DNA of 64,000 nt from an uncultured Gammaproteobacteria bacterium (lineage in GTDB: Bacteria; Patescibacteriota; Microgenomatia; Levybacterales; UBA12049), in NCBI GenBank assembly GCA_964483115.1, contig CAYZZF010000002.1, positions 5,493-69,492 on the forward strand, written 5' to 3'. The translations under genes and the position numbers were made by a program. Positions within the stretch are counted from its first letter, which is position 1. Each line of letters starts with the position of its first letter. Shown in pieces: positions 1-64,000 of this stretch. The notes below the pieces were generated by a model, which had not been told where the DNA came from, made no database searches, and worked only from the letters and a program-made list of their open reading frames with translations.

Positions 1-573
1 ATAAGATCATCAAAATCCAAAGCATTATTGTCTTGCAAAATCTTTTGATATAAAGGGTAAATTCTTGCAACAGTTTCTTGAAAATACCCCCTTATGTATT
101 TTGGATATTCCTCTTGCGTTATCAACTCATTTTTTGCTTCGGAAATTGTTGTAAGTATAGATGAGGGCTTAAAATCACGACTTGAAATGTTAAGCATTTT
201 CATACTTTCTTTAACCACATCTGTTTGATCCTGCTCGTCGTAAATTATGAAGTTTTGAGGAGTCCCGATATATTCCCCCTCGATTCTAAGAATTTTTGCA
301 CAGAGTGAATGGAAGGTGGCAATCGTAAGTTGCGAATGTGGAAGAAATTTCTTTATCCTTTCCTTCATCTCATTTGCTGCTTTGTTGGTAAAAGTAACCA
401 TTAAAATATTGACCGGATCTATGTTCAGTATTTTAATTAAATAAATAACTTTATAAATAAGGACTCTTGTTTTGCCACTCCCCGCGCCTGCCAGAATTAT
501 CATTGGGCCATCAGTTTCTCTAACTGCCCTTTTTTGTTCCCCGTTTAAGTCATTGAGAATGTCTTTTTTCATA
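1..573 (-). CDS. uvrD: UvrD/PcrA-family ATP-dependent DNA helicase, N-terminal part; gene continues beyond the window start
   Basis: The reverse translation begins MKKDILNDLNGEQKRAV...GPMIILAGAGSGKTRVL, which is the Walker A (GSGKT) region and motif I/Ia of UvrD/Rep/PcrA. The ATG start is at 573. Confidence 0.8.
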
Positions 574-615
574 ATTTATACTATAATTAATAAATCTGCT
601 TTGTAATTGTAGCAC

Positions 616-1314
616 ATGAAAAAACTTTTTATTATAGCCAATTGGAAATCAAATAAGACAATTATTGAAGCTGAAAAATGGCTTCATGATTTCCATGATA
701 AGTTTGTTTCTGAAAATATCGACCTTTCCAACAAAGAAATAATTATCTGCCCTTCATTTACTCTTTTTGAACGTGCACATTATTATTCAAAAAATTTAAA
801 TCTCCCCATAAAATTTGGCGCGCAAAATATCTCGCCCTACGATGTCGGGGCGTACACCGGGGAGGTTAACGGAAAACAGATTAAAGAGGTCGCAGACTAT
901 GTAATAATAGGCCATTCAGAGAGAAGAGATAATTTTTTAGAGAATGATGAGATGATAACAAAAAAGCTAGATATGACAAACAGATACAATCTTTGCCCAA
1001 TATTGTGCATATCGGAGCCAGCTCAAATCTCAAAAATCAGATCTCAAAGTCAAAATTTAAAACTACAAAATTTAATAATTGCCTACGAACCGTTATTCGC
1101 TATCGGATCGGGAACGCCGGATACGCCAGAGAATGCAGAAAAGATTATGCAGAATATTAAAAAAGAATTAAGAGATGTCCCTGTTTTGTATGGAGGAAGC
1201 GTAACTTCTGAGAATATTAAGGGTTTTACAAAAATGTCAAACATAGACGGAACTTTAGTAGGTGGTGCAAGCCTTGATCCTCAAGAATTTCTTAAAATAA
1301 TTAAAAATGCGTAA
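616..1314 (+). CDS. tpiA: triosephosphate isomerase
   Basis: IANWKSNKT and IGHSERR motifs with a C-terminal GGAS block; length 232 aa. Confidence 0.9.
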   Translation: MKKLFIIANWKSNKTIIEAEKWLHDFHDKFVSENIDLSNKEIIICPSFTLFERAHYYSKNLNLPIKFGAQNISPYDVGAYTGEVNGKQIKEVADYVIIGHSERRDNFLENDEMITKKLDMTNRYNLCPILCISEPAQISKIRSQSQNLKLQNLIIAYEPLFAIGSGTPDTPENAEKIMQNIKKELRDVPVLYGGSVTSENIKGFTKMSNIDGTLVGGASLDPQEFLKIIKNA

Positions 1315-2416
1315 GAGAAAGAAATATAAAAAGATCTTTTTAATTGTAATCGTTCTTGTTGTTTTATTTTTTGCAGGAAAAGCAGCTTTAAATCTTACTA
1401 GAATAGCACCGTTTCTATTTCAGCTATTTTTTAATTATGATGTAAAACTTAAACAGAGCGATGACCATATAAATATTCTCCTTCTTGGGATAGGTGGAGG
1501 AACCCATCAAGGACCAAATTTAACAGATACTATAATCTTTGCAAGCCTTGATCCTGTTAAGAATAAAATTTCTTTAATTTCAATTCCCCGCGATCTATGG
1601 ATCCCAGATATTAATGGGAAAATAAACAGCGCTTATGCAATAGGTGAGGAGGAAAGAAATGGAGGAGGACTTGTGCTTGCCGAGGCAGTTGTTCAAAAAG
1701 TTCTTGGCCAGCCCGTTGATTATGGAGTACGAATAGATTTTAGCGGCTTTATAAAGGCAGTCGATGAAGTCGGAGGACTTGATATTAATGTTGACCGTGC
1801 TTTTGATGATTTTGAATATCCAATCGATGGTAAGGAAAATGATCCATGTGGTCGTACAGACGAAGAACTTAAGACTCTCGCAACTGCCTCATCTCAGCTT
1901 GAAGCATTCCCTTGTCGATATAAGTATATCCATTTTAATAAAGGGCTACAGCGTATGGACGGAAAAAGAGCTCTTGAGTTTGTAAGATCTCGTTATGCGC
2001 AAGGGCCGGAGGGGACTGATTTTGCAAGAAGTCAAAGACAGGAGAAAGTTATCAAAGCATTTAATGCTAAAGTACTTTCTCTTGAAACAATCTTTAATCC
2101 CGCAAGAATAATAAGCCTTTACAATATTGTCAAAACGAGTATAGACACTGATATAAAAGAGAATGAATTTGATGATTTTATAAGGCTTTATCAAAAATTA
2201 AAGACTGCAAAAATTACAAATGCGGTTTTAGATATGGGTGACGTAGAAACTAAAAGGCCTGGGCTTTTAGTAACCCCCAAACCTTTAGAAGAATATAATT
2301 ATCAATGGGTTTTGGCCCCTCGCATTGGAGATGGCAATTTTTCGGAGATTCAAAAATATGTTGATTGTGAGATAAAGACTGGGAATTGCAAAATTTCTAA
2401 AGAAGTGGGGAGGTAA
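1307..2416 (+). CDS. LytR-CpsA-Psr (LCP) family cell-envelope phosphotransferase
   Basis: N-terminal TM, then LLLGIGGGTHQGPNLTDTIIFASLDP...ISIPRDLWIP, the LCP core. The start overlaps the tpiA stop. Confidence 0.8.
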   Translation: MRKRKKYKKIFLIVIVLVVLFFAGKAALNLTRIAPFLFQLFFNYDVKLKQSDDHINILLLGIGGGTHQGPNLTDTIIFASLDPVKNKISLISIPRDLWIPDINGKINSAYAIGEEERNGGGLVLAEAVVQKVLGQPVDYGVRIDFSGFIKAVDEVGGLDINVDRAFDDFEYPIDGKENDPCGRTDEELKTLATASSQLEAFPCRYKYIHFNKGLQRMDGKRALEFVRSRYAQGPEGTDFARSQRQEKVIKAFNAKVLSLETIFNPARIISLYNIVKTSIDTDIKENEFDDFIRLYQKLKTAKITNAVLDMGDVETKRPGLLVTPKPLEEYNYQWVLAPRIGDGNFSEIQKYVDCEIKTGNCKISKEVGR

Positions 2417-4721
2417 TTTTATAAATCTTTGTTCTACCATTTTGGTAAATAATTTTTCCTAGTTTTTGAAATTTTTGCTCCGCAAGATTTGAGTATTTTT
2501 GATATTCTAAATCACCGATAAATATGTAGCTAATTTTATATTTACCTATTAATTCTTTAGTAATATTGATATCTGTTGTCTCGTACAAAATTTGTACTTC
2601 TGGAATTCGCGGAGCAGGAACATCATAGGTTCCACGCCATAGCCATTCATGCACTGTCCAACCTAAAACAGTTGGTAATCCTGTATTGGCGGATACTCTA
2701 GCAAAATCCGTATAAGAGTCTCCTTGCGCCTCTAGAATTACAGGTTGTCCTTTTATATTTTTATTAATCCACAAAATCGCTTCGTAATCAGTAGGGTAAA
2801 GATTTTTAAGATAAGCTGTCCCATCAAGCCCATAATTTATCTTAAAATTATTATAATAAGAATTTATGGCAAAGTAGGGATAAATTGCAACTAAAATAAA
2901 AAATAAAATAGAAAAAATAAAAAATACAAAGTAAAAATTAAAAATATTTAATATTTTATATTTAATATTTAATATCAATCGAATAATAATGTAGCCTGAA
3001 GAAATTGAAAGCATAATAAAAGATTGATAGACTAGCTTAAACATGGTGTTCGCTCGATAGTAAGTTGTGTAAATGTCCTTAATATAAATAAATTCGGGAA
3101 TGATAATAAGAATTGTCGATAGTATTATAAGAAGAAGAACGAAAATATCCGAAGCGGCAAGCGTATATCGTATAGCGTTTAGTTTTTTGAAAACGAAAAT
3201 AAGAAAGGAAATAACCCAAAAATAGAAGAAGCCGTAAAGTATTAAGAGCTGCCAGATTGGTGATCTTTGACAGGTGTTTGGTTCAAAAAGAAATGGACCA
3301 ATTTTACCTCTGTCAATTAGGAATTGGGGTGGACATATGATACCAATTCCTGAAACAAAAGGTTTGAAATAGTGATTAAATGGGAAAGAAAAAAGGATGA
3401 AGAAAATGCCGATAAAAATAAGATTTAAAAACCATTTTGAAATTGGAATCTTTTTTTGAAACACAAAAAACAAAAAAACAAGAGCAATTAACAGAAAATA
3501 AATAATTCCGTCCCAAGCGTTTGTCATATACATTATTGCTAGCAAAAATGCTAGCAAAATCTCAAATCTCAAGTCGCAAATCGCAAAATTGTGATAGTTA
3601 AAATTTTTGAATTTTGAATTATAATTTTGATTTTTGATTTTTGATTTTTTATCTAACCGGTTATTACTAAATGTATTCATGAATATAGAAAAAAGTAACG
3701 CTATAGCAAAGAGAACGAGGGGTATATCTAGTACGTGTCCATGAAGATCAGAAACTACAAATGAGTAGATTGGAAATTCATGGATAGTATGATAGATAAA
3801 GCGGGTTGCATTTGGATACCAGTATGAGTTTGGAAAGGTAAAAGGAGAGAAGGATAATTGCCAAAATGGAACCGGATTGTCATTTTGGTAAGGTTTGAAA
3901 AAAGCATAGATTGTTTGTAAGTTTCCCGCAAAAGAAATAAGAAAAGCAGTCAAAAAACCGGCAATTATCGCTCGGGGTCCTGCCCCGAATTTACCTCCCG
4001 CCAGTGCTCGTTCAGATTTTTCACTGCGCGCTGTCGGGAGCCCGTCCAGTCGTGTCGCCCCTCGCATCAAAAAATATATTAGGTTTGCTCCGATTGAAAA
4101 AGAGGCAGTAAAAGTAAAAGCAAAGATAGTTGCAAGCATCAGATTAAAGGTTATATTGGAAGGAATACCAGATAATTTGGTTAAAACCGCAGTTGCTAGG
4201 TGGCCAAAATAATAATAGTTGATCGAGAAGGGCGTAAACCACATGTCCTTTGGAGGAAAATATTCGGATCTAAGAATTGAATTAACAAAACCGAAATCCA
4301 TATACTTCTCAAGTCCATGAATATCAGGTGCGTATGAGCGAACATAAGACCAAAAGAAAAGTGCGATTATAAATAGTATTTCCTCAAAAACAAAGATTAC
4401 CCATTTCTCTTTTAAGATTATTAAAAAAGCACTTTTTATTCTTAAATAGCCATTATCTATTTTAAAAACCAAAGAAAGATTAAATATCAAAAGTAAAGTC
4501 AAGATAAATGCCAATGTTAATCCAGTAAAAGGAGCTATATAGGTAACACCTAAAATAAAAGCTACATAAGAAATAATCACAGTACCAATTATTTTTGAAA
4601 AAATGTACCCTTTGTCAAAGAAGTTCTTAAAAATTCTTGTGGCTGACGGTAGAAAGATAAAACCAATTACAAAAATCACAAGCCACCATTTTAAAATAAA
4701 TATAAAATCAAAAAATTCCAT
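2397..4721 (-). CDS. large polytopic membrane protein (DUF2298 / YYY-type) with C-terminal extracytoplasmic domain
   Basis: More than 12 predicted TM helices. The C-terminal block is YPTDYEAILWINKNIKGQPVILEAQGDSYTDFARVSANTGLPTVLGWTVHEWLWRG. It carries an in-frame low-complexity insertion derived from the dispersed repeat at 3556-3655. Confidence 0.6.
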   Translation of the reverse strand: MEFFDFIFILKWWLVIFVIGFIFLPSATRIFKNFFDKGYIFSKIIGTVIISYVAFILGVTYIAPFTGLTLAFILTLLLIFNLSLVFKIDNGYLRIKSAFLIILKEKWVIFVFEEILFIIALFFWSYVRSYAPDIHGLEKYMDFGFVNSILRSEYFPPKDMWFTPFSINYYYFGHLATAVLTKLSGIPSNITFNLMLATIFAFTFTASFSIGANLIYFLMRGATRLDGLPTARSEKSERALAGGKFGAGPRAIIAGFLTAFLISFAGNLQTIYAFFKPYQNDNPVPFWQLSFSPFTFPNSYWYPNATRFIYHTIHEFPIYSFVVSDLHGHVLDIPLVLFAIALLFSIFMNTFSNNRLDKKSKIKNQNYNSKFKNFNYHNFAICDLRFEILLAFLLAIMYMTNAWDGIIYFLLIALVFLFFVFQKKIPISKWFLNLIFIGIFFILFSFPFNHYFKPFVSGIGIICPPQFLIDRGKIGPFLFEPNTCQRSPIWQLLILYGFFYFWVISFLIFVFKKLNAIRYTLAASDIFVLLLIILSTILIIIPEFIYIKDIYTTYYRANTMFKLVYQSFIMLSISSGYIIIRLILNIKYKILNIFNFYFVFFIFSILFFILVAIYPYFAINSYYNNFKINYGLDGTAYLKNLYPTDYEAILWINKNIKGQPVILEAQGDSYTDFARVSANTGLPTVLGWTVHEWLWRGTYDVPAPRIPEVQILYETTDINITKELIGKYKISYIFIGDLEYQKYSNLAEQKFQKLGKIIYQNGRTKIYKITSPLL
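3556..3655. repeat. intragenic in-frame copy of dispersed AT-rich repeat (TTTTGAA-type, plus GCAAATCGCAAAATTGTGAT core-like segment)
   Basis: The segment aatttttgaattttgaattataattttga is near-identical to the reverse complement of the dnaK-downstream intergenic copy (33965-33995). It encodes a K/N/F-rich stretch with no stop codon. Confidence 0.6.
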
Positions 4722-5274
4722 TTTTTAAATGTTTTTCTGCAAATTCTCTAAGATCTATTATGGGCACTAAATTTTTTGGAAGACGGACTTTTTTTGGAAA
4801 TGTTCCTTTCAGCCAAAAAAAATCTATTCTGGGATTTCTTTTCGACAAATATAAAAGAAGATCAAGATCGTCATCAACAAATTTTGTTAATTTTAATTTT
4901 CTTATCATTTTATCTTTTAATAAATGAGGTTGCTCATTTTCGAAATTAAAATACATTTTTTTGAAAAACTTTTTTAATTTATGTCTTTTTAGCCAAATTT
5001 CTGTTTTATTTTTTAAAAAACCAAATCTTCCAGAAATAAGAAAAATATCCAATTCATTAATTTTTGTAATTTCAGAAAGCACTTCAATGTTTTTCTTAAT
5101 TGGGGATCTTAGCATCCAATGATGTGATAAAATTCTTATTTTTTGCTCAAATTCACTTGGAAATCTGTAGACTAATTTATGATTCTTTTTTTTGTATAGC
5201 CTGTCAATAATTGAGCTTGGGATAAAAGGAGGATAATCTACAAAAACCTTATCAAAATCAAATCCTATCCTCAT
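4708..5274 (-). CDS. HAD-superfamily hydrolase-like protein (possible phosphatase/nucleotidase)
   Basis: N-terminal GFDFDKVF resembles HAD motif I (DxD). Length 188 aa. Overlaps its neighbours within an operon. Confidence 0.45.
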   Translation of the reverse strand: MRIGFDFDKVFVDYPPFIPSSIIDRLYKKKNHKLVYRFPSEFEQKIRILSHHWMLRSPIKKNIEVLSEITKINELDIFLISGRFGFLKNKTEIWLKRHKLKKFFKKMYFNFENEQPHLLKDKMIRKLKLTKFVDDDLDLLLYLSKRNPRIDFFWLKGTFPKKVRLPKNLVPIIDLREFAEKHLKNGIF

Positions 5275-5277
5275 AAC

Positions 5278-6333
5278 TTAATATGAATTAAATAATTTAC
5301 CCCAATTTGTCTTCATAAAATTATCGATTCTTTTTCTGCCAATAAAATTATACCAGTAGCCATCATGATATAGATTGGAAGCCAAATATGACCATGGAGC
5401 AATAAAGGTTTGAAGCAATACTTTCTCAATATTTTCAGGAAGCTTATGATAAATAAATTTCTGGCCGCGTGAAGCGAAAGTATCGCTTGTTTTAAACCTC
5501 CATGAAGAAGGTAATTTTACATTAACATCAGGGGATAATGTCCCCAATTTTAATTTGTCTGCAAGCCTTAAATATTTTAATTTTTCAGGTTTAAAGCCCA
5601 TTATTTTTGCAACAACCGCATCTATGGCCACTAAATCGGATGAAGCAAAAAGATAATTTTTTTCTTCCCAATCCATTGCACGAGGACCTGAACCTTTTCC
5701 CACAATAGCTCCATCTGTCACACCTAAAATAGCAGGATGAATTTCTTTCTGGATTGTCAAAAGATCAACAATTGCCTCATGAATATATCTATGTGCAAAG
5801 TGTCTCACTTCTCCAAGCATTCCAAAATAATTCTTTATACAGCCGGTAGTGGTAGTGAATACGTGCATTTTGGCAGTGGCTAAATGGATTATGTTTTTAT
5901 TGAAAATTATTTCAGGAAGCAAAATTCCTTTCGGGAAAATTTTATCTAAAATTAGCATTTTATGCCTCGGTTTATAATAGATATACTTTTCATCAGTCAA
6001 ATAATGCATTTTCACTCCGTATTTTTTAAAAACCTTATCCCATTTATTATTTATTGTTCCCTGATAAACATTAGTGACTACAGTTCTATTTTCCAAAGGA
6101 ATTATTTTTTTAGGATTGAAGCCATCTTCAATCAAAGATTTTATAACACCCTCTAATTCCCATGGGGGAGTTGAACATGCGGGATAAAATTTAGTCCAAG
6201 ATAAATTAATTTTTAGAACCGTTTCTTTTTCTGGATTGAAATATCTTTTATATTGTGTTAATTCAAGCAGTTTTTTATAATCCTTCAAAACTGTTTCGGG
6301 TTTTGTCCTAACAAAAAATACTTTCGCCTTCAT
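5278..6333 (-). CDS. DUF362-domain protein
   Basis: Overall resemblance to the DUF362 family (about 350 aa, GVTDGAIVGKGSGP block). Function unknown. Confidence 0.45.
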   Translation of the reverse strand: MKAKVFFVRTKPETVLKDYKKLLELTQYKRYFNPEKETVLKINLSWTKFYPACSTPPWELEGVIKSLIEDGFNPKKIIPLENRTVVTNVYQGTINNKWDKVFKKYGVKMHYLTDEKYIYYKPRHKMLILDKIFPKGILLPEIIFNKNIIHLATAKMHVFTTTTGCIKNYFGMLGEVRHFAHRYIHEAIVDLLTIQKEIHPAILGVTDGAIVGKGSGPRAMDWEEKNYLFASSDLVAIDAVVAKIMGFKPEKLKYLRLADKLKLGTLSPDVNVKLPSSWRFKTSDTFASRGQKFIYHKLPENIEKVLLQTFIAPWSYLASNLYHDGYWYNFIGRKRIDNFMKTNWGKLFNSY

Positions 6334-6356
6334 AATCTATGTATTTTAACATAAAT

Positions 6357-8057
6357 TTACTTATCATTTTTCTTGAAAATCATAACCTTAGGATGGTCAT
6401 ATACGGTGAAAGATTCATCTGCGTTCTGATCATTTATGTCTATATTTGTAAAAGGAATTTTCGGGTATATGGCAAATTCGGCTACTTTTTCAAATCTCAA
6501 TTTTCCTGAAAAAAGATTTTTATAATATTCTGCTGTCTCTCTATAGCAAGGATTAGGAAATAATTTTTGACAATCAGTTAATTTTTGAAGCGGTACATAA
6601 AGTCTGTTGGAAGCAATAATAATATAATCTGTTTGTCTTAATTCAGTGTTTATTATAGACCATTTTTGAGGAGTGTCTTGGTTGTAAAGCGCAAGAGTTA
6701 AGATATTATAATTTTGTGCTCCAAAAAGAGGCAAACTATCATCCCAATGCTCTATTGCTATTGTTTTCCCTTGTGGTATATTTTCATTTATCCAATAGGA
6801 TGCCTGAACTCTAGTGTTTGGTTTTGTATAGATATTAAGGAAAGATAAAGTCCAAGTAAAAATACTACCAATAAATACCAATACTACCAATAAATACCAA
6901 TTACCAATCCTAATCTTTAGAAAAGTGGAAAGCTTATATATAAAAACTCCGGCAAAAACGGAAAGTAAAGGGTATAGAGGTAGCATATATCTCATAAAAC
7001 CTATTGCAAAACTTCCTGTTACTAAGAAATAAGTAAAGAAAAAGGCGATGATAATTATCAACTTATAATTGATTTTTTTAATTAATGAGACAGTAACATA
7101 GATTGTTCCTGAAAAAGCCAAAATTGCCAAAAAAGGTCCCTCTCCCCAAAGAAAAATATTTTTTAATTCATAAAAATAAGGAATTTTACCTACATATTGA
7201 AGCGTATAAGGAAACACAAAGGCATTGTGCGTCATTTGATATTGCTCAAGAGTCTGTTTCTGAAACTGCGGAAAATCTAGAATTGCATAGGGCTCAAGTA
7301 TTACAAAAGTTATAATAGTTCCAAAAATTATAATTAAACCTTCTGAGAAAAGACGTTTAAGAAAAATGGGTAGATGGGAAAACCAAATATGAGGCTTATG
7401 AGGTTGACGGAGGAAAATAAACAGAAAATCAATAGCAAGAGCAAGTCCAATAGAAATAATAAGAGGCAATGCGCTTACTTTAGTTGCTAAAGATAATCCA
7501 AAAAAAAGACCAATTAACAAAGCTTTCTTTTTGCTCGGCTTTTCATAAAAAAAAGATAGCATATATAAAGTTGCAAGAATAAAAAGAGAAAGCAAAGTAT
7601 CAACTGCATAAAAATGAGATGTTTGAAGGGGAAAAACACTTATTGCATAAAAAAAGGAAGAAAATAAGGCAACTTTTTGATTGAATAATTTTCTAGCAAG
7701 AGAAAAAATAACTAAAATAACTACTAAATCAGCAAAAACAGAAATAATCCGTCCAATAATATTAATTCCCGCATAGGTTGCAAAAGATGGATTTAAGAGA
7801 CCTGCAATACTTCCAAAAATTTTAAGAAGGTAAATAGGGAAACTTCCGTAAGCAAAAAAACGAGGATTCAGTGGGCTTTGAGGAGAAAAGAATTCGCTAG
7901 CATTTGAAGGGAAATGGAGCGGAAGAGCATACATTACTATTGCTCTTTCATCAGGATGAAGATGAAATCCTTGGTCCCAATTTAATCCATATATTCTTAA
8001 AAAGCTTGCGAGAATTAAAATCCCTAATAAAAGTAAATTTATACGTAAATTCTTCAT
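6357..8057 (-). CDS. GT-C fold membrane glycosyltransferase (PMT/ArnT-like, GT39/GT83)
   Basis: Polytopic protein. The first loop carries HLHPDER (the acidic DE motif), followed by FFAYGSFPIYLL. It is a paralog of the next gene. Confidence 0.7.
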   Translation of the reverse strand: MKNLRINLLLLGILILASFLRIYGLNWDQGFHLHPDERAIVMYALPLHFPSNASEFFSPQSPLNPRFFAYGSFPIYLLKIFGSIAGLLNPSFATYAGINIIGRIISVFADLVVILVIFSLARKLFNQKVALFSSFFYAISVFPLQTSHFYAVDTLLSLFILATLYMLSFFYEKPSKKKALLIGLFFGLSLATKVSALPLIISIGLALAIDFLFIFLRQPHKPHIWFSHLPIFLKRLFSEGLIIIFGTIITFVILEPYAILDFPQFQKQTLEQYQMTHNAFVFPYTLQYVGKIPYFYELKNIFLWGEGPFLAILAFSGTIYVTVSLIKKINYKLIIIIAFFFTYFLVTGSFAIGFMRYMLPLYPLLSVFAGVFIYKLSTFLKIRIGNWYLLVVLVFIGSIFTWTLSFLNIYTKPNTRVQASYWINENIPQGKTIAIEHWDDSLPLFGAQNYNILTLALYNQDTPQKWSIINTELRQTDYIIIASNRLYVPLQKLTDCQKLFPNPCYRETAEYYKNLFSGKLRFEKVAEFAIYPKIPFTNIDINDQNADESFTVYDHPKVMIFKKNDK

Positions 8058-9679
8058 AATTTTTTTTCAAAGATAAATAGTGTTGGTCTATCAAAAACAC
8101 TAGCGGTTTCTTCAAAACTAAATACCGGGTTTCCAAGATAAGTTATTTTGCAAAAAATGTCACAAGGGGTTTCATAAATTTCTATAAATCCCAATTTTTG
8201 ATTAAAAATATTATTGTAAAATTTATACCCTTTAGGAAATTGTTTTGGATTACTAAGTCTTGTATCTATAATTCTTTGGCTTGGGAAAACTGCAACTTCG
8301 TTTGTTTTTAATAGAAAAGAGAGTTCTAAGTCTTTATTTTCCATAGTATCAAGATCATAAAAATTAAAAAGAGTGATTATTGGGAAATTTCGATTAAAAG
8401 GAAGAATTCCTAGATCATAAACTTCGCTTAAAATTTTTGCATCATTTTTAACATGCTTTCTTGCCCAAGATGCAGCATCTACACGGGTATCAATTTTAGC
8501 ATAAACAGTTATAAAATAAGAAATTGCAAACACAAAATTTATTATTGTGATAAAAATTAGAAGATAATTTATAAGATTTTTTTTCAGAAAAGCGCGAAAA
8601 TCTGAGATGGCAAAGCCAATAATTAAAAATATAAAAGGCAGAGTTGGTAACACATAACGAGTCCATTTAGCAAAGAAGAAAGCTTGAGATAAAAATATTA
8701 AAAGGAAAGCTATGAGAAGTAAGAAAATATAATAGTTTTTATTTTTTATAAATATATAAATTAAATAAATAAGACAGACAACAAAAATAATTGTTGTAGA
8801 AGGATTTAGAAGAAAAGGATATATTTTGAGAAATTGATAAGCAATTGGAACAGTACCAAAAAACTCTTGCGTATAAAAAACAGGGAGTGTCCCAAGAGCA
8901 ACAGATGATTCATAGTTCATGCTAAAGAGAAAAGATTTGAAATCAAAAACAGAAAATGGGGAAAATATAAAAAAGGTTATAGCAGAAATAGTAAGAACTG
9001 AAAATAATTTCAAAAAGATCTTTTTATATTTTTTCTTTTCAATTCTTGCATTTAGAAAAATTGAGATTAATGGTATAGGAAAGAAAACAAGATTCGAAAT
9101 CTTTGTCGCTGCAAGAAAACCTAAAATCACACCTGATAGGATAATGTTTTTAAGTGTCATTTTTCTATAAATTTTTACGCTTATGAAAAATAATAAAGAC
9201 GCAAAAAAAGCACTTACCGTTTCGAATGTGCCGAAATGTGCAAATTGAATAAAACCTACACTTAAAATTGAAAATATCGAAGTAGTAATAGCTGCGGTTT
9301 TATCTTTTATTTCTTTAGCAATGAAATATAAAACGGGAATAAGAAGGGTGCTTAACAATGCAGACATAAAGCGGGAAATTAAAATGGCATTCTCAAAAGA
9401 AACTTGGGACATGGAATCAGAAATTTTAGTTTGGAAAATCACATTTTTTACAATTCCGGCAAAGAATATTAAATAAATAGGGAAACTTCCGTAAGCAAAA
9501 AAATGAGGATTCATTTGAGTTGGAAAATTAAGCTGGGAAACAGCGGCGGCAATGTTCCTTTCATCGGGATTAAAATAAAAAGGAGCGCCCCAGTCAAGAT
9601 TATAAAATCTTAAAAAAGCTCCGAAAGCCATTAAAATAAACAAGAATAACAACTCTTTGTTATTTAATATTTTTTTCAT
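8054..9679 (-). CDS. GT-C fold membrane glycosyltransferase (PMT/ArnT-like), tandem paralog
   Basis: FYNLDWGAPFYFNPDERNIA...HFFAYGSFPIYLIFF has the same architecture as 6357-8057. Confidence 0.7.
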   Translation of the reverse strand: MKKILNNKELLFLFILMAFGAFLRFYNLDWGAPFYFNPDERNIAAAVSQLNFPTQMNPHFFAYGSFPIYLIFFAGIVKNVIFQTKISDSMSQVSFENAILISRFMSALLSTLLIPVLYFIAKEIKDKTAAITTSIFSILSVGFIQFAHFGTFETVSAFFASLLFFISVKIYRKMTLKNIILSGVILGFLAATKISNLVFFPIPLISIFLNARIEKKKYKKIFLKLFSVLTISAITFFIFSPFSVFDFKSFLFSMNYESSVALGTLPVFYTQEFFGTVPIAYQFLKIYPFLLNPSTTIIFVVCLIYLIYIFIKNKNYYIFLLLIAFLLIFLSQAFFFAKWTRYVLPTLPFIFLIIGFAISDFRAFLKKNLINYLLIFITIINFVFAISYFITVYAKIDTRVDAASWARKHVKNDAKILSEVYDLGILPFNRNFPIITLFNFYDLDTMENKDLELSFLLKTNEVAVFPSQRIIDTRLSNPKQFPKGYKFYNNIFNQKLGFIEIYETPCDIFCKITYLGNPVFSFEETASVFDRPTLFIFEKKL

Positions 9680-9683
9680 TTAA

Positions 9684-10958
9684 TTAAATTACAATTTTCG
9701 CCACTTTTTGTCCAAGCTCCACCGCATAATTAGTACCCCTATCCCACGGATAAATTTGGTCTATATTGGCAAGATAAACGTTTTTGATAGGCGTTTTGAA
9801 AGGAGGTATTATTTTTCCATACCCAACCTCCATAACAGGCTGGGCAAAAGGAGCTTTAAAAACCTCATAGCTTATAACATATTGCTTATAGTTTGGATTT
9901 ATTTTCTTAAGAAACGGATCATAAATTTTTAGAAGTTCATCTGCTGCCATTTGCATATAAGGATGATCGAAAGGAAGATAATTGCCTATGTACACTATGT
10001 GTTCATTATTATAATATTTTTTGTCCATAAAATTTGTATGTTCAACCACAGCCATTAAAGGATTTTTTCTTTCGCAAATATTTAACCAGTATGTTCCATC
10101 AATAAGGAATTGTTTTTTAAGCCTCAAAATAAGATTGATCGCTCCTAAACTTTTAAGGCTTGCAAGTTTACTCTTGTAATCTAAAGGGAGTTCGGGGACA
10201 ATTTTTAAAAATAGAAAAGACGGCAAAGTAACAATTAACGAATCAAATTCATTTTTTTCAATTTTTGAATTTTGAGCTCCAATTTTAATTTTTGACTTTT
10301 GAAATTTGATTTTTGAAACCTCAGTATTATAGTAAAATTTTCCGCCTTTTTCTTGAATTTTTTCTTCAAGAGCTTCAGAGAATTCTAAAAACCCTCCTTG
10401 TGGATAAACAAGGCTTGGAGTTCTTTTTTTAATTCTTGCCCAAAACCATGCAAGAGAAATATCTTTTGCGAGATCACCAAATTTTCCTTTAAGAAGCGGA
10501 CTCCAAACCATTTCATAACCCTTTTTGCCCATAATTTTTAAAAGAATTTCGTTTGCTTTATATTTATCAAAGATTTTTAAAAAAGGGCTGAACTTTAAAA
10601 AACCAAGAGCCAATCCCATTCTAATTTTCTCAATAAAATTAAGGAGAGGGAAATTAATTAGAGTAAATGGAGAATCAAGTTGGTAAACTCCGCCCTTTAT
10701 AAAAGTTGAGGTTTTAGGTCTTTTGACAATAACTGGATAATTTATTTCTCTTGCTAAATCTAAAACTGTTTTATCATTTGTAAACCAATGATGGTAATGT
10801 TCTTCCACTGTCCATTTCCACCCCTTTTTTTTATAACCAATTGCAAGGCCTCCTGGTTTTGCCCCTTTTTCAAAAACTGCTACTTCATGACCATTTTTTA
10901 CCAATTCAAAAGCAGCGGACAGTCCGGTAAAGCCCGCACCAATAATTGCTATCTTCAT
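9684..10958 (-). CDS. Rossmann-type FAD/NAD(P)-binding oxidoreductase (amine-oxidase / UDP-galactopyranose-mutase-like fold)
   Basis: MKIAIIGAGFTGLSAAFEL...VFEKGAKPGGLA is a GxGxxG dinucleotide fold. Contains an in-frame repeat insertion at 10255-10318. Confidence 0.7.
   Translation of the reverse strand: MKIAIIGAGFTGLSAAFELVKNGHEVAVFEKGAKPGGLAIGYKKKGWKWTVEEHYHHWFTNDKTVLDLAREINYPVIVKRPKTSTFIKGGVYQLDSPFTLINFPLLNFIEKIRMGLALGFLKFSPFLKIFDKYKANEILLKIMGKKGYEMVWSPLLKGKFGDLAKDISLAWFWARIKKRTPSLVYPQGGFLEFSEALEEKIQEKGGKFYYNTEVSKIKFQKSKIKIGAQNSKIEKNEFDSLIVTLPSFLFLKIVPELPLDYKSKLASLKSLGAINLILRLKKQFLIDGTYWLNICERKNPLMAVVEHTNFMDKKYYNNEHIVYIGNYLPFDHPYMQMAADELLKIYDPFLKKINPNYKQYVISYEVFKAPFAQPVMEVGYGKIIPPFKTPIKNVYLANIDQIYPWDRGTNYAVELGQKVAKIVI
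10255..10318. repeat. intragenic in-frame copy of dispersed repeat
   Basis: aattttgacttttgaaatttga is a 22-bp exact match to the reverse complement of the groEL-downstream copy (20931-20965). Confidence 0.6.
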
Positions 10959-12286
10959 AAGGAAAGACTTTGGGCGAGAAGAAAAAGGAATACTCCAGTA
11001 ACAGTAATTGCCAGACCAATTATTCCAAAATTTACAATATTAGGATCGCCGGGTGCTGGTAGGGTGGGGGTTGGAGTCGCAGAACTTACCGGCGGTTCGG
11101 TAGGCATAATTGTTGGCGTAGGAGTTGCGGTTGGAGTTTGGGTTGGTGATGGAGAAAAAGCCGGCGTTGCGGAAGGAGTTGCCGATTGTGCAACTTGAGT
11201 TCCTGATGCATAGACAACAAAAGATTGAATTATTGTCCGTAGAATTCCTAAAGCATCTCTTGTAGTAATAGATATTGTGTGTGTGCCAGGCGAAAGGGGA
11301 GTATCAGGACGATAACTCCAGTTTCCAAAACCATCCGTTTCTACTTGAGCTTGTATATTTTCGGTGGAGCGAATAGTTATTGAAACAGTACTGTTTGGAA
11401 GAGCAACACCTTCGAATTTTGGTTGTTGATCGGAAAACCCTTGGTCCTTTTTAGGTATTAAAATTTCAGGACTTTTTGATGTTGTTTTTGCTAAGACAGG
11501 CAGAGCAGAAAAAACAGTCGATGAAGATGGGGTAGCAGGAGGTGAAACTAATGTAAAATCATAATCGTAGGATAGAATTATCGTAGGTACTTCTGTTGAT
11601 GAATTCGACAGTTCAATATTTGATGATAAATCCGCAGAAACTATTAGCATTTTAATAATAGAGTTTTCTTTAAGAGTCACGTATGAAGAAAGGTCGCTTA
11701 CTCTAAGAAGGTTTAATGGGATTTCATAGCTTCCGTCTTCTTTTGTTAGAGTTGATATTGCCTGCGAGTTACCTGCTGTTAGATAAACTATGGCTTCTTT
11801 TGGCGGGTCGCCATCGGGTAATTGAACCTTGCCCGAAACCTTTTTTTGCAAAGAACTCAAGGATGCAATATTCGGTCCTGTTGTTATACTAAAGGCAGCT
11901 CCGTTTTGAAGAAATGTGTCTTGCCCTGAAGTGATTGAAAAATAATAAGAAGTATTTGGTGTTAAATTTTTTACACTAATGCTATGAACTGCATGAGGAG
12001 TAAGCGAGCTCTTTTGTTCTCTTTCGTCCAATGCTGTTTGCCCTAAATTTCTATCTTTATCAAAATTTATAGATCCTAGAACAGCTGCGTCTGTTAAAAA
12101 AGATACTGTAAATGATGTGTCGGAAACATTAGTTATTCTTATATTTTTTGGAGAATTTGAAGGCCCAGCAAATCCAGTAAAGATTACCCTTCTTTGGACA
12201 AGAAATGTTGTTGTGCCTATTCCAATTACTATTACCAATAACCCGATTAATGTTGGTATGCGCTTATTCCAAATGCTATTTTTCAT
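10955..12286 (-). CDS. cell-surface protein: N-terminal TM/signal anchor, beta-rich (Ig/FN3-like) domains, PT-rich linker, C-terminal PGD + TM anchor
   Basis: The C-terminus is ...SATPTPTLPAPGDPNIVNFGIIGLAITVTGVFLFLLAQSLSL. The PT-rich region is SPSPTQTPTATPTPT. Confidence 0.55.
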   Translation of the reverse strand: MKNSIWNKRIPTLIGLLVIVIGIGTTTFLVQRRVIFTGFAGPSNSPKNIRITNVSDTSFTVSFLTDAAVLGSINFDKDRNLGQTALDEREQKSSLTPHAVHSISVKNLTPNTSYYFSITSGQDTFLQNGAAFSITTGPNIASLSSLQKKVSGKVQLPDGDPPKEAIVYLTAGNSQAISTLTKEDGSYEIPLNLLRVSDLSSYVTLKENSIIKMLIVSADLSSNIELSNSSTEVPTIILSYDYDFTLVSPPATPSSSTVFSALPVLAKTTSKSPEILIPKKDQGFSDQQPKFEGVALPNSTVSITIRSTENIQAQVETDGFGNWSYRPDTPLSPGTHTISITTRDALGILRTIIQSFVVYASGTQVAQSATPSATPAFSPSPTQTPTATPTPTIMPTEPPVSSATPTPTLPAPGDPNIVNFGIIGLAITVTGVFLFLLAQSLSL

Positions 12287-12567
12287 GGGGCAGTTCCTCC
12301 TTGAAGTTGTTGCTGAGCCGGTGTTGTTGCTGTCTCTTCTGGGGTAGGAATTACGTTCCCCATCTCATAGATTGGATATATTACCTCTCTGTTTTTAAGA
12401 TTCTCAATAGTTTTGGCATCAAAATCAGGATTTATGGGAGAAATCTGAATACTTAAGGGTGTCGATATAGTACTAACAACCAAATTGTCATATATACTAA
12501 AAATAATCCATGCGATTATTATGATAAAAGTAGATATTAGTAAAAAAAGAATATCTCTCTGTTTCAT
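12283..12567 (-). CDS. small bitopic membrane protein (pilus-operon associated)
   Basis: N-terminal TM (ILFLLISTFIIIIAWIIFSIY). Translationally coupled to pilO on one side and the surface-protein gene on the other. Confidence 0.4.
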   Translation of the reverse strand: MKQRDILFLLISTFIIIIAWIIFSIYDNLVVSTISTPLSIQISPINPDFDAKTIENLKNREVIYPIYEMGNVIPTPEETATTPAQQQLQGGTAP

Positions 12568-12570
12568 TTT

Positions 12571-13224
12571 TTATTTTTTAAAATAAGCCTTTCCTAAAAT
12601 ATTAAATTGCAGAAGCCCCTGTTCTGTTTCGCTGCCCTTTTTATTTATAGAGAGCGTATCTATAGAAAGCACCCTTTGCATTTTAGTTAGGGATGATAAA
12701 AATTTTGTTATATCCTCATAGGACCCTTGCCCAGAAATAGAAAAGGAGAACGAGGAGTATTTGCTCTGATCAGTTGAAGGAGGCTCAGCCTCTACCTGAA
12801 AGCTTTGAAGATTGGTAAGTATGATATTGGAATTTTTTGCAATCGATTGTAATTGTGCCAAAAGAGTAGGAACCTCTGGATTTTTGGGAATACTAGCCAA
12901 AACAATTGGTAAGTCGCTTTGTATAAGATTATATTTTTTTTGGAGAACTGATAGATTATTAATCTTTTCTTCTAGTTTTTGATCAACATATTTACTGTCA
13001 GCCAGCTGCTTTTTAAGCTTTGCAATCGTTGATAAAGTTGGATTTATTGCAAATAAACCAAAAAAGGACAGAGCCACAAGAGATAAGACAATGCTTGTGA
13101 ATCTTTGTGTTTTTTCTTTCTTAAAGTCAGGCAAGAGCTCAAAATATTTATTATTCTTGATATTTCTAAAAATATTGCCTGCTTTGTTTTGTTCTTTCAT
13201 AAAATAATCTTTATTCTTGCGCAA
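12571..13224 (-). CDS. pilO: type IV pilus assembly protein PilO-like
   Basis: Short cytoplasmic N-terminus, one TM, a coiled-coil, then a ferredoxin-like C-terminal domain; about 200 aa. Sits immediately downstream of the PilN-like gene. Confidence 0.5.
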   Translation of the reverse strand: MRKNKDYFMKEQNKAGNIFRNIKNNKYFELLPDFKKEKTQRFTSIVLSLVALSFFGLFAINPTLSTIAKLKKQLADSKYVDQKLEEKINNLSVLQKKYNLIQSDLPIVLASIPKNPEVPTLLAQLQSIAKNSNIILTNLQSFQVEAEPPSTDQSKYSSFSFSISGQGSYEDITKFLSSLTKMQRVLSIDTLSINKKGSETEQGLLQFNILGKAYFKK

Positions 13225-13750
13225 GTGTAGCTGTAATGCTCACGGTGATAGTTGTACTTGATAGCTTATTTTCTATTTTGTCTATACTTACACTTTTTAT
13301 ATTTTTTGAATTTCTTAAAGAACTAATAAAAACGCCAAGAGATGAGACTAATTGAAGATTTGCCTCTATGGTTAGACGATTTTCAGAAATAAGAAAATTA
13401 TTGAAGGTCATTCCTTGAGGAGCAAAACTAATGATCTCTTTTAAGATGTTTAATTTTTTCCCGCCCAAAGTGGAAAAATCAGATGTTAACTTAAGCCTAT
13501 CTTGTAAGTCTCTATAGGTATCTTCTCGATTTTTAAAATATTGTACAATTGTCTGCTCTTGTTTAATTTTTGAATGAAGATCAATAAGCTGTCTGTCTAA
13601 AGAGAATCTATATAAGAAAGCAGATAAGGCAATAAGCTCAATAATTATTACAACAAGCCGTCCTATTGTTAGTGCCCAATTTATAAATTTATCGAAGAAA
13701 TCTATACGTTCCTCTCCCAATAAATTTATAGATGGATGTCTTTTTACCAT
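13211..13750 (-). CDS. pilN: type IV pilus assembly protein PilN-like
   Basis: N-terminal SINLLGEE, the conserved PilN INLLP-type motif, followed by a TM and periplasmic domain. Confidence 0.55.
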   Translation of the reverse strand: MVKRHPSINLLGEERIDFFDKFINWALTIGRLVVIIIELIALSAFLYRFSLDRQLIDLHSKIKQEQTIVQYFKNREDTYRDLQDRLKLTSDFSTLGGKKLNILKEIISFAPQGMTFNNFLISENRLTIEANLQLVSSLGVFISSLRNSKNIKSVSIDKIENKLSSTTITVSITATLAQE

Positions 13751-13784
13751 CGCACTTTTAGTCTAGGGATTTTTTTAGTTTTTG

Positions 13785-14075
13785 TCAAAGAGAGGACGAG
13801 AAGGATTTTTTGCTTTGAGCAGATCTTTTCTTAACAATTTTTTTAACAATCATTTTTGCAAGTCTTGATTTTATTCTCACCGCTTTATTTTTATGAATAA
13901 CGTTCTTTTTAGCAGCTTTGTCTGCCATACTTAAAGCTTGTTGAACAGATTTTTTGGTTGGAGTTTTTATTGCCCTTTTGATAGCAGACTTTAAAAGATT
14001 TTTTAATTTTTTGTTTTCAGTCATTCTCTTTGCGTCTTTTCTTAATTTTTTCCGAGCTGATTTTATCACTGGCAT
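13785..14075 (-). CDS. rpsT: 30S ribosomal protein S20
   Basis: MPVIKSARKKLRKDAKR... is basic and 96 aa long, a typical S20. Confidence 0.8.
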   Translation of the reverse strand: MPVIKSARKKLRKDAKRMTENKKLKNLLKSAIKRAIKTPTKKSVQQALSMADKAAKKNVIHKNKAVRIKSRLAKMIVKKIVKKRSAQSKKSFSSSL

Positions 14076-14111
14076 AGGTGGATTTTAGCATGTTATACTT
14101 TAAATTACAAT

Positions 14112-15770
14112 ATGGCCAATAATTTTTTTAAAAAAGGTTTGAATCTTCTCCTTGCACGACAAACCAATATTTTATCTGCCGCTTTTATCATAATGATAAC
14201 GATTATCCTCTCGCAGATATTAGGGCTTGTTCGACAAAGACTTCTGGTCGCATTTTTCGGAGCCTCAGATACCTTAGGAGTTTATCTTGCGTCATCTCGT
14301 CTCCCTGATTTTCTATTTCAGCTTATTGTTGCCGGTGCACTTTCCTCTGCTTTTATTCCAGTCTTTTCTGATTATCTTGGGAAGCAGAAATATGAAGAGG
14401 CGTATAGAGTCGGCTCAACACTTCTTTACTTGGGGCTTATTTTGTTCTCTTTTTTTGCTGTTATCCTTTTTATCTTTGCAGGTACCTTCTCAAAACTTAT
14501 TGCCCCGGGCTTTTCACCCTCGCAAATTTTACTTATGGCAAAGCTTATGAGAATAATCACTTTTGGAGAATTATTATTTATTATCGGAAGTTTTTTTTCA
14601 GCTATTCTTCAGTCATATAACCATTTTTTTATTCCAGGGATTGCTGCGGCCCTTTATAATCTAGGGATAATTATAGCAATTATAACCCTTTATCCTATCT
14701 TTGGAATTTTTTCAGCAGTCTACGGAGTTATACTTGGCGCATTTATTTTTGTTATTATTCAGCTGCCTTTCATAAAAGATGTTAAATTTTCTTTCAAACC
14801 TTCATTCAACATCAAGGAAAGCGGGGTAATTCAGGTAGTAAAACTTATGTGGCCAAGAACCCTGTCGATAGCGATCTTTCAATTGGGGACTATAATAACT
14901 GTGACTTTAGTATCATTTCTCCCTTCGCCTGGAAGAAGCTATGTCATTTTCGATTATGCCCAAACCCTTGCTTCTGCGCCAGTTGTTCTTATTGGTCAGG
15001 CAATAGCTCAAGCCGCTTTTCCAGTTTTATCGCGCGAGAAAGACAGACTTGATGATTTTAAAGCAACCTTTATCACAAGTTTTAATCAAATGCTTTATCT
15101 AGTACTTCCTATTTCTGTTCTCTTTTTGGTTCTCCGTATCCCAATTGTCAGACTTGTTTTCGGTGCAGCAGCCTTTGACTGGCAAGCAACAGTTTCAACC
15201 GGAAGAACGCTTGCCCTGTTCAGCATCTCAATTTTTGCTCAGGCCCTTATCTATTTAGTTTCAAGGGGTTTTTACGCTCTTCATGATACCAAAATCCCGC
15301 TTATTGTAGGTAGTGCAACAACAATACTTATGTTAGGACTAGAAGCATTATTTATTTTTACATATCGTCTCGGAGTTGATAGCCTTGCAACTGCTTTTTC
15401 AATTGCAAGCATTGCAAATCTTGTAATTTCACTTATCCTTCTTGATTTTAAAATAGGCGGATTTAAGAAAACTACATTCCTTCTTTCAATTACAAAAATA
15501 TCTGTTGCAACTATCTTTACAGGTTTTGCTCTCTACATTCCTGTAAAACTTTTGGACCGTTTGGTCTTTGATACGACAAAAACCATTAATCTTCTGATTC
15601 TAACCGGAATCTCATCGTTTGTAGGGCTCTCGCTTTATCTTTTTTTAACCTGGCTCTTTGATGTAAAAGAAGCATCAACTTTTATTTTACTATTTAGGAA
15701 AATTGGCAACTGGAGAGAGATATTAAGTGGAAGTGAGGAGACAATCGATGCTACAAGAATAAATCCATAA
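14112..15770 (+). CDS. murJ: lipid II flippase MurJ (MviN)
   Basis: LLVAFFGASDTLGVYLASSRLPDFLFQLIVAGALSSAFIPVF is the MurJ N-terminal signature; 14 TM. Confidence 0.85.
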   Translation: MANNFFKKGLNLLLARQTNILSAAFIIMITIILSQILGLVRQRLLVAFFGASDTLGVYLASSRLPDFLFQLIVAGALSSAFIPVFSDYLGKQKYEEAYRVGSTLLYLGLILFSFFAVILFIFAGTFSKLIAPGFSPSQILLMAKLMRIITFGELLFIIGSFFSAILQSYNHFFIPGIAAALYNLGIIIAIITLYPIFGIFSAVYGVILGAFIFVIIQLPFIKDVKFSFKPSFNIKESGVIQVVKLMWPRTLSIAIFQLGTIITVTLVSFLPSPGRSYVIFDYAQTLASAPVVLIGQAIAQAAFPVLSREKDRLDDFKATFITSFNQMLYLVLPISVLFLVLRIPIVRLVFGAAAFDWQATVSTGRTLALFSISIFAQALIYLVSRGFYALHDTKIPLIVGSATTILMLGLEALFIFTYRLGVDSLATAFSIASIANLVISLILLDFKIGGFKKTTFLLSITKISVATIFTGFALYIPVKLLDRLVFDTTKTINLLILTGISSFVGLSLYLFLTWLFDVKEASTFILLFRKIGNWREILSGSEETIDATRINP

Positions 15771-15817
15771 ACTTTATAGATGTAATTTAAATCCTCCTCT
15801 GTTATAATTTCTCCGCT

Positions 15818-17602
15818 ATGGACCAAGAGAATATTAGAAACTTTGCTCTAGTTGCTCATATTGATCATGGAAAATCAACTCTTGCGGACCGCATTATGGA
15901 AATATGTGGTGCAGTTCCCAAAAAACATGAGCCTCAAATTTTAGACAGTCTTGAGCTTGAGAGGGACCATGGCATTACTATCAAATTAAAAGCCGTTCGT
16001 TTAAACTATACCTTAAACGCTATACCCTATCAGCTGAATTTGTTGGATACTCCGGGACATGCTGACTTTTCTTACGAAGTTTCAAGATCTCTTGCTTCTG
16101 TTGAAGGTGCCTTGCTCATTGTTGATGCAACACAAGGAGTGCAGGCACAGACTCTTTCCAATTTTAACCTGGCAATGAATGCCAAACTTACGCTGATTCC
16201 GGTCATCAACAAAATTGATATGCCACAGGCGGATGTCTTAAAGACTACTTTAGAACTTGTCGGTTTGGGATTTAAGGAAAATGAAATTATAAAAGTTTCA
16301 GCCAAAACAGGAGAAAATGTGGAAAAATTACTTTCAGAAATTATTGATAAAATACCTCCTCCCCGAGTTATTACAGACAAGCTCGTCTCTCTTATTTTCG
16401 ACTCAAGCCTTGATCCTTACAAAGGAGTTATTGCTACGGTGAGACTCTTTGGCGGATTACTAAAAACAGGCGATGAAATTTTATTTATGGCAGCAAAAAC
16501 AAAAGGTCAGATTTTACAATTAGGTTATTTGACTCCTAAACCATTTTATTCACAAGAGCTAAAAAAGAGAGAGATTGGATTTATTGTTACAAATATAAAA
16601 GATTTATCTCTGGTAAAGGTCGGGGATACAATATGTCATCCAAAAGAAATAGTTGCTCCGCTTCCTGGATATCAAAAGGTAAAGCCCGTGGTCTTTCTTT
16701 CTTTTTTTCCGCTCAGCTCATCTGATTTTCCGAAAATGAAGGAGGCTTTTGAGAAACTTAAATTAAATGACGCATCCCTTATCTATTCAAATGAGTCATC
16801 CGTTTCTTTGGGTCAGGGTTTTCGTGTAGGCTTTCTCGGTCTTTTGCATGCGCAGATTACTCAAGAAAGACTTGAAAGAGAATATGGTCTTGATATTATT
16901 GCGGCGTCTCCCTCTGTCAATTTTATTATTGATGGTAGAACAATCAATAAGCCTTCGGATTTTAACCCAAATTTAAATTCTCAAGTTCTTGAACCATATG
17001 CAAGAGCTACAATTTTTGTACCCCATAAATATTATGGGCAAATAAGCGATTTGATTTATAAAAAGCGTGGAACGATTGAACATTTTGAAAATATTGGTGC
17101 ATCTTTGAAGATTGAAGCAGTTATTCCACTTCTTGAGATATTAATCGGTTTTTATGATGAGCTTAAGTCTGATACTTCTGGGTTTGCCTCTTTAGATTTT
17201 GAAGTAATTGATTATCGAAGGGCAAACTTGGTAAAACTGGATATCTTGGTAAATCATGAGTCAGTTGAGGGTCTTTCGCAGATAATCCCATTTGAAAAAG
17301 CACAGGAGTTTGGGAAAAAACTAGTCAGTAAACTTAAAGAAGAAATTCCACGCCAGAATATTCCAATTCCCATACAGGCTGTTATTAATTTTGCAAGAAT
17401 AAAAGGAGGAATTGGTGGAAAAATTTTAGCCCGGGAAACAATCCCAGCTTATCGAAAAGATGTTACGGAAAAACTATATGGCGGGGATGTTACGCGCAAA
17501 ACAAAACTTTTAGAAAAACAGAAAAAAGGCAAGAAACGAATGAAACGTTTCGGCCAAATAGAAATTCCCCAAGAAGCCTTTCTGGCAGTTTTAAAATTTT
17601 AA
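15818..17602 (+). CDS. lepA: elongation factor 4 (LepA)
   Basis: NFALVAHIDHGKSTLADR, and a LepA-specific C-terminal domain. Confidence 0.95.
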   Translation: MDQENIRNFALVAHIDHGKSTLADRIMEICGAVPKKHEPQILDSLELERDHGITIKLKAVRLNYTLNAIPYQLNLLDTPGHADFSYEVSRSLASVEGALLIVDATQGVQAQTLSNFNLAMNAKLTLIPVINKIDMPQADVLKTTLELVGLGFKENEIIKVSAKTGENVEKLLSEIIDKIPPPRVITDKLVSLIFDSSLDPYKGVIATVRLFGGLLKTGDEILFMAAKTKGQILQLGYLTPKPFYSQELKKREIGFIVTNIKDLSLVKVGDTICHPKEIVAPLPGYQKVKPVVFLSFFPLSSSDFPKMKEAFEKLKLNDASLIYSNESSVSLGQGFRVGFLGLLHAQITQERLEREYGLDIIAASPSVNFIIDGRTINKPSDFNPNLNSQVLEPYARATIFVPHKYYGQISDLIYKKRGTIEHFENIGASLKIEAVIPLLEILIGFYDELKSDTSGFASLDFEVIDYRRANLVKLDILVNHESVEGLSQIIPFEKAQEFGKKLVSKLKEEIPRQNIPIPIQAVINFARIKGGIGGKILARETIPAYRKDVTEKLYGGDVTRKTKLLEKQKKGKKRMKRFGQIEIPQEAFLAVLKF

Positions 17603-17606
17603 AAGA

Positions 17607-18788
17607 TTAGAAGGCAAAGAATAAGGCGCCTGCGATAATTGAGATTACTAATCCGAAAATTCCTATACCAATTATTGTATCTCCAGGACCGGGTGGGACA
17701 ATGGTTGGCGTCGGCGTTGTCGCAGAGGATTGAGAAGCAGTAACAGTTATGTTTTGTGCGCAAGCCGAGCTGCTACTTATAGCTTCGTTATTGTCAGTTA
17801 AAATTGAAGTTGCAGTGAAAGTACCAGCATTATTATAAGTGTATGATATTGGTACATTTACAGAATTTGAGCCTATTCCTCCGCCGGTCGTAACATCTTG
17901 TATGGATCCATCCCCAAAATCAAATGTAACCTTATTGATTGTTCCGTCTGGATCATTGCCGTTTGCCGTTAAGGTTATGGAAAATGGAGCTGTACCTGTT
18001 CCAGATCGATCAATTGATAAACTTGAACAAACCGGAGCTTGGTTTATAGGCCCTCCTTGACCTGGGGTAGGAGTAGAAGTTATTGGTGGTAAAGATGGAG
18101 TAGGGGACGGCAAGGTAGGAGTAGGACTTATCTCACTCGGCGTTGGAGAGGGTACCGCGCCAGTTATGGTTACTTCTGCAGGATTGGTTGTTGAGAGGAC
18201 ATTCTCGTTAAATTGTTCGGTCGCAGCAATTGATAGCACTTGCGTTTGATTGCCAAATGTGATTTTGGTTGGGATACCTAGACCAGTTGGGGCTATGGCC
18301 TGAAAAGTCACAGTTGCAATGGTTGTTTTTGTCTGAATTGCTTTTGTAGGGTCTGCCCCCACAGAAAGGGTTGTTGTAATAGTACCAGGTTCATATACTG
18401 GTTCCTGAAGGGTTGAAGGCAGCACTTTAGCGTCTGAAACAAGACCAGAGCCAGCTGTTGCAAGTTTTGTTCCATCGTAAGAGATGACTAATTTAACAAA
18501 AGAAACCTGATTTTTCTCTCCGGGATCAAGGGAGACATCAAAACTTACTGTTTGTCCAACAGAAGTGGTTGCAGTGGTGGGGACAAAAGAAAGAGTTGTT
18601 GCTGCCACAGCCCTTCCCCTTATCTCTTGCTGTTTTTGGACAAGATATACAGTGAGTGGAATTGCTACAAGAAGTATTATTATAATTCCGGATAAAACTA
18701 GCTTTTTAGGAGATAAAGACATAAATTTAATTAGTCTTAGTTTATCGTATAGAAGAAAAAGGGGTATGTCAACCCCGAACCACATCAT
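17607..18788 (-). CDS. cell-surface protein with PKD domain, ST/P-rich linker and C-terminal PGD + TM anchor
   Basis: PKD-like block FDFGDGS...YTYNNAGTFTAT. The C-terminus is TPTPTIVPPGPGDTIIGIGIFGLVISIIAGALFFAF. Confidence 0.6.
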   Translation of the reverse strand: MMWFGVDIPLFLLYDKLRLIKFMSLSPKKLVLSGIIIILLVAIPLTVYLVQKQQEIRGRAVAATTLSFVPTTATTSVGQTVSFDVSLDPGEKNQVSFVKLVISYDGTKLATAGSGLVSDAKVLPSTLQEPVYEPGTITTTLSVGADPTKAIQTKTTIATVTFQAIAPTGLGIPTKITFGNQTQVLSIAATEQFNENVLSTTNPAEVTITGAVPSPTPSEISPTPTLPSPTPSLPPITSTPTPGQGGPINQAPVCSSLSIDRSGTGTAPFSITLTANGNDPDGTINKVTFDFGDGSIQDVTTGGGIGSNSVNVPISYTYNNAGTFTATSILTDNNEAISSSSACAQNITVTASQSSATTPTPTIVPPGPGDTIIGIGIFGLVISIIAGALFFAF

Positions 18789-18815
18789 GACTAAAGTATT
18801 ATATGCTATAGGTTA

Positions 18816-18844
18816 TTGACAGGAATTTAATTTTGTTGTATAAA
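18816..18844 (+). promoter_or_regulatory. sigma70-like promoter of groES-groEL (TTGACA-17-TATAAA)
   Basis: ttgaca at 18816-18821, a 17-nt spacer, and tataaa at 18839-18844. Confidence 0.5.
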
Positions 18845-18845
18845 T

Positions 18846-18872
18846 TTAGCAATCACTTAGATTAAGTGATAT
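18846..18872 (+). promoter_or_regulatory. degenerate CIRCE-like inverted repeat (possible HrcA operator)
   Basis: TTAGCAATC-N9-AAGTGATAT. The first arm matches the CIRCE half-site 8/9. Within it is a perfect 8-bp palindrome ATCACTTA-gat-TAAGTGAT. Confidence 0.35.
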
Positions 18873-18906
18873 TTTTTGGTTAAACTTTATAAACTTTACA
18901 TAAGGT

Positions 18907-19209
18907 ATGGCAAAAAAGACGACCAATATAAAGCCATTATTTGATAATGTTCTTATAAGACCACTTGAGGCAGAAGAAAGAACTGCAAGTGGGATTATTC
19001 TTCCAGATACTGCAAAAGAAAAACCCCAGATCGGAATTGTCATGGCAATAGGCCACGGTGCTACAAACGATGCAGGAAAACTTATTCCTGTGACTGTTAA
19101 AGTTGGACAAAAAGTTATGTATAAAAAATGGGGTGGAAATGAAGTTAAGATTGATGGCGAAGACTGGACAATGGTTGAACAAAAAGATATCCTCGCAATA
19201 GTTGGATAG
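18907..19209 (+). CDS. groES: co-chaperonin GroES
   Basis: IKPLFDNVLIRPLEAEERTASGIILP. Confidence 0.95.
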   Translation: MAKKTTNIKPLFDNVLIRPLEAEERTASGIILPDTAKEKPQIGIVMAIGHGATNDAGKLIPVTVKVGQKVMYKKWGGNEVKIDGEDWTMVEQKDILAIVG

Positions 19210-19262
19210 CGTATAGCGTTTAGGGTATAGTTTAAACTAAATTCTAGACACTAACGAAGTAA

Positions 19263-20930
<1,668 letters not shown>

Positions 20931-20965
20931 CAAAAATCATAATTCAAATTTCAAAAGTCAAAATT
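20931..20965. repeat. intergenic copy of dispersed repeat (tcaaaaatcataattcaaatttcaaaagtcaaaatt)
   Basis: Matches the dnaK-downstream copy and the intragenic copies. Confidence 0.6.
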
Positions 20966-20986
20966 AACCGCATTGGCGGTTTTTTG
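20966..20986 (+). terminator. rho-independent terminator after groEL
   Basis: aaccgc-attg-gcggtt hairpin followed by a T5 run. Confidence 0.6.
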
Positions 20987-21027
20987 TTGACAAATTCATT
21001 GTAATAAATATCATTTCTTGCTATATT

Positions 21028-21879
21028 GTGTTCACCACTCTCTTTATGAAAAAAATAATTTTATACACAGTTCTAATCTTGATTGTTATAGTGGCCTTTT
21101 CGGGATTAGTATACCTTCTTAATCAAAAATCTGGTAAAGGAGCACTCCAAGTCACCTCAACTCCTCAAAGCAAAGTTTATTTGGATGGTAAGTTTATAGG
21201 GAATACTCCTCTTTGTAGATGCGGCGTATCGAACATGTTACCTATTGGTAATTATACTATTCAACTTTCCCCGGTTAAAGCTGATCTCAAGTCGTTTGAA
21301 GAAAAGATAACTATAAATAAGTCAACGCTTACTGTAGTTGATAGAAGTTTTGCTATTGGATCTGAATCTGCGGCAAGCATTATTACTCTTTCTCCACTTG
21401 GCGATAATAAAGAGATTGAACTTATGGTTATTTCTTTTCCGTCAAGATCAAATGTATTTTTAGACAATAGTCCTGTTGGTATTACGCCTCTTCTTTTGAA
21501 AAATATAACCCAATCAGACCATGACTTGAAGATAACTAAAGATGGATACATTGACAGATCAGTAAGAATAAGAACAACAGCTGGATTCGTGCTTAAGTCT
21601 ATAATTTACCTTGGCATAAATCCAAATATTTCAACTTCTTCATCGACATTTTCTCAACCAACTCCATCGGCTCCTTCTGTAACAAAAATATTAATTCTGG
21701 ATACTCCTACAGGATTTTTGAGAGTTAGAGAAAGTAGTTCGCTTGATTCTTTAGAAATAAACAGAGTTAAACCAGGAGAAACATTTGAACTAGTTGATGA
21801 AAAAGAAGGTTGGTTTGAAATAAAATTATCAAATGGAAAACTCGGTTGGATAAGTACGCAATATGCAAAAAAACAATAG
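21028..21879 (+). CDS. PEGA-domain protein with C-terminal SH3b domain
   Basis: N-terminal TM; two PEGA-like motifs (VYLDGKFIGNTPL, VFLDNSPVGITPL); C-terminal GWFEIKLSNGKLGWIS, an SH3-like segment. Confidence 0.55.
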   Translation: MFTTLFMKKIILYTVLILIVIVAFSGLVYLLNQKSGKGALQVTSTPQSKVYLDGKFIGNTPLCRCGVSNMLPIGNYTIQLSPVKADLKSFEEKITINKSTLTVVDRSFAIGSESAASIITLSPLGDNKEIELMVISFPSRSNVFLDNSPVGITPLLLKNITQSDHDLKITKDGYIDRSVRIRTTAGFVLKSIIYLGINPNISTSSSTFSQPTPSAPSVTKILILDTPTGFLRVRESSSLDSLEINRVKPGETFELVDEKEGWFEIKLSNGKLGWISTQYAKKQ

Positions 21880-21880
21880 A

Positions 21881-22825
21881 TTAGGGAGCAATAAAGTATA
21901 CTATTGCAATGACTAAAATAACCCAAACAACGACGGTTGTAAGAAGCGGTCTATCCGAAAGTAAGACTTTTTCAGGACTTTCTCCTTCATGTTTTTCATA
22001 AACATCTTGGATATATCTCATTAGTCCATAAACCACAGGTACTATTGTAATCATTAGCCATTTTCTATATAAAAATGATGGAAGAAAATCCGGAAGAAAT
22101 ATACTAATTCCCAGTCTGAATCCTTTGGGATTTTCCAAAAACGTAAAAAGTGAATAGAATACAAAAGTTGATGTAGCAAATATTGAAGTATAAACATCAA
22201 GCAATCTTTCAGAATAATGAGATAGAGATCTTCGAACATCTGCAATACTAGCCCCTTTTATTTGAGAAACAAGGGTGAGTTCGGATTTTCTTTTGCCAGT
22301 AGCCAAAAACAGAGAAAGAGAAATGATAGTCAGCAAAAGCCAGACTGATATATGGAAACCACTTGCAAATTCACCAGCATACACTCTTAATATATAACCT
22401 GTAGATATAGCCAGAATATCTGCGACGGCAACCGACTTTAGGGAAAGAGAGTATAGAAATTGAATTAATAAAAATATCAAGATTACTATGAAAAACGCCG
22501 GCGTTACATAAATAAAGGACAGATAGAGAGATACAGCCATTAAAATAAGAGCTAAACTTATTGCAGGTATTGTTTTGACATCGCCGTGGGCTAACGGGCG
22601 AAATCTTTTGAACGGGTGAAGTCTATCGCTTCTTATATCAAAATAATCGTTAATAATATACGTTGCAGAAGATACTCCGCATAAAATAAAAAAACCGATT
22701 AGAACCTTTTCAAATACCGGTAAATAAAATAATTGTCCAGAAAAAGTTATAGCAGCAAAGATTGCTAAATTTTTTATCCATTGTCTAGGTCGTAAAAGTC
22801 TTAAAATATTATATATTGTTTTCAT
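21881..22825 (-). CDS. UbiA-family prenyltransferase, decaprenyl-phosphate phosphoribosyltransferase (DPPR synthase)-like
   Basis: N-terminal LLRPRQWIKNLAIF and NDYFDIRSDRLHP, the UbiA Asp-rich motif. Confidence 0.65.
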   Translation of the reverse strand: MKTIYNILRLLRPRQWIKNLAIFAAITFSGQLFYLPVFEKVLIGFFILCGVSSATYIINDYFDIRSDRLHPFKRFRPLAHGDVKTIPAISLALILMAVSLYLSFIYVTPAFFIVILIFLLIQFLYSLSLKSVAVADILAISTGYILRVYAGEFASGFHISVWLLLTIISLSLFLATGKRKSELTLVSQIKGASIADVRRSLSHYSERLLDVYTSIFATSTFVFYSLFTFLENPKGFRLGISIFLPDFLPSFLYRKWLMITIVPVVYGLMRYIQDVYEKHEGESPEKVLLSDRPLLTTVVVWVILVIAIVYFIAP

Positions 22826-23885
22826 TTTCAGTTTTTCTTAAAAATAAGTGTAGGAAGAGTAAGGCACCCCCTATCAAAATTATTATCATAATAACTGCAA
22901 AAAATTTTCCCTTGCTTGATAAGAACAAAGAAAGGGAGCCTAATATAGCAGAAATAAGCCAATAAAACAATGCAATTGTTCTTTGCGAAAAACCCATGTA
23001 CAAAAGTATGTGGTGGAGATGTTTTTTGTCATGCCAAAACGGAGACTTTCCTTCCAGAACTCTACGGATAATTGTAAATACTCCATCAATCATTGGTACT
23101 CCCATAACTAAAATTGCAGTAGCCAGCTTTGCGCTTGAGAGAATCGAGATAGTAGCCAACAAAAGATAAATTGCAGTCGCTCCATATCCTGGGAAAATCT
23201 TAGCAGGGTAAAAATTAAAAATTAAAAATCCCAACGCAGCTCCTGCGAGCATAAAAGAAAGTTTCGCGCTGATAAGATTTGTCTCATCAATTATGGGAAA
23301 ACGAAGGCTAAGAAGTCCTATTACAACAGCGGAAATTGCTACAATTCCTGGCATTTGTCCATCAACACCTTTACTCCAATTTAGCATATTCATAACCCAT
23401 ACAATCCATACAAGGGCAATAAGATCTGACAATACTAATATTGAATGATGTCCAAAAAAATCAAATGAGATACGGAAAATGTTTAGATAAAGAATTCCGC
23501 CAAATGGATTGGTTACAAAAGGTATTCCTACACCACTTCCGACAACAATGCCAGCTGATACTATATTTATAAAAAAACGCGCATAAGGAGATATGTCAAA
23601 TTTGTCATCCAAAACCCCAATTATAAGAGCAAGAAGAGAGGCTAAAAAAAGAGCGATTACAATTTTTGTCATAGGTAAAAATAAAATTCCCGAAGTTAAT
23701 ACTCCTATGAAAAGAGGAATTCCTCCTCCTCTTGGAACTGGTTTTTTGTGTATTACGGCAGGATGTTTATGAGAGAATGGGTCATCAACTACGCCTATCT
23801 TCTTAGCAATAACTAACCAAATGGGCGTTACAATCGCTGTGCTGACAAATGCCGTTACAAAAGGTAGGAATATTATATTTTGCAT
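22809..23885 (-). CDS. GT4 polyprenyl-phosphate sugar-1-phosphate transferase (MraY/WecA family)
   Basis: About 10 TM, with VLDDKFDISPYARF and the MNxxNxxDGxDG-like block MNMLNWSKGVDGQ. Confidence 0.75.
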   Translation of the reverse strand: MQNIIFLPFVTAFVSTAIVTPIWLVIAKKIGVVDDPFSHKHPAVIHKKPVPRGGGIPLFIGVLTSGILFLPMTKIVIALFLASLLALIIGVLDDKFDISPYARFFINIVSAGIVVGSGVGIPFVTNPFGGILYLNIFRISFDFFGHHSILVLSDLIALVWIVWVMNMLNWSKGVDGQMPGIVAISAVVIGLLSLRFPIIDETNLISAKLSFMLAGAALGFLIFNFYPAKIFPGYGATAIYLLLATISILSSAKLATAILVMGVPMIDGVFTIIRRVLEGKSPFWHDKKHLHHILLYMGFSQRTIALFYWLISAILGSLSLFLSSKGKFFAVIMIIILIGGALLFLHLFLRKTENENNI

Positions 23886-23894
23886 GAGCCAATA

Positions 23895-24248
23895 TTAAAT
23901 TATCAAAGATATCGTCCTTAGGATAAAAAGAAAAGATAGAAAAGCAATAAGAAGGCTTGTTGTTGCAAGTATACGAGATAAAACCTGCATCTTTTTATAG
24001 ATAATTGATGAAATGACCATATTAATAATAGAGATAAAAAATGCTAAAGCTATAGGGATAAATATCATAATTGTTGTTCCAAGCCTGATGTTGCCCCAGG
24101 GAAGTTGGTTAAAAAGAGGAATAAAGGGAGGAAGAGAACTATAATAAAAAAGTATATAGACAACTGTAATAATAACTAAAATAAAAGATGTGGAAAATCC
24201 AGCCAAAATTACTTTGTCCTCTTTTGCATCCTTAAAAAATTCGTTCAT
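23895..24248 (-). CDS. small polytopic membrane protein, unknown function
   Basis: Three predicted TM helices; packed between glycosyltransferase genes. Confidence 0.4.
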   Translation of the reverse strand: MNEFFKDAKEDKVILAGFSTSFILVIITVVYILFYYSSLPPFIPLFNQLPWGNIRLGTTIMIFIPIALAFFISIINMVISSIIYKKMQVLSRILATTSLLIAFLSFLFILRTISLII

Positions 24249-25722
24249 AAATTACAGTATTGTCAATTCTTACGCCCCGGCCATAATTATAAAGAGAGAA
24301 AGGAATATTGCCTTGGTCAGGAAGCACCACAATAAATTTCACTTTTTTATCTAAGACAGCTTTTTGTGTATTTTTTATTCCATCTTTATAACCTGTTATG
24401 TGGTAAGCTACTGCATATTTCCCGGGAGGGAGCTTATTGGATAGCGTGTATATTTGAGCATTGTTTCCCCAGACAAATATTGTATCTTTATTAGTTGTTC
24501 TCATTTTGATAAATTGTGCAATTTCATAATCTACAGCCGTTTGTCTATCAAAAAACGCCTGATAGGAGGAAACGGTTTTTTTACCCATGATAAATGATAA
24601 AAAATTCTGATAGTAGAAGATTGTTTTACCATAAAAGTTAAAATCTTTAACAATAAATAAAAGAAAAATTATAAAAATTGAAGCATTTATCAATTGATAT
24701 TTCTTGTCCCAAAAAAGTAAACCTAAAAGCAATATAAAACTTGGCAGAAGTACTAAAAGATAATGTGTATAGGGCCGTTGGGCAAAGTAGGCATTAAAAA
24801 GAGAGAATGAAAACCAAAGGAGTATAAAAAGAGTAGTTTTTGAAAATTTATTTCTTTTTGTAAATAAGAAAATAGTAAACAGAATTAGCAAGAATAACTT
24901 AAAGAATAGAAATCCCTGAGGAATAAAAAATTTATTTCCATATCCTACATATGACACATTTTGGAGAAATGTTGCCTGAAGGAACTCTTTAAATGCCCCG
25001 GCAGTTAGGAAAAATAATATTGATATTAATATCGGAATCAAAAACCCTATTACAAAAATCAATAGTGGTTGCAGAAGATTATCAAAATTTTTCCTAATCA
25101 ATGAGCTTTTAAGGGAAACCTTGACTGGCAGGTTTATAAATAAAATAAATAGGAAGAAAGCTGCAAAATCAAAAACTGCAACAACCTTAAAAAGAAAAGC
25201 TACTCCAAGAAGAAGACCAGAAAAAAAAAGAATTCCCTGCTTTTTTGCTGGAATTATGTCAAAGATAAAAAAAGCGGCAAAAAGTATTGGGAAGAGTATG
25301 AAATTTTCTGCATTTGCAATGTTCCCTTCAAGAAGCGGTAGTCCAAAAAGGACTGCAAAAAGTAAAGTAGTAATAAATACTATATTTTGTCCACTTTGTT
25401 TGTTTTGAAAAAGTTTTTTTACAAGAACAAAAAAAACAATTATTGCCAAAATTCCAAAAATAATAGAAACAAACCGCAGAGCAAATTGGTCAGAATTAAA
25501 AAGAGCATACAGTAAATAAAGCAGAGGCGGCTTGTTGTCCCAAATATCTCTATAAAGAAGTCTTCCATTACGGAGTGCAATACCTAGTACTTGATAGATT
25601 CCTTCATCGCCATACCAATACGGTTCAAAAAGAGAGGGAAGACGAAGGAGAAAAAAAACAAAAGACGCTAGTAGAAGAAACCAAACATCTTTACTCTTTT
25701 CAGCTTTGGCAATAAGCCTCAT
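24232..25722 (-). CDS. GT-C fold membrane glycosyltransferase (ArnT/PMT-like), third copy
   Basis: LFEPYWYGDEGIYQ (DE motif in the first loop); polytopic; 496 aa. Confidence 0.6.
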   Translation of the reverse strand: MRLIAKAEKSKDVWFLLLASFVFFLLRLPSLFEPYWYGDEGIYQVLGIALRNGRLLYRDIWDNKPPLLYLLYALFNSDQFALRFVSIIFGILAIIVFFVLVKKLFQNKQSGQNIVFITTLLFAVLFGLPLLEGNIANAENFILFPILFAAFFIFDIIPAKKQGILFFSGLLLGVAFLFKVVAVFDFAAFFLFILFINLPVKVSLKSSLIRKNFDNLLQPLLIFVIGFLIPILISILFFLTAGAFKEFLQATFLQNVSYVGYGNKFFIPQGFLFFKLFLLILFTIFLFTKRNKFSKTTLFILLWFSFSLFNAYFAQRPYTHYLLVLLPSFILLLGLLFWDKKYQLINASIFIIFLLFIVKDFNFYGKTIFYYQNFLSFIMGKKTVSSYQAFFDRQTAVDYEIAQFIKMRTTNKDTIFVWGNNAQIYTLSNKLPPGKYAVAYHITGYKDGIKNTQKAVLDKKVKFIVVLPDQGNIPFSLYNYGRGVRIDNTVIYERIF

Positions 25723-27221
25723 ATCTTTTCTGTAACTTTGTATTCAAGTCTTTTTCCAAGCATAAGTTGAGTATGAGAAATAAGAGCAGGAAGTGTTGAT
25801 AGAAAAAATCCAACAATTGGCAGAAGCACGAATTCAAGAGGAAATAAAAATTCCCTTGCCTTACCCAGAAACATGTTGCGAGGCCTATTTCTAAAATCAA
25901 TAATAACCATTACTAAAAGTGCAAAAAGACAAGAAGTTAAAATAGCAGCAGCAATGCCTGGAAGTCTGTATCCAAGAGCTGTTCTTGAGAAAGCAGGATT
26001 TATAAAAGGTATGATATTTGCTGCAATAGTTATTATAAACCAGTTTACAGGCCAAAGGAAATGATCTAAGAGTACATTATATAGCATAACAGTTTTTCTA
26101 ATAAAAGGCACGTTGGGTATTGTAAGCCACCACTTTATAAATAAGGGGTCATCAGATACGCCCCATGACCAGCGTCTTTCCTGATCATATTTGTTTTTGA
26201 GACTTTTTAGGAATGTTGAAGAAAGAGGAGCATCCATTGATGTTTTTAGAAAAATTGGTTCAACCCAAGCATTTCCAGCGAGTCTAAAAAAGGCTTTAAA
26301 AAAAATTCTGTAATCCTCAGGGATTACATCTGTATCCCAAAAGTCGATTCTCTTTAAAAGTCTAAAAGAGAGAGAATAAGTTGAATTCGCAACAAGTTTA
26401 TCTTTTTGTACAAGAACAGCCATTCGCCAAACGCTTCCGAAAAATGCGATAATTCTTGTTGGTGCTGGTATTTTCCAGAAATTATTATAATTAACGTTTG
26501 CTGACTGCCAAAATTTATTGTATGGTTTAGAATCAGTTAGAAATTTATAAGATAGATAGGAAAAATATTGTTTATCAAAAATTGAATCTGCATCAACAGA
26601 AGACACAGTTGCGTAATCTATATCTATAATTCCTTTTTGAATCAGTTCTTTATATGCCATTTTTCCTGCGTATGCCTCATTTGATGATTTACCTTTTACT
26701 TCTCCTGAAATGTCAGGATGATAAGTAGCAAGCATTTGTCCAAAAACCTTTTCAAAATCTTTGATTAGGATATCTGCTTTCTCCTTTGCATCTTTTTCTC
26801 TTTGTTCCATGGCCAATACTATATAGATTCTTTTTGTGGGGAAGGTTTGGCCTGCTATTGATTTGATAGTTTCTCTTAATTTTTCTACCTTTTCTTTATA
26901 ATTTGGAAGAATAACAACATGAGAAAGTTTTTTAAACCCTTCAACTGCAGAGGACTCTTGAAACCAATCCTTTTTTTCGGCTTTTTTTATTTTATTAGAT
27001 GCAATAATTGCGGTGGCCGCAAGAAAGAATGATTTGTAAAACCAATAAACATCAAAAAATAGTATAAAATATGCAACAAAAAAAGGAATAACCAAAGAAC
27101 CCCAAATAGGAAATAAAATAAGCATCCAGGAAAAAAAGCCCGGCAGTATTTCCAAAAACCGCCTCGTTTTTACCGGATAGCGGATAAAAATTCTATTAAA
27201 AAAATCACTCATAAAGATCAA
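25719..27221 (-). CDS. membrane GT2 glycosyltransferase, processive (cellulose/chitin-synthase-like) type
   Basis: VVILPNYKE, SSVDADS (DxD), and QERRWSWG (Q-x-x-R-W motif), with flanking TM segments. Confidence 0.7.
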   Translation of the reverse strand: MIFMSDFFNRIFIRYPVKTRRFLEILPGFFSWMLILFPIWGSLVIPFFVAYFILFFDVYWFYKSFFLAATAIIASNKIKKAEKKDWFQESSAVEGFKKLSHVVILPNYKEKVEKLRETIKSIAGQTFPTKRIYIVLAMEQREKDAKEKADILIKDFEKVFGQMLATYHPDISGEVKGKSSNEAYAGKMAYKELIQKGIIDIDYATVSSVDADSIFDKQYFSYLSYKFLTDSKPYNKFWQSANVNYNNFWKIPAPTRIIAFFGSVWRMAVLVQKDKLVANSTYSLSFRLLKRIDFWDTDVIPEDYRIFFKAFFRLAGNAWVEPIFLKTSMDAPLSSTFLKSLKNKYDQERRWSWGVSDDPLFIKWWLTIPNVPFIRKTVMLYNVLLDHFLWPVNWFIITIAANIIPFINPAFSRTALGYRLPGIAAAILTSCLFALLVMVIIDFRNRPRNMFLGKAREFLFPLEFVLLPIVGFFLSTLPALISHTQLMLGKRLEYKVTEKI

Positions 27222-28027
27222 TCTCTTTTCAAATCGAGTCTAAAAATATTATTAACGTTTTCTGTTGTTTTTTCAATGGCCTTTTTAAATGAGACACCTT
27301 TAATTTTAGAGAGAAAGTTCCCAACAATTATAACATAACTTGGTATATTTCTACTACCCCGATGGGGCACTGGAGCTAGAAATGGACTATCAGTCTCGGC
27401 AACAATTCTATCGATTGGAGCGTATTTGACAAGCTCAGAAAGCGCAGTATCTTCACCTGGAGATAAACCTTTATAAGTAATATTTCCGTCAAATCCTACA
27501 TAAAATCCAAGTTCAAGTATCTTTTTAAGAAAATCAGTATTTCCGGACATACAGTGAAACATTCCCGGAGGATTTAATAAGAGTGATTTATGAGCATTTA
27601 AAATTTCAATAATTTTTTTTCCAGCTTGGCGATTATGGATCTGAAGCGGAAGTTTTAATTTATTTGAAAGTTCAATTTGTTTGACAAAAACTCTTTCCTG
27701 AAGTTCTGGTTCAACAATAGCATTAGATTTATAGCTATAAAAATCCATTCCGCATTCTCCAATTCCTACAACTTTTCGGTTTTTTGCCATTTTTTCAAGC
27801 TCTTTGTCCCAATCCTTTTCTAATTTATCGGCATGATGAGGATGGATTCCGATAATTGCATACAAGTTTCCATATTTTTCCGCTAGATCAATTGCTTTTT
27901 GGCTTGAATCAATCTTGGTTCCAACATTTATAATCTTCGTAACCCCGTCCTCAAAAGCTTTCTTAATGACCTCATCAAAATCTTTCTCAAAAGCTTTAAA
28001 ATTCAAATGACAATGTACATCAACCAT
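27218..28027 (-). CDS. tatD: TatD-family metal-dependent DNase/hydrolase
   Basis: MVDVHCHLNF...IGIHPHHA, and a C-terminal ETDSPFLAP. Confidence 0.9.
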   Translation of the reverse strand: MVDVHCHLNFKAFEKDFDEVIKKAFEDGVTKIINVGTKIDSSQKAIDLAEKYGNLYAIIGIHPHHADKLEKDWDKELEKMAKNRKVVGIGECGMDFYSYKSNAIVEPELQERVFVKQIELSNKLKLPLQIHNRQAGKKIIEILNAHKSLLLNPPGMFHCMSGNTDFLKKILELGFYVGFDGNITYKGLSPGEDTALSELVKYAPIDRIVAETDSPFLAPVPHRGSRNIPSYVIIVGNFLSKIKGVSFKKAIEKTTENVNNIFRLDLKRD

Positions 28028-28183
28028 ATTTCAAGATTTACAAGATATAGTATAAATTCCCCTCTGATATAATGCAATTATTTTATTATTAAAACGGGAA
28101 CGTTTACTCTGCGGCCATTCAAAAATGGTGATAACCCATCTCTTATTAAAAATATTAATAATAAAAAAATATATAAACCTACC

Positions 28184-28560
28184 TTGAATATTCCATACCC
28201 CTATACTATTAAAGATGCAAAGGACTGGATTAATAAAAATAAAAAATACATCAGAGACAATTCTTTAAAAGCGGTAAATTTTACAATTGACATTAAAGGA
28301 AAAGTGGCTGGCGGTATTGGTATTTCTAAGACAGAAAATAGTGAAGGAGAATGTTATTGGTTAGGTGAAGACTATTGGGGCAGGGGAACAATGTCGGAAG
28401 CGTAAGAGTTATGACAGATCGTGTTTTAAAAAACTCAAATTGAAGAGAATTTATGCATATGTTTTTTCTTTCAATAAAGCTTCAATGAAAGTATTGGAAT
28501 AAAATGGATATAAACTTGAGTAAATTTTGAAGGGAAATCTCTTAAAAGACGGAGGAAAAA
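28184..28560 (+). pseudogene. fragmented GNAT N-acetyltransferase (RimJ/RimL-like) remnant
   Basis: The 73-aa ORF ends after YWLGEDYWGRG. Downstream frames continue with ...RIYAYVFSFNKASMKVLEKNGYKLE, interrupted by stops and frameshifts. Confidence 0.55.
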
Positions 28561-28595
28561 CTCGACGATTATAAATTCTCAAAGATTGCTCAAAA

Positions 28596-30044
28596 TTAAA
28601 TTCTTGGGAAAAGAGGTGGTTTGGAAATTATTTTTGGGCCTTTGAATTGTTCTTCGATTTTTTTGGCCGTTTCGGGCAAGAATGGTTCCAAAAGTCCTGC
28701 AATCTCCTGGATCTGATCTACACTATGAGCAAGAATATCTCTAATTTTTGATTCTCTATTTTGTATCAAAAGCCACGGTTTCTCATCGTTTATGAATTTA
28801 TCAAGATTTGCTATCTTTGTCCATATAAAAGAAAGAGCGTCATTGAATCGAAATTCTGAGATTGCCCGCGAATAATCTTCAATTGAAATAACATGACTTG
28901 AAGTTCCATCAGGTGAGCCCATTTGAATATAGTTTCCTGTTTCACAGAGTTTTGCAACACGAGAAATAAGATTTCCTAGTCCATTTGCCAAGTCTGCGTT
29001 ACAGGATTTTACAAATTTATCTTCCGAATAATCCCCGTCTGCAAACGGCGATATGTAGCGCAGAAGATAGTAACGAAGTGCCTCCGCTCCATATTTTTTA
29101 ATTAGGTCCAAAGGGTCTATTACATTGCCTAGGGTTTTTGACATTTTTTGTTCGTTGACTGTTATGTATTCATGGACAAATATATTTTTTGGCAGTGCAA
29201 GACTAGCAGAGAGAAGAAAAGCTGGCCAATAAATAGCATGAAACCTTAGAATTCCTTTACCGATTACATGCAAATCTGCTGGCCACCATTTATTATATTT
29301 TTTCTCATTCTGTCCAAAACCAACTCCGCTTTGGTAAATATTTAAGGCATCAAACCAAACATACATTTTTTGCGAAGAGTCATTTGGGACAGAAACCCCC
29401 CAGTTTTTAGCTCTTTTATTTGATCTTGAAATACTTATATCAGAAAGCCCCTGTTTAATAAATGAAAGCATCTCGTTTTTGCGGTTTTGCGGTATTATTT
29501 GTATTTCGTCAGATTTTATAAGCTTTTCTATTTGAGACTGATACTTTGAAAGTTTAAAAAAATAATTTTCCTCAGATACCTCTTCGAGTTTTTTCCCCGG
29601 GTGTTCAAAACATTCTCCTTTCTCATTCAATTCGCTTTTTTCATAAAACAATTCACAGCCAATACAATAAAGTCCTGTGTATTTCTTTTTATAAATATCT
29701 TTACTGCATAATTCCCATAACTTTTGTGAGGCAGAATGATGTTTTGGATCGCTTCCTCTTTGAAAAACATCAAACTGCACATTTAGCTTTTTAGCAAGCT
29801 CTTTAAAAAGTTTGCTGTTTTTGTCAACTAATTCCTGGACTGGAATTTTTTCCTCCTCGGCCGCCTGAACATTTTTTAAAGCATTTTCATCAGAGCCGCA
29901 TAAAAGAAGAACATCTTCTCCAATTTGCCGATGATATCTGGCAATTACATCAGACTCCACAAACTCAAGTGCGTGTCCGATATGAGGTTTAGCATTAACA
30001 TAAGGAATCGCATTGGTAATATAAAATTTATTAGCTTTTGCCAT
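28596..30044 (-). CDS. metG: methionyl-tRNA synthetase (short form)
   Basis: YITNAIPYVNAKPHIGHALE (HIGH motif) and KMSKTLGNVIDP (KMSKS motif). Confidence 0.85.
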   Translation of the reverse strand: MAKANKFYITNAIPYVNAKPHIGHALEFVESDVIARYHRQIGEDVLLLCGSDENALKNVQAAEEEKIPVQELVDKNSKLFKELAKKLNVQFDVFQRGSDPKHHSASQKLWELCSKDIYKKKYTGLYCIGCELFYEKSELNEKGECFEHPGKKLEEVSEENYFFKLSKYQSQIEKLIKSDEIQIIPQNRKNEMLSFIKQGLSDISISRSNKRAKNWGVSVPNDSSQKMYVWFDALNIYQSGVGFGQNEKKYNKWWPADLHVIGKGILRFHAIYWPAFLLSASLALPKNIFVHEYITVNEQKMSKTLGNVIDPLDLIKKYGAEALRYYLLRYISPFADGDYSEDKFVKSCNADLANGLGNLISRVAKLCETGNYIQMGSPDGTSSHVISIEDYSRAISEFRFNDALSFIWTKIANLDKFINDEKPWLLIQNRESKIRDILAHSVDQIQEIAGLLEPFLPETAKKIEEQFKGPKIISKPPLFPRI

Positions 30045-30088
30045 GAGGTAATTCTATCAGAGAAAAAAGAGTGCGACAAGAATTTATA

Positions 30089-30424
30089 TTATTTTTTGTA
30101 ACTGAAGAAGAGTTCAAGTGTAAGAAATAATATTAAAAGAATTATCAGAAAGAAAATATGAGTTAGATAAAAAAATCTAAGAAGTAAATAGATTACGACG
30201 AATAGACCCACAAAGAGTCCTCGTCGGAAGTTGCTTAAAATGTAAGAAAAAAGAGAAAAGAGAAATAGAAAGATAGCAATAAAAAAGATTGGAAGGATAG
30301 GAAATTGAAAATTGAAAGTTGAAAGTCGAAAGTTTGGCGCAAGGGATACTATTATAGATGCGAGAATAGCTAAGAACAAAAAGCTAATAACTAAAAGCCA
30401 AACTGGTCTTTTCCTGTTTCTCAT
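30089..30424 (-). CDS. small polytopic membrane protein, unknown
   Basis: Three TM helices. Contains an in-frame repeat copy at 30295-30337. Confidence 0.4.
   Translation of the reverse strand: MRNRKRPVWLLVISFLFLAILASIIVSLAPNFRLSTFNFQFPILPIFFIAIFLFLFSLFSYILSNFRRGLFVGLFVVIYLLLRFFYLTHIFFLIILLILFLTLELFFSYKK
30295..30337. repeat. intragenic in-frame copy of dispersed repeat (ggaaattgaaaattgaaagttgaaagtcgaaag)
   Basis: TTGAAA-type tandem units, the same family as the other copies. Confidence 0.5.
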
Positions 30425-30627
30425 AAAATTAGTTTAGCATAATTTTTCTTCTTCTTTTCTGTCAAGAAAAGAAGCAAAAGCTCTCACAAGTCTTGTCTTG
30501 TGCTCTCAAAGTTTCGTTCACACCTCCTCTGCAATATCACGCCCCCTTTTTTACGTATTCACTCAACTTCTCGTGCATTCGACATGCGGATTGGCGACTT
30601 TATATATAAATAAAAAAATTTTGGGGC

Positions 30628-30656
30628 TTGACAGAGATTAGCAGTCGTGTTATATT
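30628..30656 (+). promoter_or_regulatory. sigma70 consensus promoter of hrcA operon (TTGACA-17-TATATT)
   Basis: ttgaca at 30628-30633, a 17-nt spacer, and tatatt at 30651-30656. Confidence 0.7.
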
Positions 30657-30664
30657 ACTGCTAA
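30638..30664 (+). promoter_or_regulatory. CIRCE element (HrcA operator) overlapping the promoter
   Basis: TTAGCAGTC-N9-TACTGCTAA against the consensus TTAGCACTC-N9-GAGTGCTAA, with 8/9 inverted-repeat arms. It is followed by a second imperfect palindrome, aaccccgattaaatcgggatt. Confidence 0.75.
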
Positions 30665-30697
30665 TCCAACCCCGATTAAATCGGGATTGCAAACAAC

Positions 30698-30821
30698 AAA
30701 TTCCAAATTACAAATCTAAAGTAAATTCAAAATTTCAATATCGAAATGTTTTGAATTATGAAAATTTGAAATTAAGTATTATTTAGGATTTGCTGCTTTG
30801 AAATTGGAATTTTTAAGAAAT
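30698..30821 (+). repeat. dispersed repeat copy in the hrcA 5' leader (shared about 75-bp block with the rnj leader)
   Basis: The block tttgaaattaagtattatttaggatttgctgctttgaaattggaattttt closely matches 52288-52340 and the reverse complement of 56145-56200. Confidence 0.6.
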
Positions 30822-31553
30822 ATGTATAACTTAACGCAGAGACAAATTGAGATATTAAAAAGTCTTATAGAAGAATATATAGAAACTGCAGCTCCTGTAG
30901 GTTCTGAAACTTTAGAAAAAAAGTGTAGTATAAGCGCCTCCCCTGCAACTATAAGAAACGAGATGGTAAAACTTACGCAACTTGGTTACCTTCAAAAACC
31001 TCATTCTTCAGCCGGCCGTATGCCTACACCTTCGGGCATGAAATTCTATGTTAATCAACTCATGAAAGAGAAAGAGATTTCTGTGGCTGAGGAAGTAGAT
31101 GTTAGAGATAAGGTATGGGATTTTAGAAATCAGGAGCAAAAACTTTTAAAGGAATTAACAAGATCGCTTGCTGACAAAACAAAGACCTTGGCAATTACTT
31201 CAACCGATGAGGGTGATTTTTTTTGCGCAGGTTATTCTCACATCCTAGACATACCTGAGTTTTTTGATATAGATGTAACAAAAAATCTACTAAGCGTTCT
31301 TGATGAGTTTGACTACTTTAATAATATTTTTTCAAGTATAATTGATGAAGAAGATATCCACATACTTATAGGAGATGAACTTGGGCCAAAACTTAGAGGT
31401 CCATATGGATTTGTTTTTAGACATTACAATACTCCTAAACACTCAACTGGGGAGATTGGAGTAATCGGACCAAACAGACTTGACTATACTTCTGTAGTAC
31501 CAACTGTTCGATATTTTGGTGATTTAATTGAAGAGATTGCAGAAGGATGGTAA
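30822..31553 (+). CDS. hrcA: heat-inducible transcription repressor HrcA (short form)
   Basis: MYNLTQRQIEILKSLIEEYIETAAPVGSETL is an HrcA N-terminal winged HTH. The ATG at 30822 is preferred over the TTG at 30798, which lies inside the repeat. Confidence 0.8.
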   Translation: MYNLTQRQIEILKSLIEEYIETAAPVGSETLEKKCSISASPATIRNEMVKLTQLGYLQKPHSSAGRMPTPSGMKFYVNQLMKEKEISVAEEVDVRDKVWDFRNQEQKLLKELTRSLADKTKTLAITSTDEGDFFCAGYSHILDIPEFFDIDVTKNLLSVLDEFDYFNNIFSSIIDEEDIHILIGDELGPKLRGPYGFVFRHYNTPKHSTGEIGVIGPNRLDYTSVVPTVRYFGDLIEEIAEGW

Positions 31554-31603
31554 TTTAAAATAGAATATAAAATATAAAAATTAAAAAGGACTATTGAAGT
31601 GAG

Positions 31604-32044
31604 ATGGCAAAAAAAATAAAGAAAAATGCTGAAGAAGTTGAAAAAAAAGAACAAGAACTTGAAGATCAATTAAAAAGGATTTTAGCGGATTATCAGAATC
31701 TTGAGAAAAGAGTTGCCCAGGAAAAAGAGGAATTAAAAAAATCGGCAAACAGAGAGCTTATATTGCGGTTTTTGCCAGCACTTGATACACTAATTCTTAC
31801 AGATAAACATACTCAAGACGAGGGATTGAAATTGAGCATCAAACATATCTTTGATACGCTGGAAAAAGAAGGCCTTAAGAAAATCGAGGCAAAAGGACAG
31901 GATTTCAATCCGGAATTTATGGAAGCAGTGCATGTAGTTCAAGGTGAGGAAGGAAAAGTTATAGAAGAATTAAGAACAGGTTATTTTTTAAATGATAAAG
32001 TTTTGCGACCAGCACAGGTGGTTGTCGGACGACAACAAAATTAA
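31604..32044 (+). CDS. grpE: nucleotide exchange factor GrpE
   Basis: Coiled-coil N-terminus, ADYQNLEKR, and a C-terminal beta domain. Confidence 0.9.
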   Translation: MAKKIKKNAEEVEKKEQELEDQLKRILADYQNLEKRVAQEKEELKKSANRELILRFLPALDTLILTDKHTQDEGLKLSIKHIFDTLEKEGLKKIEAKGQDFNPEFMEAVHVVQGEEGKVIEELRTGYFLNDKVLRPAQVVVGRQQN

Positions 32045-32065
32045 AAATTTGACTGAAAGGAGCAT

Positions 32066-33967
32066 ATGGGAAAAATTATTGGAATAGATTTAGGCACAAC
32101 AAATTCATGTGTTGCCGTTATGGAAGGAGGAAGTCCCAAGGTTATTCATAGTGCAGAAGGAAGAAATGTTATACCATCGGTTATTGACCCGATTTCTCAT
32201 GTCGTTGGAGATGTAGCAAAAAGACAGCTTGTTCTTAAGCCTAAGAGCACTATTTTTTCCATAAAGAGGCTCATGGGTAGAAAATTCAAGGATGTATCAG
32301 TGCAGCAGGATATAAAATGGCTTCCATATACTGTAAAAGCTGGGAGAGACGGGATGGCGGTTGTTGAAGTTGATGGACGAACTTTTACTCCTCAGGAAAT
32401 TTCAGCCCAGATTTTGCAAAAAATTAAAAGTGATGCAGAAAGTTATCTAGGTAGCAAAGTTACACAGGCTGTTATTACTGTCCCTGCGTATTTTGACGAT
32501 TCACAGCGTCAAGCAACAAAACAGGCTGGAGAAATATCAGGACTTGAGGTTATGCGTATTATTAATGAGCCGACAGCAGCCGCTCTTGCCTATGGATTGG
32601 ATAAAAAAAATGCTCACACAATTGCTGTCTATGATTTAGGCGGCGGAACATTTGATATTTCAATTTTGGAGCTTGGAGAAGGAGTGTATGAGGTAAAATC
32701 AACAAATGGAGACACGCACTTAGGTGGAGATGATTTTGATCAAAAGATTATCGACTATATTGCAGAAGAGTTTAAGAAAGAGCACGGGGTAGATTTAAGA
32801 CGCGACCCGCAAGCACTGCAAAGACTCAAAGAAGCGGCAGAAAAGGCAAAGATAGAACTATCCACTGCTCAAGAAGCCCAGATTAATCAGCCATTTATTA
32901 CTCAAGGAAAAGAAGGACCACTGCATCTAACTATGACTCTAAGCCGTGCAAAACTTGAACAAATCGTTGATGAGCTTATTGAAAAAACAACAAAACCTGT
33001 TGAACTAGCCCTAAAAGATGCAAAAATTAAAGTCTCTGATGTTGATGAGGTTGTCCTGGTTGGAGGAATGACCAGAATGCCTAAAATTGTTGAAACAGTT
33101 ACTAAGTTCTTTGGTAAAGAGCCGCATAAAGGCGTTAATCCCGACGAAGTAGTAGCAGTTGGCGCGGCAATTCAAGGTGGAGTATTAGGAGGAGAAGTAA
33201 AAGATGTTCTTCTTCTTGATGTTACGCCTTTGACTTTAGGAATCGAGACATTGGGAGGGGTTGCAACCCCGCTTATTTCTAGAAATACAACTATACCTTC
33301 TTCTAAATCTCAAATTTTTTCAACAGCAGCAGATAATCAGACACAGGTTGAAATTAATGTTCTTCAGGGAGAACGTCCTATGGCAGCCGATAATAAATCA
33401 TTAGGCAGATTTATTTTAGACGGAATACCACCTGCCCCTCGCGGCATTCCTCAGATTGAGGTAAGTTTTGATATCGACGCAAATGGAATCTTAAATGTAA
33501 AAGCTCAAGACAAGGCAACTGGAAGAGAACAAAGTATTAAGATTACAGGTTCAACTGGCTTAACAAAAGATGAAATTGAAAAAATGACAAAGGAAGCAGA
33601 AAGGCATGCAAAAGAAGATTTGGAGAAAAAAGATAAGGTTGAGGCCAGAAATGCGGCGGATTCGCTCATCTTTACAGCCGAAAAAACTCTTAAAGAAGCA
33701 GGGAATAAAGCAGATCCGACTTTGAAAAAGGAAGTTGAAGATAAAGTTTCCGAGCTTAAATCAATTCTTGACACAGGCAGTAAAGATGATCTTGAAGCGA
33801 AAACAAAAGACTTATCTGATGCTTTACAAAAAGTAGGTCAGGCAATGTATAGTCAGCAACAGGCAACTTCCGACCAACAACAAACAACTGGAGACGCAGA
33901 GGAGACAAAACAAGAAGAGAAAAAATCCGACAAGGAAGAACCAGTTGAGGGAGAAGTCGTAAATTAA
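32066..33967 (+). CDS. dnaK: chaperone DnaK (Hsp70)
   Basis: [21 protein letters not shown], and full-length Hsp70. Confidence 0.97.
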
Positions 33968-33995
33968 TTCAAAATTCATAATTCAAAATTCAAAA
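33965..33995. repeat. intergenic copy of dispersed repeat (ttcaaaattcataattcaaaattcaaaatt)
   Basis: Its reverse complement is near-identical to the intragenic copy at 3598-3640. Confidence 0.6.
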
Positions 33996-33998
33996 TTG

Positions 33999-34022
33999 GC
34001 CGCGGAGACGCGGTTGTTTGTT
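33999..34022 (+). terminator. hairpin plus U-rich tract between dnaK and dnaJ (attenuating terminator)
   Basis: gccgcg-gaga-cgcggt stem-loop followed by ttgtttgtt. Confidence 0.45.
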
Positions 34023-34037
34023 ATAATATTGTAGCTT

Positions 34038-34934
34038 ATGGCAGAACAGAAAGATTTTTACGAAATTTTAGGCATTTCGAAAAATGCAACAGCCGATGAA
34101 ATAAAAAAGGCTTATAGAAAGCTTGCTCTTTCCTATCATCCTGATCGTAATAAGACTAAAGAAGCTGAGGAAAGATTTAAAGAGATAAATCAAGCTTACG
34201 AAGTTTTATCAGATTCAAAAAAAAGACAGGCTTATGACCAATTTGGGCAGACAGCTTTTACTCAAGGGTTTGGCCAGTCACCTTTTGGAGAAGGTTTTAG
34301 TGGACAGACAAGAACTGGGCGCTACGGACCGTTTACTTATACATACTCAGCTGGGCCGGGCGCTGATGAGGGCTTTGATTTTGGAGGATTTTCTGACCCA
34401 TTTGAAATATTTGAACAGTTTTTTGGTGGAGCTTCACCTTTTGGCTCACAAGCCCGCCAAAGACCAATTTACTCTCTAACAATTGAGTTCATGGAAGCAG
34501 TACATGGAACCACAAAAAAGGTAGTAATTGGTGGGAAAAATCAAACCATAAAAATTCCTAAAGGAGTTGACAATGGGTCAAGAATTCGTTTTGGTGAATA
34601 TGATGTAATTTTGGAGGTGCAACCAGACAGAAGATTTAGAAGAGAAGGTACAGACATAATTTCGGATGTTGAAGTTTCATTTACTAAGGCAGCTTTGGGA
34701 GATACGGTAACGGTTGAGACAATCGATGGACCAGTTAAGCTTCGTATCCCTGTCTCTACACAGCCGGGCACAGTTATACGTTTAAGACAAAAAGGAGTTC
34801 CTTATCTTCGAGGCTCAGGCAGAGGAGATCATTATGTGAGAATAAAAGTTATAATCCCTAAACATCTGACCAGCCACCAAAAAAAACTTCTTGAGGAACT
34901 TGAAAAAGAATCAACTAAAAAAAGCTGGTTTTAA
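34038..34934 (+). CDS. dnaJ: DnaJ-family co-chaperone lacking the Zn-finger domain (type II)
   Basis: J-domain (YHPDRNK) and a G/F-rich region; no CxxCxGxG repeats; C-terminal substrate-binding domains. Confidence 0.85.
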
Positions 34935-34981
34935 GAATTTTCTAATTGTGGTTTTTGAGCAAAATATGCTACGATTAGTAT

Positions 34982-35302
34982 ATGTTACTATCCGGAGTTT
35001 TAGGTGCTACTTCTTGCAGAGTGAATGAAAAACTAACCGATTTTGGGTGTATTCCTAATGACCCCGTTGCTTTTGTTGCCAAATTTTATGGTATTGGACT
35101 TGGATTAATTGGCGGTGTTGCGATACTTTTTATTATCTACGGAGGGTATATTATTCTTGCTTCCCAAGGTGATCCGGTAAAATTGAATACTGGTAAAAGT
35201 TATATATATTATGCGATTGCCGGACTTCTCCTGGCAATTTTTGGATTTGTTTTTGTTCAGGTGATTGTTGTTGACATATTGCACATACCTGGGTTTAAAT
35301 AA
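34982..35302 (+). CDS. small two-helix membrane protein (pilin-like; TrbC/VirB2-like topology)
   Basis: Two long hydrophobic helices (IGLGLIGGVAILFIIYGGYIIL and YIYYAIAGLLLAIFGFVFVQVIVV) separated by a short polar loop. Sits 6 bp upstream of the large membrane protein. Confidence 0.45.
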   Translation: MLLSGVLGATSCRVNEKLTDFGCIPNDPVAFVAKFYGIGLGLIGGVAILFIIYGGYIILASQGDPVKLNTGKSYIYYAIAGLLLAIFGFVFVQVIVVDILHIPGFK

Positions 35303-35308
35303 GAATAT

Positions 35309-37627
35309 ATGATAAAATTTCTGCCCATTCTGCGAAAGATTCTTTTTATTCTTATTGCATTTTTTGTAATAGGACTTTCGCTATTTAGTTTTACTGCAAT
35401 AGCAAAAGCACAGTCAGCCCCAACCCCAACTGGAGTACCTGAAGGTTCCTGGGTAAAAGATCAGGAGGTAACTTTTGTTGGTAAAACTGCTGCCCGGTCA
35501 GGAGAATTTTTAGATTGGACGCTAAAAAATTATGATTGGTCCTCTGTTTCGCCGGGGACAAGCAATCCACTTGCTACATTTTGGGCGACTATTAGAAATA
35601 TTGTTTATGCGTTTTTTATTCTTTTTGTTTTGGTAACAGCGTTTGTAATTATTGTTACTCGAGGAAGAAACATAACAGTGGCCAAATTCATACCCAAACT
35701 TATTATCATAATTCTTTTGGTAACATTTTCTTTTGCATTAGTTCAATTTATCTATCAAGTTACAGATGCAATACAAGGCTTTTTCTTAAAGAGCCCATCT
35801 CCTGATTGTACTTCCATTTGTCAAAAAGATCTCTTTTACTGGGGTTGGAATTATCAAGATTTTGAAGGTTTCCGTTTTATTGATCAAGCCGGTACTTATG
35901 ATGAATCAGCTTTTATAGCTCTTCTCCTTGTTAGACTTACCGCTCTTACCTATTATGTTATGGTTGGAATACTTATACTTAGAAAAATAATACTTTGGTT
36001 TTTTATTATAATATCGCCCATATTTCCTCTTCTTCTTTTGTATTCCCCAATTAGAAATACCGCCAAAATCTGGGTCGGAGAGTTTTTTCGCTGGCTTTTA
36101 TATGCGCCTATATTTGCAATTTTTTTGTCCGGGCTAGTTGTAATCTGGCGCTCACAGACGAACATACCCTTACAGTTTAATCTTACAAATACAAAAGTTA
36201 TCTACCCAACTGCCATAAACATTCTTCTTGGAGGGCCCGGACAAGTATTATCATACGTTTCTCCCGCTCAATCAAATAGCGTAAACAACATTGACACTTT
36301 CGCCCTTTATGTAGTTGCGCTTCTTATGCTTTGGGTCGTTATAATTTTGCCGTTTCTTCTTCTTCAGATTTTTCTTGATTATCTTAACAATTTTTCATTC
36401 GGAGAAAGTGCTATTTTAAAACAGCTCATAGCTGGAGGATCAGCGTTTGTAAATAGAGCTGGTCCTGGACTAACTCCTCCGCCCCCTACGATTCCTGCTG
36501 GTATAGCCCGTGCTCTACCATTTATTCCAGGTAAGGTTGAGATACCCGAGATAAGAGCAACAGAGGCTATTATCAATGCACAAGTCGCAGATATGAGAGG
36601 AATACAGGCAAGTTCAGATATACTTCGTCTAGCTAGTCTAAGCGTTCCTACCATGCGTGATATCGCAAAATATGAAACTGCTCTTTTATCCTCAGACATA
36701 GGTAAGCATCAAGATATAGCAAGATTTCACGAAACATTAGAGGGAATTGCCAATCCAAAAAGGGTGGCAACACCTGCGGAAAGACAAAATTATAATCTTA
36801 TGCAGGGAAGACTAAAACGGGAAGCCCAAAGAGGGGATCCTCTGGCATCCTCCATATTATCCGCTGCCAGTATCGTTTCTAAATCTTCTTTACAAAATAA
36901 ACAAGAGGAAAATGCAAGAGTAGGCAGTATCCTTTCCAGGATGAATAATCTTGCTAGCATAATTTCAACTGAGGAGAAAGAAAGACTAAACGCAATAAAA
37001 TCGTCTCTTATAGAAGCTGCGCAGAAAGGGGATCCTCTGGCAAACTCTATTCTATCTGCGATGAAAGAAGGCAAGACAGAAATAGATGAGAAACTTAAAG
37101 AACAGCTGCTTGAAGCAAAAGAAAGAGGAAGCGCGCTAGCTGCATCAATTTTAGAACAAGCTGGTGTTTCTGTTACTGTACAGACGTTCCCTGTTACAAA
37201 TCGTGTGCAAGCAGTAAGTATAGATGATTACGAAGCGGTAAAGAAAGTCTGGCAAGAAAATTATCAGAAACTTGAGCCGCCAAGAACTATTGAAGGAAAA
37301 CAAAAAAACAGGGAAGAATGGATTATAGGAGACATAGATAGGATTACAGAAACTATTAATCTTCTTACATCGGAAGATGTTCAGAATATCAAAAAGGGCA
37401 TGGAAGAGGTTTCTGCAATACTCCCCTTCCTTCTTATAGGAGGGTTTGCTCAGACAGAAGTTATTGCCTATCTTAAAGCAAAACTTGAAGCTGCAAAATC
37501 AGTTTCCGAAGAAATCAGCAAAAAAGAAGAGGAAGAAGAAACTATGCTTGGAAGAGAGAAGGCTAAAACAGATAAGCCAGCGGAGATGGAAATGAAAGAA
37601 GAAGTTAAAGAAAACCAAAATAATTGA
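35309..37627 (+). CDS. large polytopic membrane protein with signal peptide and C-terminal cytoplasmic repeat/acidic domain; unknown function
   Basis: Signal-like N-terminus and about 8-10 TM helices. The C-terminal region carries a triple GDPLAxSILSA repeat and an EEEEE tail. Confidence 0.55.
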   Translation: MIKFLPILRKILFILIAFFVIGLSLFSFTAIAKAQSAPTPTGVPEGSWVKDQEVTFVGKTAARSGEFLDWTLKNYDWSSVSPGTSNPLATFWATIRNIVYAFFILFVLVTAFVIIVTRGRNITVAKFIPKLIIIILLVTFSFALVQFIYQVTDAIQGFFLKSPSPDCTSICQKDLFYWGWNYQDFEGFRFIDQAGTYDESAFIALLLVRLTALTYYVMVGILILRKIILWFFIIISPIFPLLLLYSPIRNTAKIWVGEFFRWLLYAPIFAIFLSGLVVIWRSQTNIPLQFNLTNTKVIYPTAINILLGGPGQVLSYVSPAQSNSVNNIDTFALYVVALLMLWVVIILPFLLLQIFLDYLNNFSFGESAILKQLIAGGSAFVNRAGPGLTPPPPTIPAGIARALPFIPGKVEIPEIRATEAIINAQVADMRGIQASSDILRLASLSVPTMRDIAKYETALLSSDIGKHQDIARFHETLEGIANPKRVATPAERQNYNLMQGRLKREAQRGDPLASSILSAASIVSKSSLQNKQEENARVGSILSRMNNLASIISTEEKERLNAIKSSLIEAAQKGDPLANSILSAMKEGKTEIDEKLKEQLLEAKERGSALAASILEQAGVSVTVQTFPVTNRVQAVSIDDYEAVKKVWQENYQKLEPPRTIEGKQKNREEWIIGDIDRITETINLLTSEDVQNIKKGMEEVSAILPFLLIGGFAQTEVIAYLKAKLEAAKSVSEEISKKEEEEETMLGREKAKTDKPAEMEMKEEVKENQNN

Positions 37628-37687
37628 TATTAAAAGTACCATCAGTGCTAAAATATATAAAAGGTAATGCTGTAAATAGATAGAAAT

Positions 37688-40243
37688 ATGTTTGGAAATT
37701 TATTCGGTTCAAGAAATTTTGAAGTAAAAACCGGGACTACTCAAGTTCCGCAGCAGGTGCCGGCATCTCCTTCTGTGCCGTCAGTCCAATCTGTCCAGCC
37801 TCTCCAATCTAATGTTGTCGGATCTGCCATGAACCCATCTTTAAGGCAGGATTTATCAGTGTTATCTCATTTAGACGCTAGAGCATCACAAGTATTACAA
37901 GCTGCTAAAAATGAAACAAAAAGAATTCAGCAATCACTTATTGAACCAGAGCAAATTCTCTACGGACTTTTATTTGACGGCGAAGTTTTCAAACTTATTT
38001 CACAATTTTCTTCAGACCCTACAAAGATCGTTAAGGAAATTGAAAGTAAAGAATCAGTCGGAAGTTTTATAGGAGAATCAACTCTGTCAGATACTTCAAA
38101 AAAGATCTTTGAAGATGCATATTCGATGGTAAAAAAAAGAGGAGTTGAGTTTATAAGTCCTGAAGATATTCTATTATCTCTCTTTTCACAAAGTGTAGGA
38201 GTCTCAAATTATCTTCAGTCAGAGGGAATTAAAAAAGAAGACATTGAAGAAAAACTTTCAAAGACATCAAGCTATGTCTATGGTAAAAAATCTGCACTTG
38301 AAAGTTTTGGTGTTGATTTGACAGAACAGGCGAGAAACGGGGAACTTGATCCAATTGCAGGACGAGATAAGGAAATTGAAAGACTTGTCCACATACTTCT
38401 TCGCAGAACCAAAAATAACCCTATTGTTATAGGAGAGGCAGGAGTTGGAAAAACAGCCATTGTTGAAGGATTAGCTCAAAATATCATAAAGGGCACTGCC
38501 CCCCGCGATCTTCTAGAAAAAAAAATTATCCAGATTGATTTATCCTCTCTTGTTGCGGGGGCATCGCACCGGGGGGAATTTGAGGAAAGACTCAGAAGCG
38601 TTATAAAAGAAACCCAAGCTGCAAGCGGAGCAGTAATATTATTCATTGATGAGATCCATACTTTGATTGGAGCAGGAGATACAGAAGGGGCTTTGGATGC
38701 ATCAAATATTATAAAGCCTTTTTTGGCAAGAGGACAACTCCAGATTATTGGAACAACAACGACTGCTGAATATAGAAAATATTTTGAAAAGGATAAAGCC
38801 TTTGAGAGAAGGTTTCAATCGGTTTTGGTTGCCGAACCCGATGAGAAAACAGCCGTTGAAATGCTTTTGGTTCTTAAAACAAAATACGAGAATTTTCATA
38901 AAGTTGTTCTGCCACAAGAGACTCTTGAGGCATCCGTTGCCCTATCAAAACGCTATATTGGCGAGCGGTATTTACCCGATAAGGCAGTTGATCTCCTGGA
39001 TGAGGCAGCAGCAGAAGTAAGGCTTTTGCAAAACGAAGGGAAGAGATCTGATAATACTGTTTCAAAAAGTGATATAGAAAAAGTTGTTTCAGGTTGGACA
39101 GGAATTCCTATAACAAAACTTACAGAAAATGAAAGCGAGAGACTTTTGCATCTTGAAGACACAATTCACAAGCGCTTAATCGATCAGGAAATGGCAGTTA
39201 AAACTGTTGCAGAAGCTGTAAGGCGAGGAAGGATCGGATTGTCAAGTGCCCAAAGGCCTATTGCATCATTTATATTCTTGGGACCAACCGGGGTTGGAAA
39301 AACAGAACTTGCAAAAACACTCGCTTCGATTCTCTTTGGCAAAGAGGAGGCAATGGTGAGACTTGATATGAGTGAGTATATGGAAAAACATGAGGTCGCA
39401 AAACTTATTGGCGCCCCTCCCGGTTATGTTGGTTATGAAGAAGGGGGTCAGTTAACAGAGGCAGTCAGGATAAAACCTTATTCTATAGTTCTTTTGGATG
39501 AGATAGAAAAAGCGCACCCGGATGTCTTTAATATTTTACTCCAGCTTCTTGAAGATGGAAGACTTACCGATAATAAGGGCAATACAGTATCTTTTAAGAA
39601 TACGATTATTATTGCAACATCAAATATCGGTAGTATGCTAATACAGCAGCAGTTGGAAACAGACAAAAAGGGAGGTTCGGAATTGCAGGAAAAAAGTGAT
39701 GCGAAAAAATTTGAGGAGCTTTCAAAGACCCTCCTTGCAGAACTTAGAAAATTCTTTAGACCCGAACTTTTGAACCGTTTTGATGGAGTTGTGATTTTTG
39801 AACCTTTATCTTTGAAAAACATGCTTTCTGTTGCCCAGCTTGGTATAGATGCAACTAAAAAATTGCTTAATCAACAGGGTATTGATCTTGATATTACACA
39901 AGAAGGGCTTTCTCAACTTGCTCGTGAAGGCTATGACCCGGTTTATGGAGCAAGACCGCTAAGGCGTCTTATTCAAAGCTCTATAGAAAATCCAATCGCT
40001 GTGCTTCTTATAAATAAAACTTTTATAGCAGGGGACAAGATTTTGATTGATTTTGATAAGATAAAAGAAGAGTTCATTTTTACAAAAGTTGCTCTGTCCC
40101 CAACCCAGCCAGGAACAACACAAGGCGAAACCCTGAATCCAGTTTCGGCAAATGACGGAAACTTTCCACCAGCACAACCTTTACAGCCGGAGGCACCACC
40201 AATACAGGGGATTGATGACACTCAAATGCAACCACAAAATTGA
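37688..40243 (+). CDS. clpB: ClpB/ClpC-family double-ring AAA+ chaperone lacking the M-domain, with disordered N- and C-terminal tails
   Basis: Clp_N repeats. D1 has GRDKEIERLVHILLRRTKNNPIVIGEAGVGKTA and Walker B FIDEIH. D2 has LGPTGVGKTELAK, LLDEIEKAHPDVFNILLQLLEDGRLTD and GARPLRRLIQ. Only about 9 residues separate DLLDEAAAEV from the D2 linker. There is no LGF ClpP loop. Confidence 0.85.
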   Translation: MFGNLFGSRNFEVKTGTTQVPQQVPASPSVPSVQSVQPLQSNVVGSAMNPSLRQDLSVLSHLDARASQVLQAAKNETKRIQQSLIEPEQILYGLLFDGEVFKLISQFSSDPTKIVKEIESKESVGSFIGESTLSDTSKKIFEDAYSMVKKRGVEFISPEDILLSLFSQSVGVSNYLQSEGIKKEDIEEKLSKTSSYVYGKKSALESFGVDLTEQARNGELDPIAGRDKEIERLVHILLRRTKNNPIVIGEAGVGKTAIVEGLAQNIIKGTAPRDLLEKKIIQIDLSSLVAGASHRGEFEERLRSVIKETQAASGAVILFIDEIHTLIGAGDTEGALDASNIIKPFLARGQLQIIGTTTTAEYRKYFEKDKAFERRFQSVLVAEPDEKTAVEMLLVLKTKYENFHKVVLPQETLEASVALSKRYIGERYLPDKAVDLLDEAAAEVRLLQNEGKRSDNTVSKSDIEKVVSGWTGIPITKLTENESERLLHLEDTIHKRLIDQEMAVKTVAEAVRRGRIGLSSAQRPIASFIFLGPTGVGKTELAKTLASILFGKEEAMVRLDMSEYMEKHEVAKLIGAPPGYVGYEEGGQLTEAVRIKPYSIVLLDEIEKAHPDVFNILLQLLEDGRLTDNKGNTVSFKNTIIIATSNIGSMLIQQQLETDKKGGSELQEKSDAKKFEELSKTLLAELRKFFRPELLNRFDGVVIFEPLSLKNMLSVAQLGIDATKKLLNQQGIDLDITQEGLSQLAREGYDPVYGARPLRRLIQSSIENPIAVLLINKTFIAGDKILIDFDKIKEEFIFTKVALSPTQPGTTQGETLNPVSANDGNFPPAQPLQPEAPPIQGIDDTQMQPQN

Positions 40244-40246
40244 TGT

Positions 40247-41845
40247 ATGAGCGATGGAAACATAAACCTCCTCCAGACAATTCCGGTTCAACACTTCAAT
40301 CCCCAAGACAAAAAGACCGCAATTTTTGGAACAAAAAAATTTATTTTCTCAGTTCTTTTTATAACTATTTTTGCAATCGCCTCTTTTATTTTCTTGGTAT
40401 CTTCAAAAAAACAATCTATGATATCACCCTCGGCTAATCCTTATCCCGCAAAATCTTTTAAAATGTGGGAGATTACATTTGTTTACGATACTGAAAAACA
40501 AACGCTCTCAGTTAAAAGTGCAATTATTAAGACTGGAACAGCAACTGCTTCCAATCTGGGACTGTCGCCATATAAACTTCTAGTTTTTAATAAAAATAAC
40601 AACGTTATTTTCAATACAGACATTCATATAACAGAAGGAATTCTCTATGATATTGATGGCCCGCCCAATGCTACTTCATCACCAATTATTGTTCCTTCTA
40701 CGCCCAAAACATTTGAAAACGTTGTTTATATCCCGTTATTTCAGAGTGCAAAAAAGATAGAGGTAACAAAAAATGGTATTAAGATATTGGAATTTACTCT
40801 CCCTAAAGTTACAGGATTTAATTTAATTAATCAAACATTTGCCGTAAATGGACCGGCTTGTACAACCAATCTAAAGATTGTATTTATTAGCGACGGATAC
40901 AACAGTGAAAGCCAGTTTTATAGCGATGCCCAAGAAGTGGTTAAAAAGTATATTTCTCTTTCTCCCTATTCTGAAAAGCCAGATATATTTGATTTTAAAA
41001 TGGTTTACAATACTATTCCTCTTGGTTGTGCTAAGAATGGTGTTCTATATACTGAGTGCTTGAGTTCTTTACAGACAATAATAATGGAAAAAAATATAAT
41101 TTTTGGAAAATATCCAGAACTTCAGGGAATTGATGGCGATCATTTAAAATTTATAGTTCTAGCAGATGCGCAACCTGAGCTATTTGGTGGATTGTTATAT
41201 ATGGGAGCTATGGAAGGCGTAGGCGGAGTTTATGGAGTCTTTGAAACGCGAGACCGCGATAAATTACCGACTGTTGCCTCCCACGAAGTATTAGGACATG
41301 CAGTAGGCTATCTATATGATAGATATGTGTATAGCTCAGGCCCAAATTCTCAGGAAAGAAGTGTTTTTCCAGAGAGCAACTGTAGTAGAAGTCAACAAGG
41401 AGCGTCCTTTTGGCAAAGCATTAATGGAGGAGGAGCATATCAAGGTTGTACATCTGAGTATTTGTTTGGACCTTACCCGCGTGATTGTGGGACAGGAGGA
41501 ACACGTGAGTCTATAATGAGTCTGGTAAGTTGTGGTTCAAGTGAATTTGATCCAGTCGAGCAAGCATGGATAAGAACTAATGTTATCTCAAAATACCAGT
41601 CTTGCAGTGGAAGCAGTCCATCCGCTTCTTTTCCGCCGACCTCGACTTCAATCCCCACTTTAGTTCCCAGGCAACCAACATCTATACAAGAGCCAGTTGT
41701 TACCCCAACCAGCACTTCCAGTGTTCCAACCACAGTTCCTACTTCAGCATCATTAACTACTTATGATTGCTATTCTGATCCAAACTGTCGTAATTCTGGC
41801 CAAGGGAATATTCAGCTATGCCCTCTTGTCTGCACTCCCAAATAA
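40247..41845 (+). CDS. membrane-anchored extracytoplasmic Cys-rich protein with HExxGH zinc-metallopeptidase motif (M64-like)
   Basis: N-in TM anchor; HEVLGHAVGYLYDRY; many Cys; C-terminal PT-rich region. Confidence 0.5.
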   Translation: MSDGNINLLQTIPVQHFNPQDKKTAIFGTKKFIFSVLFITIFAIASFIFLVSSKKQSMISPSANPYPAKSFKMWEITFVYDTEKQTLSVKSAIIKTGTATASNLGLSPYKLLVFNKNNNVIFNTDIHITEGILYDIDGPPNATSSPIIVPSTPKTFENVVYIPLFQSAKKIEVTKNGIKILEFTLPKVTGFNLINQTFAVNGPACTTNLKIVFISDGYNSESQFYSDAQEVVKKYISLSPYSEKPDIFDFKMVYNTIPLGCAKNGVLYTECLSSLQTIIMEKNIIFGKYPELQGIDGDHLKFIVLADAQPELFGGLLYMGAMEGVGGVYGVFETRDRDKLPTVASHEVLGHAVGYLYDRYVYSSGPNSQERSVFPESNCSRSQQGASFWQSINGGGAYQGCTSEYLFGPYPRDCGTGGTRESIMSLVSCGSSEFDPVEQAWIRTNVISKYQSCSGSSPSASFPPTSTSIPTLVPRQPTSIQEPVVTPTSTSSVPTTVPTSASLTTYDCYSDPNCRNSGQGNIQLCPLVCTPK

Positions 41846-41883
41846 TAAATTGCAATTTAGACAAAAACCTCTTACACTAAAAA

Positions 41884-42197
41884 TGATGGCTTGGGATTTT
41901 TTAAAATTTTGGTTCTTCGAAGCTCCAAGAGAAATATTAAATTTCTTTACCTCCCTTAACAAATCTTTTCTGGAATTAGTTTCTCTTCAACTTTTGGTAA
42001 AAACATATTTTAAAGCCTGGAAAAATGAGTACAGGGAGGGACTGGTTGGATTCTCGATTGCAATGGGAATATTTATAAAAACCCTTGTTATTTTTGCCGA
42101 TATAATTTTGTTTTCCATTCTTTTGTCAATTGAAATAATATTATTTTCTGCGTTTATTTTTTGGCCGATTGGAACAGTCATTTTGCTTTTTATTTAA
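41884..42197 (+). CDS. small membrane protein, unknown
   Basis: Two TM helices. The ATG at 41884 is preferred because it avoids the overlap with the upstream gene. Confidence 0.35.
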
Positions 42198-42198
42198 T

Positions 42199-44580
42199 AT
42201 GATCGGATACGCAAGAATTTATAATTTTTACACAACAAATATTATAAGATTATTAAGATTTGTTATTTTTATTTTTCTTCTATGGAGTACCTATCAATCT
42301 GTTTCTAATAGTTTTTTCCTTTCTGCCTCCTCTCGCATATCAATTTTTCTTCTATCCGTCTTCTTAATACTTGAGGTTTTTTTTCGCTTTAAAATCTCAA
42401 GATTGACTCCCAGAGTTTCGATTTCAGAAAATGAAGGCAAAAATATCTACACATCCTTTACTTTTAAAAGTTTATATGTTTTTTTAGGCAAAACAACATC
42501 AATAATAAAATTACTTCTTAAAGAAAAATCCAGCCTTTTTATTCTTGAAAAATCAGACATCAGGCAAAACGAGGTGTCACTTATCGATATTTCAAAAGAA
42601 GACTTAGGTGCGTATTCCCTTGAGGTTTCAAAAAATCTGAAGGGAAAATTTGTAACTACAATGGATATTTTAGTTTCCTATCTTCTATTAACTGAAGACA
42701 AAACCAAACTCTTGTTTAATAAAAATCTTAAAAAAGAGGAGCTAATGCATATTCTTTACTGGGCTCGCTTAAGATTTTCTGATGAAGAAAATCCAAAACC
42801 TTTTATGATAAATTTTTGGGGGGAAGGAATTGGAGAAGGCATGGTTTCGGGTTGGACTATAGAAACAAAAAAATACATGGTTGATAAAACATCGGAGATT
42901 TTAAGAAAAAGGACAACTCTCTTTGGGAAAGAGTCTGAATATAGACAGATCTTAGAAGCGTTATATCAGCAAAAAAGTGTTATTCTAGTTGGGGAGCAAG
43001 GGGTTGGTAAAGAAGAAATTATTGAAAGCCTTGCTTTTGAAAGTTTTACCGGCAGTTTGAGAGGAAGCCTTTATCATCAGAGGTTTTTTGAGCTTTTGAT
43101 TGATGCGCTTATTGCAGGATCTCAAAATCAAGGAGAACTTGAATCCCGTCTTGATGCAATTATCGCAGAGCTTGCCCACTCTGGCAATATAATTGTTTAT
43201 ATCCCATCTTTTGAAAATATCTTGGGATCTTCCTCTTTCCATATCGACCTTTCAGGAGTCCTTGCTCCGTATCTTGAAAGAGGAGTAATTCGCATAATTG
43301 CAACTGTTAGCCTTGGAGCATATAAAAAATTTGTTGAGGCGCGAAAAACACTGATGAATGCGTTCCAAGTTGTAAAACTTGAAGAGCCTGACAAGGATTT
43401 GACTCTACAGATGTTATTTAGGAAAACTCTAGATATTGAGGGAATTTACAGCGTTGATTTGACTTACAAATCTGTTATCGCGGCAGCTACGTACGGAAAA
43501 CAATATTTACCAGGAAGTTATTTGCCTGGCGCGGCTTTTGAGCTTCTTAAAGACACCGCCAATATGGTATTTCTTAGAGGTAAAAAAATTGTTGAAGAGG
43601 AGGATGTTATTGAAAAAGTAAAGACCCAAACAAAAATTGCAATTGGAAAGCCAAAAGGAAAAGAGAAAGAATTACTGCTCCATCTTGAGAATGAGATGCA
43701 TAAGCGAATTATTGATCAGGAAGAAGCTGTATCAGAGGTCTCAGAAGCTATGCGGCGGCTTCGAACAGGCATTACCACTCTTAATAAACCTATTTCATTT
43801 TTATTTTTGGGACCTACAGGGGTTGGAAAAACAGAAACAGCAAAAACTCTAGCCGCGCTTTACTTTGGAGGAGAAAACAAAATGATAAGGCTTGATATGA
43901 GTGAATATTCGGGGGATGACGCAGCCAGAAGACTATTGGGATCTTTACCGGGTGAAGAAGAAGAAAGAGGAGAGCTTACAGATAAAGTCTATGATAATCC
44001 GTTTTCATTAATTCTTCTTGATGAATTTGAGAAGGCAAATATTAATGTACTTAATTTATTCTTGCAGGTTTTGGATGACGGGCGACTAACTGATAATAAA
44101 GGAAGAACCGTATCTTTTGTCAATGCTATTATTATTGCAACCTCAAATGCCGCATCAGAATTTATTAGAGAGGAGATCGGAAAAGGTGCTACTGTAAATA
44201 AAAAATTTCAAGAAAAACTTCTCGAGTTTTTACAAACAAAAGGAATTTTTAAGCCAGAGCTTCTAAATAGGTTTGACGGAATAATTGTTTTTAAACCATT
44301 AGGGCAAGGAGAGGTGGTTCAAGTTATAAAGCTTTTGCTTTCAGAATTATCTAGAAAAATGCAAGAGCAGGATGTTGCTATCATTTTCGATGACAAAATA
44401 ATAGAAAAAATTATTAACGAAGGTTTTGATGAACAGTTTGGCGCCCGCCCCCTGCGCCGATATATTCAGGACAACATCGAAGATTTAATTGCCCAAAAAA
44501 TCTTAAAGGACGAGATAAAACGCGGGGACAAAATTTCCGTCTCAACTGATGGAAATCAATTTCTAATTTCTAAATCCTAA
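42199..44580 (+). CDS. membrane-anchored Clp-like AAA+ ATPase with degenerate D1 and intact D2
   Basis: N-terminal 2 TM (LLRFVIFIFLLW, ISIFLLSVFLILEVFF). D1 Walker A is degenerate (GEQGVGKEE, no T/S after the Lys), and D1 Walker B is replaced (YIPSFENIL). D2 is canonical: LGPTGVGKTETAK, LLDEFEKA, GARPLRRYIQ. Confidence 0.75.
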   Translation: MIGYARIYNFYTTNIIRLLRFVIFIFLLWSTYQSVSNSFFLSASSRISIFLLSVFLILEVFFRFKISRLTPRVSISENEGKNIYTSFTFKSLYVFLGKTTSIIKLLLKEKSSLFILEKSDIRQNEVSLIDISKEDLGAYSLEVSKNLKGKFVTTMDILVSYLLLTEDKTKLLFNKNLKKEELMHILYWARLRFSDEENPKPFMINFWGEGIGEGMVSGWTIETKKYMVDKTSEILRKRTTLFGKESEYRQILEALYQQKSVILVGEQGVGKEEIIESLAFESFTGSLRGSLYHQRFFELLIDALIAGSQNQGELESRLDAIIAELAHSGNIIVYIPSFENILGSSSFHIDLSGVLAPYLERGVIRIIATVSLGAYKKFVEARKTLMNAFQVVKLEEPDKDLTLQMLFRKTLDIEGIYSVDLTYKSVIAAATYGKQYLPGSYLPGAAFELLKDTANMVFLRGKKIVEEEDVIEKVKTQTKIAIGKPKGKEKELLLHLENEMHKRIIDQEEAVSEVSEAMRRLRTGITTLNKPISFLFLGPTGVGKTETAKTLAALYFGGENKMIRLDMSEYSGDDAARRLLGSLPGEEEERGELTDKVYDNPFSLILLDEFEKANINVLNLFLQVLDDGRLTDNKGRTVSFVNAIIIATSNAASEFIREEIGKGATVNKKFQEKLLEFLQTKGIFKPELLNRFDGIIVFKPLGQGEVVQVIKLLLSELSRKMQEQDVAIIFDDKIIEKIINEGFDEQFGARPLRRYIQDNIEDLIAQKILKDEIKRGDKISVSTDGNQFLISKS

Positions 44581-44706
44581 ATTCCAAATAAATTCCAAAT
44601 CCAAAATGCCAAAACCTAAAACAAATAGTATTGAAATTCCTGGACTGTTTGATTTCAGCCATTCCGCCCCAAAAGCTCCTTGTAAAAATTAAAACCACAA
44701 AAATCG

Positions 44707-44735
44707 TTGCTACAAAATAGCAAATTTGGTATACT
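44707..44735 (+). promoter_or_regulatory. sigma70-like promoter of nusA-infB operon (TTGCTA-17-TATACT)
   Basis: ttgcta at 44707-44712, a 17-nt spacer, and tatact at 44730-44735, 9 nt before the nusA ATG region. Confidence 0.55.
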
Positions 44736-44744
44736 GTTTCAATT

Positions 44745-45785
44745 ATGCCAGCACTGCAGCGAAGTGAATTTGCACTTGCCTTAAATCAGGTCGCCAACGA
44801 GCGTGGCGTTGATATTTCTGTGGTTTTGGAAACGGTTAAAAATGCGATAATTGCCGCTTACAAGAAAGATCATCCTGGAATAAATGTTGAGGATTATTCG
44901 GCAGCTTTGGATAAAAATACCGGCGAAACAAAAATATTTTACAAAGATAAAGATGTTACCCCTCCAGGATTTGGTAGGATTGCGGCTCAAACCGCCAAGC
45001 AGGTAATCTTGCAAAAAATTAGAGAAAAAGAAAGAGAGGCAATCCTCTCAGATTATAAAACAAGAGTTGGAACTGTTATTAATGGTATGATTTTACGATT
45101 TGCTGGGCTAAATATAATCGTTGATATCGGAAAGACAGAAGCAATCATGCCACAATTTGAGCAAATACAAAATGAGAAATATTATCCTAATCAAAGACTA
45201 GCTGTTTACCTTTTGGAGATAAAAGAAGGCCTAAAGGGAGAAGAAGTAATAGTCTCAAGAGTAAATAATGGGCTCTTGGAGGGTCTGTTTAAGAGAGAGG
45301 TTCCGGAAATTGCGCAAGGATCTGTTGAGATTAAAAATATAGCCAGAGAGCCTGGAAGCAGAAGTAAAATAGCAGTTTATTCTGCTCAGAGCGGTATTGA
45401 TCCAGTTGGAAGTTGCGTTGGGCAAAAAGGCGTGAGAGTTCAAGCAATAATTCAGGAGTTTGGAGGACTTGAAAAAATTGACATCATTCAATGGCAGGAG
45501 GATCTAAAAGATTATATAGCGCAAGCATTGTCCCCTGCCAAAAATGTTAAAGTGGAACTAGATGAGGAGGAAAAAACTGCCCGCGTAACTGTTCCAAATG
45601 ATGAACTTTCACTCGCCATTGGGAAAGATGGACAGAATGTTCGGCTTGCCTCAAAGCTTACAGGGTATAGGATTGAGATAGAAGGAGAAGAGACAGATGA
45701 AGATACAAAAGATAAAAATGAAGAAAATGAAAGAGACATTATTGAAAAAAATAAAGCTAAGGCTAAATCAAAAGATGAAAAATAA
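44745..45785 (+). CDS. nusA: transcription termination/antitermination factor NusA
   Basis: N-terminal domain, S1 and two KH domains (GSCVGQKGVRVQAI); K/E-rich tail. Confidence 0.9.
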   Translation: MPALQRSEFALALNQVANERGVDISVVLETVKNAIIAAYKKDHPGINVEDYSAALDKNTGETKIFYKDKDVTPPGFGRIAAQTAKQVILQKIREKEREAILSDYKTRVGTVINGMILRFAGLNIIVDIGKTEAIMPQFEQIQNEKYYPNQRLAVYLLEIKEGLKGEEVIVSRVNNGLLEGLFKREVPEIAQGSVEIKNIAREPGSRSKIAVYSAQSGIDPVGSCVGQKGVRVQAIIQEFGGLEKIDIIQWQEDLKDYIAQALSPAKNVKVELDEEEKTARVTVPNDELSLAIGKDGQNVRLASKLTGYRIEIEGEETDEDTKDKNEENERDIIEKNKAKAKSKDEK

Positions 45786-45927
45786 ATTACAATACCAAGA
45801 TATCAAATTACAAATAAATTCAAATAATCAGGAAACAAAATCCAAAATTTATGTTTAAAACACTTGGAATTTCGGATTTAGGATTTGTTTGGAGTTTAGA
45901 TATTAGAGTTTGGAATCTTAATTTATT

Positions 45928-47436
45928 ATGGAAAAGAAAAATAAAACAAAAACCATTGCCTCTCCTTTGGCTTCCATTCCTCCTGTCGTGACTGTATTGG
46001 GTCACGTGGATCATGGAAAAACAACTCTTCTTGATGCAATTCGCAAAACCAACATTGCAGAAAAGGAGAAAGGCGGAATAACTCAAAAAATTGGTGCATC
46101 AAAAATAGAGTTTATAAATAATGAACAGAGAAGGCAAATAACTTTTATTGATACGCCAGGTCATGAAGCATTTTCTAAAATGCGTGGAAGAGGCATCCAA
46201 GCGGGAGATGTAGGAATTCTTGTTGTATCATCAAGCGATGGAGTAATGCCACAGACAAAAGAAAGTATTTTATATCTTAAACAAGCCAATATACCTTTTA
46301 TTGTTGCCTTGACAAAATCAGATCTCCCAAATAGGAATCCCGAAAAAATTAAACAGCAGCTGATTAAGGAAGGAGTAGAAATCGAGGCTTTTGGAGGAAA
46401 TGTCCCTGTTATTGAAGTCTCGGCAAAAACCAACACGAACATAAAGGAGCTTTTGGAATTAATACTTCTTGTCTGGGAACTAAACTTTAACAGTTCAATA
46501 TCAGAAACTGGAAGTTTTGTGGCAATTATTATTGAATCAAAACAGGATGCTAGAGTAGGTCCTCTTGCAACGCTTGTTATAAAAAATGGGACGTTGTCGA
46601 TTAAAGATGAATTGATCTGTGATGGTGTATATTGTCGAGTAAAGTCAATCATAAATGATCGGGGAGAAAAATTAAAAAGCGCAACAGTAGGGCAAGCTGT
46701 TGAGGTTTTGGGATTTGAGAAAGTTCCCAGTGTTGGTTCTTTAGTTATTAAAAAGGGTGCTGAGGTCGTCCACGAAGGACCAGTTAAAAGTTATTCGGCA
46801 TCGAAGCTCGTTATGCCAGACATTAGACGTCAAACGATACGGGAGACGAAACCGTTTACCCAAGACGACGATAGCCATCTTATTTCTGTTATTCTTTGTG
46901 CGGATACATTAGGTTCTCTTGAGGCAATAGTTAGTATACTGCCCAGAGAGGTAAATGTGGTTTTGCAAAAAACAGGCAACGTTGCGCCGGCAGATGTAAT
47001 ATTTGCAAAATCAACCGGTGCAATAATTTTGGGGTTTCATATAAAAATCCAGCCTGACATTTTAAGACTTGCTAAGACAGAAAAAGTATTAATGAAAAAT
47101 TATATGCTCATCTATGAATTGACAGATGAAATTAAAGATGTTCTAGAAGGTAAACAGTTAGAGCAAAAAGAAATTTTAGGTGTTGCCAAAGTTGTAGCTT
47201 CTTTTCCATATGAAAAAACTAAAGTATTGGGAATAAAAGTGATTGAAGGAAGAATAGCAAAAGGGGACAGAATAAGATTATTAAGGGGTGATAATACGAT
47301 TGGTGAAAGCGCGATATCATCTTTGCGCCAAGGAAAAAATCCTATTTCTAAGGTTGAAAAAGGGAATGAGGCGGGCATAATAATCTCTCCTTTTCTTGAC
47401 TTTGCCATAGACGATGTGCTAATATCTCTGGGTTAA
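45928..47436 (+). CDS. infB: translation initiation factor IF-2 (short, N-terminally truncated form)
   Basis: PVVTVLGHVDHGKTTLLDAIR, DTPGHEAF; G domain plus C-terminal beta-barrels. Confidence 0.9.
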   Translation: MEKKNKTKTIASPLASIPPVVTVLGHVDHGKTTLLDAIRKTNIAEKEKGGITQKIGASKIEFINNEQRRQITFIDTPGHEAFSKMRGRGIQAGDVGILVVSSSDGVMPQTKESILYLKQANIPFIVALTKSDLPNRNPEKIKQQLIKEGVEIEAFGGNVPVIEVSAKTNTNIKELLELILLVWELNFNSSISETGSFVAIIIESKQDARVGPLATLVIKNGTLSIKDELICDGVYCRVKSIINDRGEKLKSATVGQAVEVLGFEKVPSVGSLVIKKGAEVVHEGPVKSYSASKLVMPDIRRQTIRETKPFTQDDDSHLISVILCADTLGSLEAIVSILPREVNVVLQKTGNVAPADVIFAKSTGAIILGFHIKIQPDILRLAKTEKVLMKNYMLIYELTDEIKDVLEGKQLEQKEILGVAKVVASFPYEKTKVLGIKVIEGRIAKGDRIRLLRGDNTIGESAISSLRQGKNPISKVEKGNEAGIIISPFLDFAIDDVLISLG

Positions 47437-47447
47437 AAATAATTCTT

Positions 47448-48434
47448 ATGGATAGAAGAACGTCTGAACAAATACGAGATTTACTGGAAGTTAGCAATAA
47501 GATTGGAATTGCAGTTGGCAAAAACTCAGGAATTGATGAATTAGCAGGGGCACTTGCGCTTTATCTGGCTCTTCTTGAAAGAGGCAAGAATGTATCAATT
47601 GCTTGCCCAACTGACCCTCTGGTTGAACATACTGTGCTTGTTGGGATTGATAGAGTAAAGAAAAATTTTGATGGTGCAACAGGAGATATGGTAGTTTCTT
47701 TTCCCTACAAAGAGGGCGATATAGAAAAAATCTCTTATACACTTGAGAATGGACTTTTAAATATTATAGTTAAGGGCGGAGAAGAAGGACTTTCATTTAA
47801 CGAGAATGATGTTATTTTTAAAAGGTCCGAGGGTAATCCAGAGCTTCTTTTTGTTGTAGGCACTTCGAAATTGTCTGATCTTGATAAAATATTTGATCCC
47901 CATGCTCTTAGAGATACTAAGGTTATCAATATAGATAATAAGCGCGATAATCAGGGATTTGGAGACATAGTTTTGGTTTCTTCTAATTTCTCATCGGTAT
48001 CCGAAGGAATTACAGATCTTTTAATACTTCTTGATATTTCAATAGATATTGATATAGCACAAAATCTTTTATTAGGAATAGAAAATGCTACGAATAACTT
48101 TCAAGGTCCCAATACGAGTCCGGTTGCTTTTGAGATGGCAGCTGCCCTTATGAAAAAAGGAGCCAGAAGAACAGGAACAAGTTTTAGAAGACAGCAATCG
48201 GTGCCGCTTGAAGAAGTTTCTTCTATTTTTTCTCCTAAAGATTCTAATATTCTTAGTCCAATTGACAAAGATGAGAAAAGAAATTCATCTTTAGATAAAC
48301 AGGCCACAAAAGATCTATCTGCCGCCCGCCTGCCGGGACAGGGCAGACCCGCTTCGCAGCGAGGTGAGCAACGTAAAAACCCTCCAGTTGATTGGCTAAC
48401 CCCAAAGATTTATAAAGGCTCAACAAATATTTAA
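47448..48434 (+). CDS. DHH/DHHA1-family (NrnA-like) protein with degenerate catalytic motifs and disordered tail
   Basis: Overall NrnA-like layout, but the DHH motif position reads IDNK and no GGGH motif is seen. In the infB operon it occupies the slot usually held by rbfA/truB. Confidence 0.45.
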   Translation: MDRRTSEQIRDLLEVSNKIGIAVGKNSGIDELAGALALYLALLERGKNVSIACPTDPLVEHTVLVGIDRVKKNFDGATGDMVVSFPYKEGDIEKISYTLENGLLNIIVKGGEEGLSFNENDVIFKRSEGNPELLFVVGTSKLSDLDKIFDPHALRDTKVINIDNKRDNQGFGDIVLVSSNFSSVSEGITDLLILLDISIDIDIAQNLLLGIENATNNFQGPNTSPVAFEMAAALMKKGARRTGTSFRRQQSVPLEEVSSIFSPKDSNILSPIDKDEKRNSSLDKQATKDLSAARLPGQGRPASQRGEQRKNPPVDWLTPKIYKGSTNI

Positions 48435-48514
48435 CTTTTTTCAGTCTTCCCTTCGGACATAAAATAAAATTAGAGTATTGAGGGCGCAAGGAAAACTTGC
48501 TATAATTAAAATCT

Positions 48515-48784
48515 ATGCCACTGACATCAACGCAAAAACAAGAAATTATAAAAAAATTTCAGACAGGAAAAGGAGACACTGGAAGTCCAGAAGTTCAGAT
48601 TGCTCTCTTAACAAGCCGCATTGACAAATTAACAGAGCACCTTAGAGAACATCAGCATGATGTGCACTCAAGACGCGGGCTTCTTTCGATGATTGCAAAA
48701 AGGAGAAGACTTATAAACTTTCTTAGAGGTGTTGATAAGACTCGTTATGCTTCTGTTGCAAAGAATCTTGGTCTTAAGGATTAA
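48515..48784 (+). CDS. rpsO: 30S ribosomal protein S15
   Basis: [35 protein letters not shown]. Confidence 0.95.
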
Positions 48785-51067
48785 ATGAATAAAACCATCG
48801 TTGTACTAGAGTTAGCAGGTAAAACACTTACACTTGAAACAGGAGAGCTTGCAAAACAAGCCACCTCTTCAATATTAGCCAGACTTGGAGATACAATGGT
48901 GCTTGTTACGCTTGTGGTGGGAAATGTGCGGGAAGACTTAGATTATTTTCCTCTAACTGTTGAATATGTCGAAAGACTGTATGCAGGCGGAAGAATAAAA
49001 GGAAGCCGCTGGGTAAAACGCGAAGGAAGACCAAGTGATGACGCAATACTAACCGCCCGGCTTATAGACCGTTCTATAAGACCGCTTTTCCCAAAAGAAT
49101 ACAGGAAAGAAATCCAGATAGTTGTTACTGTTCTTTCTGTAGATGGTGAAAATGAGCCGGATGTTCTATCAATTATTGCAACCTCTGCAGCTCTTACAAT
49201 TTCTCCTGTGCCTTGGAAGGGTCCAATTGGAGCAACCAGAGTCGGTCTTGTAAGGGAAAAAAGTAACGGAAACCTGGAGTATTTGATAAATGCCGATGTT
49301 GCAGAAAGTGAGTTTTCAGAGCTTGACTTAGTTGTTTCACAAACAAAAGAAAAAACTTTAATGCTTGAAGCGGGTGGACAGGAGGTAAGCGAAGACATAA
49401 TGTCTGCGGCAATAGAAAAAGCACATACGGAGAATAAAAAAATTATAGGATTTATAGAAGATCTTGTAAAAAAAGTTGGTAAGAAAAAGGAAACCATTTC
49501 TCCTGATACAAAAGTTTCTGAACTTATTCAAAGATTTGAAAAAAACTATAAAGAAGAAGTCTCTTCCCTTATTAAAGCAAGAGCCAATAAAGAAGGCAGT
49601 CGAACAGAAACAGGAGAGCTTGTTGACAAGATCTTTGAGGAAGAAAAGGCAGCAAACCTAGAGGTTGAGATTGATAAAAAGCTTATCTTAAGAGCGATTG
49701 AAGAGTTTTTATTTAAGATTGTCAGAAATGATATTTTAAAAAATGGCAAAAGACCTGATGGTCGAAAAGCTGATGAGATTCGTCAGATAAGCTCACGGGT
49801 TTCAGTTCTTCCAAGGACTCATGGATCTGCTATTTTTCAGAGAGGCGACACCCAAGTATTAACTGTTGTGACTTTGGGTTCTCCAAGACTTGAACAATTG
49901 GTTGAGACAGCAGAAGGGGAAGAAACAAAACGGTACATGCATCATTATTCAATGCCTCCTTATTCGGTTGGTGAGACAGGAAGAATAAGTTTTCCATCAA
50001 GACGCGAGATAGGACATGGAGCGCTAGCTGAAAGAGCACTTCTTTCAGTTATCCCAAAACAAGATGTATTTCCATACACTATACGAGTTGTTTCAGAAGT
50101 TCTATCTTCAGATGGTTCAACATCAATGGCTTCGACATGCGGTTCAACCCTGGCTTTAATGGATGCAGGAGTGCCAATCGAGAACGCAGTTGCAGGAATT
50201 GCTATGGGGTTAGTTTCAGACACTGATAAATATGTTATTCTTACCGATATTTTGGGTCTTGAGGATTTTTCAGGAGATATGGATTTTAAAATTGCAGGGA
50301 GTAAAAAGGGTATTACCGCAGTTCAGCTTGATGTAAAAAATGATGGATTGACCACTGCTCAAATAAAAGAGACCTTTGAGGGTGCAAAGAAAGCTCGACT
50401 TGCAGTTCTGGAAAAAATGTTTTCTATAATACCCAAGACAAGAGAAGAGGTTTCAAAATATGCCCCCAAAATAGAACTTATTCATATCCCGGTTGAAAAA
50501 ATTGGAGAAGTAATTGGTCCTGGAGGGAAAATAATCAGAAATATTATTGCTCAAACCGGTGCAACTGTAGATGTTGAAGATGATGGAACTGTTTCGATAT
50601 CTGCTACAACCGAGGATGCAGTGAAAAAAGCAGTAGAATGGGTACAAGGGTTAACTCGCGAAATAAAAGTTGGAGAAACATTTGAAGGTGAAGTTAAAAG
50701 GATTTTGCCATTTGGAGCATTTGTAGAATTGTTACCTGGCAAAGAAGGTATGGTTCATGTTTCACAGATGGGACATGGGTTTGTTAAAAATCCAGCTGAT
50801 GTCGTTTCTATTGGACAAAAGATAAAAGTAAAAGTTTTCGAAATAGATGAGCAAGGAAGAATAAATCTTACTATGAAACTTGCTAGTGAAGATAAGGATT
50901 TTAGTAGAGGTCAAGATTTTCAAAAAAGACCACGTCAAAGACCAAAGTCCGAAGAGCATCCATTATCAAGACAATTCAGAAGAGAACGAGCTGAAAGTTT
51001 TGATAAACCCCGTGGCTTTCCCCAAAGACGACCACGTGGCTCTAATTTCCGCAAATCTTCCTATTAA
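48785..51067 (+). CDS. pnp: polyribonucleotide nucleotidyltransferase (PNPase)
   Basis: Two RNase PH domains, KH, S1, and an RG-rich tail. Confidence 0.95.
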   Translation: MNKTIVVLELAGKTLTLETGELAKQATSSILARLGDTMVLVTLVVGNVREDLDYFPLTVEYVERLYAGGRIKGSRWVKREGRPSDDAILTARLIDRSIRPLFPKEYRKEIQIVVTVLSVDGENEPDVLSIIATSAALTISPVPWKGPIGATRVGLVREKSNGNLEYLINADVAESEFSELDLVVSQTKEKTLMLEAGGQEVSEDIMSAAIEKAHTENKKIIGFIEDLVKKVGKKKETISPDTKVSELIQRFEKNYKEEVSSLIKARANKEGSRTETGELVDKIFEEEKAANLEVEIDKKLILRAIEEFLFKIVRNDILKNGKRPDGRKADEIRQISSRVSVLPRTHGSAIFQRGDTQVLTVVTLGSPRLEQLVETAEGEETKRYMHHYSMPPYSVGETGRISFPSRREIGHGALAERALLSVIPKQDVFPYTIRVVSEVLSSDGSTSMASTCGSTLALMDAGVPIENAVAGIAMGLVSDTDKYVILTDILGLEDFSGDMDFKIAGSKKGITAVQLDVKNDGLTTAQIKETFEGAKKARLAVLEKMFSIIPKTREEVSKYAPKIELIHIPVEKIGEVIGPGGKIIRNIIAQTGATVDVEDDGTVSISATTEDAVKKAVEWVQGLTREIKVGETFEGEVKRILPFGAFVELLPGKEGMVHVSQMGHGFVKNPADVVSIGQKIKVKVFEIDEQGRINLTMKLASEDKDFSRGQDFQKRPRQRPKSEEHPLSRQFRRERAESFDKPRGFPQRRPRGSNFRKSSY

Positions 51068-51131
51068 CAAGTCTATTTATATAGATTGTTGTTTGTTGTA
51101 TAGAATATTTCTCTTGTAGTATTATAGATAT

Positions 51132-52199
51132 ATGGATTCTTTTACTTCTTTGGAAAGCCAGATACAAAAGCTTGAGGAAAAAGTTAAATCAATAGAGCTT
51201 CCTTCGGATTTGCTGGAAAAAATAGAAGGGATGATAAATTTGCTTCGAGCAAGTCTTAAAAGTGGAAATGCCTCATTTATAAATTATGAAAGTGTTTCAG
51301 CCTATGTTAATTGGATTGTCTCTTTGCCTTTTGCTAAAGAAACTAAAGATATTCTAGATCTTCATCGGGCAAAAGAGATTTTGGATAAAAATCATTACGG
51401 ACTTTCGGGTGTCAAAAATAGAATTCTGGAGTATTTATCGGCAATTATTTTAAGTATGCAAAACAACACATCAGGAGGAGTGATACGAGCACCGATCCTT
51501 TGCTTAATTGGTCTTGTTGGAACTGGTAAGACAACACTTGCTTACTCTATTGCAGAGGCTCTGGGACGGAGGTTTGAGAGAATACCTTTTGGAGGAATGG
51601 GAGATGCAAGGGCACTACGCGGTCAGTCTCGCGCAATGTCTGATGCAGAACCAGGAGCTATCATTAAAAAATTAGTTAATGCCCAAAGTAAAAATGCTGT
51701 TATTCTTCTTGATGAACTAGATAGAGTGGCAGAGTCTGCTAGAGCTGACATTATGGGAGTTTTGGTGGAGCTTTTGGACCCCGAACAAAATAAAGCATTT
51801 ACAGACCATTATATTGACTATCCATTTGATTTGTCTCATGTTTTGTTTGTTACAACAGCAAATAATTCAACTAACATCTCAACAGCAGTATTAGACAGAC
51901 TTGAGATAATACAAATGCCTTCTTATTCAGATGAGGAGAAAACGTCCATTGCAAGAAGTTATCTATTCCCGAAAATTCGTACTCAGACAGGATTATCAGA
52001 ACAACAAATACTTATTGATGATGCTGTTTGGCCTTTGGTAATAAGACCTTTAGGTTTTGACTCGGGAATAAGAAGCCTTGAGAGGACAATTGAGGGGATT
52101 TGCAGAAAAACCGCAAGGTTTATTGTCGAAGGAAAAGTGCCCCAGGGAGCATCTGTCCACATAACAAGCGAGAATTTTAAACAATTTTTACTAACCTAA
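51132..52199 (+). CDS. Lon-like AAA+ ATPase module without N-terminal LON domain and without S16 protease domain
   Basis: HYGLSGVKNRILEYL; LCLIGLVGTGKTTLAYSIAEALGRRF; LLDELDR; VELLDPEQNKAFTDHYIDYPFDLSHVLFVTTANN; SGIRSLERTIEGICRK. The ORF ends before any protease-domain sequence. Confidence 0.8.
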   Translation: MDSFTSLESQIQKLEEKVKSIELPSDLLEKIEGMINLLRASLKSGNASFINYESVSAYVNWIVSLPFAKETKDILDLHRAKEILDKNHYGLSGVKNRILEYLSAIILSMQNNTSGGVIRAPILCLIGLVGTGKTTLAYSIAEALGRRFERIPFGGMGDARALRGQSRAMSDAEPGAIIKKLVNAQSKNAVILLDELDRVAESARADIMGVLVELLDPEQNKAFTDHYIDYPFDLSHVLFVTTANNSTNISTAVLDRLEIIQMPSYSDEEKTSIARSYLFPKIRTQTGLSEQQILIDDAVWPLVIRPLGFDSGIRSLERTIEGICRKTARFIVEGKVPQGASVHITSENFKQFLLT

Positions 52200-52352
52200 T
52201 GAAAATCACAGACATCAAATCACTCGCTTCGCAACGAGGCAAGCAAATCACAAATAAATTAAAAGCTACAATATCAAAAAGTCTTGAATTTTGAAGATTT
52301 GAAATTAAGTATTATTTGAAATTTGCTGCTTTTGGTTTGAAATTTAGATTCT
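52200..52352 (+). repeat. dispersed repeat element in the rnj leader; left arm of an inverted-repeat pair
   Basis: The 39-bp core aaatcactcgcttcgcaacgaggcaagcaaatcacaaat (52217-52255) is an exact inverted match to 56229-56267. The block attatttgaaatttgctgcttt is shared with 30776-30800 and 56160-56185 (reverse complement). Confidence 0.75.
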
Positions 52353-54023
52353 ATGGATAATCAACTATCATTTATTCCCTTAGGGGGAGTTGGAGATGTT
52401 ACAAAAAACATGTATCTTTATGAATATAAAGATGAGATTTTAATTGTTGATTGCGGATTTGGGTTTGCAGATGAGACAATGCCTGGAGTAGATCTTCTAA
52501 TTCCAGATATTTCTTACCTTAAAAAAACCTGCCTGCCGGAAGGCAAGGCTAACAAAAAGATCATCGCTATGATTTTGACCCACGGACATGAGGATCACAT
52601 TGGTGCGATTCCTTATGTACTTGCGAACCTTCCTAAATTCCCAATATTTGGCTCGAAACTAACAGCCGCTCTTGCCAATGAGAAACTTAAGGAGTTTGGT
52701 ATAAAGAACAATGTTCAGACCATTAACTTTAATCAAATACTTAATTTGGGAAGTTTTCAAGTGTCTTTTATAAGAGTTACTCATTCAATAATTGATTCAG
52801 CCCATATTCTTATTAAGACACCGGTTGGTAATTTTTATCATGGTAGTGACTTTAAGTTTGATCTTACGCCAGTTGATGGAAAACCATCAGAGCTTTCAAA
52901 GATTGCTAAGGCAGGAGAAGAGGGCGTCGTCTGTCTTTTTTCTGATTGTTTAGGAGCAGAAAGACCAGGACATTCACCTTCTGAACGGGCAATAACCCAG
53001 AGTTTTGAAGAAGAATTTAAAAAGACCAAAGGTAAAATATTTGTAACCACATATTCTTCAAATATTTCAAGATTAAATCAGGCAATTGATGTGGGAATAA
53101 AGCTTGGTCGAAAAGTTTGCTTTGTGGGAAGATCTCTTCTTAAATCTCGCGATATCGGAAAGAGGCTTGCCTACATGAATTACCCATCTTCTTTGGAAAT
53201 TGCGCCGCAGGATGTAAAAAAAATGAATCCAGCGCAGGTTCTTGTGCTTGTTGCAGGAAGTCAAGGGCAGGAGGATTCAGCTCTTGTAAGAGTTGCAAAC
53301 GGAGAAGACAGAGATATTAGGATTGCAAAAGATGACGTTGTTATTTTTTCGGCCGATCCCATTCCTGGTAATGAAACTAGCATTAATTCTTTAATCGATA
53401 CAATAGCAAGACAGGGAGCAAAAGTGGTTTATTCAGAAATTACCGATGAATTTCATGTTTCGGGTCATGGTTCTCAAAATGATCTAAAACTTCTTATTGA
53501 TCTTGTCCGTCCCAAATTTCTTTTTCCAATCGGCGGAACATATAGACAAATGGTTGCATATCGATATTTAGCAAAAGAGCTGGGTTTTGGAGAAAGGGAA
53601 GTGATATTATCTGATGATGGGCAAGAAATAAAATTTGATAAAAATACAATATCACTTGGAAAGAAAATTTCGCTTTCAAATATATTTGTAGATGAATTAA
53701 CAGGAGAAGCAATCGAGAATTATGTAGTATTTGACAGGGTTAAGATTGCAAAAGAAGGACTTATCATTGTGATAGTCGAAATAGATTCAAACACCGGGCA
53801 TCTCGCTTCTTCTCCTGATATATTAACAAAAGGATTTAAATACGAAAACATAAAAAATTTGGCAAAAAGAGTTCAGAGAGCCCTTGAAGAATCTATTGGA
53901 AAAAGAAGAGAAAAAGTTATTAATTGGGTTTATTATAAAAAGATTGTAGAGCGGGTTACAGAGCAAATTCTTTTTAAAGAAGGTAGACAGCCTCTTATAG
54001 TACCGGTTATCCTTGAAGTATAG
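52353..54023 (+). CDS. rnj: ribonuclease J
   Basis: LGGVGDVTKNMYLYEY, THGHEDHIGAIPY (beta-lactamase HxHxDH), beta-CASP and C-terminal domain. Confidence 0.9.
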   Translation: MDNQLSFIPLGGVGDVTKNMYLYEYKDEILIVDCGFGFADETMPGVDLLIPDISYLKKTCLPEGKANKKIIAMILTHGHEDHIGAIPYVLANLPKFPIFGSKLTAALANEKLKEFGIKNNVQTINFNQILNLGSFQVSFIRVTHSIIDSAHILIKTPVGNFYHGSDFKFDLTPVDGKPSELSKIAKAGEEGVVCLFSDCLGAERPGHSPSERAITQSFEEEFKKTKGKIFVTTYSSNISRLNQAIDVGIKLGRKVCFVGRSLLKSRDIGKRLAYMNYPSSLEIAPQDVKKMNPAQVLVLVAGSQGQEDSALVRVANGEDRDIRIAKDDVVIFSADPIPGNETSINSLIDTIARQGAKVVYSEITDEFHVSGHGSQNDLKLLIDLVRPKFLFPIGGTYRQMVAYRYLAKELGFGEREVILSDDGQEIKFDKNTISLGKKISLSNIFVDELTGEAIENYVVFDRVKIAKEGLIIVIVEIDSNTGHLASSPDILTKGFKYENIKNLAKRVQRALEESIGKRREKVINWVYYKKIVERVTEQILFKEGRQPLIVPVILEV

Positions 54024-54040
54024 GTATATAATAAATTAGT

Positions 54041-56143
54041 ATGGCGAGAAGGCATTATAGAAGACGCAAGTTTAAGCTCAAACTTAAGAAAAGTACGGTT
54101 TATTCAATCTTTTCTTTTGGGCTAATTTTAATAGGTTTAATACTTCTTCTATCTTTTACCAAAAGTCAACCTTCATTTATTGTCTTGAGTAATCTTTTAC
54201 AAAAATATTTTGGTGCGGTTTCTTTTCTTTTGCCATTAGAGCTTATTTTTTTAGGATTTTTGTTTTTAAGACTTAAGTTTTTTTTGTCTCGTACCAACGT
54301 CTCGGTTGGTTTTTTCCTCCTTTTTTTATCTTTGGATGCTTTAATAAAAGGTGGAAAGTTTGGGGGATACCTTTTTAAGATATTGGCTGATATTCTTACA
54401 AATCTGGGAGCAAATATAGTTTATTTAGCAGGTGCATTTGTTGGTTTCATTGTTTTGTTTGATACTTCGATTGACGAGCTTTTGGATTTTTTCGTTTCTC
54501 TGTGGAAAATAATTTTGAAATTTTATCCAACCAAACTTCTCGCCTTTTTTAGAACAAAGAAAGCTACCGGCTTTAAAAATAGGCCAATAACCATAAGAGG
54601 AGGATTAAAAGAATCTCCAAGCTTAGCGAGTCGCGAGATAACAGTTGCCGCACAAGCTAAAAAAGACTCTATACTTCTTTCCGATAAGCTAGTTAGCAAT
54701 CCTTTAGCAACTGGAGTAGTGTGGGAGTATCCACCCTTATCTCTTCTTTCTGATTCATCGACGCAAAAGGCAGACAGAGGAGATATAAAAAGGGTAGCCA
54801 GTGTTATTGAAAATACGTTGCAGAGTTTTGGTATCGAAGCAAAAGTTGTTGAAGTAAATTTGGGTCCTGCTGTTACCCAATATGCACTTGAGATTGCTCT
54901 TGGAACAAAAGTTTCAAAAATTACTTCTCTTTCAAATGATTTAGCTCTTGCAACAGAAGCACCAACTGGACAGATAAGAATTGAGGCTCCTATTCCAGGA
55001 AGGAATTTGGTCGGGATAGAAATCCCCAATAGGAGTTTGGAAATTGTCGCACTTAAGACAATGCTTGAGTCAGATACAATGAGAAAAAGCAAGTCAAAGC
55101 TTACTGTGTCTTTGGGTCTTGATGTTTCGGGAAACCCCATTGTTGCTGATGTTAGTAGGATGCCCCATGTTTTGATTGCTGGAACAACGGGATCTGGAAA
55201 ATCAGTTCTTATAAATTCTTTCATAGCGTCTCTTTTATTTCGAGCCGCACCTTTTGAGGTAAAATTGATTCTTATTGATCCTAAAAGGGTAGAGCTTACC
55301 GGATACAATGGTATACCTCATCTTATGACACCTGTTATTGTTGAGATTGAAAAAATATTATCAGCTCTGAAGTGGGCAATGGATGAGATGGACCGACGTT
55401 ATAAAACCTTTGCCGAAAGAGGAGTTAGGAATATAGATGCTTATAATGAACTTTCAGGTTTTCAAGCCCTTCCTTATATTGTTATTCTAATAGACGAATT
55501 GGCAGACTTAATGGCATTTGCTCCGGTCGAGGTTGAAGATGCAATAGCCCGTCTTGCTCAGATGGCGCGTGCCACAGGAATTCATCTAGTTGTTTCCACT
55601 CAAAGACCATCAGTTGATGTTATAACAGGACTTATTAAAGCAAACATCCCTTGCCGTATTGCTTTTAATGTTTCATCAATGGTTGATTCAAGAGTTATAA
55701 TTGATATGCCAGGGTCTGAAAAACTTTTGGGCCGGGGCGATATGCTTTATATCCCGCCCGATCAAGCAAAACCAACCCGTATACAGGGAGCATATGTTTC
55801 GGACAGAGAAGTCAAAAAGTTGGTTGACTATCTCAAATCAAAAGGCCCGCCAGTTGAATACACAGAAGAGGTTACCTCAAAGCCGCTTGTGACCCGAGGA
55901 GGAGGATTTTTTGGAGCTGGGCGCGACCCACTTTTTGAAGAAGCAATAAGGATTGTTTGTCAACATGACAGAGCATCTGCATCTCTTCTTCAACGTAGGC
56001 TTTCAATCGGTTATTCAAGAGCTGCCCGGATTTTGGATCAGCTTGAAGAAGCAGAAATTGTAGGACACGCAGAAGGCTCAAAGCCGCGAGATGTGTTAAT
56101 TAGAAATGCAGAAGAACTAATAAGCAGCTTGCAGGAACAATAA
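54041..56143 (+). CDS. ftsK: DNA translocase FtsK/SpoIIIE
   Basis: N-terminal TM helices, PHVLIAGTTGSGKS, and a C-terminal gamma winged-helix. Confidence 0.9.
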   Translation: MARRHYRRRKFKLKLKKSTVYSIFSFGLILIGLILLLSFTKSQPSFIVLSNLLQKYFGAVSFLLPLELIFLGFLFLRLKFFLSRTNVSVGFFLLFLSLDALIKGGKFGGYLFKILADILTNLGANIVYLAGAFVGFIVLFDTSIDELLDFFVSLWKIILKFYPTKLLAFFRTKKATGFKNRPITIRGGLKESPSLASREITVAAQAKKDSILLSDKLVSNPLATGVVWEYPPLSLLSDSSTQKADRGDIKRVASVIENTLQSFGIEAKVVEVNLGPAVTQYALEIALGTKVSKITSLSNDLALATEAPTGQIRIEAPIPGRNLVGIEIPNRSLEIVALKTMLESDTMRKSKSKLTVSLGLDVSGNPIVADVSRMPHVLIAGTTGSGKSVLINSFIASLLFRAAPFEVKLILIDPKRVELTGYNGIPHLMTPVIVEIEKILSALKWAMDEMDRRYKTFAERGVRNIDAYNELSGFQALPYIVILIDELADLMAFAPVEVEDAIARLAQMARATGIHLVVSTQRPSVDVITGLIKANIPCRIAFNVSSMVDSRVIIDMPGSEKLLGRGDMLYIPPDQAKPTRIQGAYVSDREVKKLVDYLKSKGPPVEYTEEVTSKPLVTRGGGFFGAGRDPLFEEAIRIVCQHDRASASLLQRRLSIGYSRAARILDQLEEAEIVGHAEGSKPRDVLIRNAEELISSLQEQ

Positions 56144-56285
56144 AAATAAAATTCCAAATTCAAAGCAGCAAATTTCAAATAATAATTAAATTCAGATTTT
56201 TAAGATCTAAAACATTTGAATTTTGAATTTGTGATTTGCTTGCCTCGTTGCGAAGCGAGTGATTTTGGATTTGTAATTCAATGCT
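56144..56285 (-). repeat. dispersed repeat element, inverted copy (right arm of the inverted-repeat pair flanking rnj-ftsK)
   Basis: Reverse complement of the 39-bp core plus the ttatttgaaatttgctgctttgaatttggaatttt block. Confidence 0.75.
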
Positions 56286-56915
56286 ATGATAAGAGTTGGG
56301 CAAAGACTTGAGGAGGAACGTGTAAAAAAAAGGTTAACTCTTAAAGAGGTTTCGTCGGCAACAAAAATAAGAGTAGAATTTCTGCAAGCTCTAGAAAGAG
56401 GAGATTATAAAAGGCTTCCTTCTGCTTCCTATGCCCAAGGTTTTGTCAGAAACTATGCTAAATTTTTGGAAATGCCAGAGGAAGAGACACTTGCGCTATT
56501 TAGAAGAGAATTTGATGAAAAAAAAGAATTTAAAGTTTTGCCGGAAGGATTAATCGAGTCCTCTTTCCCTATTCGCCGATTTAAAATAAAACAAATAGTT
56601 TTATTGGTTATTCTAGTTTTTCTCTTGCTTTTTGGATATATAGTTTTCCAATACAGGTATGCTATATTCAGTCCTCCTCTTAATGTAGCAACCCCTCAGG
56701 AGACAGCAGAAATTTCCTCCCAGACATTAGATGTAAGCGGTACCACTGATCCTGCATCAACCATTTTTGTAGATGGTGAGCAGGTTTCAGTTAATAGTGA
56801 TGGGACTTTTAAAAAAGAAATAGTTGTTTTTCCTGGTAAAACAATAATTACAATAAAGGCAGTCAATAGATTTGGTAAGCAAACCATCATAAAGCGCCAT
56901 GTTGTGGTAAAATAA
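56286..56915 (+). CDS. rodZ: RodZ-like cytoskeleton protein (XRE-type HTH + TM + C-terminal domain)
   Basis: N-terminal HTH (LTLKEVSSATKIRVEFLQALERGDY), one TM, and a C-terminal beta-rich domain. Confidence 0.55.
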   Translation: MIRVGQRLEEERVKKRLTLKEVSSATKIRVEFLQALERGDYKRLPSASYAQGFVRNYAKFLEMPEEETLALFRREFDEKKEFKVLPEGLIESSFPIRRFKIKQIVLLVILVFLLLFGYIVFQYRYAIFSPPLNVATPQETAEISSQTLDVSGTTDPASTIFVDGEQVSVNSDGTFKKEIVVFPGKTIITIKAVNRFGKQTIIKRHVVVK

Positions 56916-56921
56916 CAAATT

Positions 56922-57420
56922 ATGAATTTACAGAAGTTAATTAAGTACGCAGAAAGCCCTGACAATTCGATAATCCGAACAGAGATTTGGAGAGATTTTG
57001 TCGGATGGAACAACCGGAGACGCGGAGAGAACGGGTTTTTACCAAACCAATTAAAAAATCATAATTTAAAGAAAGTTTTGGATGTAGCACTTGGCGATGG
57101 TGTCGGCAAGTTTTGCAGATATTACAAATAATCATATACTAATTCAGTATGAGCATAAACATGGCAAGAAAGTGTACTACTACGGCTATCCATTTAAAAA
57201 AGGAGAATTATTCTTTTAAAAGAGGCAGGAGTTTCAAGAATTGAGCAGTACAGCGATTATGAGCTGGGAGACAATCCCAATGCAGATTTTTATTGGTACG
57301 TCTCTGGGTTAAATAAAAACACTTTGTTACAACAATATTATAACGATTATAGTCTAAATCTTGTCTTTATCCATCAATCTTCTTTCTTAGGTTGTTAGCC
57401 TATTAACCTACTAGGTCTTT
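56922..57420 (+). pseudogene. decayed gene remnant (possible class I SAM methyltransferase)
   Basis: A 69-aa ORF carries KKVLDVALGDGVG (MTase motif I-like). Downstream frames give coding-like peptides (HKHGKKVYYYGYPFKKGELFF; LKEAGVSRIEQYSDYELGDNPNADFYWYVSGLNKN) broken by stops and frameshifts. Confidence 0.3.
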
Positions 57421-57547
57421 TGCGGATTGTTTGTTTATGATTGATCCCGCACCAATTAAATGTTTGAAAGACTGATATTTAAAGCTATAGTTTTACCGAT
57501 TGGCGCTGGGTTGACATTTAAAAATTCCAATGTTATCTTAATAAAGT

Positions 57548-57823
57548 ATGATAGATCCTGCCCAAACAGCACTATTTTTAGTAATTATAGTTTTGACACT
57601 TCTTCTTTTGGTATTGGGTATTCAAGTTTTTTTTATTTTAAGGGAGCTTAGAAAAACTGTTGATAAGGCAAATAAAGTTCTAGATGATACAGGAGTTATA
57701 ACCGAAAGCGTCTCAGCTCCTATTGCCAATCTTTCGACTCTTGCCACAGGAATAAAAACAGGTGCGGCAATTGCAGGTCTTTTAAAAAAGAAAAAATTAA
57801 AAAGGAGAACTGAAGATGAATAA
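57548..57823 (+). CDS. DUF948-like small membrane protein
   Basis: N-terminal TM, then VDKANKVLDDTG. Confidence 0.5.
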   Translation: MIDPAQTALFLVIIVLTLLLLVLGIQVFFILRELRKTVDKANKVLDDTGVITESVSAPIANLSTLATGIKTGAAIAGLLKKKKLKRRTEDE

Positions 57824-58136
57824 CAGTGGCAACGGAAACAGATTTTTTGATGGATTCTTGTGGGGAGCTATTATAGGTGGAGGATTGGTGTTTCTTCTTG
57901 GGACAAAAAAAGGAAAAAAACTTCTCAAGACGATTTCTGAAGAAGGTGTGGAAGGGCTTTCAGAACTACTCGAAGAGCAGATTGATAAAGAAGAAGATTT
58001 TGAGAATGAAGTTCCTGAACAAGTTCCTCAAATCAAGCCGTCAAACGGAAACGGAGTCGTAAAACAAACTCAAGAATCTGTCTCTGTTAAGAAAGAAACA
58101 AAACCTGCAAGAAGATTTTTTAGAAGAAAATCTTAA
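57816..58136 (+). CDS. YtxH-like protein
   Basis: GFLWGAIIGGGLVFLLGTKKGKKL, and an acidic/K-rich tail. Confidence 0.55.
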   Translation: MNNSGNGNRFFDGFLWGAIIGGGLVFLLGTKKGKKLLKTISEEGVEGLSELLEEQIDKEEDFENEVPEQVPQIKPSNGNGVVKQTQESVSVKKETKPARRFFRRKS

Positions 58137-58260
58137 TAAGATTCTGCGTTGAGGTTGCTCACGAAAATCTTCTTGTTCCGCAGATCATACTATATCTAAA
58201 CTTTTTACTGGTCTATTCCAACTGCGAACAGCGAAAATTTTGTAAGCCCCTCACGCTAAA

Positions 58261-59217
58261 TTATAATCCGTATTTTTTGATGTTTGTGTTGTGTTGTTCA
58301 ATAGTCTCTGAAAAATGCAAATTCCCGTTTTTGTCCGAGATATAATATAGATAATTTGTTTGTGCAGGATTTACTGCAGCAGAAAGTGCTGAAAGTCCAG
58401 GATTTGAAATAGGAGTTGGGGGAAGACCCACATTTTTATAAGTATTGTAGGCAGATGTGATGTTTAAATCATCTGCTGATAAGCTCTTTTTCCACCATGT
58501 TTGCGTAGACTCTTGGTAACCAAGAGCATATTGGATCGTTGCGTCAACATCAAGCTTCATACCAATCTTAAGTCTATTTAATATTACACTTGCAACCAGT
58601 GGTCTGTCCTGCGGAAATTTTGCCTCCCTTTCAACTATTGATGCGACCGTAACTATTTCATTTTTTGATAAACTTGAACGACTTATATCAATAGTTTTAT
58701 ATTTTTTATCAAAGTTGCCTTTCATAAGAGTTACAATCAGGTTTATATCAGCATCTTTTGGAATAAGATAAGTATCTGGAAAAAGATAGCCTTCATTTGT
58801 TACAAGGATATTTTGCCACTGCGGTTTGTAGGTTGGGATGTTTTTTTTAAGAAGCTCCGCAACTTCCGTAGCTCTTATGCCTTCAGGAATTGTGACCCAA
58901 ATATCAAGTGTGCCATGAGTTAGGTTCTGAATTATGTTGTAGAGACTCATGGACGGACTTAAACGAAAGTCTCCAGCCTCAAGATCTTTATCAAACCCTA
59001 ATCTTTTTGTGAGAAGAAAGAATATAATAGGATCCTTGATAAGCCCTCTTTTTTTAAGGCTATTTCCGATTTCTCTTACTCCTTCTCCTTTTGAAATAAC
59101 AAATATCTGCGAGGTTTTATTTGTAGTATCAGCAGGCTGTAAGCCATTTTTCCACCAGATAATTCCGCCTGCAGTGATAAATACAATGATAATGATAAGA
59201 ATAAATAACCTTCTCAT
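58261..59217 (-). CDS. mltG: endolytic murein transglycosylase MltG (YceG-like)
   Basis: N-terminal TM, YceG-like domain, ASIVEREA (catalytic Glu region). Confidence 0.85.
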   Translation of the reverse strand: MRRLFILIIIIVFITAGGIIWWKNGLQPADTTNKTSQIFVISKGEGVREIGNSLKKRGLIKDPIIFFLLTKRLGFDKDLEAGDFRLSPSMSLYNIIQNLTHGTLDIWVTIPEGIRATEVAELLKKNIPTYKPQWQNILVTNEGYLFPDTYLIPKDADINLIVTLMKGNFDKKYKTIDISRSSLSKNEIVTVASIVEREAKFPQDRPLVASVILNRLKIGMKLDVDATIQYALGYQESTQTWWKKSLSADDLNITSAYNTYKNVGLPPTPISNPGLSALSAAVNPAQTNYLYYISDKNGNLHFSETIEQHNTNIKKYGL

Positions 59218-60518
59218 TATAAAAAGCTTATTGGAAAAAGAGTAGCTGATTCTCTTCCCTTTTTAAGATTATACATGCTCTCACTGTACAATGTATAGAG
59301 GATTTCTCCGCTTTTGACTTTTTCCCCAATCTTTTTATTCAAAAAAATTCCTGATCCTTTTTGAATTGGAGCTCCCAAAAATTTTGCGACAACAGTCAGA
59401 TTTTCGCTATTTACACTTTTTACAATGCCATTTTTTGTCGCTCTTAGTTTAAATGAGAATTTTCCTGGTTTTAGATTTCTGCTGTCTATATTTGGATTCC
59501 CTCCTTGTTCTTTGATTATTTCCTTTATCTTTTTTAAAGCAAGGCCGCTTTTTAAGATTGCTCTTGCCCAACCAAAACCGTCTTTATATTTGCTTCTAAC
59601 ACTTTCATTAAGATTTTTTGAAGAATCCTTAAGGCAGAGCTCTAAAAGATTGCCTGCAAGATCAATACTTCTTTTTTCAAGATCATTAGGCCGGTTTGGT
59701 TTTTGTTCAAGCACTCTTAATGCTTCTTGAGTTTCTAAAATAGGGCCAACACCGCGGCCTGCCGGTTCGTCAGTCTTATGAATTAAAACTTTTATTTTTA
59801 TATTAAACTTTTTAGCCAAAAATCCAAATTTGTCTTTTAGAATTTCGGCGTCTTTTATTCTATGTACTTTTACCATTCTCCCATATGGAAGATCTATCAC
59901 CACATGGTTTGAACCAAAAGCAACCTTCTTGGCCATTATAGAAACTAAGATCTTGTCAAAACTTTCAAAAAGCAGGGGCTTTTCAACATTTATTATTACG
60001 TCATCAGCAGGTGCAATGCTAAAAGTCCCTCCCCAAACAATACAGCCGTTTGTCTTTTCTACAATTTTATAAATTTTGTCTTTTGGTAATTCAACCGGCG
60101 ATAGTACTTCCATATCATCAGCCGTTCCACCGGGAGTTGTTATTGCCCTTGATGAGCTTTTGGGAATAGTAAAACCTGCCGTGGCAACAATTGGTACGAC
60201 AATCAAAGTCGTTCTTGTCCCCGGTACCCCGCCAATCGAGTGTTTATCAGCAACAATGCTCTTGTTAAAATCGAGATGTTCTCCTGTATCAACCATAGCG
60301 CGGGTCAAATAATATAGTTCTTTATTGGTAAAACCTTTAGAGTAGCCCGACGCGGCAAAATATGTGGTCAGCACTTCCCCGAGTCTATTTTTTGCTATCT
60401 CATCCATTACAGCGTAGATTTCCTTGTATGTTAATGTTTTGCCAACTAACTTTTTTCTTATAGCATTAAGTGCCTTTCTTAATTCCTCCTCCTCGTTTTT
60501 AAATACTTTTTGTTTCAC
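59217..60518 (-). CDS. AMP phosphorylase / thymidine-phosphorylase-family nucleoside phosphorylase (archaeal-type)
   Basis: DKHSIGGVPGTRTTLIVVPIVATAGFTIPKSSSRAITTPGGTADDME. The SSRAIT...GGTAD pattern fits AMP phosphorylase better than bacterial DeoA (SGRGLGHTGGTLD). Confidence 0.75.
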   Translation of the reverse strand: MKQKVFKNEEEELRKALNAIRKKLVGKTLTYKEIYAVMDEIAKNRLGEVLTTYFAASGYSKGFTNKELYYLTRAMVDTGEHLDFNKSIVADKHSIGGVPGTRTTLIVVPIVATAGFTIPKSSSRAITTPGGTADDMEVLSPVELPKDKIYKIVEKTNGCIVWGGTFSIAPADDVIINVEKPLLFESFDKILVSIMAKKVAFGSNHVVIDLPYGRMVKVHRIKDAEILKDKFGFLAKKFNIKIKVLIHKTDEPAGRGVGPILETQEALRVLEQKPNRPNDLEKRSIDLAGNLLELCLKDSSKNLNESVRSKYKDGFGWARAILKSGLALKKIKEIIKEQGGNPNIDSRNLKPGKFSFKLRATKNGIVKSVNSENLTVVAKFLGAPIQKGSGIFLNKKIGEKVKSGEILYTLYSESMYNLKKGRESATLFPISFL

Positions 60519-60667
60519 CCTGCCCCTCCTTTTATCTGCTTTACTGCCAAAGCTATAATGCCTTTTAGCAAAGAGAGTATAAAATAAATTGCAGAGTTGA
60601 TAATCCGATAAATAGTCGGCCAGATTTGAACCAGAATTGCTTTTAATCTATTTTCTTGTTGCATAAT

Positions 60668-61396
60668 TTAAATCTTCTCTAATCTTGCTTTCATAATAAG
60701 TCTTTTCCAAGTCGTTCCAGGAGGAGTACAAGTAACAAGAGTTAGATAAGAATTACTATAGTCTTGAGAAAATATCGAGATATCATCTGGATTAACGACA
60801 TTTATATTAAAAATTCTATAAAGATAAATCACCCCATCTACATTAACATAAACTACATCACCTTCTTGTAAGTTATATAAAGTTGCAAAGATTGTTTTGT
60901 AGTCCTTTGGATTAAAAAGCTGAGGAAGCGTTGAATGCCCAAATATTACAGCATTACCTTTATCAGGCGGAATTGCAGTCCCCTGATAGTTTACCAGATG
61001 CCTAGCAAGATCGTTATCGGTTGTTGAGACAACCGCATCTTTTATATTAAGTTTTGGGATGGAGATACTATATGTTGGAATTTTGGGCTTTTTCCCTAAG
61101 GAGGGACGGTAGCTTGGGAACCAGTTCTGCGCATTAGTATAATCCACTCCTGTTATTGTATTTTGAGCCTGATAGATTAAACTGCTAATCTCAGAAGTTA
61201 CAACATTGGTTTTTGGTATTGAGGTTGTAAAATCTTTCATGGTTGTCTTCCCTGAAAAATATATTTGCCATGACAATATAGGATAAAAAATATAAAAGAC
61301 AATAGTAAGCCCAAAAAACAGAAAAAGAAGGCTTAGGATGCGAAAAAATTTTTTGCGACTTTTTGTGTTTCTCTTAAAGTAGTAATATTTACTCAT
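60668..61396 (-). CDS. sortase-family transpeptidase
   Basis: N-terminal TM; VIFGHS (catalytic His), LTLVTCTP (TLxTC catalytic Cys) and a downstream Arg. Confidence 0.75.
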   Translation of the reverse strand: MSKYYYFKRNTKSRKKFFRILSLLFLFFGLTIVFYIFYPILSWQIYFSGKTTMKDFTTSIPKTNVVTSEISSLIYQAQNTITGVDYTNAQNWFPSYRPSLGKKPKIPTYSISIPKLNIKDAVVSTTDNDLARHLVNYQGTAIPPDKGNAVIFGHSTLPQLFNPKDYKTIFATLYNLQEGDVVYVNVDGVIYLYRIFNINVVNPDDISIFSQDYSNSYLTLVTCTPPGTTWKRLIMKARLEKI

Positions 61397-63617
61397 TGAT
61401 TCTGATTGTAATTTTTATGTTGCCTGGTAGTATCGGAAGCATTTTGGGAATAAACGGCAGGCTAAAGTAAGACATTACATTAACATTTGAAACCTCAGGT
61501 ATTTTTGATAATATCTCCTGAGCTTGTTTTACAGACTTCCCGCTGATCTCCTTCCTTATTTTTTTATCATTAATTTTTGGTTTAACTATCGCCGTGATGG
61601 TAAGATTTGCAGAAACATCTTTATTTTCCTGCTGTCTTACATCCTTTGTTTCAACTCTTATATCAGTCGGGTCAATAGCAAGATCATTGGAAGTTTCATT
61701 TTTAAGAAGCGTTTGCGAAAATGAGATAAGATCATTTTTTGCATAAGAAATCCCTTGATATCCGACAGAACCCTTAAGCGTTACCTCGCTTGCCTCGTCT
61801 CCTACATTCTTATCGAAATTTTTATTATCAATTTTTGTATTTATAAAAACAGGAAGAAGAGTTTTATCATTGGATATCTTTTTTGAAAGGTCGTCCCTTG
61901 CCTTTTGTTCTAATTTTTTAGGCAGGTCGGCAAGTAATTTTGCCACATCATCTTTTGACACAACTTTTATATTTTTTTTTGTGCCTCCAGAAAAAGGATT
62001 GTCGTTTTTAGCGGCAATTGAGAGACTTTCTCCTATTGAAAATTTAACATTTGAAGGTAAATTATATTCCGTACCAATTTTAGTGGCAGTAACAGACATG
62101 TTGGCTTTGCCAGGAGTCGTACCTGTAAATATATCCCCCGATGCAGAAGATACAGTCACATTTTTGTCAAGAACAAATTCCAAACCATTACTAGAGGTTA
62201 TTGAGGTGTCTGATGATAGAGTTTGTGGGTCTGTGGAGTTGTTAAAAATTGTTACTGTTCCTTTTGCTTTCGTCCCTGTCTCTTTTTCCCCAGTCACAGC
62301 CGTAGAAATGCTTCCGTCCTCTGATATAGATGCAAGCTCGGCAGAAATAATACTTTTTGAAGGATTGGTAGTTGCCGATATAGAGAAGATAACATTTTGA
62401 TTCTGCTTTACAGTTTTTGGATTTATAGTAAGTGAAACCTCTGCTCGGGTTACAAATACATAAAGCAAAATAACAAGAATGATAACAGCGACAATAGGGA
62501 TTAAAAATCTAGTCTGATTTTTGGGAAGTATAGATAAACCCCTTTTTACAGGATTTTTTTTAAGATTTTTAAAAAGCCTAAAAAGAATGTCCCTTACGCC
62601 AAGAAGAATCATAGATGCAGTTTGTGGCAGTTGTTTTTTTTGAGCTTCCTCAAGTTCTTCTTCTGGGATTTCGGCAATTTGTTCGCCCACAATTTCTTGC
62701 GGGATTTGCGGCTCTTCTTTTTTGGGTGGGGGTTTCTTGGCAACATCTTTATTCTCAACAAATCCGAGATATTCTGAAGATACCTCTTCTGTTTCCCTAA
62801 GACCTTCTTTTCTCTTTTTTTCTAAACTTTCTTCTTCGATAAATTCTTCTTGTAGCTCTTCTTCAAAGACTTCAAAACCCATTTGAGTTGCCGCGCCAAA
62901 TAATACCGCTCTTGCGTCGAATTCATCGGCCAAGGTTGTTACCTGGGGAATATGGAGAAATGGCAGACTCTTGCCCCAGCGGTGATTTATAAATTCTTGG
63001 GTTATATCTTCGTCTGCGTCAAAAATTGTAATGCGAGATGGAAGAATCTCAGAAGATGTAAAATGTTTTAGAAGAGTATCAACTGTTAAAGCAGGTGAAT
63101 CAGGGATTTCTGAGGTTTTTGTTTCTGTTATCCTTCCGGCTCTAACCAGCGCAACCGAGACAAACTTCTTTCCTATTTCAACAAGAATTGTTGAAACGGG
63201 TGCACCTTCTTCTTTTGCAAGAAGGTGGGCTATAGCTTCAAAGATTACCAAAAAACCTATTGGCTCAAGGCCTAGCTCATCACTTACCTTTTTGAGTTTT
63301 AAAAGATAGTCCCTTTTTATTTTGTTGTCTTCAACCCAAGTCTCCTTGACACCAAAAATTGTTTTTATAGTCTTTGATTCTGTTGGAAGGAACTGTTCTG
63401 CAGTTGATACTGTTTTATCTAAAACCTCAAGTAATTCATCTATTGACGCATCCTCAATCGAATTTTTGAAGTGCTCTTTGTGTTTACCAACGACCCGAAT
63501 TTTACCCGAGAGTTCCTCGAAGATTACGGCATTTGCCTCTTCATTTCGAAGAACTAAGGCTAGAAAATATTCCGGTTTTTCTTTTCTCTCCAAAAAGGGC
63601 AGGGAAGGTAGTTTCAT
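61389..63617 (-). CDS. bitopic membrane protein: N-terminal actin-like (FtsA/PilM-like, degenerate) cytoplasmic domain, one TM, large S/T-rich extracellular domain
   Basis: Segments YFLALVL..AVIFEELSGKIRVVG and STILVEIGKKFVSVALVRAGRI resemble actin-fold phosphate and adenosine motifs but lack the Asp/Gly residues. TM is RFLIPIVAVIILVILLYVFV; about 380 aa lie outside. Overlaps the sortase gene. Confidence 0.45.
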   Translation of the reverse strand: MKLPSLPFLERKEKPEYFLALVLRNEEANAVIFEELSGKIRVVGKHKEHFKNSIEDASIDELLEVLDKTVSTAEQFLPTESKTIKTIFGVKETWVEDNKIKRDYLLKLKKVSDELGLEPIGFLVIFEAIAHLLAKEEGAPVSTILVEIGKKFVSVALVRAGRITETKTSEIPDSPALTVDTLLKHFTSSEILPSRITIFDADEDITQEFINHRWGKSLPFLHIPQVTTLADEFDARAVLFGAATQMGFEVFEEELQEEFIEEESLEKKRKEGLRETEEVSSEYLGFVENKDVAKKPPPKKEEPQIPQEIVGEQIAEIPEEELEEAQKKQLPQTASMILLGVRDILFRLFKNLKKNPVKRGLSILPKNQTRFLIPIVAVIILVILLYVFVTRAEVSLTINPKTVKQNQNVIFSISATTNPSKSIISAELASISEDGSISTAVTGEKETGTKAKGTVTIFNNSTDPQTLSSDTSITSSNGLEFVLDKNVTVSSASGDIFTGTTPGKANMSVTATKIGTEYNLPSNVKFSIGESLSIAAKNDNPFSGGTKKNIKVVSKDDVAKLLADLPKKLEQKARDDLSKKISNDKTLLPVFINTKIDNKNFDKNVGDEASEVTLKGSVGYQGISYAKNDLISFSQTLLKNETSNDLAIDPTDIRVETKDVRQQENKDVSANLTITAIVKPKINDKKIRKEISGKSVKQAQEILSKIPEVSNVNVMSYFSLPFIPKMLPILPGNIKITIRINE

Positions 63618-63620
63618 AAA

Positions 63621-64000
63621 TTAGTCATGGACTTTGGCATAAATTCTTCTTTGCCCATACCCAATATTTTCTTGCTTTATTATCTTAAACCTTTTGAGTC
63701 GTCCTGTAAAATCAACATGCGGCCCTCCGCAAAATTCTTTAGAATAGTCGCCTATAAAATATACTTTTACTTTATCTTCATATTTTTCATCAAAAAGTCC
63801 TATTGCCCCAAGTTTTTTTGCTCTATCAAGAGGCATTATTTCAAAATGAACAGGCAGATTCTCTTCTATCTTTTTATTTACAATGTCTTCTACTTTTGTA
63901 ATTTCACCATCGCTTAGTTTTCTTTCAAAATTAAAATCAAATCTCACCCGCTCAGTTGTGATATTTGAGCCTGTTTGGAAGACATGATTTCCCAAGACAT
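63621..64000 (-). CDS. AlaX/alanyl-tRNA-synthetase editing-domain-like protein, C-terminal part; gene continues beyond the window end
   Basis: CGGPHVDFTGRL...ENIGYGQRRIYA is a tRNA_SAD-type motif. The ORF is open to the window edge. Confidence 0.55.
   Translation of the reverse strand, partial: VLGNHVFQTGSNITTERVRFDFNFERKLSDGEITKVEDIVNKKIEENLPVHFEIMPLDRAKKLGAIGLFDEKYEDKVKVYFIGDYSKEFCGGPHVDFTGRLKRFKIIKQENIGYGQRRIYAKVHD

Follow-up and report, generated by a model that had tools for sequence, protein, structure and literature searches.

In the window (the whole 64-kb stretch of DNA that was analysed), a lon-like gene, rnj, ftsK and a gene for a RodZ-like protein follow one another on one strand. 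The two outer spacers of this cluster carry, in opposite orientations, the same exact 39-mer and a second exact block of 23 nt.

51132 to 52199, + strand: lon-like AAA ATPase gene, left flank (open reading frame; orthologues with AAA and Lon_lid domains)
52217 to 52255, + strand: 39-mer, composed of the heptad CAAATCA, a 21-nt GC insert and CAAATCACAAAT
52223 to 52238, no strand assigned: GC hairpin CTCGCT-TCGC-AACGAG, with a C·A mismatch on the + strand and better formed on the - strand
52310 to 52332, + strand: 23-mer block TATTATTTGAAATTTGCTGCTTT, exact in both spacers
52353 to 54023, + strand: rnj, RNase J (Pfam Lactamase_B, RNase_J_b_CASP, RNase_J_C)
54041 to 56143, + strand: ftsK (Pfam FtsK_alpha, FtsK_SpoIIIE, FtsK_gamma)
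56162 to 56184, - strand: 23-mer block, second copy, starting 18 nt past the ftsK stop codon
56227 to 56265, - strand: 39-mer, second copy (exact match search)
56286 to 56915, + strand: gene for a RodZ-like HTH_25 membrane protein, right flank (open reading frame; orthologues with HTH_25)

The 39-mer, AAATCACTCGCTTCGCAACGAGGCAAGCAAATCACAAAT, occurs only at these two places in the window, and no further copy was found there even when 3 mismatches were allowed. The number of matches expected by chance was 0.00 (100 dinucleotide-preserving shuffles). The inverted pair described in an earlier, sequence-only reading of this DNA is therefore real, and it does bracket rnj and ftsK; of its two intervals the first was correct, and the second, given as 56229-56267, was 2 nt off. 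That reading also placed a second shared block next to each 39-mer. The block is indeed exact in both copies, but it does not adjoin the 39-mer, from which it is separated by 54 nt in one copy and 42 nt in the other. The 39-mer core is the sole GC-rich part, as had been noticed, but its best stem is CTCGCT/AACGAG and not the gctt...aagc pairing proposed; the arms are otherwise AT-rich, with CAAATNN heptads. On the other strand this stem reads CUCGUU-GCGA-AGCGAG, and the predicted fold of the 39-mer RNA is -7.5 kcal/mol for the + strand versus -10.3 kcal/mol for the complementary strand.

Three copies of a palindromic repeat

The inverted relationship extends beyond the 39-mer pair, which is its best-conserved part, to about 140 nt. 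Positions 52204-52255 match 56227-56278 in inverted orientation over 52 nt (88%), and 52269-52354 match 56140-56225 over 86 nt (76%), so that the lon-like/rnj and ftsK/rodZ-like spacers are mutual reverse complements over their entire length. A third relative of this sequence lies in the 5' leader of hrcA, where 30711-30812 is 80% identical, in direct orientation, to 52244-52345; the suggestion that this leader belongs to the same block family is thereby borne out. The three copies, named here after their positions, and the features of the hrcA leader are:

52203 to 52343, + strand: copy c52, filling the lon-like/rnj spacer (nhmmer E=1e-44; covariance model R1, 173 bits)
56152 to 56279, - strand: copy c56, filling the ftsK/rodZ-like spacer (nhmmer E=5e-37; R1, 138 bits)
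30684 to 30813, + strand: copy c30, in the hrcA 5' leader, without the 21-nt GC insert (nhmmer E=3e-32; R1, 123 bits)
30628 to 30664, + strand: hrcA promoter (TTGACA, 17 nt, TATATT) overlapping the CIRCE operator TTAGCAGTC-N9-TACTGCTAA, conserved in L008, L009 and L010
30671 to 30685, no strand assigned: separate small GC hairpin CCCGAT-TAA-ATCGGG at the left edge of c30 (direct reading), unrelated to the core of c52 and c56
30822 to 31553, + strand: hrcA (Pfam HrcA)

The nhmmer query was a profile of the three copies, whose three-way alignment also set the boundaries of c52; elsewhere in the window no E-value was below 0.003. The copies are 128-141 bp long, c52 and c30 being on the + strand and c56 on the - strand. 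Identical aligned positions number 112/135 between c52 and c56, 105/133 between c30 and c52, and 102/128 between c30 and c56, with alignment z-scores of 17-29 against shuffles. At the sequence level, these alignments show the three copies to be homologous.

Each copy is a self-contained imperfect palindrome that folds its left arm (...GCAAGCAAATCACAAAT) onto its right arm (ATTTGAAATTTGCTGC...). The consensus hairpin has 38 pairs, and over the three copies 90.8% of its cells are paired, versus 27-50% when the partners are slid; reverse-complement matches between copies reach z-scores of 6.6-8.6. In c52 and c56 the left arm is the 39-mer, including the 21-nt GC hairpin insert, and the right arm is the 23-mer block, which in c52 pairs with GCAAGCAAATCACAAATA of the left arm. 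A version of the 23-mer with 3 mismatches is found in the hrcA leader at 30777-30799 (+ strand). The repeat is MITE-like in a broad sense, as had been proposed, but a reading of the 39-mers as the ends of a 3.9-kb unit is not supported, each being one arm of its own palindrome of about 140 bp.

Conservation is much higher in the arms than in the centre. Between c52 and c56, the exact runs of 39 and 23 nt contrast with 76% identity elsewhere, including a 12-nt indel, and with about 65% in the element centre. If identity were uniformly 76%, a run of at least 39 exact matches would have a probability of about 6e-4. Exact arms beside such a centre are not accounted for by a common age; they call for selection acting on the arms, for gene conversion or for a centre that decays quickly because it is AT-rich. 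The inverted arms are present in all three copies, whose outer termini are not sharply defined. No direct repeat (target-site duplication) was recognisable at the element ends, the relatives being too diverged (RNase J 77-78% identical) for the pre-insertion sequence to be rebuilt.

Empty sites in relatives and possible routes of spread

The order lon-like/rnj/ftsK/rodZ-like, on one strand, recurs in L004, L005 and L015, and in L014 as far as its contig reaches; to judge from these genomes, order and orientation are ancestral. The lon-like/rnj spacer is 6 nt in L005, 20 nt in L015 and 70 nt of unrelated sequence in L004, and the ftsK/rodZ-like spacer is 15, 43 and 66 nt in these three genomes, taken in that order. 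From CIRCE to the hrcA start codon, the distance is 2, 24 and 30 nt in L008, L009 and L010, versus 157 nt here. None of the relatives examined has a copy of the element in its orthologous spacers (2-70 nt), nor was one found in about 115 kb of their sequence. The tiny or unrelated spacers of the relatives indicate that all three copies are insertions specific to this Levybacteria lineage.

The lon-like/rnj spacer of L014 holds an unrelated 125-nt palindrome, so that small palindromic spacer inserts recur in this clade.

A search with the exact block pattern of 185,579 representative genomes, the JGI metagenomes and IMG/VR gave no true copy. Within the 64-kb window no transposase, no RAYT (Y1_Tnp-type) and no recombinase or invertase was found, synteny annotation included.

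A different kind of spacer filling was observed between groES and groEL, where 19205-19240 is an inverted copy (33/36) of lepA coding sequence at 15996-16031, 3.2 kb off. This patch is absent from the nearest relative, L016, and implies that templated copying also fills spacers in this genome.

The three copies may have arisen in the same way: template switches during replication or repair would have copied nearby sequence (3-4 kb away), often inverted, into spacers, and c52 and c56 would later have been patched by short conversion tracts. We consider this origin rather unlikely. The lepA-derived patch and the transposase-free window are what it would lead one to expect, as are the spacing and orientation of c52 and c56, 4.0 kb apart and inverted, with exact blocks in a moderately diverged pair. 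The 21-nt GC insert also weakly resembles coding sequence 3.9 kb upstream (21/25 at 48347-48371), at a score reached in 1/40 shuffles. However, c30 is in direct orientation at a distance of 21 kb, and resembles c52 as much as c56 does outside the exact blocks. In addition, a palindromic architecture common to three copies is unexpected for copied arbitrary sequence, and the conserved blocks are the pairing arms rather than arbitrary tracts. For the family as a whole, the route of spread was presumably either transposition or templated copying.

Hairpins, transcripts and the bracketed segment

Neither orientation of the element contains a conserved open reading frame; the small frames that overlap the copies differ between copies and are absent from the protein collection. 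Nor was a promoter-like site found inside the element, the hrcA promoter lying outside it. At the gathering threshold, the Rfam 15 covariance models gave 0 matches in the window, and at E <= 1 over 30-57 kb a single chance match, to a miRNA family and outside the element.

One copy does carry a terminator-like feature, downstream of ftsK:

56244 to 56273, + strand: hairpin CUCGUU-GCGA-AGCGAG with a GNRA loop, followed by UGAUUUUGGAUUUG (terminator-pattern match)

The resemblance is weak, with a 6-bp stem that includes a G·U pair, a GCGA loop and then UGAUUUUGG; the sense strands of c52 and c30 have no such pattern, and the terminator scan of the window was not above shuffles (6 matches versus 4.8 expected). 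The fold z-scores are modest: the + strand of c56 folds at -34.7 kcal/mol (z = -3.2), and the five remaining folds have z-scores of -0.8 to -2.7.

These properties bear on whether the repeat is a selected cis-acting RNA hairpin, controlling mRNA stability, processing or translation of rnj, hrcA and the rodZ-like gene, and perhaps terminating after ftsK. A shared post-transcriptional element had been proposed by the sequence-only reading. In its favour, c52 and c30 have the same orientation and place the 23-mer block 19-22 nt ahead of the start codon, the arms are better preserved than the centre, c56 has its fold and a GNRA-capped hairpin with U-rich tail, and compensatory changes occur in four pairs. 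However, the covariation check which that reading recommended was not significant, since 57/500 shuffles of the three sequences reach the observed value. The weaker scores of the five other folds, the empty Rfam search and a terminator scan at shuffle level point the same way. As a conserved mechanism the proposal is not supported: the orthologous spacers of the relatives examined are devoid of the element and the copies are transcribed in different orientations, a G·U pair on one strand becoming an A·C mismatch on the other. Overall, we find a selected hairpin improbable.

A function might instead reside in the pair. On a single transcript of the four co-directional, closely spaced genes, c52 and c56 could form a long duplex, a stalk whose cleavage by RNase III would free an rnj-ftsK mRNA. 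The two spacers together are predicted at -129.5 kcal/mol, versus -62.8 for two local folds, and the 39-mer helix alone at -70, and such a duplex would account for the exact blocks in precisely these two inverted copies. Against this, each copy could adopt its local fold well ahead of the transcription of its partner, 4 kb downstream, pairing would be hindered by translation of rnj and ftsK, the arrangement is missing in relatives, and the support is purely thermodynamic. On balance a stalk of this kind seems very improbable.

Least probable of all, in our judgement, is another of the earlier suggestions, an invertible segment, in which site-specific or homologous recombination between the repeats would flip rnj-ftsK. 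The substrate would be adequate, with exact inverted repeats of 39 and 23 bp within about 140 bp of roughly 80% inverted homology. An independent Logan contig (L001) corresponds to 52226-56256 of the window and breaks k-1 = 30 nt inside each 39-mer, and the assembly graph fits either orientation; however, an exact repeat longer than k breaks assembly with or without inversion. The 64 kb hold no recombinase or invertase, the two housekeeping genes stand in the ancestral orientation, and flipped genes would oppose the flow of the operon. Inversion is thus not supported.

More generally, the inverted arrangement might not be incidental: the ~140-nt duplex with its perfect 39-bp helix would act as an RNase III stalk resembling those of rRNA operons or, equivalently, permit reversible DNA inversion, and the arms would then be under selection. 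This is a very slim prospect. If true, it would mean that a CPR bacterium has co-opted a mobile palindromic repeat to set how one of its RNase genes is expressed.

Proposed origin and comparison with known systems

By a narrow preference, we take the 39-mer pair to be the arms of two opposed copies of a new low-copy, AT-rich palindromic intergenic repeat of about 130-150 bp, akin to MITEs, REPINs and ERIC, and the bracketing of rnj-ftsK to be incidental. The family would spread as a non-autonomous element, using an enzyme encoded elsewhere in the genome, with AT-rich spacers as its insertion targets, and two independent insertions would have flanked rnj-ftsK by coincidence. Once inserted, copies are likely to be co-transcribed with the operon and to form local hairpins. 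In the orientation found between ftsK and the rodZ-like gene, the GC hairpin and U-rich tail might cause some termination or stabilisation of the ftsK transcript, an effect that would be a by-product and not a conserved regulatory design.

Genomes of CPR/Patescibacteria are small, compact and usually held to be repeat-poor, and we found no literature on MITE- or REPIN-like elements in them. Here, in core operons (heat-shock, RNA-decay and division), a lineage-specific repeat has lengthened spacers from 2-20 nt to about 150 nt, which shows that CPR genomes are still acquiring non-coding DNA. The repeat and the lepA-derived patch together point to a process filling spacers with hairpin-forming sequence. 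On the practical side, exact 39-bp inverted repeats break short-read assembly graphs and could cause orientation errors in MAGs. Established ideas are unchanged by these observations, and their interest is modest.

The element has the size of a MITE (less than 300-500 bp), is non-coding, has terminal or subterminal inverted repeats, and shows filled and empty sites; within the 64-kb window, no cognate autonomous element or transposase with matching ends was found. Correia elements of Neisseria and RUP/BOX of Streptococcus pneumoniae are bacterial MITEs that can supply neighbouring transcripts with terminators, promoters or RNase III sites, and they too are short, non-coding, bounded by inverted ends and inserted beside genes. 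In Correia elements the 26-bp terminal inverted repeats are defined and the duplicated target is TA, whereas the ends of our element and any target duplication are not definable, and it contains no promoter-like site.

Inverted repeats kilobases apart on one strand and able to pair into a long helix, here a thermodynamic prediction, recall the RNase III processing stalks that flank 16S and 23S rRNA in rRNA operons; there, unlike here, the enclosed genes are not translated protein genes, and our arrangement is not conserved in relatives. Hin/Gin/Fim-type switches and shufflons are invertible segments in which promoters or variable gene ends are flanked by short inverted repeats. A segment between such repeats is present here as well, but without an adjacent recombinase and with housekeeping content in its ancestral orientation.

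ERIC/IRU elements of enterobacteria, about 127 bp long, are imperfect palindromes located in intergenic regions that are transcribed. Our element resembles them in size, in imperfect palindromy, in lying within operons in either orientation and in its presence or absence between related genomes; they are co-transcribed into mRNA hairpins, for which the counterpart here is inferred. It has no sequence similarity to them, and its host phylum is very distant.

REPINs are REP doublets that form hairpins and are mobilised by RAYT transposases (PMC3116915, PMC3337134). Their descriptions come chiefly from Pseudomonas and enterobacteria and not from CPR. The arms of our element differ from the GC-rich, high-copy REP in being AT-rich and in lacking a GTAG-type 5' motif at the hairpin foot, RAYT is absent from the window, the known copies number only three, and a single arm carries the GC hairpin. 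With REPINs it shares two conserved inverted arms around a less-conserved spacer, a length of about 100-150 nt, a non-coding and intergenic nature, and the capacity to form a hairpin (PMC3116915, PMC3337134).

Palindromic repeats beside rnj, ftsK and hrcA

The genes for RNase J (rnj) and FtsK belong to a larger syntenic block made of nusA, infB, an unnamed gene, rpsO, pnp, a lon-like gene, rnj, ftsK and a rodZ-like gene. Named homologues of RNase J and HrcA are from Candidatus Levybacteria / Patescibacteria, and the window has a G+C content of 35.5%. The features concerned are listed below, the three repeat copies (c30, c52 and c56) being delimited by a three-way alignment.

30684-30813, +, copy c30
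51132-52199, +, Lon-like AAA ATPase gene
52203-52343, +, copy c52
52353-54023, +, rnj
54041-56143, +, ftsK
56152-56279, -, copy c56
56286-56915, +, gene for a RodZ-like HTH_25 protein

Two exact occurrences of the 39-mer AAATCACTCGCTTCGCAACGAGGCAAGCAAATCACAAAT lie at 52217-52255 (+) and 56227-56265 (-); with up to three mismatches allowed, no other was found in the whole window, and shuffles expect none. The exact inverted pair reported in the sequence-only reading is real, its first interval being correct and its second off by 2 nt. A second block, TATTATTTGAAATTTGCTGCTTT, has identical copies at 52310-52332 (+) and 56162-56184 (-), and one with 3 mismatches at 30777-30799. It had been placed next to the 39-mer, but 54 nt and 42 nt separate them in the two copies. 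Around these blocks, 52204-52255 matches 56227-56278 in inverted orientation at 88%, and 52269-52354 matches 56140-56225 at 76%; the lon-like/rnj and ftsK/rodZ-like spacers are wholly taken up by this relationship. The same block family had also been seen in the hrcA leader, and the profile search bears this out with a third copy (c30), in direct orientation relative to c52, that follows the hrcA promoter and CIRCE operator and precedes the start codon of hrcA. The profile recovered the copies at E = 1e-44, 5e-37 and 3e-32, and everything else in the window at E of at least 0.003.

Each copy is an imperfect palindrome whose left arm (...GCAAGCAAATCACAAATAAAT) pairs with its right arm (ATTATTTGAAATTTGCTGC...), the centre forming a further hairpin. 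Since the arms pair within each copy, the two "shared blocks" of the sequence-only reading are the pairing arms of one element. In the consensus structure, 38 pairs are kept in all three copies, and 90.8% of consensus cells are paired, versus 27-50% when partners are slid by 1-3 columns. Fold energies modestly beat those of shuffled sequences (z -0.8 to -3.2). The GC-rich core consists of an insert of 21 nt, CTCGCTTCGCAACGAGGCAAG, flanked by two CAAATCA heptads; at this position c30 has three uninterrupted CAAATNN heptads, and at its left edge a different small GC hairpin (30671-30685). The insert folds better on the strand reading CUCGUU-GCGA-AGCGAG, with a GNRA loop (-10.3 versus -7.5 kcal/mol).

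In an independent Logan assembly, a single contig spans 52226-56256 and stops at both ends k-1 = 30 nt into the 39-mer; this confirms the interior rnj-ftsK sequence and is how a de Bruijn graph is expected to behave at an exact inverted repeat. Another contig passes straight through c30, so that no near-identical twin of c30 is present in that sample. Three Logan contigs were compared (L001, L011 and L012, the last reaching 1.6 kb past the window). L011, from read set SRR5161795, differs from window 30500-41553 at 3 of 11,054 positions, which implies that both derive from one population and that the window's strain or assembly is slightly different.

Empty sites in related genomes

In the nearest genomes available (RNase J 77-78% identical, HrcA 80-84%), gene order and orientation are kept and the element is missing.

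Spacer lengths in the window and in contigs of relatives
lon-like/rnj: window 153 nt; L005 6 nt; L015 20 nt; L004 70 nt, unrelated and AT-rich; L014 125 nt, an unrelated palindrome
ftsK/rodZ-like: window 142 nt; L005 15 nt; L015 43 nt; L004 66 nt
CIRCE to hrcA ATG: window 157 nt; L008 2 nt; L009 24 nt; L010 30 nt

A search for family copies in about 115 kb of relatives found none, only borderline resemblances to AT-rich palindromic spacers such as nusA-infB. These short spacers, together with the lack of family copies, show at the level of sequence comparison that the three copies are lineage-specific insertions into spacers whose ancestral form was very short. The conserved synteny rules out a composite transposon and a translocated or imported cassette, and the reading of the pair as termini of one 3.9-kb unit was mistaken. 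A switch that flips rnj-ftsK, the invertible segment of the earlier reading, is very unlikely: inversion would take two housekeeping genes out of the orientation they have in the ancestral operon, and no transposase or recombinase was found among the window ORFs (Pfam scans of 30 ORFs, the rest annotated through syntenic orthologues).

In L014 (RNase J 68% identical), the 125-nt palindrome at 5876-6000 occupies the same spacer as c52, is AT-rich and unrelated to it (z = 3.3 against its own reverse complement, folding at about -27 kcal/mol); palindromic inserts therefore arose there in separate lineages. Both spacers around rnj-ftsK are likewise expanded in L004 (9931-10000, 70 nt; 13792-13857, 66 nt) and have a AATTTTCAATTTT(C/T)AATTT motif in common; as eroded copies they were rejected, their similarity to the window's element being not significant. 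Downstream of the rodZ-like gene, 56916-57547 (632 nt) contains no sizeable ORF; at that place L005 encodes a 260-aa SAM-dependent methyltransferase, whose gene is fragmented in L004 and in the window's lineage has apparently become a pseudogene by decay. At hrcA, a textbook promoter (30628-30664; TTGACA, 17 nt, TATATT) overlaps the CIRCE operator, and both are kept across L008, L009 and L010; upstream of them, the relatives have simple (G)TTGAAA(G) tandem repeats.

Origin of the exact arms

Between c52 and c56 the pairing arms are exact, in runs of 39 and 23 nt, whereas outside them the copies are 76% identical with a 12-nt indel. Under uniform divergence a run of 39 has P ~6e-4. Local templated copying, or gene conversion, is a serious rival account of these exact blocks. 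The two copies are only 4.0 kb apart, and a comparable patch exists elsewhere in the window: 19205-19240, in the groES-groEL spacer, repeats lepA coding sequence at 15996-16031, 3.2 kb away, in inverted orientation and at 33 of 36 positions. This patch is missing in the nearest relative, L016, whose spacer is 44 nt, AT-rich and unrelated, so that it is an insertion by templated copying specific to this lineage, or perhaps an antisense site; on one strand, the two mRNAs would be complementary there. The lepA patch thus shows that spacers in this lineage gain inverted copies from a few kb away otherwise than by transposition. The GC insert itself matches coding sequence ACCCGCTTCGCAGCGAGGTGAGCAA at 48347-48371 (in ORF 47448-48434), 3.9 kb upstream of c52, over 21 of 25 positions; this is a possible source and would likewise speak for local copying, the match being marginal and near chance, as 1 of 40 shuffled queries equals its score. 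As the whole story, templated copying is opposed by c30, which is 21 kb distant and directly oriented, and by the palindromic architecture common to all three copies.

A hairpin selected as RNA is possible, but gains no support from conservation or from significant covariation. The covariation analysis that the sequence-only reading had proposed found compensatory changes at four pairs, a value reached by 57 of 500 shuffles and, with three sequences, not significant. The balance of G·U versus A·C was set aside as a sign of strand-specific RNA selection, as too few cells were available and the structure had been optimised on one strand. The two spacers might instead pair at long range on one transcript, forming a stalk for RNase III like those around rRNAs; the duplex, with a perfect 39-bp helix, is predicted at -129.5 kcal/mol versus -62.8 for two local folds, and we nevertheless hold this reading to be very unlikely.

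Other identities were discarded. ORFs over the copies (31, 42 and 52 aa) are in differing frames and none is present in the protein collection. Searches of Rfam, at gathering and E-value thresholds, gave no family matching the element, and the tRNA search gave none. No sigma-70-like site is usefully positioned, the sole in-copy match (56159-56186, 9/12) being chance background.

A probable small dispersed repeat and its likenesses

The finding is most likely explained, in our analysis, by two neighbouring, independent insertions of a small palindromic dispersed repeat, the leader of hrcA having received a third. Insertion of the copies is demonstrated by sequence comparison; they would have been mobilised by an enzyme acting in trans and, once inserted, would be co-transcribed and form local hairpins. 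At the ftsK/rodZ-like site, the copy is so oriented that the mRNA strand carries the GC hairpin with its GNRA loop together with a U-rich tail, a weakly terminator-like pattern, the terminator scan overall being not above chance. Any regulatory effect would be secondary, because relatives do without the element. The sample behind the element is three copies; no target duplication is recognisable at their ends, and no cognate enzyme was found in the window.

For the block pattern TATTATTTRRRATTTGCTGCTTT, representative-genome and JGI metagenome collections yielded only unrelated matches, at a Pseudomonadota locus near a csrA-like gene; in IMG/VR viral contigs, neither the core nor a relaxed form of the block pattern found anything relevant. 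A wider superfamily was rejected: a covariance model built from the copies (R1) and nhmmer gave only borderline matches (E 0.003-0.7) to the nusA-infB spacer, 3553-3634 and the L014 spacer, a shared style without demonstrable homology. The nusA-infB spacer (45786-45927, 142 nt) is AT-rich, with a CAAAT-rich left half and an ATTTG-rich right half; it is conserved in L004 (3059-3203), its right half also in L005 (3702-3795), and its match to the element profile is borderline (E 0.003-0.03). This spacer could be either an ancient leader of infB or a distant family member. At 3553-3650, within ORF 2397-4721 (-), a DUF2298 membrane-protein gene carries in frame an AT-rich palindromic stretch where CAAATC-type repeats face TTTGA-type ones, encoding a low-complexity loop (...NNRLDKKSKIKNQNYNSKFKNFNYHNFAICDLRFEI...); it resembles the family weakly (R1 21.9 bits, E ~0.02) and recalls the Rickettsia palindromic elements inserted in ORFs. 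A TTTGA-rich, 27-nt inverted match of 93% between 10260-10320 (amine-oxidase ORF 9684-10958, -) and 20937-20963, after groEL, may be a coincidence due to low complexity, or a further repeat inside an ORF.

The literature gave no report of repeats of this type from Patescibacteria. Neither sequence nor covariance model assigns the element to a described family, but by kind it is familiar, and the MITE-like option of the sequence-only reading is the one that holds. Like MITEs (Correia, RUP), ERIC and REPINs (PMC3116915, PMC3337134), it is short and non-coding, with inverted arms better conserved than the centre, and it occurs in both orientations, strictly between genes, at sites that are filled in one genome and empty in others; because of these features we read the copies as insertions of such an element.
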